Below are positions 1 to 46,352 of a stretch of 46,352 bases of DNA, one piece after another. Every line of letters starts with the position of its first letter. Positions within the stretch are counted from its first letter, which is position 1. Under the pieces are notes generated by a model. It worked only from the letters and a program-made list of their open reading frames with translations. It did no database searches and was not told where the DNA came from. Source of the DNA: a virus (taxonomy: Duplodnaviria > Heunggongvirae > Uroviricota > Caudoviricetes); IMG/VR virus record IMGVR_UViG_3300035696_002535. One strand, 5' to 3'. A program made the translations under genes and the position numbers.

Positions 1-421
1 AGGTTAATATCTCATCAATAGGCCACGATAGTTCTTTCGTCTGTTTTGTTTCAACAATCTTCACATACTTATTATGAAGAAAATAACTTCCACACCGTTG
101 AAAATATAAACAGCCGTAATTCAGAGCTTCATTGGCACCTTTCATAAATCTTTCTGTTAAAATACCAAACGCTCCAACTAAGCTTTCGTTGTTGTTCTCA
201 GCTATTAACTCTACTGTAAATCCTACTTGATTATAGTGGGTATGACCAGCCAGTGCTTGAGATGCCTTAGAAAATTCTTTTTCCAATTTGCTTTTATAAA
301 TTGTATTTTCATATTCAAGCAATTCAACCCAATTATGTATAACAAGACACCAACCATAAACTAATGGTTTTATAAACCTATTATCATGTAATTCAATTTT
401 TGAAAAGGTATATTCTGACAT
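1..421 (-). CDS. hypothetical protein, 3' end outside window (MSEYTFSKIELHDNRF...)
   Basis: Hand translation: ATG at 421, 2 nt after the ligase stop; open to base 1. Confidence 0.75.
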   Translation of the reverse strand, partial: MSEYTFSKIELHDNRFIKPLVYGWCLVIHNWVELLEYENTIYKSKLEKEFSKASQALAGHTHYNQVGFTVELIAENNNESLVGAFGILTERFMKGANEALNYGCLYFQRCGSYFLHNKYVKIVETKQTKELSWPIDEILT

Positions 422-423
422 GA

Positions 424-1035
424 TTAAACCAGTTTCTCAAAAAGCTTCTCGTCGCCCTTGCAATAGTCCTTTAGCTTCTGCAGCCAGATCAGGCTTTTAA
501 TCTTGAACATGATTACGGGACCCTTCCTGGGATGCTTCGCCTTGCATACGACACCCTCCTCGGTCATGCCAGGAAGAGTGCTGTTTCTTACGGAATCTAC
601 GAAGGGTTGATTGGCGTTACCGTGATAAAGCAGTGGAGCTATCTTAAGGTGTCCATAAAGTCCCAGATAGTCAGCCGGTGGTATTATCCCCTTTTTAAAT
701 GGGGACACATCTATCAAAGATACTTCGTGGGGTTCTGAAATATGATGACCAGCAAAAGAGCTCTTCCCCCAGAACTCAAAAAAGGCCACAACGCTCTCGT
801 AACGCTCGTCTCTGAATATATCTCCTAAGTCTGCTTCAAACACCGATTTGATAAGGTCTATGGCCTCAGGAAGGAAAGGTTGATCTGAACCGATAAGACG
901 GTTTCTGCTCCCGAATTTGTAGAATCCCTTCTTGGGGGTCCACTCAGCTCGAATGTTCGATCCATCCAGTTTATTGAAGGCGTAAACCGGTAATCCGGGC
1001 TGGATCTTGTGACTTATGGTAGGGTATTCTTTCAT
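424..1035 (-). CDS. minimal RNA ligase (Rnl2-like nucleotidyltransferase domain only)
   Basis: Motif I KLDGSN, FFEF, motif IV EGVVCK, motif V MFKIK. Confidence 0.75.
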   Translation of the reverse strand: MKEYPTISHKIQPGLPVYAFNKLDGSNIRAEWTPKKGFYKFGSRNRLIGSDQPFLPEAIDLIKSVFEADLGDIFRDERYESVVAFFEFWGKSSFAGHHISEPHEVSLIDVSPFKKGIIPPADYLGLYGHLKIAPLLYHGNANQPFVDSVRNSTLPGMTEEGVVCKAKHPRKGPVIMFKIKSLIWLQKLKDYCKGDEKLFEKLV

Positions 1036-1184
1036 ATCTCTGCTAGTCGCTTCCTAAGCTTATTCTTGTCATGATGCCTAAGAAGCCGATGACTGAGCTT
1101 CTTTGAGCTCTTCTTTCGGCCATCACAGCAGGTGTCCTGGTGTCCCTTCACCTCAGCATATATCTTGTCGTGCCGACTGCTCAT
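1032..1184 (-). CDS. small basic hypothetical protein (50 aa, MSSRHDKIYAEVKGHQDTCC...)
   Basis: Hand translation; ATGA overlaps with both neighbours. Confidence 0.65.
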   Translation of the reverse strand: MSSRHDKIYAEVKGHQDTCCDGRKKSSKKLSHRLLRHHDKNKLRKRLAEI

Positions 1185-1381
1185 TTCATCATTTCCCGTT
1201 TATGTTTCTTGAGCTCCTTCAGCTCTTCTTTCGACAGCTTCCAGCAGCATGAACACTTGTGAATGATTTTGCGATGTTCTGTATCTTCGGGAGCATACTC
1301 GCCCCACTGAAGATTACCTTGATGGGACCCAAATAACCTGCACAAAAAGGATCCCCACCTGCTGCGTACTGTCTTAGTCAT
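1181..1381 (-). CDS. hypothetical protein
   Basis: ORF track; SD AAGGAG; operon packing. Confidence 0.7.
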   Translation of the reverse strand: MTKTVRSRWGSFLCRLFGSHQGNLQWGEYAPEDTEHRKIIHKCSCCWKLSKEELKELKKHKREMMK

Positions 1382-1396
1382 GGTTACTCCTTATGA

Positions 1397-1633
1397 TTAA
1401 TCCCTTAGTTCATAAACCTGTTCTGGAGAGTCTGGTGGGTCGTCATCATGACTGTCATCCACTTCAGGTTCTCTAGTCCAACGCAATTTGGTGGTTCTTA
1501 TATCATACCAAATATATATCCCGTGCTGATTTTTGCAAGCTATTAAAAACTCTTCCGGCTTTGCGGCGACAACACGGACCCACTCGCCTTTTTTATCACA
1601 AAGCTCCAGGTTTAGATCAGACCAAAAACTCAT
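1397..1633 (-). CDS. hypothetical protein
   Basis: ORF track; SD GGAG; follows promoter at 1653. Confidence 0.7.
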   Translation of the reverse strand: MSFWSDLNLELCDKKGEWVRVVAAKPEEFLIACKNQHGIYIWYDIRTTKLRWTREPEVDDSHDDDPPDSPEQVYELRD

Positions 1634-1652
1634 AGCTGTCTCCTTCCCTTCT

Positions 1653-1681
1653 AATATACTTTTTTGACGACCTAAATCTGC
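1653..1681 (-). promoter_or_regulatory. recurrent promoter: GCAGAT-17-TATATT with AAAAAAG before the -10
   Basis: One of 9 copies of the AAAAG-TATATT motif upstream of minus-strand operons. Confidence 0.65.
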
Positions 1682-1763
1682 AAAAAAAGTGATTTAAAAA
1701 AATAAAGCCCGAATCGTATATTAAAAGTATCGCAAGAGATACTTTTTCAAAAAGGAGTGATTT

Positions 1764-2051
1764 ATGGCTAAACAATCCATCAATGCTTGGCTGTCAATGA
1801 AAAACAGCCTTCAGGCTAGGCTGGCCGAGGTCAAAGGGATGAAGTCAGAGGCTTCCTATAGACTTATCTCCGATTATGACGGAAGGAAAGAAGTCAGAGA
1901 GCCAACGTACGACATCAAGCAGATCGACAAAAAATCCGCAGCTCTTACGACAGCTCTGTTCAAAATCGACAGAGCCATTAAAGAGGCTAATGCAGCCACA
2001 AAAGTCGAGCTTGATGTGGACTATGACGCTCTCGTCGCACCTATAGACTAA
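1764..2051 (+). CDS. small helical protein resembling DIP1984/DUF6847 family
   Basis: SD AAGGAG and upstream TATATT (1717-1722); YDIKQIDKK...IDRAIKEANAATKVE resembles the DIP1984 C-terminal segment (from memory). Confidence 0.5.
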   Translation: MAKQSINAWLSMKNSLQARLAEVKGMKSEASYRLISDYDGRKEVREPTYDIKQIDKKSAALTTALFKIDRAIKEANAATKVELDVDYDALVAPID

Positions 2052-2056
2052 AACCG

Positions 2057-2280
2057 GAAGGGAGAGAGGTAGCTAGGTGTCTCTCCTAACGGAGAGGTAC
2101 CGAAGTAAGGATATAAGAGCTAGCCATACTGGTCGTCTTATGCGGAACCAAAATACTTTGTTGTCATAGAGTTCCGCAGGACAAAACAGTTATGCTTTGT
2201 TTTTGTGACCCGGATTCGTCCAGGTTTTGTTGTTGTAATTAGCTTTTAATCTTTATTGCTATCCCGACTCCCTTCTTTTT
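2057..2280 (+). ncRNA. candidate structured ncRNA (~220 nt)
   Basis: Nested helices 2057-64/2268-75, 2068-73/2258-63, 2105-12/2249-56, 2115-23/2239-47; hairpins 2076-2101, 2141-78, 2207-26 (UUCG loop); ends in a U-tract. Confidence 0.7.
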
Positions 2281-2294
2281 AAAAAGGTATACCT

Positions 2295-2726
2295 ATGCAA
2301 GATCTACAAAAACTCATGGACGACAAATTCATTGATACACTCATCTTGCTTTATTATGTCCGCTGCAGTGAGTACCGAAAAGCTTGTGAAGACAAAGATG
2401 AGGAAAATATTAAAGCTCTCGGTGAAGACTGCTCTGCATTTGAAGCTGTTGCAGAGGTGTTGGGGATCGACATATCCATCAGGAACCCGTATGAGTCATA
2501 TGAGTGCTGCGCAAACTGTCAGCACTGGGATGCTGTTTCGGTACTTGGCAACGATACCATAGAGCCGTGGAGCAAAATGCCGGAAGATGAGAAAAGATCT
2601 ATAGCCTATAGTGGCCGATGTGAAAAAATCCGTGAATCCATAGAGCCAGATGAGAACTGCAGCTATAAAAATATAATTACAGAAAAAGAATTCTGTTGTA
2701 ATCACTATGAGAAGTGGAGAAAATAG
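2295..2726 (+). CDS. hypothetical Cys-rich protein
   Basis: ORF track; CANCQHW...CCNHY. Confidence 0.75.
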   Translation: MQDLQKLMDDKFIDTLILLYYVRCSEYRKACEDKDEENIKALGEDCSAFEAVAEVLGIDISIRNPYESYECCANCQHWDAVSVLGNDTIEPWSKMPEDEKRSIAYSGRCEKIRESIEPDENCSYKNIITEKEFCCNHYEKWRK

Positions 2727-2739
2727 TTGAAGATAGGCT

Positions 2740-2919
2740 ATGATGACCCCAACGGAAATGATAGAAACGTCCATTGCTCAGCTGGTTGAAAAGAAACTCA
2801 CCTTCGGTCTAACGACAGAGGAACAAGATGCCTTAAACAGATTGTTGTCTGTTAATGTCCTTCTTCGGAAATTGGACGACACACTAGGGGAATTAGGTAA
2901 AGATGAACATCAAAGATAA
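2740..2919 (+). CDS. hypothetical protein (59 aa, MMTPTEMIETSIAQL...)
   Basis: Hand translation; fills the operon gap. Confidence 0.6.
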   Translation: MMTPTEMIETSIAQLVEKKLTFGLTTEEQDALNRLLSVNVLLRKLDDTLGELGKDEHQR

Positions 2920-3172
2920 AAACAAGGACATGCCTATGTACAAAAATGAGAGACAACAAAGCATGTTAGAAAGCTTCAAAAGATTATATGGTAAAAATCT
3001 TGAACAGGAACAATTTGGCTTTCTACACAGGCACCCTAAAGCAGAAACAGCTAATGACATAGGTTGTGACCATGTTATAGTGGATAAGAAAGATTGGGAA
3101 GAAGTTCGGAACTATTATCAAGCCTATAAAGATTTTTATGTAATGTGTAAAAAATGGTTGTGTCTAAATTAG
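2903..3172 (+). CDS. hypothetical protein (true start may be a later ATG)
   Basis: ORF track. Confidence 0.65.
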   Translation: MNIKDKNKDMPMYKNERQQSMLESFKRLYGKNLEQEQFGFLHRHPKAETANDIGCDHVIVDKKDWEEVRNYYQAYKDFYVMCKKWLCLN

Positions 3173-3182
3173 GAGGTAATGT

Positions 3183-3431
3183 ATGAGTGGTGAGGTTAAT
3201 CTAAAAATAGATATTTGTTGTCGCAGGAGTTCTGTTCCTCCTGATGATTTAGTGGCTGACTTGTACAAGATGCTTTTAGACCAAGGCCATTTAGAAAAAA
3301 ACATACAGGTAGAGTATCTACAAAACAGTACTCCGAGTGAGGTATCTGGTGGAGCTGTTGATACCGGTACTGGTTGTGACGGCATAACTTGTGATGAGAA
3401 GATTCTAATCAGATTCGTACCCGAAATCTAA
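3183..3431 (+). CDS. hypothetical protein
   Basis: ORF track; SD AGGAGG. Confidence 0.75.
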   Translation: MSGEVNLKIDICCRRSSVPPDDLVADLYKMLLDQGHLEKNIQVEYLQNSTPSEVSGGAVDTGTGCDGITCDEKILIRFVPEI

Positions 3432-3441
3432 AGGGGGATCT

Positions 3442-3864
3442 ATGAGCGCTAATTTAGAACTATGCTTTGTCGTAGGTATGCTTGTCTGTTTTTTACTAGG
3501 CGTGCACTGTGGAGGGCTCACCTGGTTCATGGGAAAATTTTTCCATTTTGCCTATGTAGATTTTGAAGGCTCAGATATAGACAGTGCATTGAATCTCTTT
3601 AAATATAGGTGCCCACCTCTGAAGAGATATGAGGGTGTGGAAGTGCGTTTGATGCCAGGGTTCACTTGGACCGATGACAAAGGACAACAACACTCTGTCA
3701 AAGACTTCGTGAGGGCATCCAAGATGTTTTTTAAACCATACTTTGGAGACGATCACGAGACTTATAGCAGGGACACTGAAGGTAGACCTTATCGAACGCT
3801 GGAATACCTTAAGGAAAAAGCGAAGGAAGCAGGTTTAAAAATTATCTGTTCGGGATATTATTAA
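3442..3864 (+). CDS. hypothetical protein with hydrophobic N-terminus
   Basis: ORF track; SD GGGGG. Confidence 0.7.
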   Translation: MSANLELCFVVGMLVCFLLGVHCGGLTWFMGKFFHFAYVDFEGSDIDSALNLFKYRCPPLKRYEGVEVRLMPGFTWTDDKGQQHSVKDFVRASKMFFKPYFGDDHETYSRDTEGRPYRTLEYLKEKAKEAGLKIICSGYY

Positions 3865-3882
3865 GAAGCAAAGGAGAGTTTT

Positions 3883-4104
3883 ATGCGAATCAGTGTGGAA
3901 GTAGACCCTCATGAGATCTTAAGCGAATTAGATTCGGACACCATTTTTGGATACTTAATTAATACCGGAGCCTATCCAAAGAAGAGAGTAGAGGAGTTCT
4001 ACCACGGGGATTTCGATCTGAAGGCCTTTTTAAAGGAAATCAGAAAAGAAGATGCTCTCAGGATATGCCTGGACTTTATAAAAGAAGAGGCAATGAAAAC
4101 CTAG
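3883..4104 (+). CDS. hypothetical protein
   Basis: ORF track; SD AAGGAG. Confidence 0.75.
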   Translation: MRISVEVDPHEILSELDSDTIFGYLINTGAYPKKRVEEFYHGDFDLKAFLKEIRKEDALRICLDFIKEEAMKT

Positions 4105-4114
4105 AGGAGAAAGC

Positions 4115-4642
4115 ATGAAAAATATAATTATGATTTTGCTCTTCGCTTCAATCTGCAGTGCTGCAACTTCAGGTACGCTGGATTCTATATACAAAGAGAG
4201 TAAAGTTGGAGAACAGAAAGCAAGACACATAGGATGGTTTCCTACGAAAGGTGTTGGTGTCACTCCCGAAGCACTCCCTGTAGCTCCTTCTAAAGCAATT
4301 ACAAAAGAAAAAAGTATGGAGTTCTTACCTGAAAAAAGCATGCATCCAGTTCAAGTAGCCCCTTCTGTAACCATCAAAAAAGAAAAGATATTAACAAGGG
4401 CGACCAGCCAGGATACTTTAATAAATGAGCTTGTACAAAAGATCGACAGTCTGGGATCGAAAGTCAGCGATTTAGAATCAAATCAGGAGAAAATAACCCT
4501 TATTGAAGCCAGCCTTCAGACTCAATCGCTTACACATTCAGATAGCATGAGCCTTATTACTAACCTGCTTGGTATAGTCATAGGTGCAATAGCTACGCTT
4601 CTAGCGGCATACATAACGGCTAAGGCCACGAAGAAGATTTAA
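4115..4642 (+). CDS. exported/membrane protein (signal peptide, coiled coil, C-terminal TM)
   Basis: MKNIIMILLFASICSA leader; C-terminal LLGIVIGAIATLLAAYITA. Confidence 0.7.
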   Translation: MKNIIMILLFASICSAATSGTLDSIYKESKVGEQKARHIGWFPTKGVGVTPEALPVAPSKAITKEKSMEFLPEKSMHPVQVAPSVTIKKEKILTRATSQDTLINELVQKIDSLGSKVSDLESNQEKITLIEASLQTQSLTHSDSMSLITNLLGIVIGAIATLLAAYITAKATKKI

Positions 4643-4652
4643 AGGAGATTGT

Positions 4653-4964
4653 ATGGTATGCTCAAGGTGTAAAAGCTCAAGGGTATTATACATAACGATA
4701 AAAGCTACTGATGCTGGTGGATCCTTTGATATCGATGGAAAAGAAGAAAACATAGAGGGATACATCCCCAATGATCTCGGAATAGGTGGAGGAGATTATG
4801 TAGAGTTTAAATATTGTCTGGATTGCGGACAGATGCAAGGGAAGTTCCCTTTAAAGGAAATCGAGTTGGAAGTAGCAAAAGAAGAAACTATAGAAGAAGA
4901 CATCAATCCTATGGAGCTGTCGGAGGAAGATTACGAGAAATATAAAGAGGGACACGGTTTATAG
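4653..4964 (+). CDS. hypothetical zinc-binding protein (CxxC...CxxC)
   Basis: CSRC and CLDC; SD AAGGAG. Confidence 0.7.
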   Translation: MVCSRCKSSRVLYITIKATDAGGSFDIDGKEENIEGYIPNDLGIGGGDYVEFKYCLDCGQMQGKFPLKEIELEVAKEETIEEDINPMELSEEDYEKYKEGHGL

Positions 4965-5045
4965 ATGATACGGAGACTATTGGTTATGCTGAGCTGAAGC
5001 AGGTAGCCATCATGTGTCCGTATCGCAGATCTTCAGCCATTAGGG

Positions 5046-5072
5046 GAGCCTCAAGTACTTGGGGCTCTTTTT
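5046..5072 (+). terminator. rho-independent terminator
   Basis: gagcctcaa/ttggggctc stem, gtac loop, T5; lies between convergent operons. Confidence 0.7.
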
Positions 5073-5373
5073 ATACAACATGCATCAAAAGCCCTATTGC
5101 TATTACAGCAGCGTGTAGAAGCTGATCTTGCCACACGGTTTTCACGACATGCCAACGAGCCTTTAGCGAATCTATCAACATATGGGATGTGAACAAAAAT
5201 AATGCAAAAGGCCAACCCACATGCGCAAATATGACAAAAGTCGCTGTGTATATAGCGCAATGATACAAGAGCACCTCCCATGATTTCCCCTTATTCAGTG
5301 CCAACCAATCAGATTGAAAAGGAAAATCTCCTAAAAGATGGCAAGCTACTAGTAATAAAATTTTTTCTATCAT
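5071..5373 (-). CDS. DUF3307-type membrane protein
   Basis: HLLGDFPFQSDWLA...H...SHMLID...DQLLH pattern. Confidence 0.75.
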   Translation of the reverse strand: MIEKILLLVACHLLGDFPFQSDWLALNKGKSWEVLLYHCAIYTATFVIFAHVGWPFALFLFTSHMLIDSLKARWHVVKTVWQDQLLHAAVIAIGLLMHVV

Positions 5374-5385
5374 TTTATCCTCCTT

Positions 5386-5574
5386 TTAGTCGTGAAAGTA
5401 ATTCCCGGTCATTGAAAAGTCATCGTCGTCCCATGAGCTTTCTTTACGCTTTTTGGGTTTGGAATCTTCATCGAAATGGATATAGTAAGCAGTCATAGAA
5501 AAGTCCTCTTCCGGTTCTGAGGAGCTGTCATCATCCATCCATACACCGTCTCTTACACCAGGTCCGTACAGCAT
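5386..5574 (-). CDS. acidic hypothetical protein
   Basis: ORF track; SD AAGGAGG. Confidence 0.65.
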   Translation of the reverse strand: MLYGPGVRDGVWMDDDSSSEPEEDFSMTAYYIHFDEDSKPKKRKESSWDDDDFSMTGNYFHD

Positions 5575-5698
5575 AGAGCCTCCTTATGTTAAAGTAGACC
5601 ACTTTAAATATACAAGGATAAAGGTATTCTGTCTGTGATCCCCATCACATTTCGTGATTTAATCTGGCCAATCCGTGATTGTATATTTATAGAAAGGG

Positions 5699-5959
5699 GT
5701 GCGCATGACAGAATTAAAAAGACGTGAGTACAACGACGGCACTATGGAAATGGCCATTGGGAGAGCAGTAATGCAGATTGTATTTAAAATATGCGATACA
5801 AGAGGCCAAAATAAGAAGGATACTATAACTCGTGAACAAGAGGATAAGATGTTTATAGAAGCAATTAGAGAAGTGTTTAAAAATAGAAGGAAATTTACGA
5901 TAGGGATATTATCTGTCGATCCCGGTATCCCTGCAGGAGATAAAAATGATCCATTCTGA
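5699..5959 (+). CDS. hypothetical protein
   Basis: ORF track; upstream TATATT 5682-5687. Confidence 0.65.
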   Translation: MRMTELKRREYNDGTMEMAIGRAVMQIVFKICDTRGQNKKDTITREQEDKMFIEAIREVFKNRRKFTIGILSVDPGIPAGDKNDPF

Positions 5960-7115
5960 AATCAAAAACAGATTCACCGGAGAAGTAGTGGCAAAAATAG
6001 AAACACAGTCCTCAATAGCGGTAGGAGACGATAGATATAAAAATATACAACTCCCCGAAACTGATTTACGAAGATCAAAATTTTCAAAGATGAATCTCCG
6101 GAAGGCTAACTTTTTTAGGGCAGTTCTGACAGACTCCAGTTTTGTTGAAGCAGATCTTCGAGGGGCGGATTTTTCCATGGCTGACCTATCCCATGCAGAT
6201 TTCTCCAAAGCGGACCTCTCAGGAGCCAACTTAGAGGAGGCAAACTGCGTTGGAGCCATATTCAAGGATGCCAACCTTTCCGATGCAAAGATGAAAGGAG
6301 CCAGATGTTCCAAGGCAAGCTTTATAGGAGCCATTATAGCGGGTGTAGACTTCAAAGGAGCCAGTCTGTTCAAGGCTAAGGGACTTTATAAGGTAATGGG
6401 CGTAGAGCCAGGGAACGTGTATTGGAAGAGGTTTAATCAAGGATTAAAGAGTAATGATTGCCATTTTCAGTATAAACTGGGTTTAAACGTTTTAACCCAA
6501 GACTTTGCTGGAGATGATAGGGAGACATGCTCATTTCCGGGCTTCCATTTTGGTTCAAAATCCTGGTGCTCCTGGAACTATCCCAACCGTCCATTGGAAG
6601 CGAAAGTAAGAATCCCCGAAGGAGCCCTTATAAACGAACCCTACGCCACAGACGGGACCGCTTCAGCAGACCGCATAGAGATTCTTCAGGTTTTTGATGC
6701 TGTTACTGGTGAAGATGTAACAAGTAAATTCAGAGGTATAGAAAATACAGGAAAAGTCTATCATAACAAAGCTAGAGTTTCCTGTAAATTCTGTGGAGCT
6801 GATAAAGCGACAAAAGAAGGCTACAGAAAGACAAAAGCAGGAAGTACCCAGAGATATTTTTGTCATAATTGCTACAGGTCCTTTTCTAGGAGAGGTAGAT
6901 CCTGGACTAGTGTAAACGACAAGAGCATAGTGAATGCCGCCCTACGCTTGTTTGCATCAGGATATGACTTAGACAAAATATCCTTGGAATTAAAAAGGAT
7001 TTTCAATATATGTCCTGCTTGGAAAACTATTGATAAATGGATAAAAGAAAACCAATGGAAAGGAAGTCACCATGAGCCCAAGAAGCCCGGCAACATCAAG
7101 CCCACAACCCTGTAG
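5946..7115 (+). CDS. pentapeptide-repeat protein fused to a transposase-like zinc ribbon + HTH
   Basis: A(D/N)LxxA repeats; C-terminal CKFC...QRYFCHNCYRSF then a helix-turn-helix-like segment. Confidence 0.75.
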   Translation: MIHSEIKNRFTGEVVAKIETQSSIAVGDDRYKNIQLPETDLRRSKFSKMNLRKANFFRAVLTDSSFVEADLRGADFSMADLSHADFSKADLSGANLEEANCVGAIFKDANLSDAKMKGARCSKASFIGAIIAGVDFKGASLFKAKGLYKVMGVEPGNVYWKRFNQGLKSNDCHFQYKLGLNVLTQDFAGDDRETCSFPGFHFGSKSWCSWNYPNRPLEAKVRIPEGALINEPYATDGTASADRIEILQVFDAVTGEDVTSKFRGIENTGKVYHNKARVSCKFCGADKATKEGYRKTKAGSTQRYFCHNCYRSFSRRGRSWTSVNDKSIVNAALRLFASGYDLDKISLELKRIFNICPAWKTIDKWIKENQWKGSHHEPKKPGNIKPTTL

Positions 7116-7148
7116 AGGAGAAGACAAAGTCCAAGAAGAAAAAAGTTT

Positions 7149-7382
7149 ATGACGGCTGTCAATAGGATAAACAGTAAATTTTCTGTTATGAATGGGACCT
7201 TAACTCAACTATTTGAGACATTTGCTCCAGTTCTCAGCCCTGAAAGTGAGCAAAAGGATGCAGTAGAAGAAAAAGACCACAAAGCTGCTAGCGATTTCGA
7301 AGATTTTATATTTTCATCTATAGAAAAAATGGATTCGATTATAGATCGCATGCAAGACATGATACAGAGAAGCGCCGTTTAA
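7149..7382 (+). CDS. hypothetical protein, paralog of 7410-7721; probable N-terminus in -1-shifted frame from ATG 7072
   Basis: Shared ETF.PVL...ASDF...IQRSAV C-terminus. Confidence 0.7.
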   Translation: MTAVNRINSKFSVMNGTLTQLFETFAPVLSPESEQKDAVEEKDHKAASDFEDFIFSSIEKMDSIIDRMQDMIQRSAV

Positions 7383-7409
7383 TATTATTAAAAACTAAAG
7401 GAGCTATTT

Positions 7410-7721
7410 ATGGGTCCAAAAACTGCCTCAATTACAGCAACCACTACACAAGGCCGTAAAGAGATCTCGACTTCTGATGAAAAAAGGTTTGTTACAGCTT
7501 CGAAGAGATTAGACTCTCGATTTGGCGATTTAAATATTGCTATAGCTAATCTTAGAGAAACCTTTTCTCCTGTACTTCGTACCGACTTTGATAAAGATAC
7601 AGAAGAGGAAAAAGAGCCAGACACAGCTAGCGACTTTGACGGACTTGTTGAGAAGTCTTTACAAAGAATACAAAATGCCATAGATGATGTCTCAAGTCTG
7701 ATCCAGAGAAGTGCCGTCTAA
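7410..7721 (+). CDS. hypothetical protein, paralog of 7149-7382
   Basis: ORF track; SD AAGGAG; shared motifs. Confidence 0.8.
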   Translation: MGPKTASITATTTQGRKEISTSDEKRFVTASKRLDSRFGDLNIAIANLRETFSPVLRTDFDKDTEEEKEPDTASDFDGLVEKSLQRIQNAIDDVSSLIQRSAV

Positions 7722-7747
7722 CAAGTCTTGATTATCTGTTAATATTT

Positions 7748-7781
7748 AAAGGGATATAGCGAACAAGCTGTATCCCTTTTT
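7748..7781 (+). terminator. rho-independent terminator
   Basis: aaagggatatagc/gctgtatcccttt stem, gaacaa loop, T-tract. Confidence 0.75.
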
Positions 7782-7795
7782 ATTAGGATCAAAAA

Positions 7796-8278
7796 ATGGC
7801 TTTTGAATTGACTGCTGACTGGCTCTCCGAACAGCAACAATGGCTAGAGAGACATAGAGAAAAATCAAAATCTGGGCCGGATGTAGGAAAGCTCGTCTCG
7901 GATAGAGCCCGACAGTATCTTAGTGGAGCCAGAGACAAGCCTATAAAAAATCCCGGCCTGTTTATAAAAGACCTTTATGTTGTTCTTAGGGACTTGCAAT
8001 CGGTTAAACATGGATCAGCCGAACGATTAAAGCATGAATTAATAGAACTCATTAATGAGATGCAGTCAAAAGCCCACAAAGGCGAAGTTATCCTGCCTAC
8101 ATCCTTTCAGAACAAAGCCCTTATGGATGCTTCCGAGTTCGACAGGACAGGAATTATTACAGAGAAACTGATCAATGCTTTCAATGAAAAATACGAGGGT
8201 GTTAGAAGGATAGTCAAGGCTGCTTCCTTCTTGAGAAAGCTAGCCTCAGTCCTGCAGAAATTAACGACCCAGGTCTAA
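7796..8278 (+). CDS. hypothetical helical protein
   Basis: ORF track. Confidence 0.7.
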   Translation: MAFELTADWLSEQQQWLERHREKSKSGPDVGKLVSDRARQYLSGARDKPIKNPGLFIKDLYVVLRDLQSVKHGSAERLKHELIELINEMQSKAHKGEVILPTSFQNKALMDASEFDRTGIITEKLINAFNEKYEGVRRIVKAASFLRKLASVLQKLTTQV

Positions 8279-8548
8279 CCGCCAACGGGCTATTACCCCT
8301 TCGTGTGCCTCTTCAAGATACATAGGCAGATCCTCTTTAGGGATACGGAAGAGCGCCTCGAATATATCCGGGAATAGCTCCTGAAGGTCGTTCATAAAAA
8401 GAGCAGCTCCCATAGAGCCCCCCTCTCGTACTCCGTCCTGAAGAGTTCCACGGTCGAGATGCTCCTGGATAAGGTCTGAGATCTCCTCATAGTGAGGTCC
8501 CAGGAACACGAGCAGGCTCTTAAAATCCTCTTCCTCGTAACTGAGCAT
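8261..8548 (-). CDS. hypothetical protein
   Basis: ORF track; SD GGAGG; own promoter. Confidence 0.75.
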   Translation of the reverse strand: MLSYEEEDFKSLLVFLGPHYEEISDLIQEHLDRGTLQDGVREGGSMGAALFMNDLQELFPDIFEALFRIPKEDLPMYLEEAHEGVIARWRLDLGR

Positions 8549-8568
8549 AGCCTCTACCTCCTACCAGT

Positions 8569-8597
8569 AATATACTATTTTATAACGTAAAATCCAA
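8569..8597 (-). promoter_or_regulatory. recurrent promoter TTGGAT-17-TATATT
   Basis: Read directly; 17-nt spacer. Confidence 0.75.
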
Positions 8598-8612
8598 ATA
8601 CTTTGTTAATAT

Positions 8613-8975
8613 TTGTTTGTAGACATGAAGCAGGTATCGAGCATACTCATAAGATTAGCTGAAGAGCTTAATGATCAAGCTATGGTGAATTCTGCCAGGA
8701 AATTCATAGAAGGTCTACTGAAATCCAACGATCTCAGCCAGTCTCAATTAGGAGCTTATAAAGTAAAGCCCAAAAGTGATTCGGGTGCCGAGGGGATGGT
8801 AACAGGAGAGCGTTCCTCGGGAGTTCGCCTGCAGTACGATGGGGACATCCAACAAGACGATTTGCTGGGGATATTAAGAGACAAGAAGTGTATGCATGAC
8901 GATAAAGAGATAGAAATTCAGCCAGAGAAGATGCCCGACAACGCCTCTTGGGGATACGCAGGGAAAATAAAATAA
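8613..8975 (+). CDS. hypothetical protein
   Basis: ORF track; start uncertain (internal ATG MKQVSS). Confidence 0.6.
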   Translation: MFVDMKQVSSILIRLAEELNDQAMVNSARKFIEGLLKSNDLSQSQLGAYKVKPKSDSGAEGMVTGERSSGVRLQYDGDIQQDDLLGILRDKKCMHDDKEIEIQPEKMPDNASWGYAGKIK

Positions 8976-8978
8976 AAC

Positions 8979-9158
8979 TTATGTCTTCTTTCTCTTTCCC
9001 AGCACCCATTCCAAAGCTTTTATTTTTGCAAGAGTTTCTCGTTCGCGGCGTTCCAGATAGTGAATAAGATCGGGGCGTATGTCTTTTGAGTCTCCTATCA
9101 ACTCTAAACCAAGTTCCATATCATCAATTTCTGCCTCGATCTCTTGCTGTGACTTCAT
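8979..9158 (-). CDS. hypothetical protein (59 aa, MKSQQEIEAEIDDMELG...)
   Basis: Hand translation; SD GAGG. Confidence 0.65.
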   Translation of the reverse strand: MKSQQEIEAEIDDMELGLELIGDSKDIRPDLIHYLERRERETLAKIKALEWVLGKRKKT

Positions 9159-9183
9159 ACATCCTCACATTCTGTTAAAAACG

Positions 9184-9357
9184 CTACTGACTGCCGACTC
9201 CAGTAATCATCGGTGGGGAAAAGTCTTCTAGTGATGCCACGTTCGCACCACGCCTTGGCTAAACCAGCATATCAGCCAGCAACACTACAGTATTTTTTCA
9301 ACTGTGAGCATTGTCCAGGACTTGTCAAAGACGGACTGACGCCTCCACAGCCAGTAG
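9184..9357 (-). ncRNA. candidate structured ncRNA (174 nt) directly after rnl1
   Basis: 10-bp closing helix CUACUGGCUG/CAGUCAGUAG; inner helices and three 7-12 bp hairpins; all three sense frames closed. Confidence 0.65.
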
Positions 9358-9361
9358 TTAC

Positions 9362-10552
9362 TTATTCCACGTATATTTCCATATCCTTAAGCTTCAACTT
9401 CTCGACCAGGTACTTCTCCAGGTGGGCTCGGGATTTGGCCTTTTCCATGGATTTAAAGAAGTCTAGAGCAGACTGTACCTTACCCTCGTAAAGCTGAAAC
9501 ATATAAGACGGGTTAGTAAGCTTCTGGACCCGTAGGGCAAACTCTTTCCGGTTTTCCTTGGTACGTTCCTTGGTAAGGTGTTCGGCCACATCCAAGGTGT
9601 CCTTGTTGAGCTGCTCAATATAAGCCAAATAACTTGCTTTTACCTTTTCAACAAATGGGGTGAACTCTTTGAAATAGCTCAGAAACTCGTTTTCATCCCC
9701 CTCCATTACAAGGCTCACTAAAGAACGAAGGCTCCTTCCAGCACGATCTTTAAGATGGTGTATGGCAACATAAGAAGGATTTTTGACTTTGACTCTCTTG
9801 TAGCTTAGACCGTCCTCGTCAGGAACAGAGTAATCCACGGCCACAAAACCCTCTTCTAGAGTGGCCAAACCTTTTGCAAGTTCTACAAGATTATCCTGAT
9901 CTCTAAAATCCACCACACCTGGCAGTGGGACCCCAAGAACAGTTGACTGCTGCTGAAGTTCTGACAATAAAAGCTCTCTCCAGGTAGAGACTTCACGCAT
10001 CATTAATAGATGTAAACTTCTCTCTTTGTAGATAGTAACAACCCTATTCTCTGGAGCCGTAAGTTCGAAATAATAGGTATAGGCTTTGTCGACCTTTTTA
10101 AGAAAGTCTGGGTACCTTTCAGCCGTTTTATAAAATAGATCCCGAAAAGATATGGAAAACAGCCCCACATTGGATGAGTTCTCGATCACGCTCCTGGTCG
10201 ACATCAACCACTTGTCTTTGTAGTTGAAATAGGAAATCAAAGACCCATCCAGCTTTTGAAGCCCTACAGCTTTCAGGAAGTCGAAACCATCCGTGATCTG
10301 GGGGACTTCTTCATAGTTGTAGAAGCGTTTAAAGGGATAGGACACTATATTCCAAGTATCCTTCTCCAAGATCAGTCCACGGCACTCCATTACAATTGGG
10401 TGTGTCTTGGGAGAATCTGTTTGGCTGTACCCTAGGCAAACGAGATCATCATAGAGGTTGTATTCGATTCCTAGTTCATCCTTGAGTTTATTCAGGGCTT
10501 GTTCAGCTGGAAGGCCAAATGATCGAAGATATTCTTGGACTTTGAGGACCAT
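9362..10552 (-). CDS. rnl1: T4 Rnl1-family RNA ligase
   Basis: CRGLILE...SYPFKRFYN, KLDGSLI, FELTAPENRVV, EEGFV, RVKVKNPSY. Confidence 0.9.
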   Translation of the reverse strand: MVLKVQEYLRSFGLPAEQALNKLKDELGIEYNLYDDLVCLGYSQTDSPKTHPIVMECRGLILEKDTWNIVSYPFKRFYNYEEVPQITDGFDFLKAVGLQKLDGSLISYFNYKDKWLMSTRSVIENSSNVGLFSISFRDLFYKTAERYPDFLKKVDKAYTYYFELTAPENRVVTIYKERSLHLLMMREVSTWRELLLSELQQQSTVLGVPLPGVVDFRDQDNLVELAKGLATLEEGFVAVDYSVPDEDGLSYKRVKVKNPSYVAIHHLKDRAGRSLRSLVSLVMEGDENEFLSYFKEFTPFVEKVKASYLAYIEQLNKDTLDVAEHLTKERTKENRKEFALRVQKLTNPSYMFQLYEGKVQSALDFFKSMEKAKSRAHLEKYLVEKLKLKDMEIYVE

Positions 10553-10571
10553 GTAAATCTCCCTTATAAGT

Positions 10572-10600
10572 AATATACTTTTTTAGACATCTAGATTCAA
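10572..10600 (-). promoter_or_regulatory. recurrent promoter TTGAAT-17-TATATT driving rnl1
   Basis: Read directly. Confidence 0.75.
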
Positions 10601-10601
10601 G

Positions 10602-10895
10602 TTAATTTTTTATTCTTTCTTCCACGGCATCCGTTATGCGTTTTAAGTCTTTCAAGATTCCAATAAGGTCGTCATATCCGCCCTCGCTTTGAAGTGAGTT
10701 TATGACCGCTTCTTCTTGTTTTTTATAAATCAGGAAATACTGATTGAAAGATTCTGGGTCTTCGTCCTCGCTTGATTGTTTCAATCTTTGAAGGATATCT
10801 CTCAAGCAATTAATATACAAAACAGATTGTTGTTTGTTCTCAGGTAAATCTTTCATTGCGGTTCCCTGCAATAAAAAGCCTTCTATCATAAACAA
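10602..10895 (-). CDS. hypothetical protein
   Basis: ORF track. Confidence 0.65.
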   Translation of the reverse strand: MFMIEGFLLQGTAMKDLPENKQQSVLYINCLRDILQRLKQSSEDEDPESFNQYFLIYKKQEEAVINSLQSEGGYDDLIGILKDLKRITDAVEERIKN

Positions 10896-10935
10896 AGCTA
10901 TAATAGAAGGCTATTAGATTTATCTGATGAGATTT

Positions 10936-11652
10936 TTATTTGATATTTATATCCAATTGTACGGTTACTGTTTGTTTATAGGCTATATTGTTCATAATGT
11001 CATAAGCACAGAGGACACTGACGGTTGGGCAGAAATACCACGAGAACCCAAAACTCAAAGCACCATAACTGCTCATACCACTTTGGTAGTCTACGCAGAG
11101 CCCCAATTTATCTCCTACCATCCTATCCCACCCTGCGATTATCCCTTTATCCCATATAATACTGTCCGCAGAGAAAAGGTTTCGTGAATCATACCCAACT
11201 CCTCCCCTGTATGCACCTAAAGTAAATCTACCCAGTTTCCATATGTTTTTTGCGAGAAGCCCATATGCAATGTTGTAGGAATTTACATTTTTGATGAACC
11301 CAACATCATACATACCGGCTTCGATAGCTGGTTGGTTTTTGAAAAAGGCACCTTCCGGTAGACCTAGCTTTGCATTGAATAAAAACGGATAATGATGGTC
11401 GCCACTATTATCTCGGTAGTCTATGCCCACTTCCATCTGTATTTTTTTGAAGGGTAGCACACCTATTGTCAGACCACCATCAACTGTAATTCCTGCAGTG
11501 TCCGTGTTGATGTAGGTATCCCATCCGAAATGAGGGTCGAGAAAAGGCTGAAAATCTGCCCCAGGTATCCATATATAGGTGGAAGAGGTAGCCATTACCG
11601 AAACGACAGCAAACAATAGTATGATGGTCAACTTTTGAAAAAGATTTTTCAC
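10936..11652 (-). CDS. exported protein, possible outer-membrane beta-barrel
   Basis: Signal peptide; alternating aromatic/Gly strands; ends TVTVQLDINIK. Confidence 0.55.
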   Translation of the reverse strand: MKNLFQKLTIILLFAVVSVMATSSTYIWIPGADFQPFLDPHFGWDTYINTDTAGITVDGGLTIGVLPFKKIQMEVGIDYRDNSGDHHYPFLFNAKLGLPEGAFFKNQPAIEAGMYDVGFIKNVNSYNIAYGLLAKNIWKLGRFTLGAYRGGVGYDSRNLFSADSIIWDKGIIAGWDRMVGDKLGLCVDYQSGMSSYGALSFGFSWYFCPTVSVLCAYDIMNNIAYKQTVTVQLDINIK

Positions 11653-11792
11653 AAGAATCTCCTTTTATTAAAAATCATCAGGACCTTTGTTTATTTCCCC
11701 TGTTATTACCATTATAAAAAGCCCTACAAAGGATAACGCCACACCGGTCGTCAAACCCATAAGCATAACAGTAATCTGTACATACTCCGGGC

Positions 11793-12074
11793 TCATTTTT
11801 CGACCAGTTTATCTGTCTCCGACTTGGGATACTGGCAATTGATTATGAGATCTTTGTGGATATCCTGGAGTCGAAGTAAAAGATTATGCCTCTCCGCATA
11901 ATCAGAGACACCCGAAAACATCTCAATGATTGCTTCTTTTGTTTTGTTTTCTGGGTTGGATTTTTTCTTGCACTCGTCGCATATGTCATATAGTTTTACT
12001 TTATCACAGGACATACAGCGACACTGTGCGATTATTTTTTTGCAGACCGAGCAGTATTTAATAAAATGTCCCAT
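11793..12074 (-). CDS. hypothetical Cys-rich protein
   Basis: CSVC...CRCMSC...CDEC. Confidence 0.7.
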   Translation of the reverse strand: MGHFIKYCSVCKKIIAQCRCMSCDKVKLYDICDECKKKSNPENKTKEAIIEMFSGVSDYAERHNLLLRLQDIHKDLIINCQYPKSETDKLVEK

Positions 12075-12099
12075 AGATATGTTTTAACTCCCCTCTCGG

Positions 12100-12309
12100 T
12101 TAAAGTAATTTATATTGATCTATTTCATGCCTTTTTCCGCAATGCTTACATTTTTCAACTATAAAAAGTATAGATGCCCAACGATCCCAGCCATCAGTTC
12201 CATAGTGCATTGCAACATGTTCATCATAAGAGCTATGCTCTTCAATTTTAGTCACGGCTTCATTATAAACTATTTTTCTTTTGCACTTGTGTTTGATTGT
12301 CATAATCAA
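12100..12309 (-). CDS. hypothetical protein
   Basis: ORF track; CKHC. Confidence 0.65.
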   Translation of the reverse strand: MIMTIKHKCKRKIVYNEAVTKIEEHSSYDEHVAMHYGTDGWDRWASILFIVEKCKHCGKRHEIDQYKLL

Positions 12310-12386
12310 TCCTTTAAGAAAACAATACAGTACAAGCTGGAAAATGCTTTGTACTGTATTGTTTTGATCTACTTGAGAAATACCCT

Positions 12387-13301
12387 TTATTCCGTTACCT
12401 TGAACTTCCTGAATTCGCTAATCTGTTCGATAACATGCTCAACGTCACGCTTGATGTCCCAATAAACGATCATGAACATTCTGTCATCCTTAGTCCTTCC
12501 AAGGATGGCGGGGTCTATGTTTATCCTTGGTATGTATTTCTTTACGTCTATCTCTCTTTTCTCTATAGAAAACAAAGGATAGGCATAAATAAACTCGTCG
12601 AAGATTTTGGTTTCCTGGGCTTCCAAAACTTTGAGTTTTGCTCCCATGGGGATTTTGGCAGTAACAGTCGATAACAGCTGGGTATTGACTTTTACGTTTA
12701 TGGAATCCCACACTATGTTAAGGTTCACCCACTTGTATATTGCAAATCCTGCAAGGGTGGCATTAAGACCCCACCCGATTATGATCCCAACGCACTCCGA
12801 AACGACAATCCAGGAAGGGTGGTGCATAAAACATTTTGAACTAAGAAAAGCGAAAAGAGGCACCAAAGCCAAGCAGATTACGGAAGATACTACTGGAGTT
12901 AAGCAATCCGGAAGCAGTGCCTCAAAAAAAGACTTGACATTTGTCGTCCAGCACATCAGCTTAAGCCGAGTAATATTGAACAGCCTGCCAAGTAGAGACG
13001 GCGTAACCTCCATGTAGTTGTTACTCTTTGTGAGCTCGTTAATGTCAAGGGACAAGGCCTGATTAGCTGTCATTACTGCCTGAGGCGCTAGCCCCAGTTT
13101 TTTATCGATCTCCAGCTCTTTTTGGATTTTCTCTATTTCAGGTGTTACTTTTTCTTTTGCAAGAGGATGCCTGGAAATGTCAAAACCATCCAAAGTCGAT
13201 GGTATGATCAGGGCCTTCGAAGTTTTTGAATCTTTTTCATCTACGACTGTGAACTTTCCTTCTTCCACAGTGCTGTCACTTGTACCACGTAGCTTATTCA
13301 T
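12387..13301 (-). CDS. hypothetical membrane protein (two TM segments; DPAILG...IVYWD tail)
   Basis: ORF track; SD GGAG. Confidence 0.75.
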   Translation of the reverse strand: MNKLRGTSDSTVEEGKFTVVDEKDSKTSKALIIPSTLDGFDISRHPLAKEKVTPEIEKIQKELEIDKKLGLAPQAVMTANQALSLDINELTKSNNYMEVTPSLLGRLFNITRLKLMCWTTNVKSFFEALLPDCLTPVVSSVICLALVPLFAFLSSKCFMHHPSWIVVSECVGIIIGWGLNATLAGFAIYKWVNLNIVWDSINVKVNTQLLSTVTAKIPMGAKLKVLEAQETKIFDEFIYAYPLFSIEKREIDVKKYIPRINIDPAILGRTKDDRMFMIVYWDIKRDVEHVIEQISEFRKFKVTE

Positions 13302-13367
13302 CGGACCTCTCCTTTTTAAGTAAGTTTAAAAACCGGAATCTATGAGACATGCTCAGATTTTTTGCCT

Positions 13368-13709
13368 TTAACCTCCTGATTTTTTGATTTTGGTTTCCGC
13401 TCGTTTGTTCCAATCTTTTATGGCATCTTCCAGACGTCCATACCAAGATGCAGATGGATGAATTTCACAATGTTTCGTTAGATCCTCATGATCAAAAAAT
13501 TGGGATGGGCATCCCACATACCATGTGCCGTGGAGAGCCCCGATGTTGACATCTTTGCCGCTTTTGCCATCCCAATTCAGTCCAGGATGACGGATAATAA
13601 TCGCCTTGCCACTGCAGAACGGGCAATCTTTCAGCTCTATCTGTTCAAGCTGTTCTTCTGTCATTTTAGCCTCCATCGAATGTGGCTCTTTCATACCGTT
13701 ATCTTTCAA
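13368..13709 (-). CDS. Lar (restriction alleviation)-family zinc ribbon protein
   Basis: LKDCPFCSG...AIKDWNKRA. Confidence 0.7.
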   Translation of the reverse strand: MKDNGMKEPHSMEAKMTEEQLEQIELKDCPFCSGKAIIIRHPGLNWDGKSGKDVNIGALHGTWYVGCPSQFFDHEDLTKHCEIHPSASWYGRLEDAIKDWNKRAETKIKKSGG

Positions 13710-13722
13710 TGTTTTTAACCGC

Positions 13723-14211
13723 TTATGCCACCTTCCCTATGTATCGTTTGAGAACCTCATCCTTCTGGCTGAGATACGAATGAAGATTCTCCTCGAAGAC
13801 AAATCGGGTAGCCCCGTAACCTGAATAGGTGGTCGTGATATTGTCAAAGAGATGATCGTCTGAGATGCACAGAGCGGTATCAATGGCATTGGTTATGGCT
13901 GCACCATGATGATGAACGATTATCAACCCTATGTTGTGCTTGAGAAGTTCAGCACCATAATCCCTGAAGTGCGTGAACTGACCTATAGGATAGAGACCAT
14001 CACCCCGTATTATCAACACGAACGAAGAGAATTGCTTGGTAACAAACCGGTCAGATTTGGAAAGGTAAAGTATCCGACCCTCGTATGAACTCTGTACCTG
14101 AAAGACCCTCGTGAAGATGTTGACGGTATCACCATCATAGATATTGTATTGCTGGATCTTCAACCACTTCAGAAATCTCTTGCAGTTTCGTTTGTAAGAC
14201 CTGTAACTCAT
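13723..14211 (-). CDS. hypothetical protein
   Basis: ORF track; SD GAGG. Confidence 0.7.
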   Translation of the reverse strand: MSYRSYKRNCKRFLKWLKIQQYNIYDGDTVNIFTRVFQVQSSYEGRILYLSKSDRFVTKQFSSFVLIIRGDGLYPIGQFTHFRDYGAELLKHNIGLIIVHHHGAAITNAIDTALCISDDHLFDNITTTYSGYGATRFVFEENLHSYLSQKDEVLKRYIGKVA

Positions 14212-14232
14212 TTGGTTTAGCCTCTCAACAGT

Positions 14233-14505
14233 TTAACTTTCACATTTACCATTCGTTGAAAAATCAGTACGACCGGGACATGTGCCGTTGCCTGCTATTA
14301 CATCTGAGTCTTCTTTCTTCTGGTCTTCCAAATACCACTTGGCAAACATCTTAAATCTGCGCATGCTTATTTTGACGGTCGTGTGACCCATCGTCAAAAG
14401 GACATAATTGGGACATACCGTTATCCCCTCACTGTTCCACCAGATGCCTTCTTCATTCAGCTTGTTTTTGACATCCTGCTGATCTTTACAATCGCATGGC
14501 CTCAT
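14233..14505 (-). CDS. hypothetical protein
   Basis: ORF track. Confidence 0.7.
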   Translation of the reverse strand: MRPCDCKDQQDVKNKLNEEGIWWNSEGITVCPNYVLLTMGHTTVKISMRRFKMFAKWYLEDQKKEDSDVIAGNGTCPGRTDFSTNGKCES

Positions 14506-14521
14506 GGTTCCCCCGAGCTCG

Positions 14522-15142
14522 TTACATCCCTCTACTATGCAAGTCTCTATGAATTTGTCGCCAAAAAGAGTCGCCTTCTTTTGTACGACTCCAAGAAAGA
14601 AAAGTATTCAAAAATTCAGAAGGCAAAAGATCTTTTGTAGTTAAATTACCTAATACTTTATTTTTCAGTATCTTTTTTGCTATGTCAGGAGAAAACTTAG
14701 TCTTTGCATATTTTTTCACAGAGATGCACGACCTACTTGCTTTTTTCCACTCTTCTTTCGAAATTGTAAAAGCTTTGAAGCAGACATCACCCTCCACACC
14801 AGCCGCTATAAAGTCTTCTTTTTTTACTTTTATCCCCATCGTTACTACAGCGCCTTCAGATGCAGCAGTTAGATATACCGCACCACGCTCTTTGCGTATT
14901 CTTCCGTGAAACGCACCCTCATATATACCAACGCCGTTAGCTAGAGGCAACTTGACCCCTTTTTCAACAAAAGTACCATAACCTTTTTTAAAGCTATAAT
15001 ATCTGTAAAGAGCCAACAGATCTTTTTTAAAAATCCCCTGAGTAGTAATATAAAAAGTTTTGTAAAAAGTAAACTCTTGTTCGCCGTCACCAAGGCTGTT
15101 AAGAACTTCGTTGGTACGTTCTATGGAAACTCTTAAGCACAT
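14522..15142 (-). CDS. hypothetical protein, paralog of 29915-30325
   Basis: Shared MCL, TFYK, GxFHxR, VKKEDxxAxG. Confidence 0.8.
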   Translation of the reverse strand: MCLRVSIERTNEVLNSLGDGEQEFTFYKTFYITTQGIFKKDLLALYRYYSFKKGYGTFVEKGVKLPLANGVGIYEGAFHGRIRKERGAVYLTAASEGAVVTMGIKVKKEDFIAAGVEGDVCFKAFTISKEEWKKASRSCISVKKYAKTKFSPDIAKKILKNKVLGNLTTKDLLPSEFLNTFLSWSRTKEGDSFWRQIHRDLHSRGM

Positions 15143-15146
15143 ATCT

Positions 15147-15479
15147 TCACTCCTTCGTGGTTTTTACTTTTTCCAGAGATTCTTTTATGGTCTTTAAATC
15201 ATCTTCCATGTCAAATACTTTCATCGAACTGTTAGAGATAACAAGGTTTACATGGAAGGACAAGGCAGCAAAGCCAGAAGTAATCAACCACTGCAGGTAC
15301 TCTTTTCGTTTATCCGCAGCTATAGTTACAGCCGTACGACTACCATGGATGTCGTCTGAGGCATCCTCCAGCTTTGCATCTGGAAATCTTTCTTTAATCT
15401 CCGTTTGAAATTCACTGCAGATGCCGGAGTCCCACTCAAAATAGATTACATCGTAAATACCTTTTGATTCCATAGACAT
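15147..15479 (-). CDS. hypothetical protein
   Basis: ORF track; SD GAGGAGG; own promoter. Confidence 0.8.
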   Translation of the reverse strand: MSMESKGIYDVIYFEWDSGICSEFQTEIKERFPDAKLEDASDDIHGSRTAVTIAADKRKEYLQWLITSGFAALSFHVNLVISNSSMKVFDMEDDLKTIKESLEKVKTTKE

Positions 15480-15492
15480 TACCTCCTCAAAT

Positions 15493-15521
15493 AATATACT
15501 TTTTAGCGAAGCTAAGTAAAA
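15493..15521 (-). promoter_or_regulatory. recurrent promoter (TTTTAC-17-TATATT)
   Basis: AAAAAGTATATT motif. Confidence 0.65.
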
Positions 15522-15564
15522 CGAATACTTTATTAATTCTTTTAATTAATAAAAGGGGTCTTCC

Positions 15565-16173
15565 GTGGGTGGTCAAGAACATTCCGAATTTCTGAAGTCT
15601 TTAGTGCATCAAGGCCATTCCACAGTTCAGGAGCACGCTACAACTGAGAAAGGTAGGGTACTATCCTACGACAATACCGACACAATCCCGGAAAACACTC
15701 CTGTCATAACATTAAGAGAGATACCCGGCTACGTAAAAACCCCACTGGATTTAGCTCGTTGCCCTGGGGCTGATTTTAGCGAAGCATCGTGGTATATGAA
15801 CAATAAAGGATACACTCAAGGGATACCTATGAAATTAGCTGTAACAAAAAAACTCAAAAAGATAGCGGATGCCCTTGAGAAACTCGCCATGGCCGCTTCT
15901 ATCTATCAAGTGATTTATACCGAGCCCAATATGCTGACTTTAATAAGCAAAACAGGTCATAAATATACATTTACTAAGTATGATGTAGATAACGAAAAAT
16001 CCTTTGAGGATTGGTTGAGAACTCACGTAAAAGATAAAGAAAATCTAGGTGACACTGCTATAGAAGACATAAAAATTCAAGTGTTTTCAGAAATCAAACA
16101 AGGCAAAAAATCATTTAATGTTAAATTCTTCAACTTCCCATCAGACTTTAAAACTCCGTCACTTGTATATTAA
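15565..16173 (+). CDS. hypothetical protein (start uncertain; MKLAVTKKL... is an alternative)
   Basis: ORF track. Confidence 0.6.
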   Translation: MGGQEHSEFLKSLVHQGHSTVQEHATTEKGRVLSYDNTDTIPENTPVITLREIPGYVKTPLDLARCPGADFSEASWYMNNKGYTQGIPMKLAVTKKLKKIADALEKLAMAASIYQVIYTEPNMLTLISKTGHKYTFTKYDVDNEKSFEDWLRTHVKDKENLGDTAIEDIKIQVFSEIKQGKKSFNVKFFNFPSDFKTPSLVY

Positions 16174-16229
16174 TCTACCTGACGTACTCCCCCGACTAAA
16201 GTCGGGGGGTTCTTGTATCTCTCGCCCCA

Positions 16230-17262
16230 TCACGCCGCTTCGCGGCAGGATAACGCGACTCTACATTGCGGGGCATCAGTGCTCCCTTTAGATACATCTC
16301 TGTCTGTATCTAATGGATCCTGCAACGGCCACGCCGCTATGTTAAAAGCGGCATTGGCATCTGCATGATCTACGTGTCCACAGTTAGGACACACAAAACT
16401 CTTATCTTTTCGAAGACCTATCGTCCCGCAAACGCTGCACGTCTTTGACGTGTACGCGGGAGCAACTAAGCCTACAACCACTCCGAACTTTTTGGCCTTA
16501 TACTCAATAAAATTCCTTAGTTGATTATAAGACCAGGAGGATAGGGAGTATTTAAAAGATTGAGCCTGTTTCTTGTTATTTCTAATTCCCTTTAAGATTC
16601 TCTAACTTGATAGAACAATTATTTTCCTTGGCTGTTAAGACTATTTTCTTCGAAATCTTATGATTCAAGTCTCTGACTATATTTGACTCTCTTCGTTTTA
16701 TCTGATTAAGTTTTCTCCATTTCTTTTGCCTCTAAAGTTTCTTTCTTATACTTTTATATTTTGTATGGATATACAAAGCCTGTTTTCCAAGTTTAATAAC
16801 CTTGCCGGTGTGAGGTATTCCAATTACCGCACAATGGCCGGTGGTATTTAGATCCACTCCAATATATCTATCTTGTTTGATAGGATTTGGTTCTTTGACT
16901 TCTCCAGTCACATAAGCATACTCTTTATCTAATTCTATTTGATTTATTTTTTCAAATTTGTATCTGAAAAAATCCATCGGGAGAGTTAGATTAAGGCAAG
17001 GGATGATAAGATTTTTATTGATACTATCAACTTTAATAGATTGACCTGGGATAGTTAATTTAACCTTGTTGATGGTTTTTAATTTTTTATTGGAGCTATA
17101 CTTTTTAAGGATTTGATTAGATATAGCGGATTTTAATCCTATATGACTCACATCTTTTGATGATCTTGATTTAGTTTTAAGAGCATACAGAGCTACTCTC
17201 TTTGCTTTTTCAAGCTCTGAGTTTAGGTCTGTACAGTGCTTGATTTTAATAGTTAGTATCAT
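16230..17262 (-). pseudogene. tnpB: tnpB pseudogene (in-frame TAG at 16732-16734; +1 frameshift near 16588-16590)
   Basis: RuvC motifs [21 protein letters not shown]; zinc finger CSVC...CPNC. Confidence 0.9.
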
Positions 17263-17420
17263 TTGTTTTTCTCTTTTTCTGTTCTCTCAAAAAATTCATT
17301 TAAAGCTTTTCTTATAAGAGCAGACACTGGTATGTATGTTTCTTCTGACATCTTTTTTAATTTATTAATGTGACTAGTTAAAAAAGTGTGTGTGACTTGG
17401 ATGGCTTTATCTTTGTCCAT
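17259..17420 (-). CDS. ribbon-helix-helix protein (53 aa, MDKDKAIQVTHTFLTSHINKLKKMSEETYIPVSALIRKALNEFF...)
   Basis: Hand translation; LxxxSxETxIPxSxLIRxAL pattern; ATGA overlap with tnpB. Confidence 0.75.
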   Translation of the reverse strand: MDKDKAIQVTHTFLTSHINKLKKMSEETYIPVSALIRKALNEFFERTEKEKNK

Positions 17421-17522
17421 GCTATGCACTCTATATTCCTTTCATATAACTATAAATAGTAATACTAGGTTATTACAAATTGTTCGCTTTCATCCCACGG
17501 CTAAAGCCGTGGGCTTTCCCGC

Positions 17523-18572
17523 TCACAGATCGTAATCGGTTATAAGGATAGCCTCTATCGGCTTGATATCCCTCACCGCATCTGCAAGTAGTTTTAATCC
17601 ATTAAGAGTATCAATATGGTAAGTAGTTACATACTTCTTATCTCCTATGGTCTTCGCCCACTCCTCTGGAGGAGGGCATCCGCAATGTCCAGCCACTCTT
17701 ACACTTTGTTTACCTTCTGGATCCTCGTAAAGTTTTTTGGCTATATCGAGTGGAACAGGTCCACTCACCACCCAATATGTCCAAGCTCGTCTGAAATTGA
17801 AGCCGTTGAGGTATCCAATATATGAATAAGGAACTTCACTATACTCGTGAGGCTCCAATACTCCAGGTATATCTGCCATTAAAAGCTCTGCTTTTATGTA
17901 TTCGTCACACTCATGACGCCCAGCCAGATTGGGCATGTGATAATCCTTGCCGTCATTCTTTATATGCTCTTGGCAGATCCTACGGGCTTGGAGTTTAACA
18001 CATGAATGGTGCCGGAAAATTCTGGTAGGGACATAGACCAAATCCCCTTCTTTAATGACCAGGTCATCTTTGAGATCCTTTTTTTCAAGCCATTTGTTAT
18101 CTCTCTTAAGATAGTCTCCCCAGAAAAGATATTGTATAGCCTTGTTTTTAACAAAATATTCTTTTAAGTCTTTGACAGTTTCTCCTACAAAAAGCTCTGT
18201 GGTTACCTTAACGGTGTCAGTAGTCACTTTGGCGTCTGCATGGTTTTTTATAGTCCATCCTTTTCCACAAACGTCGCAAAGCTGATCATAAGGTACTGGG
18301 CCGACTCCGCAGCTACCGGTTATGCTTTTCTCTTTAAAAAGAGAGTGATATTCGTCCAAGGTTAAAACTTTATACTTTTTCAAATCTTCAGGGCACTCGG
18401 TAATGGCCAAGCAATTACCGCAGGTATCCAACCACCAAGAACCCATGACTACAAATTGGGACAATTTTTCGTCACGCTCATATCCAGCTATACCTCTCTC
18501 TTTGACGAGTTCATTCAAGCCCTTCAGAGAAGCTATTGCTTCCAGGATGCCTTCTTTAGAATTGTAATCCAT
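17523..18572 (-). CDS. hypothetical protein; last codons (D-L-stop) come from the IS left end
   Basis: ORF track; junction analysis. Confidence 0.8.
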   Translation of the reverse strand: MDYNSKEGILEAIASLKGLNELVKERGIAGYERDEKLSQFVVMGSWWLDTCGNCLAITECPEDLKKYKVLTLDEYHSLFKEKSITGSCGVGPVPYDQLCDVCGKGWTIKNHADAKVTTDTVKVTTELFVGETVKDLKEYFVKNKAIQYLFWGDYLKRDNKWLEKKDLKDDLVIKEGDLVYVPTRIFRHHSCVKLQARRICQEHIKNDGKDYHMPNLAGRHECDEYIKAELLMADIPGVLEPHEYSEVPYSYIGYLNGFNFRRAWTYWVVSGPVPLDIAKKLYEDPEGKQSVRVAGHCGCPPPEEWAKTIGDKKYVTTYHIDTLNGLKLLADAVRDIKPIEAILITDYDL

Positions 18573-18584
18573 AGGAAATACCCC

Positions 18585-18887
18585 TTATCTTAATTGTCCA
18601 GTTTTCGCAAACTTTTCAAGCAAAGGAAGCAAGGATTTTACCATATCCTGAGTCAGGTGCATCCTGGTATTACAAACAGTATCCATTGGAAGAGGGACAG
18701 ATTGCCAGCCTTTTCCGGGGATACAAACTCTTGGATCGGGGTCATCACATCCGAGCCAGATACAAGCTTCTGAAGCTAACGATGACTCTTGTATAGAGCA
18801 CCCTGCTCCATATCTATCCACGAACTCCCCTCTAACGAATCCGCGTTCTGTCTTTCTGAGTTTAATTTTCTTTGAAAGTTTCGGCAT
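18585..18887 (-). CDS. hypothetical protein of a common phage type (RGF...DRYG..CSIQESSLA..CIWLG...RMHL)
   Basis: Motif recognised from memory. Confidence 0.75.
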   Translation of the reverse strand: MPKLSKKIKLRKTERGFVRGEFVDRYGAGCSIQESSLASEACIWLGCDDPDPRVCIPGKGWQSVPLPMDTVCNTRMHLTQDMVKSLLPLLEKFAKTGQLR

Positions 18888-18938
18888 AGTCGACCTCTTT
18901 TTCTGTTACATCTTCAAATAGGACAATGTCACCACGAT

Positions 18939-19223
18939 TTATTCTTTTCTTTCTATCGTCGTTACTGTGGGCAAGGGCAGCATACCACACCTATTGGCTT
19001 TGGTACTCCACCAGGCACATCTTTCCCGAGTACAATAAATATTATCCCTTAGCGGACACAACTTCAACTTCTCTTCGTAATCAGGGAAAAACTGAAGGAG
19101 AGCTCGTTGAACGGCTTCGCTAAAAATGTCCGTGCTTGGTAGATCTTTTCCTCTTTCCTTCGCCAGAGTAAGATAGTTATCTAGTGCTATTTCAGCTATT
19201 GCAAGTCTTGTTTCTGGCGTCAT
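18939..19223 (-). CDS. hypothetical protein
   Basis: ORF track. Confidence 0.7.
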   Translation of the reverse strand: MTPETRLAIAEIALDNYLTLAKERGKDLPSTDIFSEAVQRALLQFFPDYEEKLKLCPLRDNIYCTRERCAWWSTKANRCGMLPLPTVTTIERKE

Positions 19224-19233
19224 ACATCAACTC

Positions 19234-19905
19234 CTATTCGTGAGGACTTTCACAAGGCACCACTTCAGTAACCACGCCTTGTCTATTCAGTTGACTTACA
19301 ATCTTCTGCTGTTGTGAAGGACTGACATCCGCTTCGAATTCCACAATTGATTGCGTCCCAGATAGTGATACCCTGAAATGGCTCATTGTTATTTTTAACC
19401 CCGCCAATAGTTGCTGGATTTCAGTGGCTACATTATCTGCATGACTTGTAGTGAACCTGAATGCCATGATACATGATTTTAAATTCAGAACGTTTTCACC
19501 CCAAAACAAAAATACCAATGCAAATAAAACTAGTCCAGTAGCGGTTGCACCGACCTTAAACAAACCTCCTCCGCATGCCATACCTATAGCTGCTTCTACA
19601 AAGATGGTTGCAGCGGTAGTCATCCCTGTCAGTCCACCATACCCCGCTCTATCTCGAAGGATGGCACCAGCTCCCAAAAATCCAATACCTGGGATGATTT
19701 CGGCTGCGATACGAGTGAAGTTTTCGTCCCCCCACAGCTTCGACAGTTCGTAAGAGAGGACGGTAAATAGGGCAGAGCCTAGACAGACAAACATGCTTGT
19801 GCGAACACCTGCAGGACGTCGGTGTAGGTCTCTCTCGGTGCCTATGGCTATACCCATAACACCAGCAAACAGCAGTCTCAGGAGGATCTGGCTGTATGAG
19901 AGCAT
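19234..19905 (-). CDS. mgtC: MgtC/SapB-family membrane protein with C-terminal ACT-like domain
   Basis: IGTERDLHRRPAGVRT, RIAAEIIPGIGFLGAGAIL, GMTTAATIF. Confidence 0.9.
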   Translation of the reverse strand: MLSYSQILLRLLFAGVMGIAIGTERDLHRRPAGVRTSMFVCLGSALFTVLSYELSKLWGDENFTRIAAEIIPGIGFLGAGAILRDRAGYGGLTGMTTAATIFVEAAIGMACGGGLFKVGATATGLVLFALVFLFWGENVLNLKSCIMAFRFTTSHADNVATEIQQLLAGLKITMSHFRVSLSGTQSIVEFEADVSPSQQQKIVSQLNRQGVVTEVVPCESPHE

Positions 19906-19907
19906 TG

Positions 19908-20489
19908 TTATGCGTGCTCACACTGAGCCAGAGGTACCCGTTCTTCCGGGGGCATGCCTTTTGTAATGTTCGTGGGGATATAAACCACGGCGTAATCTCC
20001 GTCCAGACGTATCACGGATCCCGATGCTCCCTCATTCCTGGAGAAATTGAGATCGCTTTGTACATGCTGGCCGATACGCACATTTACCCCAGGTTGAACC
20101 CAAGACACATCCTCCGACTTTTGGACACTCATAAGAGTTTCCTTTCTCTTCTTATATAACTCAGGATTCTTGGCATATCTTTTAAGATCATCGACGGCCT
20201 TGTTTGTCTTTTCTCTAACCCGGTTTTCCCCGCGATAAGTATCAAGGAGCTTCGTGGTTATCCCTTCCTCGACACACTTGACGCACAACTGAACCAGTTT
20301 ATGTACATAGAAAGTCTTTCTTTTCTTGTAGTTGTAGTGTGCACATTTATCAATTAAGTATCCTTTTAAACAGAGGCTGTCTTTGGGTATCTCCTTATCA
20401 CATTCAGTGCATTTTCTTTTTCCTCTCGCCAGCTCTACACGAAAATTAGAAATCCCATATACATGAAAAAATCTTTTTGTCTTTTTCAT
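19908..20489 (-). CDS. hypothetical protein with zinc ribbon
   Basis: CTEC...CVKC; own promoter. Confidence 0.75.
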   Translation of the reverse strand: MKKTKRFFHVYGISNFRVELARGKRKCTECDKEIPKDSLCLKGYLIDKCAHYNYKKRKTFYVHKLVQLCVKCVEEGITTKLLDTYRGENRVREKTNKAVDDLKRYAKNPELYKKRKETLMSVQKSEDVSWVQPGVNVRIGQHVQSDLNFSRNEGASGSVIRLDGDYAVVYIPTNITKGMPPEERVPLAQCEHA

Positions 20490-20519
20490 CAGCTTCCCTC
20501 GAATCTATCCGTCCTATAC

Positions 20520-20548
20520 AATATACTTTTTTAGAATAACGAATCCAA
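20520..20548 (-). promoter_or_regulatory. recurrent promoter TTGGAT-17-TATATT
   Basis: Read directly. Confidence 0.75.
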
Positions 20549-20573
20549 CAAGTTTTTAATATATTTTAAAACT

Positions 20574-20831
20574 CTATGAGATGGCGGGTTCTTCGTGAGT
20601 TTTGTTGATGGTGATCCTAATTTGTTTTATGCCAGATATCTCTCTTGAGCAGTTATGAATAAGCTTAGCTATTGACACAAGATCATTTGCTTCGTACGTA
20701 TTTTCTGGAAATCCGTGTTTTATTGCTTCTTCTGTAAATACATCAATAGTATAAGTACCTGGATGAAAACTGCCATAACCTAAATTAGCGACTGTCATGT
20801 GACTGTCACACTTTCCTTGTTGGGTTGTCAT
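20574..20831 (-). CDS. hypothetical protein (start moved to MTTQQGK)
   Basis: ORF track; overlap logic. Confidence 0.6.
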   Translation of the reverse strand: MTTQQGKCDSHMTVANLGYGSFHPGTYTIDVFTEEAIKHGFPENTYEANDLVSIAKLIHNCSREISGIKQIRITINKTHEEPAIS

Positions 20832-21000
20832 AGTATCTGCACCAGAAAAATTTTTTGCACGTATCGCATATGATATCCCCTTTGCATACGAAATCAGGAT
20901 CATTTAAGACAGGATCACTTGTCCAAGATAACTTATGTCTGGGATGTGTGACTTTGTGCCAGATGGCACTGATACGAGCAAGTACCCCGTCAATATTCAT
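20806..21000 (-). CDS. hypothetical protein (start moved to MNIDGVL)
   Basis: ORF track; 1 nt after the ARH stop. Confidence 0.6.
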   Translation of the reverse strand: MNIDGVLARISAIWHKVTHPRHKLSWTSDPVLNDPDFVCKGDIICDTCKKFFWCRYYDNPTRKV

Positions 21001-21001
21001 G

Positions 21002-21799
21002 TCATACCGCCTTTGTATGAATCTTATATTTCTTGTTAAAATCACGGATTATTATTCGGAACTCATTGGGTAACATTTTTATAACTGGAACTGCTAGGCT
21101 CTTCGGGATCTCATCATAGTAAGCCTGGGCTATAGCCCCTGAGATGCAAGCTTGGGTATCTGTATCCCCTCCTAAGGATATCGCCAGTCTTATGGTATCT
21201 TCATAATCATGCCCATCTAGAAAAGCGATAATCGCTTCTGGGACAGACTCCTGGCAGGCACTAGTGAAGTGGTAGTGAGGTCGAATTTGATCACAGGTTC
21301 TGTTTAAATCGTATCCAAAAGTCTTTGTCAGGATGCTACGGATCTCTTCCTTGGGAAGTTTTAAGCGTGCTAGGTATACAGCCAGAGCCGCTGCCTGAGC
21401 TCCTTTGATACCTTCTGGATGACCGTGGGTTACATGGGCGCTTCTTTCAGCTTCCTTAAGCACATCGTCCGGGGTCTCAAAAGCCCATCCTACTGGACTT
21501 ACTCTCATTGCACAGCCATTTCCAAAGCTGTTGATAGGCTCTATGGTGTCAGCTTTTACCCATTCTCGAAAAGCGGAACCGTAGCCTCTGTTTGGATACT
21601 TACGTGCATAGGATTTATACAAAGTGGCGTAGTCTCCACCGATGAGGAGCGCCTCAGAAGTGGCAACGGTTAAAACAGAATCATCAGTAAAGGTTGCCTT
21701 GAAAACATCATTCGTAACGAACATAGGAAAGTCATACTTTTTGAATCCTTGATGCTCAAAAATACTTCCTGCGACGTCTCCAATGATTCCGCCTATCAT
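21002..21799 (-). CDS. ADP-ribosylglycohydrolase (DraG/ARH family)
   Basis: GGIIGDVAGS, FTDDS, SFGNGCAMR, LGGDTDT. Confidence 0.9.
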   Translation of the reverse strand: MIGGIIGDVAGSIFEHQGFKKYDFPMFVTNDVFKATFTDDSVLTVATSEALLIGGDYATLYKSYARKYPNRGYGSAFREWVKADTIEPINSFGNGCAMRVSPVGWAFETPDDVLKEAERSAHVTHGHPEGIKGAQAAALAVYLARLKLPKEEIRSILTKTFGYDLNRTCDQIRPHYHFTSACQESVPEAIIAFLDGHDYEDTIRLAISLGGDTDTQACISGAIAQAYYDEIPKSLAVPVIKMLPNEFRIIIRDFNKKYKIHTKAV

Positions 21800-21966
21800 T
21801 TTTTCTCCTTCAGAATTTTGTCTATTTCTTTATTAATTTCTTCGGTAGTAACAAGCTCATCTTGTACAGAAACAAACTTCATTTTTCTTCCAGACTTTTT
21901 CTCGATATATTTTCGTAAATCATTAGGGCACATTTCCTGCTTAATGAAAAATTCCCAGTAAGTCAT
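21796..21966 (-). CDS. hypothetical protein (56 aa, MTYWEFFIKQEMCPN...)
   Basis: Hand translation; ATGA overlap. Confidence 0.6.
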   Translation of the reverse strand: MTYWEFFIKQEMCPNDLRKYIEKKSGRKMKFVSVQDELVTTEEINKEIDKILKEKK

Positions 21967-21969
21967 AGT

Positions 21970-22284
21970 TTAGTCCCAGTCTCTCGTGGCTATAAGCATA
22001 GCTCGCTCGGTGTCATCACGTTCTTTTCTTGTTTTTTCAATTTCTTTTTCTATTTTTGCAATTTTCCAAGTCATCCACGTTGTGTTTATAGCAAAAATTA
22101 TAGTGGCGATAAGCATAAAAAAAGATAGTGTGTGGTGTTTATATCCATAGATAGCCGTCGTAGCTATCAGAATAGAGAGTAACGATAAGTTGACACAGAG
22201 AAAACCTTTCCGTGAGTTAAAGAATTCTTTTATTTTATGCGTTTTTGGTTCAGAAAGATTTAAATGTTCTAGAGCGCTTTTCAT
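21970..22284 (-). CDS. membrane protein (2 TM)
   Basis: ORF track; hydrophobic segments. Confidence 0.75.
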   Translation of the reverse strand: MKSALEHLNLSEPKTHKIKEFFNSRKGFLCVNLSLLSILIATTAIYGYKHHTLSFFMLIATIIFAINTTWMTWKIAKIEKEIEKTRKERDDTERAMLIATRDWD

Positions 22285-22323
22285 TTTACAACCTCCTGTT
22301 TTTGATGCTATTCCTGATTGATG

Positions 22324-22608
22324 TTATTCCTGAGAAGCTTCAGGAGTCTTCTCTGGGAGCTCTATCACTTCTTCTTTGGCTTTGACTTTCGAAATAAGGA
22401 TATCTTCTTCTTTGATTCCAAGCTTATTAAGACAGGCTCTAGCTTCCGAAGACACTTCCTTCTCAAGATTCCTGCAGGTGCAGGCGATATCTCTGAAAGC
22501 TTTTTTTGCCTTATCTAGATCTTTTGCAGCGGTATACTTTTCGAGGTTCTTGAGTCTGCGTACGATAGCGGCTTCTTGACGACTGCTTTTTCTGTTTTCA
22601 CCCTTCAT
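22324..22608 (-). CDS. hypothetical protein
   Basis: ORF track; SD GGAGG. Confidence 0.75.
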   Translation of the reverse strand: MKGENRKSSRQEAAIVRRLKNLEKYTAAKDLDKAKKAFRDIACTCRNLEKEVSSEARACLNKLGIKEEDILISKVKAKEEVIELPEKTPEASQE

Positions 22609-22664
22609 TGTTTCCTCCGGGTTGTAGGTTGCATACGGAGCATTCTTCTCAGTTTTTAAAAGTT

Positions 22665-22973
22665 TTAAAGCCCCACAGCTACAACTTTTTTTAAAAGTTT
22701 TTTAAACTCTTTCTCATAGCCTGGGCGTACGTTGACTTGATAGTCGTAATCACTATCGCCATGGTCTTTGCCCTTATTAAAACATCTAAAATCTTGAATA
22801 ATTGCTGATACAGGGACTCCCATGTCTATCTGCAGAAATGTCGTGTGGTCTTTTGTAAGAATTTCCCACCACTTACCTGAGCTATTAAAATCCCATGTTG
22901 TCTCGTAGCCAAGTTTCTGAAAAAATTCAGAGACATCGCTAGCTTTTTCTTTAATGACTTCCTTAATATCCAC
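22665..22973 (-). CDS. hypothetical protein
   Basis: GTG start; SD GGAGG. Confidence 0.75.
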   Translation of the reverse strand: MDIKEVIKEKASDVSEFFQKLGYETTWDFNSSGKWWEILTKDHTTFLQIDMGVPVSAIIQDFRCFNKGKDHGDSDYDYQVNVRPGYEKEFKKLLKKVVAVGL

Positions 22974-22993
22974 TTTTCCTCCAAGTTGTAGGT

Positions 22994-23278
22994 TTAGTTG
23001 TGTCTGTGTTTTGGTCTCAAATCCTTAAACGTAGTGCAATCCCAAAACACCTTCCATCTGTTTTTATAGAGCCCAGTAGTATCACACTGGGACAAGCCTG
23101 GGGATTCGACTTTGTCGACGATAGCCTGAGCTACTTCCTCGCCTTCTATCATAAAATGGATTGTATCCCCTTCTTTAGCCTTAACGGGAAACCTGAAAGC
23201 CCAAAATTCATGAGTAGTCCCAGGAGGCTCTTGCTCCCAGAAGTGATCTACGACATTAAGAGGTACGTTTATTTTCAT
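22994..23278 (-). CDS. hypothetical protein, possibly ASCH/PUA-like
   Basis: W.FR...K.GDTIHF......VAQAIV pattern. Confidence 0.45.
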   Translation of the reverse strand: MKINVPLNVVDHFWEQEPPGTTHEFWAFRFPVKAKEGDTIHFMIEGEEVAQAIVDKVESPGLSQCDTTGLYKNRWKVFWDCTTFKDLRPKHRHN

Positions 23279-23298
23279 TTTGGTCCCAAATCTTCACA

Positions 23299-23991
23299 TT
23301 ATTCTTCATTATTACATTGGCAATGAGGATCCTTTTTCCAACAGCTTTTACAATAGTCCCCAGTAATCTCTGCTCTTTGTTCATCCGTAAGAGCAGCAAA
23401 AGCCTCTTTAACTATTGAGAGGTCCAAAGCACGGTTGCCTATGTTTTTAATAAACTCTTTAGGCACCTTATCCGTCATCCAAACACCGTTCTCTGATAAA
23501 TAAAACAAATAACCAGCCTCATCCATCTTTTTACTATCTATAACAAGCACGACTGGCTTCCCGTGTCTTGATCCTACTTTGTATGCTGTTTCATAATTTA
23601 ACGAAAGATGCACGAACTGTCTGCCTTTTTTCTCTAGACCTGTACTCCTTATAGCATCTAAAAACTTAATGGAAGTCCCGTGATAAAGTACGTCCGGGGG
23701 AACTTCAGGACTTAATCCAAGATCCACTTTCAGGGAATGCCCCTGGACTGCCCTTATCATCTGTTTATCTTCGCTGAAAGCGAATCTCTTTTTTTCGTTT
23801 GTATTGACAATCTCCTCTAATATGTCACGATTAAACGGCTCAGTACCACAAATTCCCTGAGCATTAGCCAGAGCAATCAGACTATTAACAGAAGCCCACC
23901 CGTTTGCATCCAGAGTGAGTCCTATGGCTTCTGGCTTATGTCGAAGGACTAGACTGAGAAATTTACTTCGAGATACTAATTCTGGCCTCAT
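23299..23991 (-). CDS. kptA: RNA 2'-phosphotransferase Tpt1/KptA with short Cys-rich C-terminal extension
   Basis: SKFLSLVLRHKP, KKRF, IRAVQGHS, LYHGT, FVHLS, NGVWMTD; start moved to MRPELV. Confidence 0.92.
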   Translation of the reverse strand: MRPELVSRSKFLSLVLRHKPEAIGLTLDANGWASVNSLIALANAQGICGTEPFNRDILEEIVNTNEKKRFAFSEDKQMIRAVQGHSLKVDLGLSPEVPPDVLYHGTSIKFLDAIRSTGLEKKGRQFVHLSLNYETAYKVGSRHGKPVVLVIDSKKMDEAGYLFYLSENGVWMTDKVPKEFIKNIGNRALDLSIVKEAFAALTDEQRAEITGDYCKSCWKKDPHCQCNNEE

Positions 23992-24002
23992 AAAAATCCC
24001 TG

Positions 24003-24335
24003 TTACCAAATGTCTCCCCATTTTTTTGTGAATAACGAAAAGACAGCTTTGATTATGTTTAACCCTACAAAAAACAAAATGGACCAAATAGTTCCAAATA
24101 CGGGATAATACAAAAGAAAAAATATTACCGCTGCAATTCCCGGTAACTTATCAACCCATTTTCCAAAAGAGGTACGTTCGGTTTCACGGTAATAATAACC
24201 TGTTTCGGTACCAAAAATAGATATATAGGGGGTATCATATTTTATCCAATGCCCCCCAGTTATTTTTGTCAGCAATGAGGCGGGAGTCCAATCATTTTTC
24301 CATAAGAACTTAAAAAGCTTTTTGATATTGTTCAT
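24003..24335 (-). CDS. membrane protein
   Basis: ORF track. Confidence 0.7.
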   Translation of the reverse strand: MNNIKKLFKFLWKNDWTPASLLTKITGGHWIKYDTPYISIFGTETGYYYRETERTSFGKWVDKLPGIAAVIFFLLYYPVFGTIWSILFFVGLNIIKAVFSLFTKKWGDIW

Positions 24336-24580
24336 GATTTTCTCTCTTTCAACTTAAGCTTCTTTTCTAGATCGAGCTCCGGAAAAGTAAAAAACCCTCC
24401 ATCAAATTTGTTCCCACTGGCCGCTATCGAAAATTTCTTGCCATCTCTGTAAATTTCAAGGATCTCTGTGGGATCATTGTCTATGTATACAATCTTGTCT
24501 GCCTTAATGAAATCTCCAAAAGCTTCCAGAAAAAGATGAAAGCCTTCAAAACGCGAATGGACAGGACCTTCGAGAAGCAT
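24332..24580 (-). CDS. hypothetical protein
   Basis: ORF track; ATGA overlap. Confidence 0.7.
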   Translation of the reverse strand: MLLEGPVHSRFEGFHLFLEAFGDFIKADKIVYIDNDPTEILEIYRDGKKFSIAASGNKFDGGFFTFPELDLEKKLKLKERKS

Positions 24581-24678
24581 AGTGCCCCCTTTTATTCATT
24601 GTTTTTTAATTAGTTTTTTAACTAGCTTGACTTTTCTTTCGAGGTTTAGAATAGCTAAACACGCTTACATTCCCTTCA

Positions 24679-25038
24679 TCACGATATGTTATTTTTCGAA
24701 ATATCTACCTCAAAATGAGAAGCTACCCGTCGTGCACGCTGTATAAGTGCCGCCATATAAGCTGAATTCAAACTAAACATTTCTCCTACGGTTGCGATTT
24801 CTTTACATATATCAACAGCTTCTCCACTGACATCTTTCATGAAAGCCATGTTTTCCAGACTCTCCTTTTTGGTATCCTTCTCAAGTTCTGGTTCTTCTTC
24901 GTTTCTAGCTCCATTTTCTTTTTCGTTGAGGTACTTGATAATATTAGCCACACCATTGGCCGTCTTCCAGAGTAAAACACCATCTGAGTCGTTTATGCTT
25001 GGTTTTTCAAATTTTTTTATCATTTTTCTCCCTAACAA
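24679..25038 (-). CDS. hypothetical protein
   Basis: ORF track. Confidence 0.65.
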   Translation of the reverse strand: MLGRKMIKKFEKPSINDSDGVLLWKTANGVANIIKYLNEKENGARNEEEPELEKDTKKESLENMAFMKDVSGEAVDICKEIATVGEMFSLNSAYMAALIQRARRVASHFEVDISKNNIS

Positions 25039-25074
25039 AATGTTAATTAAGCGTATTTACATTTCTTTTTCATT

Positions 25075-25347
25075 TTATGCTAATGCTTTGTCTATGGTTA
25101 ATCTCCATTGAAAAGTTAGCGACATTTTAGGAGTAACTGTAATCATGAGGTGCTTGGGTATCTTTCGCATAGCATAGACCTCTCCGTCATCCCCAATAAG
25201 CTCTATCTTTTCAAAAACGTAGCCAGTGGTTGGTGATTTAAACTCACCGATGTCATCGATAATCACGCTAGCCTCATCAACCTGCTCCATGTGCTTAACT
25301 GGAGCTTCCAGCTCAGAGTTTCCATTTATTCTCATTTTGTAGTTCAC
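25075..25347 (-). CDS. hypothetical protein
   Basis: ORF track. Confidence 0.7.
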   Translation of the reverse strand: MNYKMRINGNSELEAPVKHMEQVDEASVIIDDIGEFKSPTTGYVFEKIELIGDDGEVYAMRKIPKHLMITVTPKMSLTFQWRLTIDKALA

Positions 25348-25652
25348 GCAGACTCCTTGTTTCTAGATTTCTTGATCCACTTATCGAGCTTCCTATCTCT
25401 AACCGCCACAGATGTTTTTTCGTCTACATTTAGCTGATATAAAATGGAGCCAGCTGTGATGATGACATCCCAGGTCTCTTCGACAACATCAGCCAAAGCC
25501 TTGTTTTTATATGAGCATCCCGGGGCTTCCGTGAATGACAATACAGCCTCGGCTACTTCCCCACACTCCTCAGACAGTTTTAATGCCTTCTGAGTCAGAG
25601 ATTTTGGATCGTACTTGCTGGCTTCGAAAATCTTTTTCATTGTGTTCTTCAC
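25344..25652 (-). CDS. mazG: MazG-like NTP pyrophosphohydrolase
   Basis: KLSEECGEVAEA...VVEETWDVII; GTG start after AAGGAG. Confidence 0.8.
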   Translation of the reverse strand: MKNTMKKIFEASKYDPKSLTQKALKLSEECGEVAEAVLSFTEAPGCSYKNKALADVVEETWDVIITAGSILYQLNVDEKTSVAVRDRKLDKWIKKSRNKESA

Positions 25653-25676
25653 ACTGTCTCCTTGTGTACATAAACA

Positions 25677-25817
25677 AGGCTGCATTGTCCGGTTCCCGAT
25701 TCTCCACGGACCTTACCCCTTCTGCAACGTCCATGTTATCGTTGCGTTATAGGATCCAAACCGCTAACGACGGGGTTGTGCAATTTATGAATCGTATCTT
25801 CTACACTAATGCAGCCC
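25677..25817 (-). ncRNA. candidate structured RNA / cis-regulator with possible pseudoknot
   Basis: GGCUGCAUU/AAUGCAGCC, CGAUUC/GAAUCG, CAUGGAC/GUCCGUG, GUCGUU/AACGAU; ACCCC pairs with loop GGGGU. Confidence 0.6.
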
Positions 25818-25821
25818 ATTT

Positions 25822-26769
25822 TTAAACTGCGTTAATCTCTGCCGCAATGTCCTCTGCAAGTGATATCCCTTCGAAAGGTGGATAGTTTCCAAGGCCATCC
25901 GTTGCAGTCCCTAACTCTCGACCGACAGTACAAGAGTCTGTAACCCATATCTTACTGAAAGATGCGTTCTGAAATTTCTTCCACGCCTCGCAAGGAAGAA
26001 CCCCGTGAGTAGCGTAAGCACTAACGCTTGAGGCACCAGCATGAAACAAAGTCTCTTTACAGTTTATAAGAGTATCTCCATTTCGAATCATGTCATCAAT
26101 AATAATGATATTTGAACCTGTAACATCACGATGCCCTTCTTTGATCGTTACTACACGGTTCTCATCTTTTGTGCAAATTATGCAAGGATCAGGGAAAAAG
26201 GTATGAAATCTTTTTCTTGCCCCTTCGTCCGGGAAAGCGAAAATGTACTTCTTATGAATGTAGTGGAGTCTTCTAAAAAGTAAAGGTATAGCCGACTTTA
26301 GTTCTATGATAATCCCATCCGAATGAAAATGCTGAACAGCCAAAGAATGAATGTCATATATGATGAGCTTGGCAGGCCCACTTCCATGACAAGAAGGGAT
26401 AGCATTCAGCATGCGCATGAGCGTCTTTGCTGTTGCTATCTGCCCTGGTTCATCTACTCTCTCCATGGTGGCCGTAGGAAAATACGGCAGGAAGATTGTT
26501 AAAGATTTTGCACCATAATGAGGCAGAGCATACAGCACGCTTAACTGGGCAAAGAGGTTTTCGGGTTTCTCTAAACTCGCAAAAAAGAAAACATTAGATC
26601 CTTTAATTGCCGAGGGATCCTCAAACATTGTGTTAGGATAGTCATCTGCAAATTTTTTCCAACAAATTTCAGAGATACAGGTGTCTGGTGTATTTATGGT
26701 GTTTCTGAAAACTTTTACACCAAATTCTTTCAGCTCCGGGCACCACATCAGGGTCTTATTCATGATCAT
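25822..26769 (-). CDS. prs: ribose-phosphate pyrophosphokinase, class II (plant PRS3/4-like)
   Basis: WKKFADDYPN, LPYFPTATMERV, IYDIHSL, AFPDEGARKRF, IIDDMIRNGDTL, AYATHGV. Confidence 0.85.
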   Translation of the reverse strand: MIMNKTLMWCPELKEFGVKVFRNTINTPDTCISEICWKKFADDYPNTMFEDPSAIKGSNVFFFASLEKPENLFAQLSVLYALPHYGAKSLTIFLPYFPTATMERVDEPGQIATAKTLMRMLNAIPSCHGSGPAKLIIYDIHSLAVQHFHSDGIIIELKSAIPLLFRRLHYIHKKYIFAFPDEGARKRFHTFFPDPCIICTKDENRVVTIKEGHRDVTGSNIIIIDDMIRNGDTLINCKETLFHAGASSVSAYATHGVLPCEAWKKFQNASFSKIWVTDSCTVGRELGTATDGLGNYPPFEGISLAEDIAAEINAV

Positions 26770-26777
26770 AACTCCCC

Positions 26778-26912
26778 TTAGTAATCTGAATACCTTTCTG
26801 GACTTATCCCGCTTTCTTTACTCCCATTTTCATGATACTCTATATGGCTTTCAGGATCACCCTCATCATCATTGTTTATTTCCAGATCTCTGTCATCATC
26901 CGTATCAGCCAC
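26778..26912 (-). CDS. small acidic protein (44 aa)
   Basis: Hand translation from GTG; fills the gap. Confidence 0.45.
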   Translation of the reverse strand: MADTDDDRDLEINNDDEGDPESHIEYHENGSKESGISPERYSDY

Positions 26913-26926
26913 AGGATGTACCCCTT

Positions 26927-27904
26927 CTATTTCCTTTCCTTGAGTACTTCCGTGTTCTCGATCCAGGCCGCGAAATAAGGTGGTGAGTCCTCCGTCTGCC
27001 TCAATATGATTAGGAAGGGTTCATCAAAAATGAACTTCCTCGGGGCTTCTCGACTGATCATAGCCGCGTAACGCATTGTCAACATAGCTTCTGACCGTAG
27101 CTTTGCACCGCATTCGTCAAGGTCAAACTTTATGAACTGGACAGCCTCGTCTATGTAATAGCCAGTTTCTTTATTCTTAGGTTTTTTGGATATCAAAACC
27201 TCATTCCCCTTGAGCTCATCAAAATGATGCTCAAGATCAAACGATATTTTTGGTATCTGAAGAGTTTCATTTTTACGTAAATCGGTAGCCTCATCTATCT
27301 CTAGATTAGCCAAAGTACGTTTAAAAGTGTCCCCCGGTTGAAGTCTAGCCAGAGTGATAAACTCTTTCTGCTTGGTTTTAATTGATAGGGTAAATTCTGA
27401 GGGGCTCTCGTAGTGAAGAATTTTTACCTGATGCGTAAGTTTTGTCAGGTGCTCTGACTTCACTTCCTCGATCCCGAAAGCTTCCACCGGTTTACCCATG
27501 AACTCAAAATAATCTATCTTCTCAAACTTTTGTTCGAACTCAAGGATCTTTAGAAGAAAGGCGTAAGCAATTATGTCTGTGGGCTCCAGATTGGAGAAAT
27601 TACATTTGGACATCTCATTGAAATTTTGCTTAAGGGTGCCCTTAATCTTATCCACGATCCCATTTTTACAGAGCCCCGCCAGAGCTATATAACATTTAGG
27701 GTCAAGGTCTGTTTTCTTGAATGACCGTTTGTTTAGCTCCTTCACTGCTGTCTCTGTAACTGTCTCTCCGTTAGGCAACACTATGTCCCCGCCAACGAAA
27801 TCACAAAGCTCATTCCAGGCAAGCTGCATGGTTGAGCAGTATATCAGGTTTTCACCTTTGGTGATCTTTTCATTAAGATGACAAGTTATTTTTGTGTTTT
27901 CCAT
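26927..27904 (-). CDS. serpin-fold protein
   Basis: LQIPKISF...QFIKFDLDECG...FIFDEPFLIILR. Confidence 0.6.
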   Translation of the reverse strand: MENTKITCHLNEKITKGENLIYCSTMQLAWNELCDFVGGDIVLPNGETVTETAVKELNKRSFKKTDLDPKCYIALAGLCKNGIVDKIKGTLKQNFNEMSKCNFSNLEPTDIIAYAFLLKILEFEQKFEKIDYFEFMGKPVEAFGIEEVKSEHLTKLTHQVKILHYESPSEFTLSIKTKQKEFITLARLQPGDTFKRTLANLEIDEATDLRKNETLQIPKISFDLEHHFDELKGNEVLISKKPKNKETGYYIDEAVQFIKFDLDECGAKLRSEAMLTMRYAAMISREAPRKFIFDEPFLIILRQTEDSPPYFAAWIENTEVLKERK

Positions 27905-28090
27905 TTTTCTCCTCCTTAAGTTTTTTAAATTTTTCCATTCCTTTTTTGCATTCTTTACGGTGATATCTACAACGCCAATGTTTTAACATAAATCCAGATT
28001 CTAAAGCACAGCACCGTATAGCCCTTTTAGATCGAGTATTGTCTCTGACAGCCCTAGTATAAAAACGGCATTGATAAATGCAATCAAGAT

Positions 28091-28441
28091 TTATTTATCT
28101 CCCCTTTTAAAACCATCCTTTTCTGCCGCTCTAACGAATTCTTCTGCGACTATCGATGCAGTATCCCTATCCTTTTTGGCTACTGCTATACCGGCAAGTG
28201 CAGCCTTAAGAACAGTAGCTGAAGATTGTTGCGCTTGCTTAAACTGCCTGTCTATATCTTTGCCTACTTCCTGTTGGATGGTTTTCTGACAGGCATTTAA
28301 TTCGTATACTATCGTCCAGAGTTCTTGGCTGAGTTTATCGTTGCCAATAGCCTGAAAGGATTTTGCATAATTACCAATACGACTGGCAATCCCTGCTAAG
28401 CAATCACACTGCTTGTTGATGACCTTCAAAAAATCTTCCAT
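28091..28441 (-). CDS. hypothetical protein (start moved to MEDFLK)
   Basis: ORF track. Confidence 0.7.
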   Translation of the reverse strand: MEDFLKVINKQCDCLAGIASRIGNYAKSFQAIGNDKLSQELWTIVYELNACQKTIQQEVGKDIDRQFKQAQQSSATVLKAALAGIAVAKKDRDTASIVAEEFVRAAEKDGFKRGDK

Positions 28442-28452
28442 AGTACATCCCC

Positions 28453-28656
28453 TTATCTGAAAAACTTTCTGGCATGCCATACTATGTATACTATAGCCAC
28501 CATCAGTATGGGCATAAGCATCATCCTTGCCCCAAAGAGAAGGATGCGCAGTCCAGACATGAACAGACTGGCTGCTAGCCAGGAGCCTAGAAAAATGATA
28601 GCTACGGCACAAACGATGAAAATTAATCTGTGTCCGAGGGTTGCAGAACTACTCAT
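28453..28656 (-). CDS. small membrane protein (2 TM)
   Basis: ORF track. Confidence 0.7.
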   Translation of the reverse strand: MSSSATLGHRLIFIVCAVAIIFLGSWLAASLFMSGLRILLFGARMMLMPILMVAIVYIVWHARKFFR

Positions 28657-28975
28657 ACTTTTCTCCTTCTGGTGATATACCTTCTTGCCTTATTGCCTCT
28701 GCTAAAAGGAGCAGGGCGTTTCTGATCTTCGGAAATGCTCCTCCACCCAAAATAGGCATCCTGAATCTAAGACTATGCTGACCGTATGTTTCTATCCAAG
28801 CATCCCCATCGCAGCTAAACATTACGGTCAGATATCCTGACTTTATATCCCCATCGTTATCATCGTGCGTACTGGTATATGCCACATCAGTCTTTAAATT
28901 GGGAGGCCAAAATGGTTCTGAAAGTATGGCATCTATTCTCTTCTGTAAAGATTCCCTATACTTTTTCGGGTCCAC
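28649..28975 (-). CDS. hypothetical protein
   Basis: ORF track. Confidence 0.75.
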   Translation of the reverse strand: MDPKKYRESLQKRIDAILSEPFWPPNLKTDVAYTSTHDDNDGDIKSGYLTVMFSCDGDAWIETYGQHSLRFRMPILGGGAFPKIRNALLLLAEAIRQEGISPEGEKYE

Positions 28976-29254
28976 TCAATCTCCTTTGCGGCCAGATTCT
29001 TTTTTCCAACTACGGGGTTTGCTTCTTTTTCCATCAAGGATCTCATAAAGCTCCTTCCAAACTGATGGGCTACTCCAGTCATCAAAAGAGTATGAAATCT
29101 GATATCCGTTCAATCTTGCATCGAAATTCCATCCGTACTGCTGAGCCCAAAATTCTCCAGTATACCAACGCCCGTCTATTTTAGCCAGGTAGGTAGAACT
29201 GGTAGGCTTAAATTCTTTTTGGTGTATAGGAAGCTTAATCTTCTTCAGCCTCAT
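28976..29254 (-). CDS. hypothetical protein
   Basis: ORF track. Confidence 0.7.
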   Translation of the reverse strand: MRLKKIKLPIHQKEFKPTSSTYLAKIDGRWYTGEFWAQQYGWNFDARLNGYQISYSFDDWSSPSVWKELYEILDGKRSKPRSWKKESGRKGD

Positions 29255-29474
29255 TCATATCTCCTAGCCAAGTGATTCCGTCTCCGCTATATCCCTCAGG
29301 AAGATCCTGGGACACTTTTAAATTAATATCCGACAGGGTCAATTTGAACCAAAATCTGTTTCTACAGTGGTCACAGGTTACCCTTATGAACCCAGCATTA
29401 ATCTGGGCATCTTTGACAGCATATCCCCACCCGCATTTAGGGCATTCAACTCGGAAATGCATGCTTCTCGGCAT
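29235..29474 (-). CDS. zinc-ribbon protein
   Basis: CPKC...CDHC. Confidence 0.7.
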   Translation of the reverse strand: MPRSMHFRVECPKCGWGYAVKDAQINAGFIRVTCDHCRNRFWFKLTLSDINLKVSQDLPEGYSGDGITWLGDMNEAEED

Positions 29475-29898
29475 CCTTTCTTATTTTCTCAAACTCTTCT
29501 GTAAGCCAATTAACTGTGTTGCCCTGTAAGACTTGCAGTAACCACATAAGTTTGCTTCTGAGTTCTGATTCATATTTCTCCGCTTTCTCTGCTCTTTTCT
29601 TGTACTCTTCAATGACGGATGTTGCCCCCTCGTATTCAACTGCAAAAGCGGCTCCTTTATTTACAAAATCAACATCGTTCCTTAGCAATAAGTTGTTTTG
29701 ACCACATTTCTGGCAAGTTAAAACTTGTCCAGCAATTGGCCAGCCACAAGATCGAGTGTTATATACTTCGTGGCAGTGCCCACAATACCATTCGTAAAAT
29801 CCATCAACTATGTAATAATATGTAGTGATATTCTGAATAACATCAGCTTTGACTTTTTGTCCGTTATCATCAACATACTCATCCTGCATAAATCTCAT
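29446..29898 (-). CDS. zinc-ribbon + coiled-coil protein
   Basis: CGHC...CQKC. Confidence 0.7.
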   Translation of the reverse strand: MRFMQDEYVDDNGQKVKADVIQNITTYYYIVDGFYEWYCGHCHEVYNTRSCGWPIAGQVLTCQKCGQNNLLLRNDVDFVNKGAAFAVEYEGATSVIEEYKKRAEKAEKYESELRSKLMWLLQVLQGNTVNWLTEEFEKIRKDAEKHAFPS

Positions 29899-29914
29899 AT
29901 CTGTTTCCAGTCTA

Positions 29915-30325
29915 TCAGTCTATCTTATCCCAGACTTCTTGGGTAATTTCGTAAGACATCACTGCTACATCGTCCTGGATCCCAAAAGCCACTATATCCT
30001 CTTTTTTGACGAGGATCGGAAGACACACTGGTACTAAATGAGGAAGAAAACAATCTACCCAACCCATATCCTGCTTTATGCTTTTCTCATCAACTCTCGC
30101 GTGAAAAACTCCTCCCCAAATAGATATGTTTCCACACTGATCGATAATCTCGTTATTTGGGATGGATTTTATTCCAGATGATCTCACCTCAAAATCTCTG
30201 TAGGGTGTCCTTAAAATCTTAATCTCTGGATTATCTCGTTTAAGAAACAGCTTATAAAATGTCCACACTGGAACATCCTTAGCCAGCTCCTGCTCGGTTT
30301 TAATATTATCGATATATAAGCACAT
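29915..30325 (-). CDS. hypothetical protein, paralog of 14522-15142; likely leaderless (start MCLYID)
   Basis: Paralog N-terminus MCL; promoter -10 ends 5 nt before the ATG. Confidence 0.75.
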   Translation of the reverse strand: MCLYIDNIKTEQELAKDVPVWTFYKLFLKRDNPEIKILRTPYRDFEVRSSGIKSIPNNEIIDQCGNISIWGGVFHARVDEKSIKQDMGWVDCFLPHLVPVCLPILVKKEDIVAFGIQDDVAVMSYEITQEVWDKID

Positions 30326-30330
30326 ACTAC

Positions 30331-30359
30331 AATATACTTTTTTGACGAACCCGATTAAA
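30331..30359 (-). promoter_or_regulatory. recurrent promoter TTTAAT-17-TATATT
   Basis: Read directly. Confidence 0.7.
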
Positions 30360-30408
30360 CATAATAATTCATTAATCGGCTTTTTCTTAGTAGGAGGGAG
30401 ACAACCCC

Positions 30409-30972
30409 ATGGTAACCGCAAGGGACATCTATTTCAAACAAGCTAAAATTCAAGATCTTACAGACTTAACAATATTGAAAAGATTGGGGTTTAAGCCAGG
30501 GATAAGGGATGAGAATATAAACAACTTTGTCCATACCATGAGAGCTTTTCCGGGCGGATTTCTCATGATGAAACTAAAACCTCACTGGGATAACATCGGA
30601 TATGTATGCAACGAAATATGGAGAGAGTACCCTCAATCTCCAGAAGAAATGCAGAAACATTTTGATTTAAATCACGACATAGATCACACTCACTATCCTT
30701 ACGGCGAACTTCTATACATTTGTTCCATGGTAGTACACCCAATGTATCAAGGGATGCATTTAGGGCACTTACTACTAGAGGAGTGTTTAACAAAACTGCC
30801 CAGGAGCCATCCTAAACTCAAAGGCGCTGTCCTTATTGTTAATGAGGAATGGCTCCCGGCAGTTTCTATATGTAAATATTTCGGTTTCAAGGAAAAGGAT
30901 CGTATCAATGGCTTCTTTAAAGCTTTCGGATGTGATGCTAAAGACGGGATCATAATGGAGAAAAACCTATGA
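30409..30972 (+). CDS. GNAT-family acetyltransferase
   Basis: YICSMVVHPMYQGMHLGHLLL; YFGF. Confidence 0.8.
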   Translation: MVTARDIYFKQAKIQDLTDLTILKRLGFKPGIRDENINNFVHTMRAFPGGFLMMKLKPHWDNIGYVCNEIWREYPQSPEEMQKHFDLNHDIDHTHYPYGELLYICSMVVHPMYQGMHLGHLLLEECLTKLPRSHPKLKGAVLIVNEEWLPAVSICKYFGFKEKDRINGFFKAFGCDAKDGIIMEKNL

Positions 30973-31232
30973 AACATCAAACAAAAGGAGTTTTTATCAT
31001 GAACAAGATCATTTTTGGTTTGCTTCTAATTCTTGTGGTTGGGGCTTTCGGAGCCAATAGAACTGTAACTACCAAGGTGATAAAAGCAGACACTACAGTT
31101 AAAATTGATACCCTAAAAAAGATCACTTATGATACTTTTTTAGTTACAAAGACGTACAAAGACACCATTATTTCCAGTCTCTTGAAGGTTGATACTACCA
31201 AAGCTGAACCTGCACACAAGGCAAAAAAGTAA
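30969..31232 (+). CDS. small exported protein (likely start MNKIIFG)
   Basis: Signal peptide; Thr/Lys/Asp-rich repeats. Confidence 0.65.
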   Translation: MKHQTKGVFIMNKIIFGLLLILVVGAFGANRTVTTKVIKADTTVKIDTLKKITYDTFLVTKTYKDTIISSLLKVDTTKAEPAHKAKK

Positions 31233-31235
31233 AAG

Positions 31236-31265
31236 AAAGCCCCCGAATAAACTCGGGGGCTTTTT
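31236..31265. terminator. bidirectional rho-independent terminator
   Basis: aaagcccccga/tcgggggcttt stem between convergent genes. Confidence 0.8.
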
Positions 31266-31275
31266 AAACTAACAC

Positions 31276-31938
31276 CTAAGACTTTTTGTACAGATTATGG
31301 TTTTTGATATATTCCAAGATGTCTGGATTCAGATATCGTTTAACATACCCACTAGCCAATGTTAAACAAAGATCTGTCGAGACATTAACAGATCTATAGT
31401 GATAATTAGAAAGCAGATTTAAAGCATTTCTAAGGCTTGTAGAAGAGACGTTTGGAGTTGGTTCTTCCGGTATGAGCAACATATGTGGATGTTTGCAATA
31501 CCAGGCTCCTTTAGATTTTAATTCTATCCCAGCCCTCGGGATTACAACAAATCTAGCGATCTTTTTCAGTTTCTTGTACTCAAACCATTTGTCAAAACTG
31601 ACCGCGTTGTCCCCTCCAATAGCGAAATAATAGTCGTATTTTTCTTTCGCACCGCTCTCCGATAGGAGTTGTTTAGCAAGATAGTAGGTTTCACCACCAA
31701 GTTTATTTTTAATTTCATAGTTGGAGACTTTTATTCTGTTGTCACATTCAGCAACAATCCTGCACATCTCTAGGCGATTTTTTGCTGGAGCCATCTGTTT
31801 CCCGTACATGTGCTCGTAACAAGGCATTAAAAGTACTTTATCGAAGTGTTTCAAAAGAAGGCTCATTATGGCCACATGCCCGGCGTGAGGCGGATCACAA
31901 GAAGAACCTAGAATAGCCACTGATATTTTCTTTTTCAT
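31276..31938 (-). CDS. nadD: nicotinate/nicotinamide nucleotide adenylyltransferase
   Basis: GSSCDPPHAGH, IGGDNAVSFDKW, VSSTSLR. Confidence 0.88.
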   Translation of the reverse strand: MKKKISVAILGSSCDPPHAGHVAIMSLLLKHFDKVLLMPCYEHMYGKQMAPAKNRLEMCRIVAECDNRIKVSNYEIKNKLGGETYYLAKQLLSESGAKEKYDYYFAIGGDNAVSFDKWFEYKKLKKIARFVVIPRAGIELKSKGAWYCKHPHMLLIPEEPTPNVSSTSLRNALNLLSNYHYRSVNVSTDLCLTLASGYVKRYLNPDILEYIKNHNLYKKS

Positions 31939-32459
31939 AAATGCTTATATCCCCTGTTATATTGATCTGCTACCAATTTCCAGCCCTTTCCAAATATCCT
32001 TCGAAACTCACTTCGAGCCCTAGCCTGAGCTTCTTCGTACGAGTTGAACCCCTCTGTATAGTCCCCCTCTTCATAAAAGAAATCCTTCCATCGGGGATTT
32101 CCGATCTCTTCGGAAGTAACAGGTCGGGTGACGTTGATTCGGATATCTTGGGCTCCTTCTGGGATTTCAGGAGCTCCTGAACTCCAGAGGATTTCTCCTA
32201 CTTTATACCTAAAATATTTAAGTCCCTTTTTTACTTTTACGACCTTGGATCTGCAGCCGTCAACATGAAAAGTCAGGTACCAGTGGATAGCGCCTACACT
32301 CATAACTCTGTAAGACCAGATTTGGTAACGGACTTCACGAGGACCTTCAGGATAAACTATTTCATACTCAACCCCGTCGCGGTCTGTGTAATGTTCTCCA
32401 GCGCAGGCAGTAGGGCACAATTTTTCTTTTATTTTGTCAGATCGATTTTCCATGTACAC
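31935..32459 (-). CDS. hypothetical protein
   Basis: ORF track. Confidence 0.7.
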   Translation of the reverse strand: MYMENRSDKIKEKLCPTACAGEHYTDRDGVEYEIVYPEGPREVRYQIWSYRVMSVGAIHWYLTFHVDGCRSKVVKVKKGLKYFRYKVGEILWSSGAPEIPEGAQDIRINVTRPVTSEEIGNPRWKDFFYEEGDYTEGFNSYEEAQARARSEFRRIFGKGWKLVADQYNRGYKHL

Positions 32460-32643
32460 TTACCATTGCCCTTGGCCCGGGATCACGGTGACCATTTATC
32501 TTGTGCCTCAACTTTGACTTTTTGCTTATGTCCACGTCAGACTCCCCGTGGCGTCTGTAAAAGTCATCAAGGGCATTAGTCCCCTTGGCAAGAATCTCGT
32601 CGAGCCTCTGTTGGGAACTGATACTAAGCTTTAGTTTCCTCAT
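32437..32643 (-). CDS. hypothetical basic protein
   Basis: ORF track. Confidence 0.6.
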   Translation of the reverse strand: MRKLKLSISSQQRLDEILAKGTNALDDFYRRHGESDVDISKKSKLRHKINGHRDPGPRAMVSVHGKSI

Positions 32644-32684
32644 AGTGAATTACTTTCCGGCTAGGTGCTCAACAGCAGCATTAC

Positions 32685-32985
32685 GATCTGTGAGCGGGAA
32701 AGCCCACGGCTTTAGCCGTGGGATGAAAGCGAACAACAAAAACAAACCTTGACATTTTCTTAAAATCAGCGTATATTATAATATTAAGTCTATCAAGTGA
32801 GTGAAGCGGAAGAAGCTGACTCTTAAATCCTTGATGTAGGATCTCTGATAGAAGCATAAAATTTTGTCTCTTTTCTATACTCAGACTCGGATTGGAGTCT
32901 GTTGAGAGGTCCAGGCCAAGGCCTTATGGCGTTGGCAGGGACAAGACTCATAGAAGCCCCCGACTTTAGTCGGGGGAGCAGTCAC
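32685..32985 (+). mobile_element. 301-bp non-autonomous IS200/IS605 mini-element inserted after TTAC
   Basis: LE identical to element 16179-17531; RE hairpin ending TCAC; relic tnpB tail ILRLGLESV...RSPRL*. Confidence 0.85.
32749..32777 (+). promoter_or_regulatory. near-consensus sigma70 promoter TTGACA-17-TATATT inside the mini-element
   Basis: Read directly. Confidence 0.8.
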
Positions 32986-33005
32986 ATGGGACACAAGTTA
33001 TCGTA
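32784..33005 (+). ncRNA. putative omegaRNA-like transcript (scaffold + flank-derived guide ATGGGACACAAGTTATCGTA)
   Basis: Promoter, hairpin cagactc/gagtctg, RE hairpin; TnpB omegaRNA logic; ends inferred. Confidence 0.45.
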
Positions 33006-33181
33006 ATACCAGTATTCCCAGCGTACATTTCATAGCCGGTGTAGGCATAGCATATGCCTGTCCTGGGATCTTTTGTATACTGTATCTCAGAAACATCTAG
33101 CTTGCTAGATGGGGCTGGAACCTGGCAAGAACCGCACCCTAAGAACAGCACAACCAACAGCAAAGACAATACCTTTTTCAT
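32966..33181 (-). CDS. small lipoprotein-like protein; C-terminus replaced by the mini-element
   Basis: LFLGC leader; excision restores ...TCVPCNAAVEHLAGK*. Confidence 0.75.
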   Translation of the reverse strand: MKKVLSLLLVVLFLGCGSCQVPAPSSKLDVSEIQYTKDPRTGICYAYTGYEMYAGNTGITITCVPCDCSPD

Positions 33182-33205
33182 TTTAGGCTCCTTTTCTATA
33201 CCTGT

Positions 33206-33234
33206 AATATACTTTTTAGAACCGGGAGATCCAA
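33206..33234 (-). promoter_or_regulatory. recurrent promoter TTGGAT-17-TATATT
   Basis: Read directly. Confidence 0.75.
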
Positions 33235-33258
33235 AAGATTTCGGCAGAGAAATGAAGA

Positions 33259-34347
33259 TTAATCGATCTCAGCTTTAGCCTTGAGCTCTTGCAGAATGAT
33301 TTTTTCAATTTTATTGTGGAGATTCCTGGACATCTTAAACGGGAAGCCGTAATGACTTAGAATCACCAACTGGGTCTTATCAAAATGGTGGATATAGCTC
33401 TTTACATTTTGGATGAAAGAAGTGTAGTCGTTGGTCTTGCTGCAGTTTTGGAACTCCGTAACAAAATGGTCGTGGATACCTTCTAGCAACTCCTTAATTT
33501 CTTCTCTTTGATCTAAAGACTTCTGGGCATGTTCTTTTCCATATACCCAGCTGGATATGAGAGGGGTAGACATAATGTGCACCCAAAGGTTCTCGCAGAA
33601 ATCGAAAAACAAATTATTGAAGGATCTGTTTTTTTGAAGCTTTCCCAAAAAGTCTGAGGTTTCTCCGAACCTTACGGCAAAAAGTGACGTTAACAAATCT
33701 ATAAGAGAATCCTTGGCTTTTAATTCAAAAGTTTCAAGAACATCTTCTCCAATTTCTGTATCTTCCAGGATGTCGCCGGTAGGGGTGTGCTTAGCCCATC
33801 CAAAAAAAGTTTTATAGGAATGAAGCATTTCCCCCAGTAGGCATCCCATGCAGACGCTCTCGCTTTTCATGATAAAATTCAGGGGCTCTTTTTCAAAGAC
33901 TGAATATTTTTCTCCTTCAAGTATCCAATGAGGAAACAACGATAAAATTAAGGTTACCGTTTTGTCTATGTCTTCTATTTTTATGCTCTGGGTATATTTT
34001 TCAAACTTCTTAAGAGCTGAGAGGATCTTCTCATTCTTCTCTATCGATATAGGCTTCACATCAGCCAAAAACTCCTCTATGAGCTCCTTTTCTTGTTGTT
34101 CTACGTGATTGAGATGCTTCAGGTTGGCAAAGGCATTGAAGATGGATTCATTGGAGCTGTTCTCCATAATGATATGGCGCTCTTGTTCCTTGGAGTAGAA
34201 ATCTAGGCCTGTCTCTGGATTCTTACGACCGGCTTCCATCAGGTCGTCATCGGAGATAGTCTCGAGGATCTCCTGGGGGATTACACCCTTCAACTGATTT
34301 TTAACATATTGTGCAAACGAGTTGAGTTTATCCTCATAGGACATCAT
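33259..34347 (-). CDS. hypothetical helical protein
   Basis: ORF track; SD GAGGAGG. Confidence 0.8.
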   Translation of the reverse strand: MMSYEDKLNSFAQYVKNQLKGVIPQEILETISDDDLMEAGRKNPETGLDFYSKEQERHIIMENSSNESIFNAFANLKHLNHVEQQEKELIEEFLADVKPISIEKNEKILSALKKFEKYTQSIKIEDIDKTVTLILSLFPHWILEGEKYSVFEKEPLNFIMKSESVCMGCLLGEMLHSYKTFFGWAKHTPTGDILEDTEIGEDVLETFELKAKDSLIDLLTSLFAVRFGETSDFLGKLQKNRSFNNLFFDFCENLWVHIMSTPLISSWVYGKEHAQKSLDQREEIKELLEGIHDHFVTEFQNCSKTNDYTSFIQNVKSYIHHFDKTQLVILSHYGFPFKMSRNLHNKIEKIILQELKAKAEID

Positions 34348-34520
34348 GGCAAGCCTCCTCGTATTTCTATGAGTGATATACCTATCATTTATACAATTAG
34401 TATTTAAAGATTATGCCCCCAATATAGAAAAATCTTTAGATCCTGCTTTAATAACAACGTGTCGCTCTTTTATAATTATAACAAAGGCCATAGCACCATA
34501 TCCAAAAAGGAGCATTACTT

Positions 34521-36233
34521 ATGTCACTGAGAGACGAAAAAGAACAGCTGGCAATGAAAGAGATAGCGGATACTTCCTTAACTGTATCTAAAGACAACAA
34601 GTTATATCACATTTTTAGGTTCATGCAGAAGTCCTATGGCAACGATATAAACCGATTTTTAGGCAGCTTTAATAGTATCCTAGCCCTGAGCAGTCTTTCC
34701 AGAAGGATCGAAAACAAGAAGCTCAAGTTTGCGTTAAACGCTCTTAAATTCGGCGTACCGGCTTTTCTGCACGGGGCAGAGCTTTACAATAACGTAAAAA
34801 ATTATATAAGGGATCTCAAAGGGCAGCAGTCCCCCACATACGACAAAAAAGTATACAGATATTGCCAGATGCTGGATATAAAAGACAGCGAAAATGAAGG
34901 GAGCAAATTAAACGAGCACGATATATACATAGATTTCGACGTGATATCCTGGCTGACTATGCGCCCGAACGCAAAGACAATAAAGGTCTTGGGGCTTTAC
35001 AATTCTGAAACTTTGGCTGAAATGGATAGTGTAAACAATCTGGAAAAGGTTAAAACCCCCATTGCAATAAAAATCCAGGTCGACGATCACAATTATCTAC
35101 TTACGGCAAACTTGATAACCTATAGTAGTATGGTTTATGCAGACAAAGCCTCTATAGTGGGGCTGTTGTTGTCTTGGGAAGAAGGGGAAAAAGTCAGGCA
35201 TGCCATCACCTGCGAGTTCATTGAAAGTCTGAATATAGACAGGAACACCCTTTACTTCAACAGCTTTGGCAACATAAAGTGCTCACCTAGAGTGAAAATA
35301 GAAGAGATAATAAATCAATATGATGTGCCTGCTTTTATAAAAGAGATTCGTCAAGTGCTGGATTGTGGCAGGAAAAGAGCTTATGTTTTTGTCAGCAGAC
35401 CGGGCACTGGTAAATCCACCCTTATAAAAAAAATAGAAGAAACAATGACAGACATAGTTATCTTTAGATTGTCTCCAGAGGATCTGGAAACTCCCAATAG
35501 GATAACGGACAGGTTTTGCATCATCCGTAAAATAAACAGATGCATAGTGGTAATAGAGGACCTTGATGCGTGCGACATGAAAGAAAAGGATTCAAAAACA
35601 GGTATCTTTCTTGATGCTATAGATGACGTTAGCAACAAGCTCAATATGGTTATTCTTGTCACGATGAATGACACGAGCAGGGTCCATTTTTCTGTCATAA
35701 ACCGTCCAGGTCGCTTCGATAGGATCATAGAAATTAAGCCTCCCCAAACTAGAGAGGAAGTATATTCTATCATGCTATCGAAGGCAAATAAACTTAAGAA
35801 GAACTATTGCCAGGGATCGTGCTTCGGTATCCCCCCGTGTTCCTGGAATGAAATAGAGGCTATTGGGGTTCAGACATATGAACCAAGTATTATCAATGAA
35901 GACCTTCTTCAGCAGTGTCTAGATAACAACTATACACAGGCTGAAGTGGCCGATGCTGTAACAGAGCAAATTTTCATCGATGCTTCTATAGATGTCAAAG
36001 AAAAGAAAAAAACATGGAAACAAGCTTATAAAAATTTCAATAATTATTTTAAGAAAGCGATAGCTTCCCACGAAAGTACACGACAAGCTCTCAAAGATTG
36101 TGACTTCAAGAATGAGGATCCGTCAAACAAGCTCAACAAGACGTGCATGCCTGCTTCTTCAGAACCTAAATACGTAAGGCCTGACGTAAGGCGTATATGT
36201 AATGATGAAGAATGGTACACCCAAAAATCTTAA
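34521..36233 (+). CDS. AAA+ ATPase
   Basis: Walker A SRPGTGKST, Walker B IVVIEDLD, SRH INRPGRFD. Confidence 0.88.
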   Translation: MSLRDEKEQLAMKEIADTSLTVSKDNKLYHIFRFMQKSYGNDINRFLGSFNSILALSSLSRRIENKKLKFALNALKFGVPAFLHGAELYNNVKNYIRDLKGQQSPTYDKKVYRYCQMLDIKDSENEGSKLNEHDIYIDFDVISWLTMRPNAKTIKVLGLYNSETLAEMDSVNNLEKVKTPIAIKIQVDDHNYLLTANLITYSSMVYADKASIVGLLLSWEEGEKVRHAITCEFIESLNIDRNTLYFNSFGNIKCSPRVKIEEIINQYDVPAFIKEIRQVLDCGRKRAYVFVSRPGTGKSTLIKKIEETMTDIVIFRLSPEDLETPNRITDRFCIIRKINRCIVVIEDLDACDMKEKDSKTGIFLDAIDDVSNKLNMVILVTMNDTSRVHFSVINRPGRFDRIIEIKPPQTREEVYSIMLSKANKLKKNYCQGSCFGIPPCSWNEIEAIGVQTYEPSIINEDLLQQCLDNNYTQAEVADAVTEQIFIDASIDVKEKKKTWKQAYKNFNNYFKKAIASHESTRQALKDCDFKNEDPSNKLNKTCMPASSEPKYVRPDVRRICNDEEWYTQKS

Positions 36234-36248
36234 CAAAGGAGTTTTATC

Positions 36249-36386
36249 ATGCTCAAAGAGAACAAGAATGTTGTGGTATGCGCAGTGATCTTGATTGTGT
36301 CTGTGGTAGCCTATTTGTTTTTTCGAAAAGACATTAATGAGATCATCAAGGTGAAAAAAGCCAGGAAGATGTGCGGGAAAAACTAG
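36249..36386 (+). CDS. small single-TM protein (45 aa, MLKENKNVVVCAVILIV...)
   Basis: Hand translation; SD AAGGAG. Confidence 0.7.
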   Translation: MLKENKNVVVCAVILIVSVVAYLFFRKDINEIIKVKKARKMCGKN

Positions 36387-36425
36387 AGCCAATGACGGTT
36401 GCTGGGGATATTCCTCGGCAACCGT

Positions 36426-36629
36426 CTATTTATGCTTTGCGACATAATCATTTGCGGCAGCTATCGCTTTTTCCAGGCTAACCTGATCGCCTATTTTATA
36501 TCTGAATTGCTTTTTGATACAGTATCCTCCACCTTGGTCATATGTTTCGACAACCTATATCGTTGAAGTCTTGTTGTGACCTTTACCGGCTTTTCCGCCT
36601 GTGCTTCTAGCGTATTGTACTCTTAGCAT
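36426..36629 (-). pseudogene. 67-codon ORF broken by in-frame TAG at 36555-36557
   Basis: MLRVQYARSTGGKAGKGHNKTSTI*VVETYDQGGGYCIKKQFRY...; SD GAGGAGG. Confidence 0.55.
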
Positions 36630-36639
36630 AAGTCCTCCT

Positions 36640-36969
36640 CTACACTATTACCGTTCCAGCCTCGATAGAGGAACCGCTTCTTCCTATCGCTTCGTCTAGG
36701 AGAGGCAGAACTACCGTTCTTCCTACAACACCTTTGGTTCTGAGACCTCGTTCCTCAAGATAAGCCCTAGCTGCTACGCAGGCTCTCACCAAAAGATCTT
36801 TTAATTCTTTGTCGTCTTCTTTGGTGGCTTCCTGTGCAGCATCCCAAACCTTACGAGCGAAGACCATGTCCTCACCATGATTACAATACCGATAAAACCA
36901 ATCTACAAAAGATATTGGTTCTTTCGGTTCTTCTGAGTCTTCCGACAGATCATCCATGACATCCCCCAA
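36640..36969 (-). CDS. hypothetical protein
   Basis: ORF track. Confidence 0.7.
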   Translation of the reverse strand: MGDVMDDLSEDSEEPKEPISFVDWFYRYCNHGEDMVFARKVWDAAQEATKEDDKELKDLLVRACVAARAYLEERGLRTKGVVGRTVVLPLLDEAIGRSGSSIEAGTVIV

Positions 36970-38013
36970 TTAAAACCACTTGTCATAAATCCTTTGGTAC
37001 TCTCCGCTCTCCTGGAGCTCTAAAATAGCCCTATTGATCTTGGATCTCCACGGACTGCCTACAGGGAGAGCAAAGCCATAGTTCTGAGTCCGTATGGAGA
37101 ATGGAGCTACCATATAGCCCTTATTTTTACTTGCATATTGAAGTAGTGGAGGAGCATCAAAAATGACGACCTTAACCTTATCCAGAGCCAACAATTTCAA
37201 AGCCTCCGGCAACCCTTTAACTTTGATCACCTTGGAGCCTATGTTTTCATCCTGGATTACATCAGCCGCATAACAGTCCTCTACCGTTGCGATTGGTTTA
37301 TCCCTGAGGTCTTTCAAGCAAGTAACCTCAGAAGTGGTCCTATCAAACTGGATGTTATTTGTGATCATCCCCAGATAGTACGCAAAAAGGGATAGGCCAG
37401 TTACGATCATCATCCCTACCAGGATCTTCCCTACTGCCGTTTTTGCCGTCCTGTCACCATATCCTACCGTACTTAAAGTTACCAGGACAAAAAGACAATA
37501 GTCCAGGATAAGCCACAGAAAGAATTTGCCCTTATTCTCAGGCATCTTTCGTTCTATGACCCAGAATATACTACCCCATATCAAAGCGAAGGCTAGAATG
37601 ATTACAATGAGCCTTAAAACCCCATCCTGGGATATGGCGAACCAGATAGCATGCAAACTGCTCTCCTTATCGGCTTTTACAAGGGCTTTTATGTCCGCTT
37701 CCAGGTAAGGATGTGTGAAATCTAAAGACTTCTCCCGTTTTGAGGTTATCGTTATTCCTCCGATACCTAGATCTGCAGATCCAGACTTAACGTTGATAAA
37801 GATGTCTTTAAAATTAACCTGTCTATACTGATAGTTGGTCAATCCCACACGCTCAGAGATTTTATTGAAAAGGTCTATGTCAAAGCCATATGGTTTATGA
37901 GAGGAGTCTACCATAGCGCAGGGTTGGACTATGTCGCTATAGTTGACTATGAAGGGCTTTTCATTGCTGAAAGCTGAAATGACTAAGGCGAACATCAGCA
38001 GTTGTTTTTTCAT
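36970..38013 (-). CDS. GluR0-like ligand-gated potassium channel (split solute-binding domain around a TM-pore-TM unit)
   Basis: GFDIDL, GITITSKREKSLDFTHPY, filter STVGYGD, YGFALP...INRAILEL. Confidence 0.85.
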   Translation of the reverse strand: MKKQLLMFALVISAFSNEKPFIVNYSDIVQPCAMVDSSHKPYGFDIDLFNKISERVGLTNYQYRQVNFKDIFINVKSGSADLGIGGITITSKREKSLDFTHPYLEADIKALVKADKESSLHAIWFAISQDGVLRLIVIILAFALIWGSIFWVIERKMPENKGKFFLWLILDYCLFVLVTLSTVGYGDRTAKTAVGKILVGMMIVTGLSLFAYYLGMITNNIQFDRTTSEVTCLKDLRDKPIATVEDCYAADVIQDENIGSKVIKVKGLPEALKLLALDKVKVVIFDAPPLLQYASKNKGYMVAPFSIRTQNYGFALPVGSPWRSKINRAILELQESGEYQRIYDKWF

Positions 38014-38264
38014 TACTTTCCCTTCTTAGTTTCTCCCTTTTGTTTTTTTAAAATTTTCTTTGATACAGATTCTGGGATCCACCAGCATTCATATCCATAA
38101 ATTATCCTTTTTCCCATCCTGAATTTGGGGATATTGCAAACTGTTCCGAATATCCTGACCTTTTTGTATCCCACATACTTTCCAATCCCAAGTAATTTTT
38201 TTTGATCAGCGGAACTGATGATCACGGATTGACCTTTTCTTATCGTATAATTACCTGCTTTCAT
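38013..38264 (-). CDS. hypothetical protein
   Basis: ORF track; SD GGAGG. Confidence 0.7.
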   Translation of the reverse strand: MKAGNYTIRKGQSVIISSADQKKLLGIGKYVGYKKVRIFGTVCNIPKFRMGKRIIYGYECWWIPESVSKKILKKQKGETKKGK

Positions 38265-38273
38265 GTGCCTCCT

Positions 38274-39494
38274 TTAACTTACCGTAAGCTTTTTCTCTTC
38301 GAGTGGAACTTCTGCAGAGCACTCGATTGGACTTTTTACCGGTCGAATAAGTTTTTCACTGATATGAACACGGTTTGGATGTTCGTTTGCAAATATCAGA
38401 TAAGGATTTGGCATGGTATTACTTTTTATTTTCTGCTTTATCTCAATTTCAGAATATATTGGATCAAGCCCAATACCATGAGCCACAAGATATGAAAAAG
38501 GGGCATTTTTTAAATCTATAGGTTTAAACAGCTCGCCTTCTTTTCCTCTAAGTAGATCTCCTTCAAGAAGACTTCTTAAGGAAAAATACTGATGGTCACC
38601 GTTATTTAATCTTTTAAATTCTCCTGTAAAAAAGCACAAAGGGAGCCCTATTCTTACTGAATAGAAATCTTCAGGTTTTGCAAAAGGGCTCTCTGACTCC
38701 GGATCTGGAGACCATACAGAAGTTCTATATCTATCTGAGAGAAAAGTCAAAACTCTACAGGGAATTGTGCTGCCATAGTTCGCATATGTGCTATCAAAAT
38801 AGCGTGATTGTATCTCATATGTCTGTCTATCAGGAGAGCTATAACTAAGACTAATTTCGGTTTCCGTAAAACTTTCAGAAAACTGACAACGGGTTATCTC
38901 AGCCACCCCAGCATAGTCTACAGGAAAAAACTGGCTTACATATCCATATTGCGGAGAAAACTGCATTGCGTATTTTACATGAAAAGATAACTCACTTCCG
39001 GAAATCATGGCCGTGACATCCTTCTTAAGCTCTTTCTCTAACGTATGGAAATTTCTAGGAAAATCTTTATGTGGCTCGTTATATCTATCCTCAATATACT
39101 TAGCAAAACGAAAACAGGTTTCCATTCCAAGAATAACAAGAAGAGAACTACCGGTCCTCTGAAAAAGCTTATTGATCCATTCTCTTATCATCCCATTATA
39201 AATCCTATTAAAACTCTTTAAATCGTAGACGTCCCTAGAATTTGTGTCTATTCGATACGGTTCCCGTTTTGCCTCTTCTTCTGGAACGAAAATTATATCA
39301 GCCACATAGTGGCCAAAAAATTCATGAGATAAAAAATCCTGTAATAAATAGATGTAATAACTTTTATCTATCACATCATCATCATTATTTGATCTTCTTG
39401 CAAATTCTTTTGCAGATTCAAAAATATCAACCGTTCCCCAGGGATGGGTTGGACTTTGAGTATACTTCGGTTTTGCAATTATGCTTTTTGTCAT
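38274..39494 (-). CDS. hypothetical protein
   Basis: ORF track; SD GGAGG. Confidence 0.8.
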   Translation of the reverse strand: MTKSIIAKPKYTQSPTHPWGTVDIFESAKEFARRSNNDDDVIDKSYYIYLLQDFLSHEFFGHYVADIIFVPEEEAKREPYRIDTNSRDVYDLKSFNRIYNGMIREWINKLFQRTGSSLLVILGMETCFRFAKYIEDRYNEPHKDFPRNFHTLEKELKKDVTAMISGSELSFHVKYAMQFSPQYGYVSQFFPVDYAGVAEITRCQFSESFTETEISLSYSSPDRQTYEIQSRYFDSTYANYGSTIPCRVLTFLSDRYRTSVWSPDPESESPFAKPEDFYSVRIGLPLCFFTGEFKRLNNGDHQYFSLRSLLEGDLLRGKEGELFKPIDLKNAPFSYLVAHGIGLDPIYSEIEIKQKIKSNTMPNPYLIFANEHPNRVHISEKLIRPVKSPIECSAEVPLEEKKLTVS

Positions 39495-39529
39495 AATAAA
39501 CCTCCGTTAATCTGCTAAGAGTGAAAATC

Positions 39530-39835
39530 TCAGCTTGGTTCTAGATCTGGTAAGGGACAGTCCGGATCGATCCACTCGTCGTTAAGATTGCGAAACGTAA
39601 AAGTACAAGGACGGTATATCCCCAGCAGTCCGCCGCACTGCAAACAGCTATGTATCTTTATTTTTAGCTCTTTCTTGGCAGGTACAGACTTATTCTCTTC
39701 TTCCTTAGTCTGATTGGTTATCAATTTGGCTAAAGCTGCATCGGCAACTCTCTGCCCAAAAGTGTGTATTGAGATGTTATCGAACCTCACGCCCTTGGCT
39801 AATTGTTCTTCGTACCATTCTTCATACAGCGGCAT
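39530..39835 (-). CDS. hypothetical protein (start moved to MPLYEEW)
   Basis: ORF track; SD GGAGG. Confidence 0.7.
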   Translation of the reverse strand: MPLYEEWYEEQLAKGVRFDNISIHTFGQRVADAALAKLITNQTKEEENKSVPAKKELKIKIHSCLQCGGLLGIYRPCTFTFRNLNDEWIDPDCPLPDLEPS

Positions 39836-40325
39836 TTTTACCTCCAGCTTCAGCCAATTCCCAAAAGCATTTATAGCATACCTTCGCATGCACTATACCA
39901 TCAGGCCATTTTAAATCACCAAGATGACATCTTTCGCAAACCTCTGTGCCCTCTAGGGCTACGAAAGGGACTCGTCGATTCCACACAGCCAAAGCAGCAC
40001 GCGCATTGTCTCCGCTGGTAACTGCTCCACACTCTGTGCAAAACAAGAATGTTATGTCTCCAATTTGGTGAAGCAAGGTACCTGTATTGCCACAAAAAGC
40101 GCAGGATAAAACATCTACCTTCTTTTGGGTTCCTATCTCCACTGCTTTTAAAGGAGTCCGTCTATTCCACGCATTTAAAGCATCACGTATGTCCTTCATG
40201 TAGTTGGTAGCTACACCACAATCTATGCAACAGAAGCAGGTCGTACCTTCGATTGTGTGTGGCAAAATGGTAGTTCCGCCACAGAGAGGACAAGGCAAAA
40301 CTTTTAGATTTTCTGTATCAGACAT
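39822..40325 (-). CDS. tandem Lar-family zinc ribbon protein
   Basis: Two repeats of CxxCG...CxxCG...A...WNRR. Confidence 0.75.
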   Translation of the reverse strand: MSDTENLKVLPCPLCGGTTILPHTIEGTTCFCCIDCGVATNYMKDIRDALNAWNRRTPLKAVEIGTQKKVDVLSCAFCGNTGTLLHQIGDITFLFCTECGAVTSGDNARAALAVWNRRVPFVALEGTEVCERCHLGDLKWPDGIVHAKVCYKCFWELAEAGGKNAAV

Positions 40326-40351
40326 TTTAAGTTCTCTCCGTGCTTTCTTAT

Positions 40352-40546
40352 TTACTTTTCGTAATTGAAATGAACCGAATATATAATAATGTTTCCATCT
40401 TCTAGTCCTATTTGCTTAGCAAGCTGTTTGGCTAATGAAGCAAATGTCCTCTCAGCATTAACATCTTCTAGCTCAGCCTCTATTCCTCCGACAGCACAAG
40501 TATGGCTATGCTCGTCTTTAAGCCCTTTTCCGATTTTAATTTTCAT
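40352..40546 (-). CDS. hypothetical protein
   Basis: ORF track. Confidence 0.6.
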   Translation of the reverse strand: MKIKIGKGLKDEHSHTCAVGGIEAELEDVNAERTFASLAKQLAKQIGLEDGNIIIYSVHFNYEK

Positions 40547-40550
40547 ATCT

Positions 40551-40721
40551 TTATTCCGCTTTTAGGTCTTCACAGTGTTTTATTTCTCCGCCGAACATTT
40601 CCTTATAATCCTTGGCTACCGACCATGTAAATTTTATCGATTTTTTCTTATCGGGATAAACCACGACCCACACAACACGGTCGAGTAGTTTATGGAAAAA
40701 TCTCCTTATGGCCTTAAGCAT
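40551..40721 (-). CDS. hypothetical protein (56 aa, MLKAIRRFFHKLL...)
   Basis: Hand translation; follows promoter 40741. Confidence 0.6.
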   Translation of the reverse strand: MLKAIRRFFHKLLDRVVWVVVYPDKKKSIKFTWSVAKDYKEMFGGEIKHCEDLKAE

Positions 40722-40740
40722 AGATACCCCTCCCTATTCC

Positions 40741-40769
40741 AATATACTTTTTTGGACAGGCAGAGCCGA
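40741..40769 (-). promoter_or_regulatory. recurrent promoter (TCGGCT-17-TATATT)
   Basis: AAAAAAGTATATT motif. Confidence 0.65.
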
Positions 40770-40777
40770 CAACTATT

Positions 40778-40993
40778 TTATACTTTTTGCCTGAAGTCTC
40801 TCAAAGTTCTGTCTTTGTAATCTCCCACAGCCAGGAGGATCGACTTCCAATAGTGCCCTTCGAAAGTCTTACCCTTGTCGTCAAGAGCCCAGGTAACGAA
40901 CTCCCTTTTATCCATATCAAAACAGAGCACATAGAGCGGCGTTTGGTGGAGGACTAAAGCTGTTCCATCATTCAATAAATCTCCTATCTGCAT
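40778..40993 (-). CDS. hypothetical protein
   Basis: ORF track; SD AAGGAG. Confidence 0.7.
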   Translation of the reverse strand: MQIGDLLNDGTALVLHQTPLYVLCFDMDKREFVTWALDDKGKTFEGHYWKSILLAVGDYKDRTLRDFRQKV

Positions 40994-41005
40994 AAAGGCT
41001 CCTTT

Positions 41006-41395
41006 TTAGATTTCAGGTCCGTAGAAAGATACTTCGCAAAGACCCGTGTATTGCTTTGCGGCTTTGGCATTGGCCGACTGGGACAGCTTAGGATCCCAGT
41101 TGCAGTGGTAACATGCCCGTACGGAGTGACCGTCTTCATCAAATCCAGACCATATGCAGAACTTCTTCTTGGCTATTAAGCAGGCATGGGTATAGAACTG
41201 AGAAAAGAAAAAATCCGACATTCCAGAAATAATAGTATTATCGTTGCTCGGGATTTCCACGCTAGGGTCATCAGGGCTACACTTGTATTTGAAATTATAG
41301 CGGTATCCACAGGCTGGGCAGAGCTCCCAATCACTCCAGTTCTTCGCTGGCTTGCCACATCTCCTGCATTTAAGTTCAGGCATAGAGTCACTCAT
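41006..41395 (-). CDS. Cys-rich hypothetical protein
   Basis: CRRC...CPAC...CYHC. Confidence 0.7.
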   Translation of the reverse strand: MSDSMPELKCRRCGKPAKNWSDWELCPACGYRYNFKYKCSPDDPSVEIPSNDNTIISGMSDFFFSQFYTHACLIAKKKFCIWSGFDEDGHSVRACYHCNWDPKLSQSANAKAAKQYTGLCEVSFYGPEI

Positions 41396-42006
41396 ACTTT
41401 CTGTTCCACCTTTTCAAAGAGAGGTCCTTGGACTTTTTTCCGATCCCAATGCCTTGAGAAATCCCCAACATCTCTGGACCTAATCAGGGCATCAATTTCT
41501 TTCCTTTCGTCTTCATTAAGATTAACCTTCAGGTACCACGAAGGGAAGCCTAGAGAGTCAAGACCAGATATATGGTTCTCATAAGCATGAATAATGTTTT
41601 CTATTCCATCTGTTCTCCAACAAGACTCGTGGTATGAAGCTAGCATCCAACCGGTGTTCCCTACGGTGTAGTCTTTCCCTGGCTTTACACAATCCTTTTC
41701 GTTATCGAGATCCTCTTCTGGAATAATAATCCAGTCTTCTTGTACCAAAACAGCAACATAATTCTGAGGGCCATAAATGCGGATCTGAAGATGCCTGTAT
41801 CCTTCTTCACCTTCGTATCGACCCAAACGGAAAGTGATCTCCATGGCACTATACTCAGTTCCCTCCTTCTTCGAAAACATAGGATCCTGGTTACGTCCAA
41901 CATTCTTATCAAATTCCTGGCAAATGATATCCCCCAATACCCAACTCAGCATATAGCCTCCTTCAATTTGAAGTATCTTCCAATTCAATTCTTTCGTATT
42001 CATCAT
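41392..42006 (-). CDS. hypothetical protein
   Basis: ORF track. Confidence 0.75.
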   Translation of the reverse strand: MMNTKELNWKILQIEGGYMLSWVLGDIICQEFDKNVGRNQDPMFSKKEGTEYSAMEITFRLGRYEGEEGYRHLQIRIYGPQNYVAVLVQEDWIIIPEEDLDNEKDCVKPGKDYTVGNTGWMLASYHESCWRTDGIENIIHAYENHISGLDSLGFPSWYLKVNLNEDERKEIDALIRSRDVGDFSRHWDRKKVQGPLFEKVEQKV

Positions 42007-42382
42007 GTTTTCTCAACTCTAAAAGCCCGAAGGCTTCAAGTTTGAGTCCCCGAGGAGATTGGTCGCCTGGATATGACTTTTCAATGACTGTTTTCACCCG
42101 CTCTTTGAACTTCGTCATTTTGTCCCATTCCTCAACCTCTTTTTGCCACTCCTGGTATTTCTTCTCGGCCTCGTCCCGTATGATACCCTTGGGAAGGTTC
42201 TTGATATCCTTGAGAGACATCCCCAACTTATCCTTTGGGTTCTCCATATACATCGTGGGATCGTAATACTTTTCTTTTAGCCGTTCCTTAAGGATCTTGA
42301 CACAGACATCATGCAGCTCCTTGTCATCGTGAATTGCAAAGTAGCGATTATAATGTTTTTCATGACAGACTAGGATTCTCAT
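41963..42382 (-). CDS. hypothetical protein
   Basis: ORF track; SD GGAG. Confidence 0.75.
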   Translation of the reverse strand: MRILVCHEKHYNRYFAIHDDKELHDVCVKILKERLKEKYYDPTMYMENPKDKLGMSLKDIKNLPKGIIRDEAEKKYQEWQKEVEEWDKMTKFKERVKTVIEKSYPGDQSPRGLKLEAFGLLELRKHDEYERIELEDTSN

Positions 42383-43055
42383 AATTCTCCTTTTGGTTGA
42401 TTTTCTTCTGCAGATACTTTATCTTTCTGGTATAGGTCTTGATCCAGGTCTCTGCCGTTTTCTTAGACCTGATCCATTCTTTTAAATGATCCTGCAAAAC
42501 CTCTAGCTTATACTCAGGGGTCTTCCTGTAATTTACCCTATCCTTCTCTTTCAGGAGCTTCTGGCGCTCTCTACGGAGGCCATGGAGCACTTTAAGGGGG
42601 TCTTTCTCGGCAGCACGATAGGCCAGGACTGTGTTGTAGGCAAAATCGTCACATTTAAATTCATTGTCGGCTCTTTTGCCTGATTTACCTGTCCTGAACA
42701 GAACGCCATGATAGGCTTCGTGGGCTACCACCATAATAAAGACTTCTACTCTGGATCTGAGATCATACTCCTTCGCCCAGCTATATCTGTAGTCTTTCCA
42801 GATATAGGGGAAGCCAAGCTGAGCGGACTCTGAAGAATTAATTCTACAAATTCGGAATCCCCTGTTCCTGAGGAAATCTCTGCATATGTGTGTCCTTTGG
42901 CCATATGTCGAGCCACAGCCACTATAGGAGTTCTTATGATTCCAAATGGTAGCTGTATAGCTCCAGGTGATCCCGGCTCTCTTAAGGATCCAAGGTACGA
43001 CCGAATGCACGAAGGGATTCGGCCAGCGAGACTTGTTGATGATGATGTAAGACAT
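42360..43055 (-). CDS. hypothetical protein with zincin HExxH motif (start moved to MSYIII)
   Basis: VVAHEAYH...NEFKCD. Confidence 0.6.
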   Translation of the reverse strand: MSYIIINKSRWPNPFVHSVVPWILKRAGITWSYTATIWNHKNSYSGCGSTYGQRTHICRDFLRNRGFRICRINSSESAQLGFPYIWKDYRYSWAKEYDLRSRVEVFIMVVAHEAYHGVLFRTGKSGKRADNEFKCDDFAYNTVLAYRAAEKDPLKVLHGLRRERQKLLKEKDRVNYRKTPEYKLEVLQDHLKEWIRSKKTAETWIKTYTRKIKYLQKKINQKENYENPSLS

Positions 43056-43057
43056 CT

Positions 43058-43273
43058 TTAGAAGCTCTCTTCCTTTTTGATGACCCACTGATAAAACATA
43101 TTAGCTGTATCCACGACTTGCTTCTTATCGACTACACCGCTGTTATATGTTTGAACAGAGTACTCGAGACACTTCTGTCTTAGGATAAGTCTGAGTTGAC
43201 CTATGTCCTGCTTCTGGGTGAACGTTACAAGTAAAGGATTACCATTGTTGTTAGCAAGATAGATCGTTTCCAT
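43058..43273 (-). CDS. hypothetical protein
   Basis: ORF track; SD GGAGG; own promoter. Confidence 0.75.
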   Translation of the reverse strand: METIYLANNNGNPLLVTFTQKQDIGQLRLILRQKCLEYSVQTYNSGVVDKKQVVDTANMFYQWVIKKEESF

Positions 43274-43296
43274 AAAGCATACCTCCTTCTAATAGT

Positions 43297-43325
43297 AATA
43301 TACTTTTTTGTAATGAGAGATCCAA
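43297..43325 (-). promoter_or_regulatory. recurrent promoter TTGGAT-17-TATATT directly after cas2
   Basis: Read directly. Confidence 0.75.
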
Positions 43326-43333
43326 GAAGTATT

Positions 43334-43627
43334 TTAAATAGACAAAAATCCTTCTGGATTGTATGTTGGTTTCGCACCAACATGTTCTATACGACGCTCC
43401 CAATTTGATCCCAAAAAATAAAATCTAAGACTGTCGGTCTTGTCGTCTATTATGTTTATTAAATCATGCTTCAATACTGGCCACTGCGAAAAATCTATTA
43501 AACATTCAAACACAGAATTTTGTACTCGTTGCCCGAAATCTTCACACTTCTTAGATATCTCACGTAATCTTCGTTTTCCTTGTGTGGTTTCAGTATTTAC
43601 ATCATAGGCTATTAAGACCATTATCAT
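43334..43627 (-). CDS. cas2: CRISPR-associated Cas2 (type I-C-like)
   Basis: VLIAYDV...RRLR...GQRVQNSVFEC...DSLRFY. Confidence 0.95.
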   Translation of the reverse strand: MIMVLIAYDVNTETTQGKRRLREISKKCEDFGQRVQNSVFECLIDFSQWPVLKHDLINIIDDKTDSLRFYFLGSNWERRIEHVGAKPTYNPEGFLSI

Positions 43628-43636
43628 ACTTAGCCC

Positions 43637-44668
43637 CTATTTCCATACAAACGGCGGATAGGCATTTAAATCTCCTCTTAGATATCTTGCAAACAAACAA
43701 GCTTGTATGTACGGTAATAGTCCTATTGATACCTTTTCTTCAATAAAAGGATGCTCAAGCTCTTCTTTTTTCCTTTCTTGGTATGTCTTTAAAACTTCCT
43801 TTCTAGTCCCTGTATCCATAAGGACGGCACCCGTTTCGGTTTTTTTAAATCCCTCTGGTCTAACCTGCTGACGGTTAATAAGAGTGAGTACTAGTCTATC
43901 GGCTAAAAATGGTCTTAACTCTTCCATAATGTCTAATGCCAGACTAGGCCTACCGGGGCGATCAGCATGAAGAAATCCTGATTGAGGATCAAGTCCAACT
44001 GATTCACATGCCCCTATGCAATCGTGCGCAAGCAAAGTATATGTAAAAGACAGAAGAGCATTTACATTATCTAAGGGCGGCCTACGGCTCCTTTCCTTAA
44101 AATAAAAATTATCTTTTTGGGTAATAATAAGCCTATCAAAAACTGAAAAGTATGTATGTCCTGCTTGGCCTTCTTTGCCACGAATAGAATCAAGGCTGGT
44201 TTCGTGTCTTGTTTCCCTAACAATATTTTTTAAGCAGTCAGAACATCTGGTTAAAGCATCCTTAGTCTCTATACCATCTGTTTCTCTGGCCGCTCTCAAC
44301 AGAACCGTACGACTATTGAGAAGTTTTCCTAAAACAAAAGTTTTTGCTATGTCGATTGTTTTCTGTATGTTGTCTGACCGTCTGTGCTGCTCTTTGCGAA
44401 GAAGGATGTTGCCAGAAACTGGACCTGTCACTCTAGATAAAAACTCCCCCGACTCTGTAAGAAATGACAGCGTCACTCCTTTTTCAGAGCACATCTTCAT
44501 GAGAGGGGGTGAAAACCCTACTCCTCCGATACAAACAATGCCCTCAAGATTAGCCACAGGAACCTGTATCTTCGTTTCTCTTTCTACCTTAACTACAACA
44601 GTTTCTCCTTCTTTCGACAAGTAAGATCCGGGCATTGTGACATAAAGAGTGTTTAAAAGATGTCTCAT
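43637..44668 (-). CDS. cas1: CRISPR-associated Cas1 (type I-C-like)
   Basis: LLNTLYVT, RGKEG, RSRRPPLDNVNALLSF, GFLHADRPGRPSLALDIMEE. Confidence 0.96.
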   Translation of the reverse strand: MRHLLNTLYVTMPGSYLSKEGETVVVKVERETKIQVPVANLEGIVCIGGVGFSPPLMKMCSEKGVTLSFLTESGEFLSRVTGPVSGNILLRKEQHRRSDNIQKTIDIAKTFVLGKLLNSRTVLLRAARETDGIETKDALTRCSDCLKNIVRETRHETSLDSIRGKEGQAGHTYFSVFDRLIITQKDNFYFKERSRRPPLDNVNALLSFTYTLLAHDCIGACESVGLDPQSGFLHADRPGRPSLALDIMEELRPFLADRLVLTLINRQQVRPEGFKKTETGAVLMDTGTRKEVLKTYQERKKEELEHPFIEEKVSIGLLPYIQACLFARYLRGDLNAYPPFVWK

Positions 44669-44671
44669 GAT

Positions 44672-45325
44672 TTACTCCTGATAAATATATTTTTCTAGAT
44701 ACTCTTTTGCATCTTTTTTAAATATTTTTGGCATACACACACCTATCATAGAACAGCTATCACAATGCTTTTCGTAGTGTGTTGGAGAAGTGATACCAGA
44801 GTCTATTATTTTGTGAAGTCGTTGAGACGCTTTTACTGTCTCTTTTCGCAATAATTCACTAAACTCAATCTCATGTCTTTTATGTTCAGAGCCATAATAT
44901 AGTGCTCCTTTTTCTATGCTTATTTTCAACATTTCCTCTAAGCACAGAGCTTGAGCACACAGTTGAACTTCGTCACTACTGTTGTTTTTAGGTTTACCTC
45001 TTTTATATTCTACCGGAAATGGTGACCACAGTCCTTTTCTATTTGCAAGTTCTATTCCATTAAGATCTGAAAAATGAAATTCAACTACATCGGCTACACC
45101 AGTAAGCCCTAAAACAAATGATTTTAATTTAAGTCCATGAGTAATCAACACGCCATTTCGAGCTTCGTCTCCTTGCTCGTGTACATTCGCATGAAGAACT
45201 CGTCCTTCAGAAGTTAGTCTATTTTCTATCCATATTTGTTCTACATGTATCAAACAGCATTGTCGTTCACAAAATAAAAGGTGCTGTAGAGCAGAGATAG
45301 GAAGAAAATCAGATTCTAAAAACAT
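44672..45325 (-). CDS. cas4: CRISPR-associated Cas4 (type I-C-like)
   Basis: ISALQHLLFCERQ, GVADVVE, PVEYKRGK, QLCAQALCLEE, CDSCS...C. Confidence 0.95.
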   Translation of the reverse strand: MFLESDFLPISALQHLLFCERQCCLIHVEQIWIENRLTSEGRVLHANVHEQGDEARNGVLITHGLKLKSFVLGLTGVADVVEFHFSDLNGIELANRKGLWSPFPVEYKRGKPKNNSSDEVQLCAQALCLEEMLKISIEKGALYYGSEHKRHEIEFSELLRKETVKASQRLHKIIDSGITSPTHYEKHCDSCSMIGVCMPKIFKKDAKEYLEKYIYQE

Positions 45326-45370
45326 AAAGTTTAATCCTTTTAAATTTTATAAATAGTTGGCATTAATAAC

Positions 45371-46352
45371 TTTTTCAGCCCCACTTAGGTGTGAGGAGTA
45401 ACTATCCCGATATTTGACGGGACGCGACCATTCCACTTTCAACCCTCACCTATATGTGAGGAGTAACATTGACATACCACCCAGACCCAGAACCCTTGGC
45501 CTTTCAACCCTCACCTATATGTGAGGAGTAACCGTTCCGGACTGACTTATCAGCTCGCAATGTGGCACTTTCAACCCTCACTTATGTGTGAGGAGTAACT
45601 AATTGGTTTTTGCAGGCTGCGGGTGCATCAAATCACTTTCAACCCTCACCTGTATGTGAGGAGTAACTCAACTCTTGCAATCTCCTTCTTGCCATTCTCA
45701 ACACTTTCAACCCTCACCTGTATGTGAGGAGTAACCTTAACAACATCGGCGGTGTCTACAAATCCTGGGCTTTCAACCCTCACCTGTATGTGAGGAGTAA
45801 CATACGATGACGCGTCATCTGTTGTAGACGTGGCCTTTCAACCCTCACCTGTATGTGAGGAGTAACGAATCATTCAATAGCTTTAAAAACCGAGCTCTAA
45901 CTTTCAACCCTCACCTGTATGTGAGGAGTAACATGGGAAGCCAACGGAGATGTGATACTCACCAAACTTTCAACCCTCACCTGTATGTGAGGAGTAACCA
46001 AAAGGAGAAGACCGATGCCGAATGTCTGTAAACTTTCAACCCTCACCTGTATGTGAGGAGTAACGTTTTTCTCTTGCAATTTTTGTTTCCTGCTCTACTT
46101 TCAACCCTCACCTGTATGTGAGGAGTAACATGGATGCACTTCGTGAGTTCCTGGAGAAGAACCTTTCAACCCTCACCTGTATGTGAGGAGTAACGGGAGA
46201 AGGTGTTCCACCAAATTCACCATCCACCCTTTCAACCCTCACCTGTATGTGAGGAGTAACGGCAATGGAAACGCGGCAGTGAATCCTCCGAATGCTTTCA
46301 ACCCTCACCTGTATGTGAGGAGTAACCCGACTGGCCTGCCACAATGTGACTA
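45371..46352 (-). CRISPR. CRISPR array: 32-nt repeat GTTACTCCTCACATACAGGTGAGGGTTGAAAG; 15 repeats, 14 complete spacers (33-36 nt) + 1 partial; truncated by window end
   Basis: Repeat starts on + strand: 45371 (degenerate), 45436, 45501, 45568, 45636, 45704, 45770, 45835, 45901, 45967, 46033, 46098, 46163, 46229, 46295; hairpin CCTCAC/GTGAGG; ...GAAAG 3' end and degenerate end set the orientation. Confidence 0.98.

What the first reader, a model, noticed from the sequence alone, without database searches (positions are those of the whole stretch)
1764..2280. Small DIP1984-like protein gene followed immediately by a ~220-nt highly structured RNA with UUUGUU repeats: candidate new protein-RNA system
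Seen: a self-contained + strand unit (TATATT at 1717, SD, 95-aa ORF). Six nt after the stop begins an RNA with four nested long-range helices: GAAGGGAG/CUCCCUUC, GGUAGC/GCUAUC, GUAAGGAU/AUCUUUAU and AAGAGCUAG/UUAGCUUUU. It also has an 11-bp hairpin with a UAAC loop (2076-2101), an 8-bp UGCGGAAC/GUUCCGCA helix, a UUCG-capped hairpin (2207-2226) and a terminal U5. Three U/G tracts recur: CUUUGUUGUC (~2157), GCUUUGUUUUUGUG (~2195) and GGUUUUGUUGUUGU (~2223). It does not resemble any tRNA, tmRNA, SRP or riboswitch I know. From memory, the protein resembles the DIP1984/DUF6847 C-terminal helix. Inference: an oligomeric helical protein binds the repeated UUGU motifs of its cognate RNA.
Basis: partly seen in the sequence, partly recalled or inferred. 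Interest (0 to 1): 0.8.

Follow-up and report, generated by a model that had tools for sequence, protein, structure and literature searches.

The report
Huge-phage protein gene with dedicated RNA
A small gene in an uncultured huge phage is almost always followed by a conserved, tightly folded RNA of about 225 bases that displays three UUGUUGU units; the RNA is in no RNA catalogue, and the pair is probably an undescribed protein-RNA particle whose job is unknown.

Summary
The 95-aa ORF (1764-2051, +) is a real, conserved gene. It belongs to a family of 226 clusters at 50% identity, nearly all about 91-100 aa and mostly viral. The 225 nt after its stop (2056-2280) fold at -82.5 kcal/mol (z -6.3).

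The same architecture follows the gene in 19 of 22 distinct loci I examined, including proteins only 30-40% identical. It has a closing helix P1, hairpin P2, a long purine:pyrimidine helix P3, and hairpin P4 with UUGUUGU in its loop. Two more UUGUUGU units lie 3' of P4.

Covariation is strong: 27 of 32 pairs show compensatory changes, and 86% of cells are paired against 36-52% in slid registers. G-U pairs (79) far outnumber A-C (19), which fixes the + strand. Rfam 15 has no match.

The protein is a remote, short relative of DUF6847/DIP1984, below the curated cut-offs, and is predicted to form a homodimer. Direct binding to the RNA is inferred, not shown; the family is charge-neutral.

This scan has noted DIP1984-like gene plus repeat-bearing RNA pairs on other DNA before. 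Here the protein is a 95-aa short form and the RNA carries three dispersed UUGUUGU heptamers. The function is unknown.

The parts
1693..1722 (+). Promoter-like site (TTTAAA, 18 nt, TATATT)
   Evidence: Consensus scan. A similar TATATT lies upstream of the gene in L001, L017 and L021. Function is inferred only.
1752..1757 (+). Shine-Dalgarno AAGGAG, 6 nt before the ATG
   Evidence: Read from the sequence. A GGAG-type site sits at the same distance in nearly all homologous loci.
1764..2051 (+). 95-aa coiled-coil protein gene, a short remote relative of DUF6847/DIP1984
   Evidence: ORF list. 41 close homologs at 60-83% identity. 226 clusters at 50% identity by profile search. Weak PF20935/NF038048 hits. 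AF2 model with pLDDT 84. Homodimer predicted.
2056..2073 (+). P1 5' strand (closing helix); starts 4 nt after the stop codon
   Evidence: MFE fold. Covariation in A2: 13 P1 pairs, most with compensatory changes. Per-sequence partner table.
2076..2101 (+). P2 hairpin (11 bp, UAAC loop); position conserved, sequence variable
   Evidence: A hairpin is present at this place in all homolog folds.
2104..2122 (+). P3 5' strand (purine-rich)
   Evidence: It pairs with the pyrimidine-rich 3' strand in 14 of 15 homologs, with UA/CG/UG/AU/GC exchanges.
2135..2182 (+). P4 hairpin (12 bp with a 2-nt bulge); apical loop carries heptamer unit 1, UUGUUGU, at 2158-2164
   Evidence: Of the 15 pairs predicted on the core alignment (12 in P4), 12 have compensatory changes. 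UGUUGU is invariant in 15 sequences. The core covariance model R1 hits the window only here, 86.9 bits.
2195..2205 (+). Unit 2, degenerate in this phage (UUUGUUUUUGU); UUGUUGU(UGU) in homologs, usually 39 nt after unit 1
   Evidence: Alignment A2/A5. Spacing table.
2207..2226 (+). Lineage-specific hairpin between units 2 and 3
   Evidence: Present in the window, L001, L005 and L016 only.
2227..2236 (+). Unit 3, UUGUUGUUGU, predicted unpaired (P unpaired 0.91)
   Evidence: UUGU is invariant in the alignment.
2240..2257 (+). P3 3' strand (pyrimidine-rich)
2258..2280 (+). P1 3' strand followed by a U run (probable 3' end of the transcript)
   Evidence: A U run follows P1 in most close homologs. 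In L008 and L009 a canonical GC hairpin plus U tract follows the RNA.

Best explanation
**What is shown.** 1764-2280 is one transcription unit of an uncultured huge phage. It makes a 95-aa helical-hairpin protein and, from the same transcript, a structured RNA of about 225 nt. The RNA family is real and conserved, lies on the + strand, has no Rfam match, and stays next to this protein family.

**The RNA scaffold.** P1 and P3 stack into a closed rod, with P2 as a side arm. The rod holds open an inner domain that displays three copies of the heptamer UUGUUGU. One copy is in the P4 loop. Two lie in the weakly paired 3' segment, at near-fixed spacing.

**Proposed mechanism (inferred).** Dimers of the protein dock on these units and form a ribonucleoprotein particle. 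Encoding the two parts together on one transcript would keep them together. The particle would then act in trans on host or phage RNA metabolism. The direct protein-RNA contact and any downstream role are not shown.
For: **Structure**
- The window RNA folds at -82.5 kcal/mol, z -6.3.
- In a sequence-only MAFFT alignment of 15 homologs, 27 of 32 predicted pairs have compensatory changes.
- 85.8% of cells pair, against 36-52% in slid registers and 70.1 +/- 1.2 in column shuffles.
- P1 and P3 pair in the individual folds with many pair types.

**Strand**
- 79 G-U against 19 A-C cells.
- The reverse-complement consensus energy is -7.9 against -19.3.

**Coupling to the gene**
- The RNA follows the gene in 19 of 22 distinct loci.
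- This includes six proteins only 30-40% identical to the window's (L010, L012, L024-L027). For L024, L025 and L027, fold z is -4.6, -4.2 and -6.4.
- The genes on either side of the pair differ between loci.

**Units**
- UUGUUG/UGUUGU blocks occur at 8.5 per kb in the 320 nt downstream, against 0.58 per kb elsewhere on the same strand.
- The units are more often unpaired than the rest of the RNA (0.51 against 0.35).

**Protein**
- The family is conserved.
- A homodimer is supported by the model, not shown. ipSAE is 0.59 and the best of 3 controls is 0.00. That mark was reached by 20 of 30 proteins solved as pairs and 1 of 23 solved as single chains. The runs agree in at least 96% of contacts, and the partner pLDDT is at least 83.

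**Specificity and 3' end**
- The core covariance model hits only the expected sites, once in the 46-kb window.
- Terminators directly after the RNA in L008 and L009 place the RNA at the 3' end of the gene's transcript.
Against: - No test of protein-RNA contact was possible.
- The family is not basic: median pI 6.3 and median net charge 0.
- Nearly all invariant residues (R19, L23, Y49, K73, N76, A77, L90) lie in the predicted dimer interface. Their conservation therefore needs no RNA.
- Fold searches give only generic helical-hairpin matches.
- Three loci lack an intact RNA. L003 has the next gene directly after the stop. In L022 and L023 an inserted resolvase/TnpB-like element cuts the RNA. 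The protein gene can therefore persist without the RNA.
- L026 has the architecture, but its folding energy is not significant (z -1.1).
Confidence: 0.45

Rival explanations
1. The RNA works without the neighbouring protein. It could be a sponge or decoy that soaks up a host RNA-binding protein or nuclease recognising U/G-rich single strands. Or it could be a base-pairing RNA whose three UUGUUGU seeds pair with ACAACAA-type (CA-rich) sites. In either case the ORF is co-transcribed but has another task.
For: - Three short units are displayed in a loop and in linkers, which is the design of sponge RNAs such as CsrB/RsmZ and CrcZ (established knowledge).
- The complement of the units is the CA motif, which gave the only weak Rfam echo: CrcZ on the minus strand, 10.9 bits.
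- The units stay invariant while the protein diverges to 30% identity.
- The protein is not basic.
Against: - The RNA stays next to this one protein family through very different gene neighbourhoods, which a free-standing sponge would not need.
- I found no enrichment of ACAACAA near start codons in the window or in the 5' leaders of the gene.
- The host is unknown, so no host partner can be named.
Confidence: 0.3
2. The RNA is a cis-acting 3' untranslated element of the ORF's own mRNA. It would act as a stabiliser and terminator, perhaps with feedback: the protein binds its own 3' end, or ribosomes terminating 4 nt before P1 open the helix.
For: - P1 begins 4-12 nt after the stop codon in nearly all loci.
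- The RNA ends in a U run or is followed by a terminator.
- There is no separate promoter-like site for the RNA.
Against: - A stabiliser or terminator does not need about 225 nt with four covarying helices and three invariant heptamers at fixed spacing.
- Loci without the RNA still keep the gene (L003, L022).
Confidence: 0.15
3. The pair is a toxin-antitoxin-like or abortive-infection pair of type III style, in which a protein is neutralised by a structured RNA.
For: A small protein is tightly linked to an RNA with repeated units, and the cassette appears mobile across phage genomes.
Against: - The protein has no endoribonuclease fold or family match.
- The RNA has no tandem repeat array and lies after, not before, the protein gene.
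- No PADLOC search was made.
Confidence: 0.03
4. The signal is at the DNA level: an origin, a packaging or recombination site, or chance palindromes.
For: The minus strand also folds well as a single sequence (-75 kcal/mol, z -6.1).
Against: - G-U pairs far outnumber A-C (79 against 19), and the consensus structure is much weaker on the reverse complement.
- Compensatory changes keep RNA pairing.
- The element always has the same orientation relative to the gene.
Confidence: 0.02

Closest known systems
DIP1984 family / Pfam DUF6847 (PF20935; NCBIfam NF038048; crystal structure 3KDQ of Corynebacterium diphtheriae; often annotated 'septicolysin')
   Same: - There is remote sequence likeness to profile positions 64-140 of 141, including the conserved ...AIKxSNAxT... 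motif.
- 3KDQ is among the better Foldseek rows (TM 0.61).
- The nearest Atlas clusters partly carry PF20935.
   Different: - The protein is only 95 aa and lacks the N-terminal third.
- It scores below both curated cut-offs.
- It is virus-borne.
- The family itself has no known function, so the likeness explains nothing mechanistically.
CsrA/RsmA with the sponge RNAs CsrB, RsmY, RsmZ (and Hfq/Crc with CrcZ)
   Same: A small dimeric protein is paired with an RNA that shows several copies of one short motif in hairpin loops and single-stranded linkers.
   Different: - The motif is UUGUUGU, not GGA or a CA repeat.
- There is no CsrA or Hfq fold.
- The RNA has a closed P1/P3 scaffold.
- Gene and RNA sit on one transcript.
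TRAP (MtrB) with the trp leader, and HutP with the hut terminator RNA of Bacillus subtilis
   Same: An oligomeric protein reads repeated triplet-based units ((U/G)AG; here the units are built of UUG triplets) on one RNA.
   Different: - Those are ring proteins of beta-rich fold that regulate attenuation in a 5' leader.
- Here the protein is a helical hairpin.
- Here there are three units on a 3' structured RNA, and no downstream gene is consistently controlled.
Ro60 (Rsr) with bacterial Y RNAs (YrlA/YrlB), some in RNA-repair operons
   Same: - A dedicated protein is paired with a structured non-coding RNA whose 5' and 3' ends form a long closing helix.
- The pair occurs in phages and bacteria.
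- Here RNA ligase genes lie nearby (424-1035 and 9362-10552).
   Different: - No TROVE-domain protein was found among the ORFs scanned.
- There is no Rfam Y RNA match.
- The RNA has no tRNA-like domain.
Rop (Rom) of ColE1 plasmids
   Same: A small helical-hairpin protein forms a four-helix-bundle dimer and binds structured RNA although it is not basic.
   Different: - Rop binds a kissing complex of two RNAs without sequence specificity.
- There is no homology.
- No cognate RNA is encoded beside rop.
Stable RNAs of unknown function in phage T5, and the structured region after T5.085
   Same: The 388 nt that span the gap after T5.085 (L146 43120-43507, minus strand) fold into a closed structure (-98 kcal/mol, z -5.3). 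T5.085 carries IKSNAET- and SESNAST-like motifs.
   Different: - Homology of T5.085 to this family was not shown here: no Pfam hit, and hhalign probability is 4-9%.
- The T5 region has different repeat units, and R1 does not hit it.

Membership tests
DIP1984 / DUF6847 (PF20935, NF038048) | Score at or above the curated cut-off of the family model | tested here: not met
   Window protein: PF20935 14 bits (cut-off 27), NF038048 15.9 bits (cut-off 70). Best family member: 26.3 bits. 45 of 98 members hit weakly.
DIP1984 / DUF6847 (PF20935, NF038048) | Full-length architecture of about 141-150 residues | tested here: not met
   The protein is 95 aa and aligns only to profile positions 64-140 of 141. 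226 related clusters are nearly all 91-100 aa.
DIP1984 / DUF6847 (PF20935, NF038048) | Fold like the solved member 3KDQ | tested here: inconclusive
   Foldseek 3kdq_C: E 1.4, TM by query 0.61, rmsd 4.5 over 78 columns. Prefoldin and other helical hairpins score alike. A profile search of PDB sequences found nothing.
Any Rfam 15 RNA family (4227 models) | Covariance-model score at the gathering threshold | tested here: not met
   No match at gathering thresholds in the whole window. With permissive filters only chance-level rows appear: whalefall-1 17 bits (cut-off 37) and CrcZ 10.9 bits (cut-off 95).
Type III toxin-antitoxin (ToxIN, CptIN, TenpIN) | Tandem array of RNA repeats upstream of an endoribonuclease toxin gene | tested here: not met
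   There is no tandem repeat in 2040-2300. The RNA lies downstream of the gene. No nuclease family or fold match was found.
Csr/Rsm sponge RNA with CsrA | Multiple GGA motifs in loops; CsrA-family protein | tested here: not met
   The conserved units are UUGUUGU. There is no CsrA hit in Pfam.
TRAP / HutP RNA targets | Six to eleven (G/U)AG or UAG triplets at regular spacing in a 5' leader, with a ring-forming beta-rich protein | tested here: not met
   There are three dispersed UUGUUGU units 3' of the gene. The protein model is a helical hairpin.
Ro60-Y RNA | TROVE-domain protein and a Y RNA (Rfam YrlA and relatives) | tested here: not met
   There is no Y RNA match. No TROVE hit appeared among the window ORFs scanned. 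Not every ORF of the window was scanned.
Simple intrinsic terminator | Short GC-rich hairpin with a 3-8 nt loop, followed by a U run | tested here: not met
   The scan finds none on the + strand in 1300-2900. The U run follows a helix that encloses about 185 nt.

The most novel reading that the evidence does not exclude
DUF6847-type proteins and their short phage relatives are the protein half of a widespread, undescribed class of ribonucleoprotein particles. Each subfamily would read its own short unit displayed on a closed scaffold RNA encoded directly behind the gene. This window shows a minimal form: a 95-aa single-domain protein acting as a homodimer, with three UUGUUGU heptamers. Huge phages would use the particle to manipulate host RNA metabolism or RNA-targeting defence.
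Probability: 0.4. Interest if true: 0.85.

Novelty: categorically new. Interest (0 to 1): 0.72.

Why it matters
Structured non-coding RNAs of this size with strong covariation and no known function are rare. One that is tied to a single protein family gives a direct experimental handle: co-express the two, pull down the complex and solve its structure. DUF6847/DIP1984 has had a crystal structure since 2009 but no function. A dedicated RNA partner would supply the first functional clue for it and for hundreds of phage proteins. The pair is spread through huge phages that also carry RNA-repair, NAD/ADP-ribose and CRISPR genes. It may therefore be part of the phage-host conflict over RNA.

Caveat: the rating 'categorically new' rests on finding no match in Rfam 15 and in the papers searched here. 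The mechanism is still unknown. This scan has already noted related pairs on other DNA.

Tried and rejected
**Searches for more copies**
- IMG/VR protein scans found nothing with the single protein. The close alignment found one distant locus, L012.
- One scan of genome contigs found no confirmed relative.
- tblastn against 50,697 cultured-phage records and against plasmids gave no match.
- blastn of 1600-2800 against phages gave no match.
- An IMG/VR scan with two UUGUUGU units gave 118 loci. None encodes a family member. The two that scored weakly with model R1 lie antisense to Asn/Thr-rich or Gln-rich genes. The motif pair alone is therefore not diagnostic.

**Expression**
- No RNA holder is listed. 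Only two peat-metagenome DNA runs hold the stretch.

**Technical limits**
MAFFT Q-INS-i is not installed. P3 was therefore documented from per-sequence folds, not from a structural alignment.
- No whole genome is held for the window.

**Ideas that failed**
- A short hairpin (P5) around unit 2 appears in some sequences only and is not predicted by RNAalifold. I dropped it.
- I looked for ACAACAA target sites. TTGTTGT on both strands gives 16 matches against 7 expected, and three of the 16 lie inside the RNA. The leaders of the gene show no consistent site.
- Homology of T5.085 to this family is inconclusive. PHROGs labels T5.085 'tail fiber protein', which I did not examine.
- I considered whether the RNA is a tracrRNA for the phage CRISPR array 43 kb away. 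Reading the RNA against the repeat showed no anti-repeat, and I ran no formal search.
- Literature searches for DIP1984/DUF6847/septicolysin and for UUGUUGU found only annotation mentions and eukaryotic RNA-binding proteins (CELF, Brat).

Full report
**What is in the sequence**

The region is a compact + strand unit.
- A promoter-like TTTAAA-18-TATATT lies at 1693-1722.
- AAGGAG lies at 1752-1757, followed by a 95-aa ORF at 1764-2051.
- Four bases after the stop, about 225 nt run to a U tract at 2276-2280. They hold no ORF of 40 aa or more on the + strand.

Folded alone, 2052-2285 gives -82.5 kcal/mol, against -56.6 +/- 4.1 for dinucleotide shuffles (z -6.3).
- P1: 2056-2073 with 2258-2276.
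- P2: hairpin 2076-2101.
- P3: 2104-2122 with 2240-2257.
- P4: 2135-2148 with 2171-2182.
- A local hairpin at 2207-2226.

Exact UUGUUGU occurs at 2158-2164 in the P4 loop, and at 2227-2236 as UUGUUGUUGU. A degenerate copy lies at 2195-2205.

**The protein is real and belongs to a large unnamed family**

A word-indexed search found 41 proteins at 60-83% identity, all about 95 aa and all from metagenomes. An exhaustive profile search found 226 clusters at 50% identity with E up to 1e-3, nearly all 91-100 aa. The conserved pattern is TINEAL...R..EL..LR...EPxYDVKxVDxKI...LF..DxAIKxSNAxT...D...LLxPLE.

Pfam and NCBIfam give only sub-threshold hits to DUF6847/DIP1984.
- The window protein scores 14 and 15.9 bits, against cut-offs of 27 and 70.
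- 45 of 98 members hit weakly. The best scores 26.3 bits.
- The hits always cover profile positions 64-140 of 141.

The family is therefore a short, mostly viral, remote relative of DUF6847 and not a member by the curated tests. The protein-language search agrees.

The AlphaFold2 model (pLDDT 84) is a two-helix antiparallel hairpin with short strands at the tips and ends. Fold searches return only generic helical hairpins:
- prefoldin beta;
- GreA N-terminal-like entries;
- ribosomal uL29;
- 3KDQ, the solved DIP1984 protein, at TM 0.61.

None of these stands out.

Two copies are predicted to form a dimer in which the N-terminal strand and the C-terminal segment of each copy pack against the other copy.
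- ipSAE is 0.59, and the best of 3 controls is 0.00.
- That mark was reached by 20 of 30 proteins solved as pairs and by 1 of 23 solved as single chains.
- The runs agree in at least 96% of contacts, and the partner pLDDT is at least 83.

This supports self-association but does not show it.

**The RNA is a conserved family**

I fetched the DNA around homologs from JGI metagenomes, IMG/VR and the gene-position index. Several contigs are 110-314 kb. They carry gp32, RNase H, NrdD, NMNAT and similar genes, so they are huge phages.

In 13 of the 16 distinct loci whose protein is 60% or more identical to the window's (the window included), the stretch after the stop has the same plan. Two further loci hold exact copies (L006 = L005, L014 = L013), L019 holds a near-identical one (same R1 score as L018), and L004 ends too early to judge.

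A MAFFT alignment of 15 of these RNAs, made without structural information, gave an RNAalifold consensus of 32 pairs in P1, P2 and P4. Of these, 27 show compensatory double changes.

My own counts on that alignment:
- 85.8% of cells are paired, against 36-52% when the 3' partner is slid by 1-3 columns.
- Column shuffles give 70.1 +/- 1.2 (maximum 74.6).

P3 is a long purine:pyrimidine helix that MAFFT misaligns. It is paired in 14 of 15 individual folds, with UA, CG, UG, AU and GC at the same columns.

The strand is settled: 79 G-U cells against 19 A-C, and the reverse complement reaches only -7.9 against -19.3 kcal/mol in the consensus fold.

Invariant nucleotides are concentrated in the three U/G units: UGUUGU in the P4 loop, then UUG, then UUGU. 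Units 1 and 2 start 39 nt apart in 10 of the 15 aligned sequences.

**The coupling reaches deep into the protein family**

Six proteins only 30-40% identical to the window's are each followed by a closed RNA. It has a long outer helix, a side hairpin, an inner hairpin with UUGUUGU in or beside its loop, and further UUGUUG units. These loci are L010, L012, L024, L025, L026 and L027; L011 (30%) ends after 68 nt and cannot be judged.

Folding z-scores are -4.6, -4.2 and -6.4 for L024, L025 and L027. L026 is not significant at -1.1.

Over all 22 loci, UUGUUG/UGUUGU blocks occur at 8.5 per kb in the 320 nt after the gene, against 0.58 per kb elsewhere on the same strand.

The genes on either side of the pair differ from locus to locus:
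- RNA ligase here;
- NMNAT, DUF488 or PP2C in several loci;
- RNase H and NrdD, Prim-Pol and RecA, or ParB and a methylase in others.

The pair therefore travels as a cassette.

A covariance model of the core (P4 plus units, R1) hits the 46-kb window once, at 2131-2236 (86.9 bits). In other loci it hits only the expected sites. Its weak hits in unrelated loci lie antisense to low-complexity coding sequence.

There are exceptions.
- L003 has the next gene directly after the stop.
- In L022 and L023 a serine-recombinase plus TnpB-like element sits inside the RNA, and the 3' half is gone.

**What it is not**

- Rfam 15 has no match at gathering thresholds in the whole window. With permissive filters only chance-level rows appear.
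- ARAGORN finds no tRNA or tmRNA.
- There is no tandem array and no nuclease-like protein, so it is not a type III toxin-antitoxin pair.
- The units are not GGA (Csr/Rsm) and not spaced (G/U)AG triplets (TRAP, HutP).
- No Y RNA model matches, and no TROVE protein was found among the ORFs scanned.
- It is not a plain terminator, because the U run follows a helix enclosing about 185 nt.
- In L008 and L009 a canonical terminator follows the RNA. This places the RNA at the 3' end of the gene's transcript.

**How it most likely works**

Shown: a conserved + strand RNA scaffold presents three copies of one heptamer, and it is genetically tied to one protein family that is predicted to dimerise.

Inferred (confidence about 0.45): the dimers bind the units and form a particle. 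Encoding on one transcript would ensure assembly.

Evidence against this:
- The family is charge-neutral (median pI 6.3).
- Almost all invariant residues fall in the predicted dimer interface.
- The gene survives without the RNA in three loci.

The main rival (0.3) is that the RNA acts alone. It could be a sponge for a host factor that reads U/G-rich single strands, or an antisense RNA against CA-rich sites. I found no excess of such sites.

A purely cis-acting 3' element (0.15) is hard to square with the size and the invariant units.

Nothing here says what the particle does. The nearby RNA ligases (424-1035, 9362-10552) and Tpt1 (23299-24087) make a role in RNA damage or repair conflicts a reasonable guess, but only a guess.

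**Earlier notes of this scan**

After forming the reading above, I looked up earlier findings. Several agents had reported a DIP1984-like gene followed by a repeat-bearing structured RNA. They saw this in other phages (including T5), in bacteria and on Acinetobacter plasmids. The kind has therefore been found before on other DNA.

I tested one of these leads.
- The 388 nt that span the gap after T5.085 fold into a closed structure (-98 kcal/mol, z -5.3).
- T5.085 carries IKSNAET- and SESNAST-like motifs.
- Neither Pfam nor hhalign links T5.085 to this family, and R1 does not hit the T5 RNA.

That link stays open. What is particular here is the short 95-aa protein and three dispersed UUGUUGU units rather than a row of about ten.

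**Verdict**

- The RNA family is uncatalogued in Rfam 15 and absent from the papers I could search.
- The protein family has no known function.
- Interest is high for RNA and phage biologists, because the pair is directly testable.

Noticed in passing
window 43334-46352: The window carries a CRISPR adaptation module: Cas2 (43334-43627), Cas1 (43637-44668) and Cas4 (44672-45325), all on the minus strand. It is followed by an array of at least 15 repeats of about 32 nt with 65-68 nt spacing, which runs off the window end. The ORFs upstream (38274-43088) have no Pfam match and could include an unrecognised effector.
   Followed up: partly
window 424-1035, 9362-10552, 23299-24087: There are two RNA ligase genes (PF09414-like and T4 Rnl1-like) and a Tpt1/KptA RNA 2'-phosphotransferase. 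This is an RNA-repair toolkit, and one ligase lies 0.7 kb from the protein-RNA cassette.
   Followed up: partly
window 21002-21799, 25822-26769, 31276-31938: The window holds an ADP-ribosylglycohydrolase, a PRPP synthetase-like gene and an NMNAT-type cytidylyltransferase. These are NAD/ADP-ribose genes of the kind noted elsewhere in this genome by earlier agents.
   Followed up: no
window 36970-38013, 19234-19905, 26927-27904: Unusual cargo for a phage: a glutamate-receptor-like ligand-gated ion channel (SBP_bac_3 plus an ion-channel pore), an MgtC-family protein and a weak serpin-like ORF.
   Followed up: no
window 5946-7115: A pentapeptide-repeat protein of 389 aa has a Cys-rich C-terminal part resembling a zinc-ribbon or transposase-like DNA-binding region.
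   Followed up: no
window 2295-2726 and L001 about 910-1100: The Cys-rich 143-aa ORF after the RNA (with the motif CCANCQHWD) has a counterpart after the RNA in L001 (CSSCYHWD). It is absent after the RNA in the other loci, so it is not part of the cassette.
   Followed up: partly
L022 1689-3226 (also L023): A serine recombinase (Resolvase) gene plus a 405-aa SSO2105_N-type protein, an IS607-like pair, is inserted in the RNA after its P3a hairpin. The 3' half of the RNA is missing. A copy of the same 405-aa gene type lies upstream of the cassette in L018.
   Followed up: partly
L018 3289-3490: About 200 nt are inserted between the stop codon and the RNA in this locus. They contain internal direct repeats (GTGCTGGGATT...) and a small ORF, so adjacency of the stop codon and P1 is not absolute.
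   Followed up: no
L146 (phage T5, AY543070) 43120-43507, minus strand: The unannotated gap after T5.085 folds into a closed structure (-98 kcal/mol, z -5.3). PHROGs calls T5.085 a 'tail fiber protein', which looks doubtful for an early-region gene.
   Followed up: partly
I did not examine them.
   Followed up: no

Follow-up and report, generated by a model that had tools for sequence, protein, structure and literature searches.

A conserved, structured non-coding RNA element downstream of an RNA ligase gene in a small clade of huge phages

Introduction

Does the short intergenic region downstream of an Rnl1-type RNA ligase gene in an uncultured phage encode a functional RNA and, if so, what could such an RNA do? 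The question arises from the IMG/VR record IMGVR_UViG_3300035696_002535, a stretch of 46,352 nt (hereafter the window, positions of which are used throughout) that is part of the genome of an uncultured huge phage. Huge phages possess many RNA-repair genes, for which we know of no natural substrates. A preliminary description, made from the letters of the window alone, had placed a multi-junction RNA on the minus strand next to the ligase gene, and had considered it a tRNA-mimic decoy, a ligase substrate or a new class of non-coding RNA co-transcribed with the ligase.

The ligase is readily recognized. Its product matches PF09511 in a Pfam scan (E 3.2e-17), residues 51-373 match the T4 Rnl1 structures 2c5u, 5tt6 and 9do4 (E about 1e-16), and the KxDG lysine motif (K100/D102/G103) is invariant in 33 relatives. 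The window also encodes Cas4, Cas1, a CRISPR array, Tpt1, an ADP-ribosylglycohydrolase, Prs-like and NMNAT-like enzymes and a GluR0-like channel (Table 1). The genes for Tpt1/KptA, the ADP-ribosylglycohydrolase, the Prs-like and the cytidylyltransferase-like (NMNAT-type) enzymes are RNA-repair and NAD-related genes that all lie on one strand together with a second ligase-like ORF, which scores 25.8 bits for PF09414, just below the cut-off of 27 bits. Cas1, Cas4 and the array constitute a phage-borne CRISPR adaptation module (43637-46326), and the GluR0-like ligand-gated ion channel combines an SBP_bac_3 domain with an ion-channel pore.

Table 1. Positions of the features discussed in the text (window numbering unless a contig is named).
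Feature	Position	Strand	Remarks
Structured RNA element, first to last base of P1	9184..9357	-	174 nt; covariance model, MFE, alignment with L001 and L002
P1, 5' strand CUACUGGCUG	9348..9357	-	10 pairs, 96.7% of cells paired
P1, 3' strand CAGUCAGUAG	9184..9193	-	pair counting
P2, 5' strand (tentative)	9340..9347	-	partner 9214-9220; 7 pairs, 85.7% of cells paired
Conserved unpaired stretch UCAGYCC	9333..9339	-	part of the near-invariant UCAGYCCGUC
P2b, 5' strand GUCUUU (tentative)	9327..9332	-	partner 9223-9228 (GAAGAC); 6 pairs
Variable insert	9252..9326	-	two hairpins in the window; one unrelated hairpin each in L001 and L002
H3 hairpin GUGGUGC-GAACGUG-GCAUCAC	9231..9251	-	7-bp stem, 7-nt loop
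P5 hairpin CCGAU-GA-UU-ACU-GG-A-GUCGG	9194..9213	-	abuts P1 3' strand; 5 + 2 bp
GC and U-run (CGUUUUU) directly past P1	9177..9183	-	sequence
Rnl1-type RNA ligase gene	9362..10552	-	396 aa; stop codon 4 nt upstream of P1
Promoter-like site TTGAAT-17-TATATT, upstream of ligase	10572..10600	-	consensus match only
59-codon ORF, downstream of element	8979..9158	-	begins 18 nt past CGUUUUU; also called in L107
120-codon ORF	8613-8975	+	convergent with the ligase unit
Simple terminator-like hairpin	10877-10912	-	15 pairs, then UUUUAUU; strong
Tpt1/KptA	23299-24087	shared	Pfam
ADP-ribosylglycohydrolase	21002-21799	shared	Pfam
Prs-like enzyme	25822-26769	shared	Pfam
Cytidylyltransferase-like (NMNAT-type) enzyme	31276-31938	shared	Pfam
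Second ligase-like ORF	424-1035	shared	Pfam
GluR0-like channel	36970-38013		
Cas1	43637-44668		PF01867, E 2e-100
Cas4	44672-45325		
CRISPR array	45362 to window end		at least 15 repeats of about 32 nt, period 65-68
L007, RNA ligase genes, first interval	1436-2041		
L007, RNA ligase genes, second interval	5003-5439		

Homologs and their distribution

Among the 824 ligase relatives found in a large protein collection, only three exceed 62% identity, namely P0001 (83%), P0002 (79%) and P0003 (78%). The element is present on the contigs of the first (L001) and of the second (L002 and L003, the latter being cut). A further contig of 1.5 kb, L107, is near-identical to the window and differs within the element by one G-to-A change at element position 12. 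Hence, beside the window, the carriers amount to two independent metagenomic lineages and one near-identical contig. A covariance model (R1) built from the three lineages of the window, L001 and L002 scores them at 150-161 bits; in the window, positions 1-163 of the model match exactly 9184-9357 of the minus strand with 161 bits, so that the extent and the strand given in the preliminary description are right.

Beyond these lineages, R1 detected no further element in the neighborhoods of ligases with about 60% identity (L004-L008, L108), nothing at 80 IMG/VR ligase loci with 1.19 Mb in total, and nothing in three whole huge-phage records of 416, 128 and 169 kb; in the R1 search, ligase relatives with 30-62% identity lack the element altogether. 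It occurs as a single copy in each relative that carries it, and the rest of the 46-kb window contains no second one. Searches at the nucleotide level led to the same picture: positions 8900-9700 have no blastn match in phage GenBank records, and DNA patterns run on IMG/VR gave no match, one chance match within a coding ORF, and five chance matches, respectively. A pattern applied to a JGI contig set, which excludes the sample of L001 and whose gap N{3,5} fits L001 and is one base short for the window variant, yielded 12 chance matches, none of them with the 3' motif. Patterns run on GTDB genomes gave first no match and then 24 chance matches, all with at most 17 bits under R1. Two pattern matches at the ends of Hydromonas contigs were read and found to be unrelated to the element. 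A search of IMG/VR with the single ligase protein returned no relative. As far as can be seen from these sequences, the family appears confined to one small clade of huge phages.

One of the contigs without the element, L007 (61% ligase identity), is of interest in another respect. The Rnl1-type gene of this contig runs into the beginning of an Rnl2-type ligase gene (PF09414), with an RtcB gene 3.5 kb downstream; three types of RNA ligase are thus found on one contig of 7.6 kb.

A predicted fold with solid ends and a variable interior

In the predicted fold shown by the comparison, the terminal helix P1 closes a long arm (P2/P2b, the variable insert, and the hairpin H3) together with a 3' hairpin, P5; P1, P2 and P5 are joined without linker bases. 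The P1 helix of 10 bp proposed earlier stands up to the comparison with L001 and L002, its seventh pair being G-U, G-C and A-U in the three lineages. Of the two short hairpins in the preliminary description that are likewise confirmed, GUGGUGC/GCAUCAC (H3) recurs in every single-sequence MFE, is paired in 100% of cells, and has the form GUAGUAU...AUACUAC in L002, where both partners of three pairs have changed. The other, CCGAU/GUCGG (P5), is also paired in 100% of cells; its closing pair changes from C-G to U-A, and in addition to this compensatory change there are two covarying inner pairs, one of which reads U-G, A-U or C-G depending on the lineage.

The remaining helices are less certain. 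P2 (GUGGAGG/UCCCCAC) is kept loosely, with three mismatched cells and zero compensatory changes, and the single-nucleotide difference of L107 breaks one of its pairs. The helix AAGUC/GACUU, previously suggested as P3, exists in the MFE of the window but is not conserved and has no counterpart in L002. It shares its 3' bases with P2b, and the covariation resides in this competing pairing GUCUU/AAGAC, in which two of the six P2b pairs are changed on both sides. Because the consensus fold costs 3-10 kcal/mol relative to each single-sequence MFE, we consider P1, H3 and P5 as the solid parts of the predicted structure and P2 and P2b as provisional; the latter stay uncertain with only three lineages at hand.

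The interior of the element differs from one lineage to the next. The hairpins CAAUGCUCACAGU.../...ACUGUAGUGUUG and UGGCUGA/UUAGCCA, both part of the MFE of the window, turned out to be specific to it; constrained folds of L001 and L002 place one different hairpin there. The cloverleaf-like junction of three hairpins that had been proposed is therefore not supported, given that two of the three are lineage-specific and located within the variable insert. We also considered a pseudoknot between UCAG and the loop ACUGG of P5 and rejected it: L001 breaks two of its five pairs, and the varying loop base covaries within P5.

The fold of the window sequence taken by itself is no strong argument. The minus-strand MFE of -60.4 kcal/mol corresponds to a z of -2.19, six out of 200 shuffled sequences being as good, while the plus strand has a z of -0.45. 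This single-sequence statistic is modest, and the case against chance rests on conservation and covariation.

Selection, compensatory changes and the transcribed strand

Comparison of the three lineages gives 76-83% identity for the ligase proteins and only 43-53% for the 4-fold degenerate sites of their genes, i.e. near saturation. Against this background, the first (5') 31 nt of the element (77-87% identity) and its last (3') 68 nt (60-81%) are well conserved, whereas the 75 columns in the middle are 23-32% identical, which is random, and the sequence beyond the U-run is not alignable across lineages. The comparison with the near-saturated sites indicates purifying selection on both flanks; the middle apparently needs nothing but some hairpin. 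The unpaired stretch UCAGYCC is invariant in all three lineages except for a single Y, at the same level of divergence in the 4-fold sites.

Pair counting over the five helices of the RNAalifold consensus shows 94.6% of cells to be paired, and eight pairs are changed on both sides. Such a number is reached by at most one of 500 column shuffles, and in a control with partners slid by 1-3 columns it drops to between zero and two. With n = 3, the independent sequences are too few for a statistic of the R-scape type. Homologs with compensatory changes, and conservation beyond that of neutral sites, were thus found, as expected of a conserved structured ncRNA; of the two outcomes that were to count against the proposal, namely a lack of homologs with covariation and an assignment to a known family, neither was observed.

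The strand is revealed by the wobble pairs. There are 17 G-U cells and two A-C cells in the alignment, and since a G-U pair becomes A-C on the other strand, the RNA lies on the minus strand, i.e. the strand of the ligase. The folding energy alone does not fix the strand, and the antisense of L001 even folds better. The same counts, together with the compensatory changes in internal hairpins, bear on a possible role at the DNA level, be it that of a protein-binding site, a recombination hot spot or a miniature inverted-repeat element. In that case the two strands of P1 would be terminal inverted repeats, with recombination at this site as the source of the variable ORFs nearby. The 10-nt inverted ends, ORF cassettes that come and go exactly at the 5' edge, and the 10-nt direct repeat TGTTGAATAA on both sides of the cassette in L002 are in line with it. 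However, 17 against two cells shows selection on one transcribed strand, and the search for dispersed copies and for a target-site duplication at the element edges, both expected of a miniature inverted repeat, revealed a single copy in 46 kb and no visible duplication. We give this explanation very little credence.

The element is non-coding. All sense frames of the element in the window contain stops, as had been noted before, and the three lineages share no frame that remains open throughout; a coding function is excluded by the lack of any conserved ORF.

Position at the end of the ligase unit

The genes surrounding the element vary among the carriers. In the window, nothing lies between the ligase and the element, which is followed by the 59-codon ORF. 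In L001, the ligase is followed by one ORF of 119 aa, the element, and a convergent gene that ends exactly at the 3' edge of the element. The element of L002 is separated from the ligase by an ORF of 97 aa and another of 124 aa, whose product bears a lipoprotein-like signal, and an unrelated ORF follows 70 nt on. None of the ORFs around the element has a family match, and they are unrelated among lineages; the 59-codon ORF, too, matches no family and has no counterpart past the element in L001 or L002. Two features are nevertheless constant. Although the preceding gene is the ligase in the window, the 119-aa ORF in L001 and the 124-aa ORF in L002, the element starts 4-11 nt past the last stop codon in all three lineages, and GC and 5-7 U directly follow it in each of them (CGUUUUU in the window, GCUUAUAAUUUUUUU in L001 and GCUUUUUU in L002). 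On the basis of this arrangement, what is conserved is the position at the end of the ligase unit and not adjacency to the ligase. The specific tie to the ligase assumed in the preliminary description is accordingly not borne out, as one to two unrelated ORFs intervene in two relatives, and the element is absent at ligase identities of about 60% or less. The idea of a ligase substrate gains no support from these data, which do not speak against it either.

The two-ORF block of L002 deserves a comment of its own. The direct repeat that flanks it is found at 5182-5191, in the context of the ligase stop codon, and at 5896-5905, at the end of the 124-aa ORF, which suggests that the block was gained or lost by recombination at a microhomology.

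The beginning of the unit is probably marked by the promoter-like site 20-50 nt upstream of the ligase start, which has counterparts in L001 (3949-3978) and L002 (3951-3979); the window and L001 share the form TTGAAT-17/18-TATATT, and L002 has TTGTCT-17-TATATT. Consensus scans of the window, L001 and L002 predict neither a terminator-like site nor a promoter between the ligase and the element. The conserved site upstream and the absence of such signals in between support the view that the element lies within the ligase transcription unit. An independent promoter just upstream of P1 was considered and discarded, as the lineages have different genes there and nothing in common except GAAUAA-like stop contexts. 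The suggestion of a new ncRNA co-transcribed with the ligase thus survives in a weak form, as a conserved, structured, non-coding element on the ligase strand that belongs to no known family.

Some further signals in this region were noticed in passing. The 11-mer AGUAUAUUACU, which contains a -10-like TATATT, occurs exactly three times on the minus strand (10569-10579, 8566-8576 and 43294-43304), the first two copies being located 17 nt upstream of the start codons of the ligase and of a 95-aa ORF. It may represent a promoter signature of the phage; when mismatches are allowed, its count in the window is not above chance. The strong terminator-like hairpin at 10877-10912, which follows a 238-aa gene and lies upstream of a 97-aa ORF and the ligase, displays the form of ordinary terminators in this genome. 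Furthermore, the space past the 59-codon ORF is occupied by the 120-codon ORF, whose only Pfam hit is below threshold; if the 120-codon ORF is real, the ligase unit ends before it.

A position at the end of the unit argues for a function at the 3' end and against a 5' leader or riboswitch as well as against a cis-regulator of ligase translation. A same-strand ORF does start 25-70 nt past the U-run in the window and L002, but a leader or riboswitch for a downstream gene is scarcely credible, as the next gene of L001 is convergent and ends at the 3' edge of the element, as fits an end-of-unit signal, the downstream ORFs are unrelated across the three lineages, and Rfam offers no riboswitch match.

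Possible functions

The reading we favor, and hold only tentatively, is that the element is an operon-terminal RNA domain which forms the 3' end of the ligase unit in a small clade of huge phages. According to this model, transcription would begin at the promoter-like site upstream of the ligase and proceed through the ligase and any additional small ORFs; as the 3' strand of P1 emerges, it would zip with the waiting 5' strand just before the U-run, and RNA polymerase would end transcription at this point in at least a fraction of cases. Compact, multi-helical and paired at its ends, the fold would then shield the 3' end from exonucleases, and the element might be cleaved off and persist as a small RNA derived from the 3' end. 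The U-run, absent from the preliminary description, points to such a 3'-end or terminator role, and CGUUUUU is likely the 3' end of the RNA. What counts against a terminator is that P1 is long-range and that a spacer of 2 nt precedes the U-run, unlike in simple terminators such as the hairpin at 10877-10912. If the 59-codon ORF, which is on the same strand and has no promoter-like site of its own, is real, termination would have to be incomplete. Moreover, the conservation of UCAGYCCGUC and of the GA..A loop of P5 exceeds what a terminator needs and makes a second role likely, be it protein binding, base pairing or catalysis; these unpaired bases probably bind a protein or pair with another RNA.

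The same surplus of conservation can be read differently, namely as that of a stand-alone, trans-acting ncRNA, a scaffold like Y RNAs or tRNAs that binds a phage or host protein. Such an RNA would have a role in RNA repair as a ligase substrate, a decoy for an anticodon nuclease or a cofactor, and the end of the operon would merely be its site of synthesis. The paired ends and the 5-bp hairpin abutting the 3' strand of P1 resemble the topology of tRNAs and Y RNAs, an Rnl1-type ligase is encoded in the same unit in all three carrier lineages, and the window also encodes Tpt1 and the second ligase-like protein. We nevertheless regard this explanation, the main rival of the operon-terminal domain, as rather unlikely. 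Even at E up to 10, no tRNA, tmRNA, Y RNA or other Rfam family is matched, the loops are neither anticodon-like nor T-loop-like, and none of the 25 scanned window ORFs contains a TROVE/Ro60 domain. In two of the three lineages unrelated ORFs separate the ligase from the RNA, and ligase relatives with 30-62% identity, among them three whole records of 128-416 kb, do without the element. Sampling accounts, in addition, for part of the linkage to the ligase, since it was by way of the ligase that every homolog was detected.

A regulatory small RNA derived from the 3' UTR seems quite improbable. In this case, the 3' end of the unit would be cut off and UCAGYCCGUC would pair with target mRNAs. The near-invariant 10-nt stretch is partly placed in a predicted internal loop, and a hairpin with a U-tail is typical of the 3' end of such RNAs; yet the consensus model has half of these bases in helices, and the predicted fold is far more elaborate than that of known base-pairing small RNAs. 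Still less probable is a self-cleaving ribozyme of an undescribed class that would trim the ligase transcript and possibly generate ends for repair enzymes. The multi-helix junction, the conserved junction and loop bases and the insert of variable length give it the usual appearance of small ribozymes, and its intergenic location in a phage would fit; Rfam, however, reports no hammerhead, twister, pistol, hatchet, HDV or other match at E up to 10, and nothing in the sequence hints at a cleavage site.

What would these possibilities imply? That the element represents a new class of protein-binding or catalytic ncRNA working with the RNA-repair enzymes of the phage (Rnl1-type ligase, Tpt1) appears improbable to us. 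Under such a repair-linked reading, it could be a substrate that is cut and resealed or circularized via its paired ends, or a decoy for RNA-cutting defense nucleases of the host. An element that seems to share a transcript with an Rnl1-type ligase is in any case a concrete candidate for binding, ligation and cleavage assays. If the plainer reading of an operon-terminal domain is true, we are dealing with an unusual terminator whose long-range helix encloses some 150 nt of structure under selection, and which would extend our knowledge of how phage transcripts end and are stabilized. With three lineages of one uncultured clade, the reach of either is small for now.

Comparison with known RNA families and signals

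The element is, on sequence comparison, an uncatalogued RNA structure of narrow distribution. At gathering score, Rfam (15), with its models of ribozymes, riboswitches, Y RNA, 6S, GOLLD/ROOL and other RNAs, has no match in the whole window, and relaxing the limit to E up to 10 brings up, for the elements of the three lineages, nothing beyond unrelated and inconsistent matches that do not exceed 21 bits. The orphan structured-RNA candidates catalogued from viruses and phages (PMC10690425) are related in kind, the element being a conserved intergenic RNA structure of a phage with covariation support and without an assigned function. The element is unlikely to be among them, judging from four pattern scans of IMG/VR, in which no copy was found.

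A kinship with tRNAs, the more specific claim of the preliminary description, finds no support. ARAGORN predicts no tRNA or tmRNA gene in the window, and neither the Rfam tRNA family (RF00005) nor tmRNA matches even at E up to 10. The loop of H3, which is CAGCGCA in L002 and GAACGUG in L001 as in the window, shows neither the U33/R37 signature of an anticodon loop (position 2 U, position 6 a purine) nor the T-loop motif UUCRANY; the loop of P5 reads GAYNACUKGA. The bacterial Y RNAs (YrlA/YrlB with Rsr/Ro60; RF02553) resemble the element in their terminal stem of paired 5' and 3' ends and in the structured modules above it, and here, too, RNA-repair genes are found in the same phage. In contrast to them, the element lacks an Rfam match, a tRNA-like module and the CAGCAA signature (in none of the three sequences). 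A TROVE/Ro60 gene is likewise missing among the 25 ORFs scanned against Pfam in the window, which is part of the genome only; of the four window ORFs with at least 389 aa, three fall into other families and the fourth is without a match.

The gain and loss of small ORFs at the edge of a non-coding structured signal between related phages is reminiscent of the PeSL (promoter-early stem-loop) cassettes of T4-like phages, but the element is single-copy, much larger, multi-helical, and located at the end of a unit rather than at a promoter. The 3'-UTR-derived small RNAs of enterobacteria, such as CpxQ and SroC, originate from the 3' end of an mRNA and share its terminator. The element is likewise found at what is probably the 3' end of an mRNA, with a terminator-like end and a short possible seed. 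It differs in its size of about 175 nt with five or more helices, and no processing site, Hfq dependence or target is known for it.

Intrinsic terminators and 3'-end stabilizers of phage and bacterial operons share several features with the element. Like them, it lies where a unit ends, directly behind the last stop codon, and a helix (the 10-bp P1) is followed within 2 nt by 5-7 U in all three lineages. Its flanks, A-rich on the 5' side and U-rich on the 3' side, would even permit bidirectional use in L001 and L002. The helix is, however, long-range, and a consensus scan that expects loops of 3-8 nt makes no call; in this respect the element is quite different from the simple terminators of the same genome. 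Instead of a loop of 3-8 nt, P1 closes about 150 nt of conserved structure, and this structure retains unpaired bases that are themselves under selection.

What the first reader, a model, noticed from the sequence alone, without database searches (positions are those of the whole stretch)
25652..25817. Pseudoknotted RNA between prs and mazG with an SD-sequestering alternative hairpin: candidate nucleotide-sensing riboswitch
Seen on the minus strand: P1 GGCUGCAUU/AAUGCAGCC (9 bp perfect), P2 CGAUUC/GAAUCG, hairpin GUCGUU.../AACGAU and hairpin CAUGGAC/GUCCGUG. The loop GGGGU of the last hairpin can pair with upstream ACCCC. Just 3', CCUUGU/ACAAGG can fold over most of the mazG SD (AAGGAG) and shares CC with P1, so the two compete. 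The segment ACAACCCCGU recalls, from memory, the NAD+-I (nadA motif) junction, but the rest does not fit that consensus. Inference: ligand-controlled mazG translation, or a free ncRNA.
Basis: partly seen in the sequence, partly recalled or inferred. Interest (0 to 1): 0.7.

Follow-up and report, generated by a model that had tools for sequence, protein, structure and literature searches.

The report
tRNA-derived phage RNA, rebuilt elbow
The gap between two phage genes encodes a folded RNA of about 140 bases from a widespread phage family found in no catalogue searched; it looks like a tRNA whose corner has been rebuilt, it is not a switch for the next gene, and its job is unknown.

Summary
The RNA is real; the riboswitch reading is not supported. 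Window 25817-25677 (minus strand) belongs to a family with no Rfam 15 match. I found 59 distinct members (plus about 7 more) on contigs classed as viral or phage-like, in genomes of 38 to 735 kb, one strong copy per genome. All 59 can fold as a four-way cloverleaf. The last hairpin follows the tRNA T-arm pattern with an enlarged 15-nt loop. In 23 members the first arm has a tRNA D-stem flanked by U8, R9, A14 and R26, which I did not select for. The anticodon arm is replaced by a variable domain, often pseudoknotted, and there is no CCA end. Two near-invariant loops can kiss where the tRNA elbow lies. 22 of 59 lie within 100 nt of a tRNA or tmRNA gene; the downstream proteins are unrelated; mazG homologues lack the RNA. 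Best reading: a stand-alone, non-decoding tRNA derivative acting in trans on a conserved host factor. The mechanism is inferred and expression untested.

The parts
25677..25817 (-). Whole non-coding RNA, about 141 nt, four-way cloverleaf
   Evidence: Covariance model score 92 bits, single copy in window (the window is in the training set); cloverleaf fit in 59 of 59 members, 112-176 nt, median 139
25808..25816 (-). P1 5' strand (acceptor-stem position); last base doubles as the U8 equivalent
25678..25686 (-). P1 3' strand; no CCA follows
   Evidence: CCA right after P1 in 1 of 59
25802..25808 (-). U8-R9 linker, P2 5' strand and A14 (tRNA D-arm signature)
   Evidence: In 23 members with this stem: U8 23/23, R9 23/23, A14 21/23; same start in 23 of 362 phage tRNAs
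25784..25795 (-). Conserved block A in the enlarged D-like loop; 25794-25791 is the kissing strand
   Evidence: Present upstream in 54 distinct hits of a search that did not contain it; frequencies
25777..25782 (-). P2 3' strand and R26
   Evidence: R26 23/23; P2 own-partner score 9.6 against 8.4, 0 of 2000, the weakest helix
25715..25776 (-). Variable domain replacing the anticodon arm: P3 (25776-25772 with 25719-25715), short P4, P5 (25745-25740 with 25729-25724)
   Evidence: P3 13.8 against 9.7, 0 of 2000; P5 compensatory changes in L131 and L135
25730..25754 (-). Second, subfamily-level pseudoknot: 25754-25752 with the P5 loop bases 25732-25730
   Evidence: 3 bp or more in 76% of 46 members against 56% for cross partners, 0 of 2000 permutations
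25687..25711 (-). P6, T-arm-like 5-bp stem (25711-25707 with 25691-25687) with a 15-nt near-invariant loop (25706-25692); 25700-25697 is the kissing strand
   Evidence: 5 of 5 pairs with double-sided changes; outer three pairs intact in 51 of 54 hits not selected for them
25658..25679 (-). Local anti-SD hairpin and SD of mazG; not part of the conserved element
   Evidence: Hairpin probability 0.02 or less; not seen in L131 or L135
25344..25652 (-). MazG-like NTP pyrophosphatase, 102 aa from GTG; neighbour only
   Evidence: homologues lack the RNA
25822..26769 (-). Ribose-phosphate pyrophosphokinase-like gene; upstream neighbour whose relatives led to the first homologues

Best explanation
A stand-alone phage non-coding RNA descended from a tRNA gene. 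SHOWN BY COMPARISON: a conserved four-way cloverleaf with tRNA D-arm and T-arm signature bases, a longer acceptor-like stem, no anticodon arm, no CCA, one strong copy per genome, often in a tRNA slot. INFERRED: it is made from a nearby promoter or inside a tRNA or gene operon and trimmed to P1 by host RNases. It folds into a tRNA-like L shape. The D-loop/T-loop contact is enlarged into a 4-bp kissing helix, with the G-C pair in it standing where G19-C56 stands in tRNA. All the near-invariant bases lie at this rebuilt elbow, so that is the working surface. No phage protein partner was found and carriers span 23-72% GC, so the partner is most likely a conserved host factor that handles tRNA (translation apparatus, tRNA surveillance or an anti-phage tRNA nuclease), bound as a non-chargeable, non-decoding decoy or modulator. 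Odds: conserved structured RNA 0.97; stand-alone rather than cis switch 0.85; tRNA-derived 0.8; this mechanism about 0.4.
For: Homologues reached by four routes: neighbouring proteins, 5' block (32, 33, 35), 3' loop (36, 53, 56), and BLAST to the 735-kb record LR756501 (65, 108, 112: 70.8 bits, not in the training set). Covariation. tRNA signature: compared with the T-loop consensus in PMC7912444. Context: 22 of 59 within 100 nt of a tRNA or tmRNA, 33 within 1 kb, 32 of these on the same strand; random positions in control viral loci 0.6% within 300 nt. Promoter-like boxes just upstream in 6 members. One strong match in each of 23 viral records. No full member in 1203 bacterial genomes searched. 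Proteins shared by the small carriers are only DNA methylases and endonucleases.
Against: No expression data and no binding data. The kissing helix is nearly invariant (one G-C to G-U change, one member breaks a pair), so it has no compensatory support. The invariance of the 3' loop is inflated because most members were found with it; seven found without it also carry it. 36 of 59 members lack the clear D-stem signature. 26 of 59 have no tRNA called within 1 kb, including the window. A rebuilt elbow may not be read as tRNA by any host factor. Members were not corrected for relatedness.
Confidence: 0.42

Rival explanations
1. The invariant loops form a catalytic centre or a small-molecule pocket: a ribozyme (self-cleaving, or acting on tRNA ends) or a free aptamer that sponges a nucleotide signal, built on a tRNA scaffold.
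For: About 25 near-invariant bases are packed into two loops while all stems vary. One or two pseudoknots. No dedicated protein partner found. Often abuts tRNA genes.
Against: No Rfam ribozyme or riboswitch match. Retained tRNA signature bases fit shape mimicry. One copy per genome does not suit a processing ribozyme for many tRNAs. No activity could be tested.
Confidence: 0.22
2. A processing or stabilising punctuation mark: the tRNA-like fold attracts RNase P, RNase E or tRNase Z, or blocks exonucleases, and so cuts or protects the polycistronic transcript. The RNA itself has no trans role.
For: Sits between cistrons or tRNAs with 0-20 nt spacers in many members and is first after a promoter in some. 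P1 and P6 are adjacent like acceptor and T stems.
Against: The T-loop that these enzymes read is the part most altered. P1 is mostly 7-14 bp and has no CCA. Real tRNAs next door already punctuate. It does not explain the invariant loops.
Confidence: 0.15
3. A ligand-controlled riboswitch for mazG, with P1 competing against an SD-covering hairpin.
For: In the window the RNA ends about 25 nt before the start codon, and an anti-SD hairpin shares two bases with P1. About 9 of 59 members have an SD-led ORF starting within 50 nt of P6.
Against: Downstream genes are unrelated or are tRNAs. mazG homologues lack the RNA. The anti-SD hairpin is not conserved and has probability 0.02 or less. No Rfam riboswitch hit.
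Confidence: 0.04
4. A structural or packaged RNA that binds a phage protein too diverged to be seen by BLAST (virion, packaging motor or replication role).
For: Found in phage-like contigs and not in the bacterial genomes searched; single copy.
Against: Present in unrelated genomes of 38 to 735 kb with no shared protein found besides methylases and endonucleases; gained or lost between close relatives' gene slots.
Confidence: 0.08

Closest known systems
Canonical tRNA (Rfam RF00005), especially phage tRNA-His, -Gln, -Asp, -Glu and -Arg with a GUGU D-stem
   Same: Cloverleaf order; U8, R9, A14, R26 and the D-stem in 23 members; 5-bp T-like stem ending G53-C61, then U54 ... A58-N59-Y60; place and strand in tRNA clusters
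   Different: 15-nt T-like loop and a D-like loop of about 20 nt; no anticodon arm; longer terminal stem; no CCA; not called by ARAGORN or RF00005
Phage T4 stable RNAs species 1 (rnaC, 139 nt) and species 2 (rnaD, 119 nt)
   Same: Similar size, phage tRNA cluster, unknown function; rnaC ends in a tRNA T arm
   Different: No match to this family's model; rnaC has a canonical 7-nt T-loop and neither conserved block
Bacterial and phage Y RNAs (YrlA; PMC4201824)
   Same: Non-decoding RNA with D- and T-arm resemblance, also found in phages
   Different: YrlA is permuted, is encoded next to Ro60 and carries a Ro60-binding motif; here the arm order is that of tRNA and TROVE is in only 4 of 19 near-complete carriers
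GOLLD and ROOL RNAs (PMC12286853)
   Same: Structured non-coding RNAs that occur in phages, often near tRNAs (association from my own knowledge)
   Different: Much larger; no Rfam match here
Interdigitated T-loop RNAs: L1 stalk, T-box stem I, RNase P (PMC4810234)
   Same: Two conserved purine-rich loops brought together by a short helix
   Different: No consistent pair of U-N-N-R-A pentaloops; no T-box stem I or RNase P core. Resemblance only

Membership tests
NAD+-I (nadA) or any Rfam riboswitch | Match to the family model | tested here: not met
   No hit at E up to 10 on the window region; none on members
cis riboswitch | Consistently upstream of functionally related protein genes | tested here: not met
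   Unrelated ORFs or tRNAs follow; mazG homologues lack it
cis riboswitch | Conserved expression platform | tested here: not met
   Anti-SD hairpin seen clearly only in the window; probability 0.02 or less
cis riboswitch | Ligand-dependent structural change | not testable with these tools
   Needs in-line probing
canonical tRNA | Cloverleaf with D-arm and T-arm signature bases | tested here: met
   T-arm pattern in nearly all members (partly by search design); full D-arm signature in 23 of 59
canonical tRNA | 7-nt T-loop, 7-nt anticodon loop on a 5-bp stem, 7-bp acceptor stem with NCCA | tested here: not met
   15-nt loop, variable domain of about 40-90 nt, P1 mostly 7-14 bp, CCA in 1 of 59
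Y RNA (YrlA) | Encoded next to a Ro60/TROVE gene | tested here: not met
   TROVE in 6 of 46 records, 4 of 19 near-complete
Y RNA (YrlA) | Permuted tRNA module with Ro60-binding stem motif | tested here: not met
   Arm order is tRNA-like; no Rfam hit; features from PMC4201824
T4 rnaC / rnaD | Sequence or model similarity | tested here: not met
   Model R1 finds nothing in the T4 tRNA region, locus L361
Interdigitated double T-loop / T-box | Two pentaloop T-loops; UGGN bulge free to pair with tRNA NCCA | tested here: inconclusive
   The P6 loop starts U-G-G-A, but that U maps to U54 paired with A58; pentaloop pattern inconsistent among members
Self-cleaving ribozymes | Match to a known class | tested here: not met
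   No Rfam hit
Self-cleaving ribozymes | Cleavage in vitro | not testable with these tools
   Needs a co-transcriptional cleavage assay

The most novel reading that the evidence does not exclude
A tRNA scaffold has been turned into a new functional RNA class: the enlarged elbow is an active site or ligand pocket (ribozyme, or RNA sponge for a host immune or stress nucleotide) used by unrelated phages across bacterial phyla with no phage protein partner.
Probability: 0.2. Interest if true: 0.92.

Novelty: new variant of a known kind. Interest (0 to 1): 0.66.

Why it matters
Phage tRNA clusters hold stable RNAs whose function is still unknown, such as T4 species 1 and 2. This family is small (about 140 nt), easy to synthesise, and shared by phages of 38 to 735 kb. 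It keeps about 25 near-invariant loop bases, which gives a direct target for probing, cleavage assays, pull-downs and structure. It would be a natural case of a tRNA whose most conserved region, the elbow, was rebuilt and then held fixed. It also matters for annotation: in one relative the RNA was absorbed into a predicted protein gene.

Tried and rejected
No whole genome is held for the window. Protein-based scans of viral contigs found no relatives. A P1-only pattern gave chance hits, later used as control loci. BLAST of the window RNA against named phages gave nothing; short-query BLAST found one true member (LR756501) and no cultured phage; Microcystis phage MaAM05 matched only 13 loop bases. 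The 5'-block scan of GTDB gave 19 hits that all look like chance matches in coding DNA; the loop pattern gave 5 hits in 1203 genomes, none extending beyond the loop. This means not found in those searched, not absent. No RNA holder was listed for the locus, which is no evidence either way. Ro60 partner rejected. Group I intron, RNase P, SAM-I, FMN and cobalamin resemblances were recalled from memory and dropped for lack of an Rfam hit. The P6 loop pairs with tRNAs somewhat better than with shuffles (8 bp or more in 87 of 363 against 25); I read this as an echo of T-arm ancestry, not as antisense targeting. RNAalifold on MAFFT alignments recovered only P6 because the other helices shift in register, so P1-P3 were tested by own-versus-cross partner permutation. 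Nine literature searches found no description; the 10,006 candidate viral RNAs of PMC10690425 could not be checked because no supplement is held. Translation of the segment is unlikely: the only overlapping start (25685) is not conserved in L131, and the public gene call starts at 25652.

Full report
Setting. The window is a phage-like contig with most genes on the minus strand. It carries cas1, cas4 and a CRISPR array at its end, an RNA ligase, a Tpt1 and an ADP-ribosylglycohydrolase. The element fills the 169-nt gap between a prs-like gene (stop at 25822) and a MazG-like gene (GTG at 25652). The same sequence is in two ENA contigs, so it is not an assembly artefact. Rfam 15 gives nothing at gathering score or at E up to 10, and ARAGORN calls no tRNA.

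Finding relatives. The MazG homologues examined have no such leader. Two prs neighbours do carry the RNA, in front of other genes: L131 at 83% identity and L135. A pattern from the 5' block found three more in metagenomes and viral contigs, all with the 3' loop that was not in the query. A pattern from the 3' loop alone gave 91 stretches. Among all loci held, 54 distinct hits of that pattern carry the 5' block upstream, and 51 of them pair all three outer stem positions, which the pattern did not ask for. The working set is 59 distinct sequences. The model built from it adds about six more, plus a member in the 735-kb record LR756501 at 70.8 bits. Each of 23 viral records of 38 to 578 kb has one strong match. 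None was found in 1203 bacterial genomes from three phyla.

Structure. All 59 fit a four-way junction P1, P2, P3, P6 of 112-176 nt. P6 shows double-sided changes at all five pairs; members were partly chosen for having this stem, so the unbiased figure is the 51 of 54 above. P1, P2 and P3 pair better with their own partner than with another member's (20.3 vs 11.2, 9.6 vs 8.4, 13.8 vs 9.7; each 0 of 2000 permutations). Relatedness was not corrected for, but it raises the cross scores and so works against the test. A second pseudoknot between the P5 loop and the strand before P5 is supported in a subfamily. Four bases of the 5' block can pair with four bases of the P6 loop in 59 of 59, but these bases hardly vary, so this kiss is inferred and has no covariation support.

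tRNA ancestry. The order of arms is that of tRNA. In 23 members selected only for a GUGU D-type stem, the unselected flanking bases are U8 in 23, a purine at 9 in 23, A14 in 21 and a purine at 26 in 23. The same arm start occurs in 23 of 362 tRNAs called in the loci held, mostly His, Gln, Asp, Glu, Arg, Gly and Trp. P6 is a 5-bp stem ending in G-C, then U, and it closes with A, any base, a pyrimidine and C. That is the G53-C61, U54, A58, N59, Y60 pattern described in PMC7912444. The loop reads as a T-loop with six bases inserted after U54 and two after position 57; this mapping is my inference. On it, the C56 equivalent pairs with a G in the D-like loop. The anticodon arm is replaced by a variable domain, P1 is mostly 7-14 bp, and CCA follows in 1 of 59. 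So it looks like a tRNA in shape and descent but fails membership as a decoding tRNA.

Context. 22 of 59 lie within 100 nt of a tRNA or tmRNA gene, 27 within 300 nt and 33 within 1 kb, 32 of these on the same strand. Random positions in 120 control viral loci are within 300 nt of one 0.6% of the time. Several sit between two tRNAs; six have promoter-like boxes just upstream. The 21 downstream proteins called are unrelated to each other. This excludes a mazG riboswitch as the family's function. The window's copy is one of the 26 with no tRNA called within 1 kb and is probably co-transcribed with prs and mazG. With P1 formed, the mazG SD is predicted to be open.

Mechanism. Shown: conservation, secondary structure, tRNA signature, context and copy number. 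Inferred: release as a discrete RNA, an L-shaped fold, the elbow as working surface, and a host partner. TROVE is in only 4 of 19 near-complete carriers, so it is not a Y RNA. Small carriers share only methylases and endonucleases. I give 0.42 to a non-decoding tRNA mimic acting on a host tRNA-handling factor, 0.22 to a ribozyme or free aptamer, 0.15 to a processing mark, 0.08 to a phage-protein partner and 0.04 to the riboswitch; the rest is unassigned.

Novelty. There is no Rfam match for the window or for about 30 member loci, no similarity to T4 rnaC or rnaD, and no description in nine literature searches or in two huge-phage papers read. One large set of candidate viral RNAs could not be checked. 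Earlier notes of this scan describe other tRNA-shaped phage RNAs, but none matched by sequence or by the loop word. Non-decoding tRNA-like phage RNAs are a known kind. A family in which the T-loop itself is enlarged and fixed is, as far as I could search, a new variant of it.

Noticed in passing
window 43334-46329: CRISPR array (15 repeats of about 30 nt, period 65-68 nt, running to the window end) beside cas4 (44672-45325), cas1 (43637-44668) and a 97-aa ORF that may be cas2; no effector gene identified among the ORFs scanned.
   Followed up: partly
window 17480-17536 and 32680-32736; 16186-16208, 31237-31259, 32954-32976: A perfect 57-nt inverted pair 15 kb apart, each holding a hairpin, and three copies of a second GC-rich palindrome; they resemble IS200/IS605-type ends or terminators.
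   Followed up: no
window 1653, 8557, 10560, 20519, 30331, 33194, 40740, 43285: Recurrent intergenic motif that reads like a two-box promoter on the minus strand; probably a phage promoter class.
   Followed up: no
window 9362-10552, 21002-21799, 23299-24087, 25822-26769, 26927-27904: RNA-repair and NAD-related genes: T4-type RNA ligase, ADP-ribosylglycohydrolase, Tpt1/KptA, a prs whose distant hits are named PRS4-like, and a serpin-like gene; serpin, prs, Tpt1 and the hydrolase keep their order in L131.
   Followed up: partly
L135 6363-6755: The public gene call (130 aa) swallows the RNA; the SD-led protein after the RNA is 77 aa.
   Followed up: yes
L194 3987-4108 (also L213, L234): A copy with the 5' block but no intact 3' loop inside a tRNA cluster (24 bits): possibly a decayed member.
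   Followed up: partly
L167 3416-3576 (also L168): A structured non-coding stretch with both conserved words but a longer direct pairing between them (14.5 bits): distant relative or another RNA.
   Followed up: partly
L335 4118-4142 and L343 661-686: The P6 hairpin with an intact stem but a missing or altered 5' block: possible divergent subfamily.
   Followed up: partly
L252, L253, L334: An extra hairpin inserted in the D-like loop just before the conserved block, so that site tolerates cargo.
   Followed up: partly
L121 1347-1742 and L122 6001-6405: MazG homologues lie directly beside tRNA genes in related phages, so the window's slot may be a former tRNA neighbourhood.
   Followed up: no
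G013 C1 107870-107999: A second weak model match (22 bits) in a 482-kb phage record.
   Followed up: no
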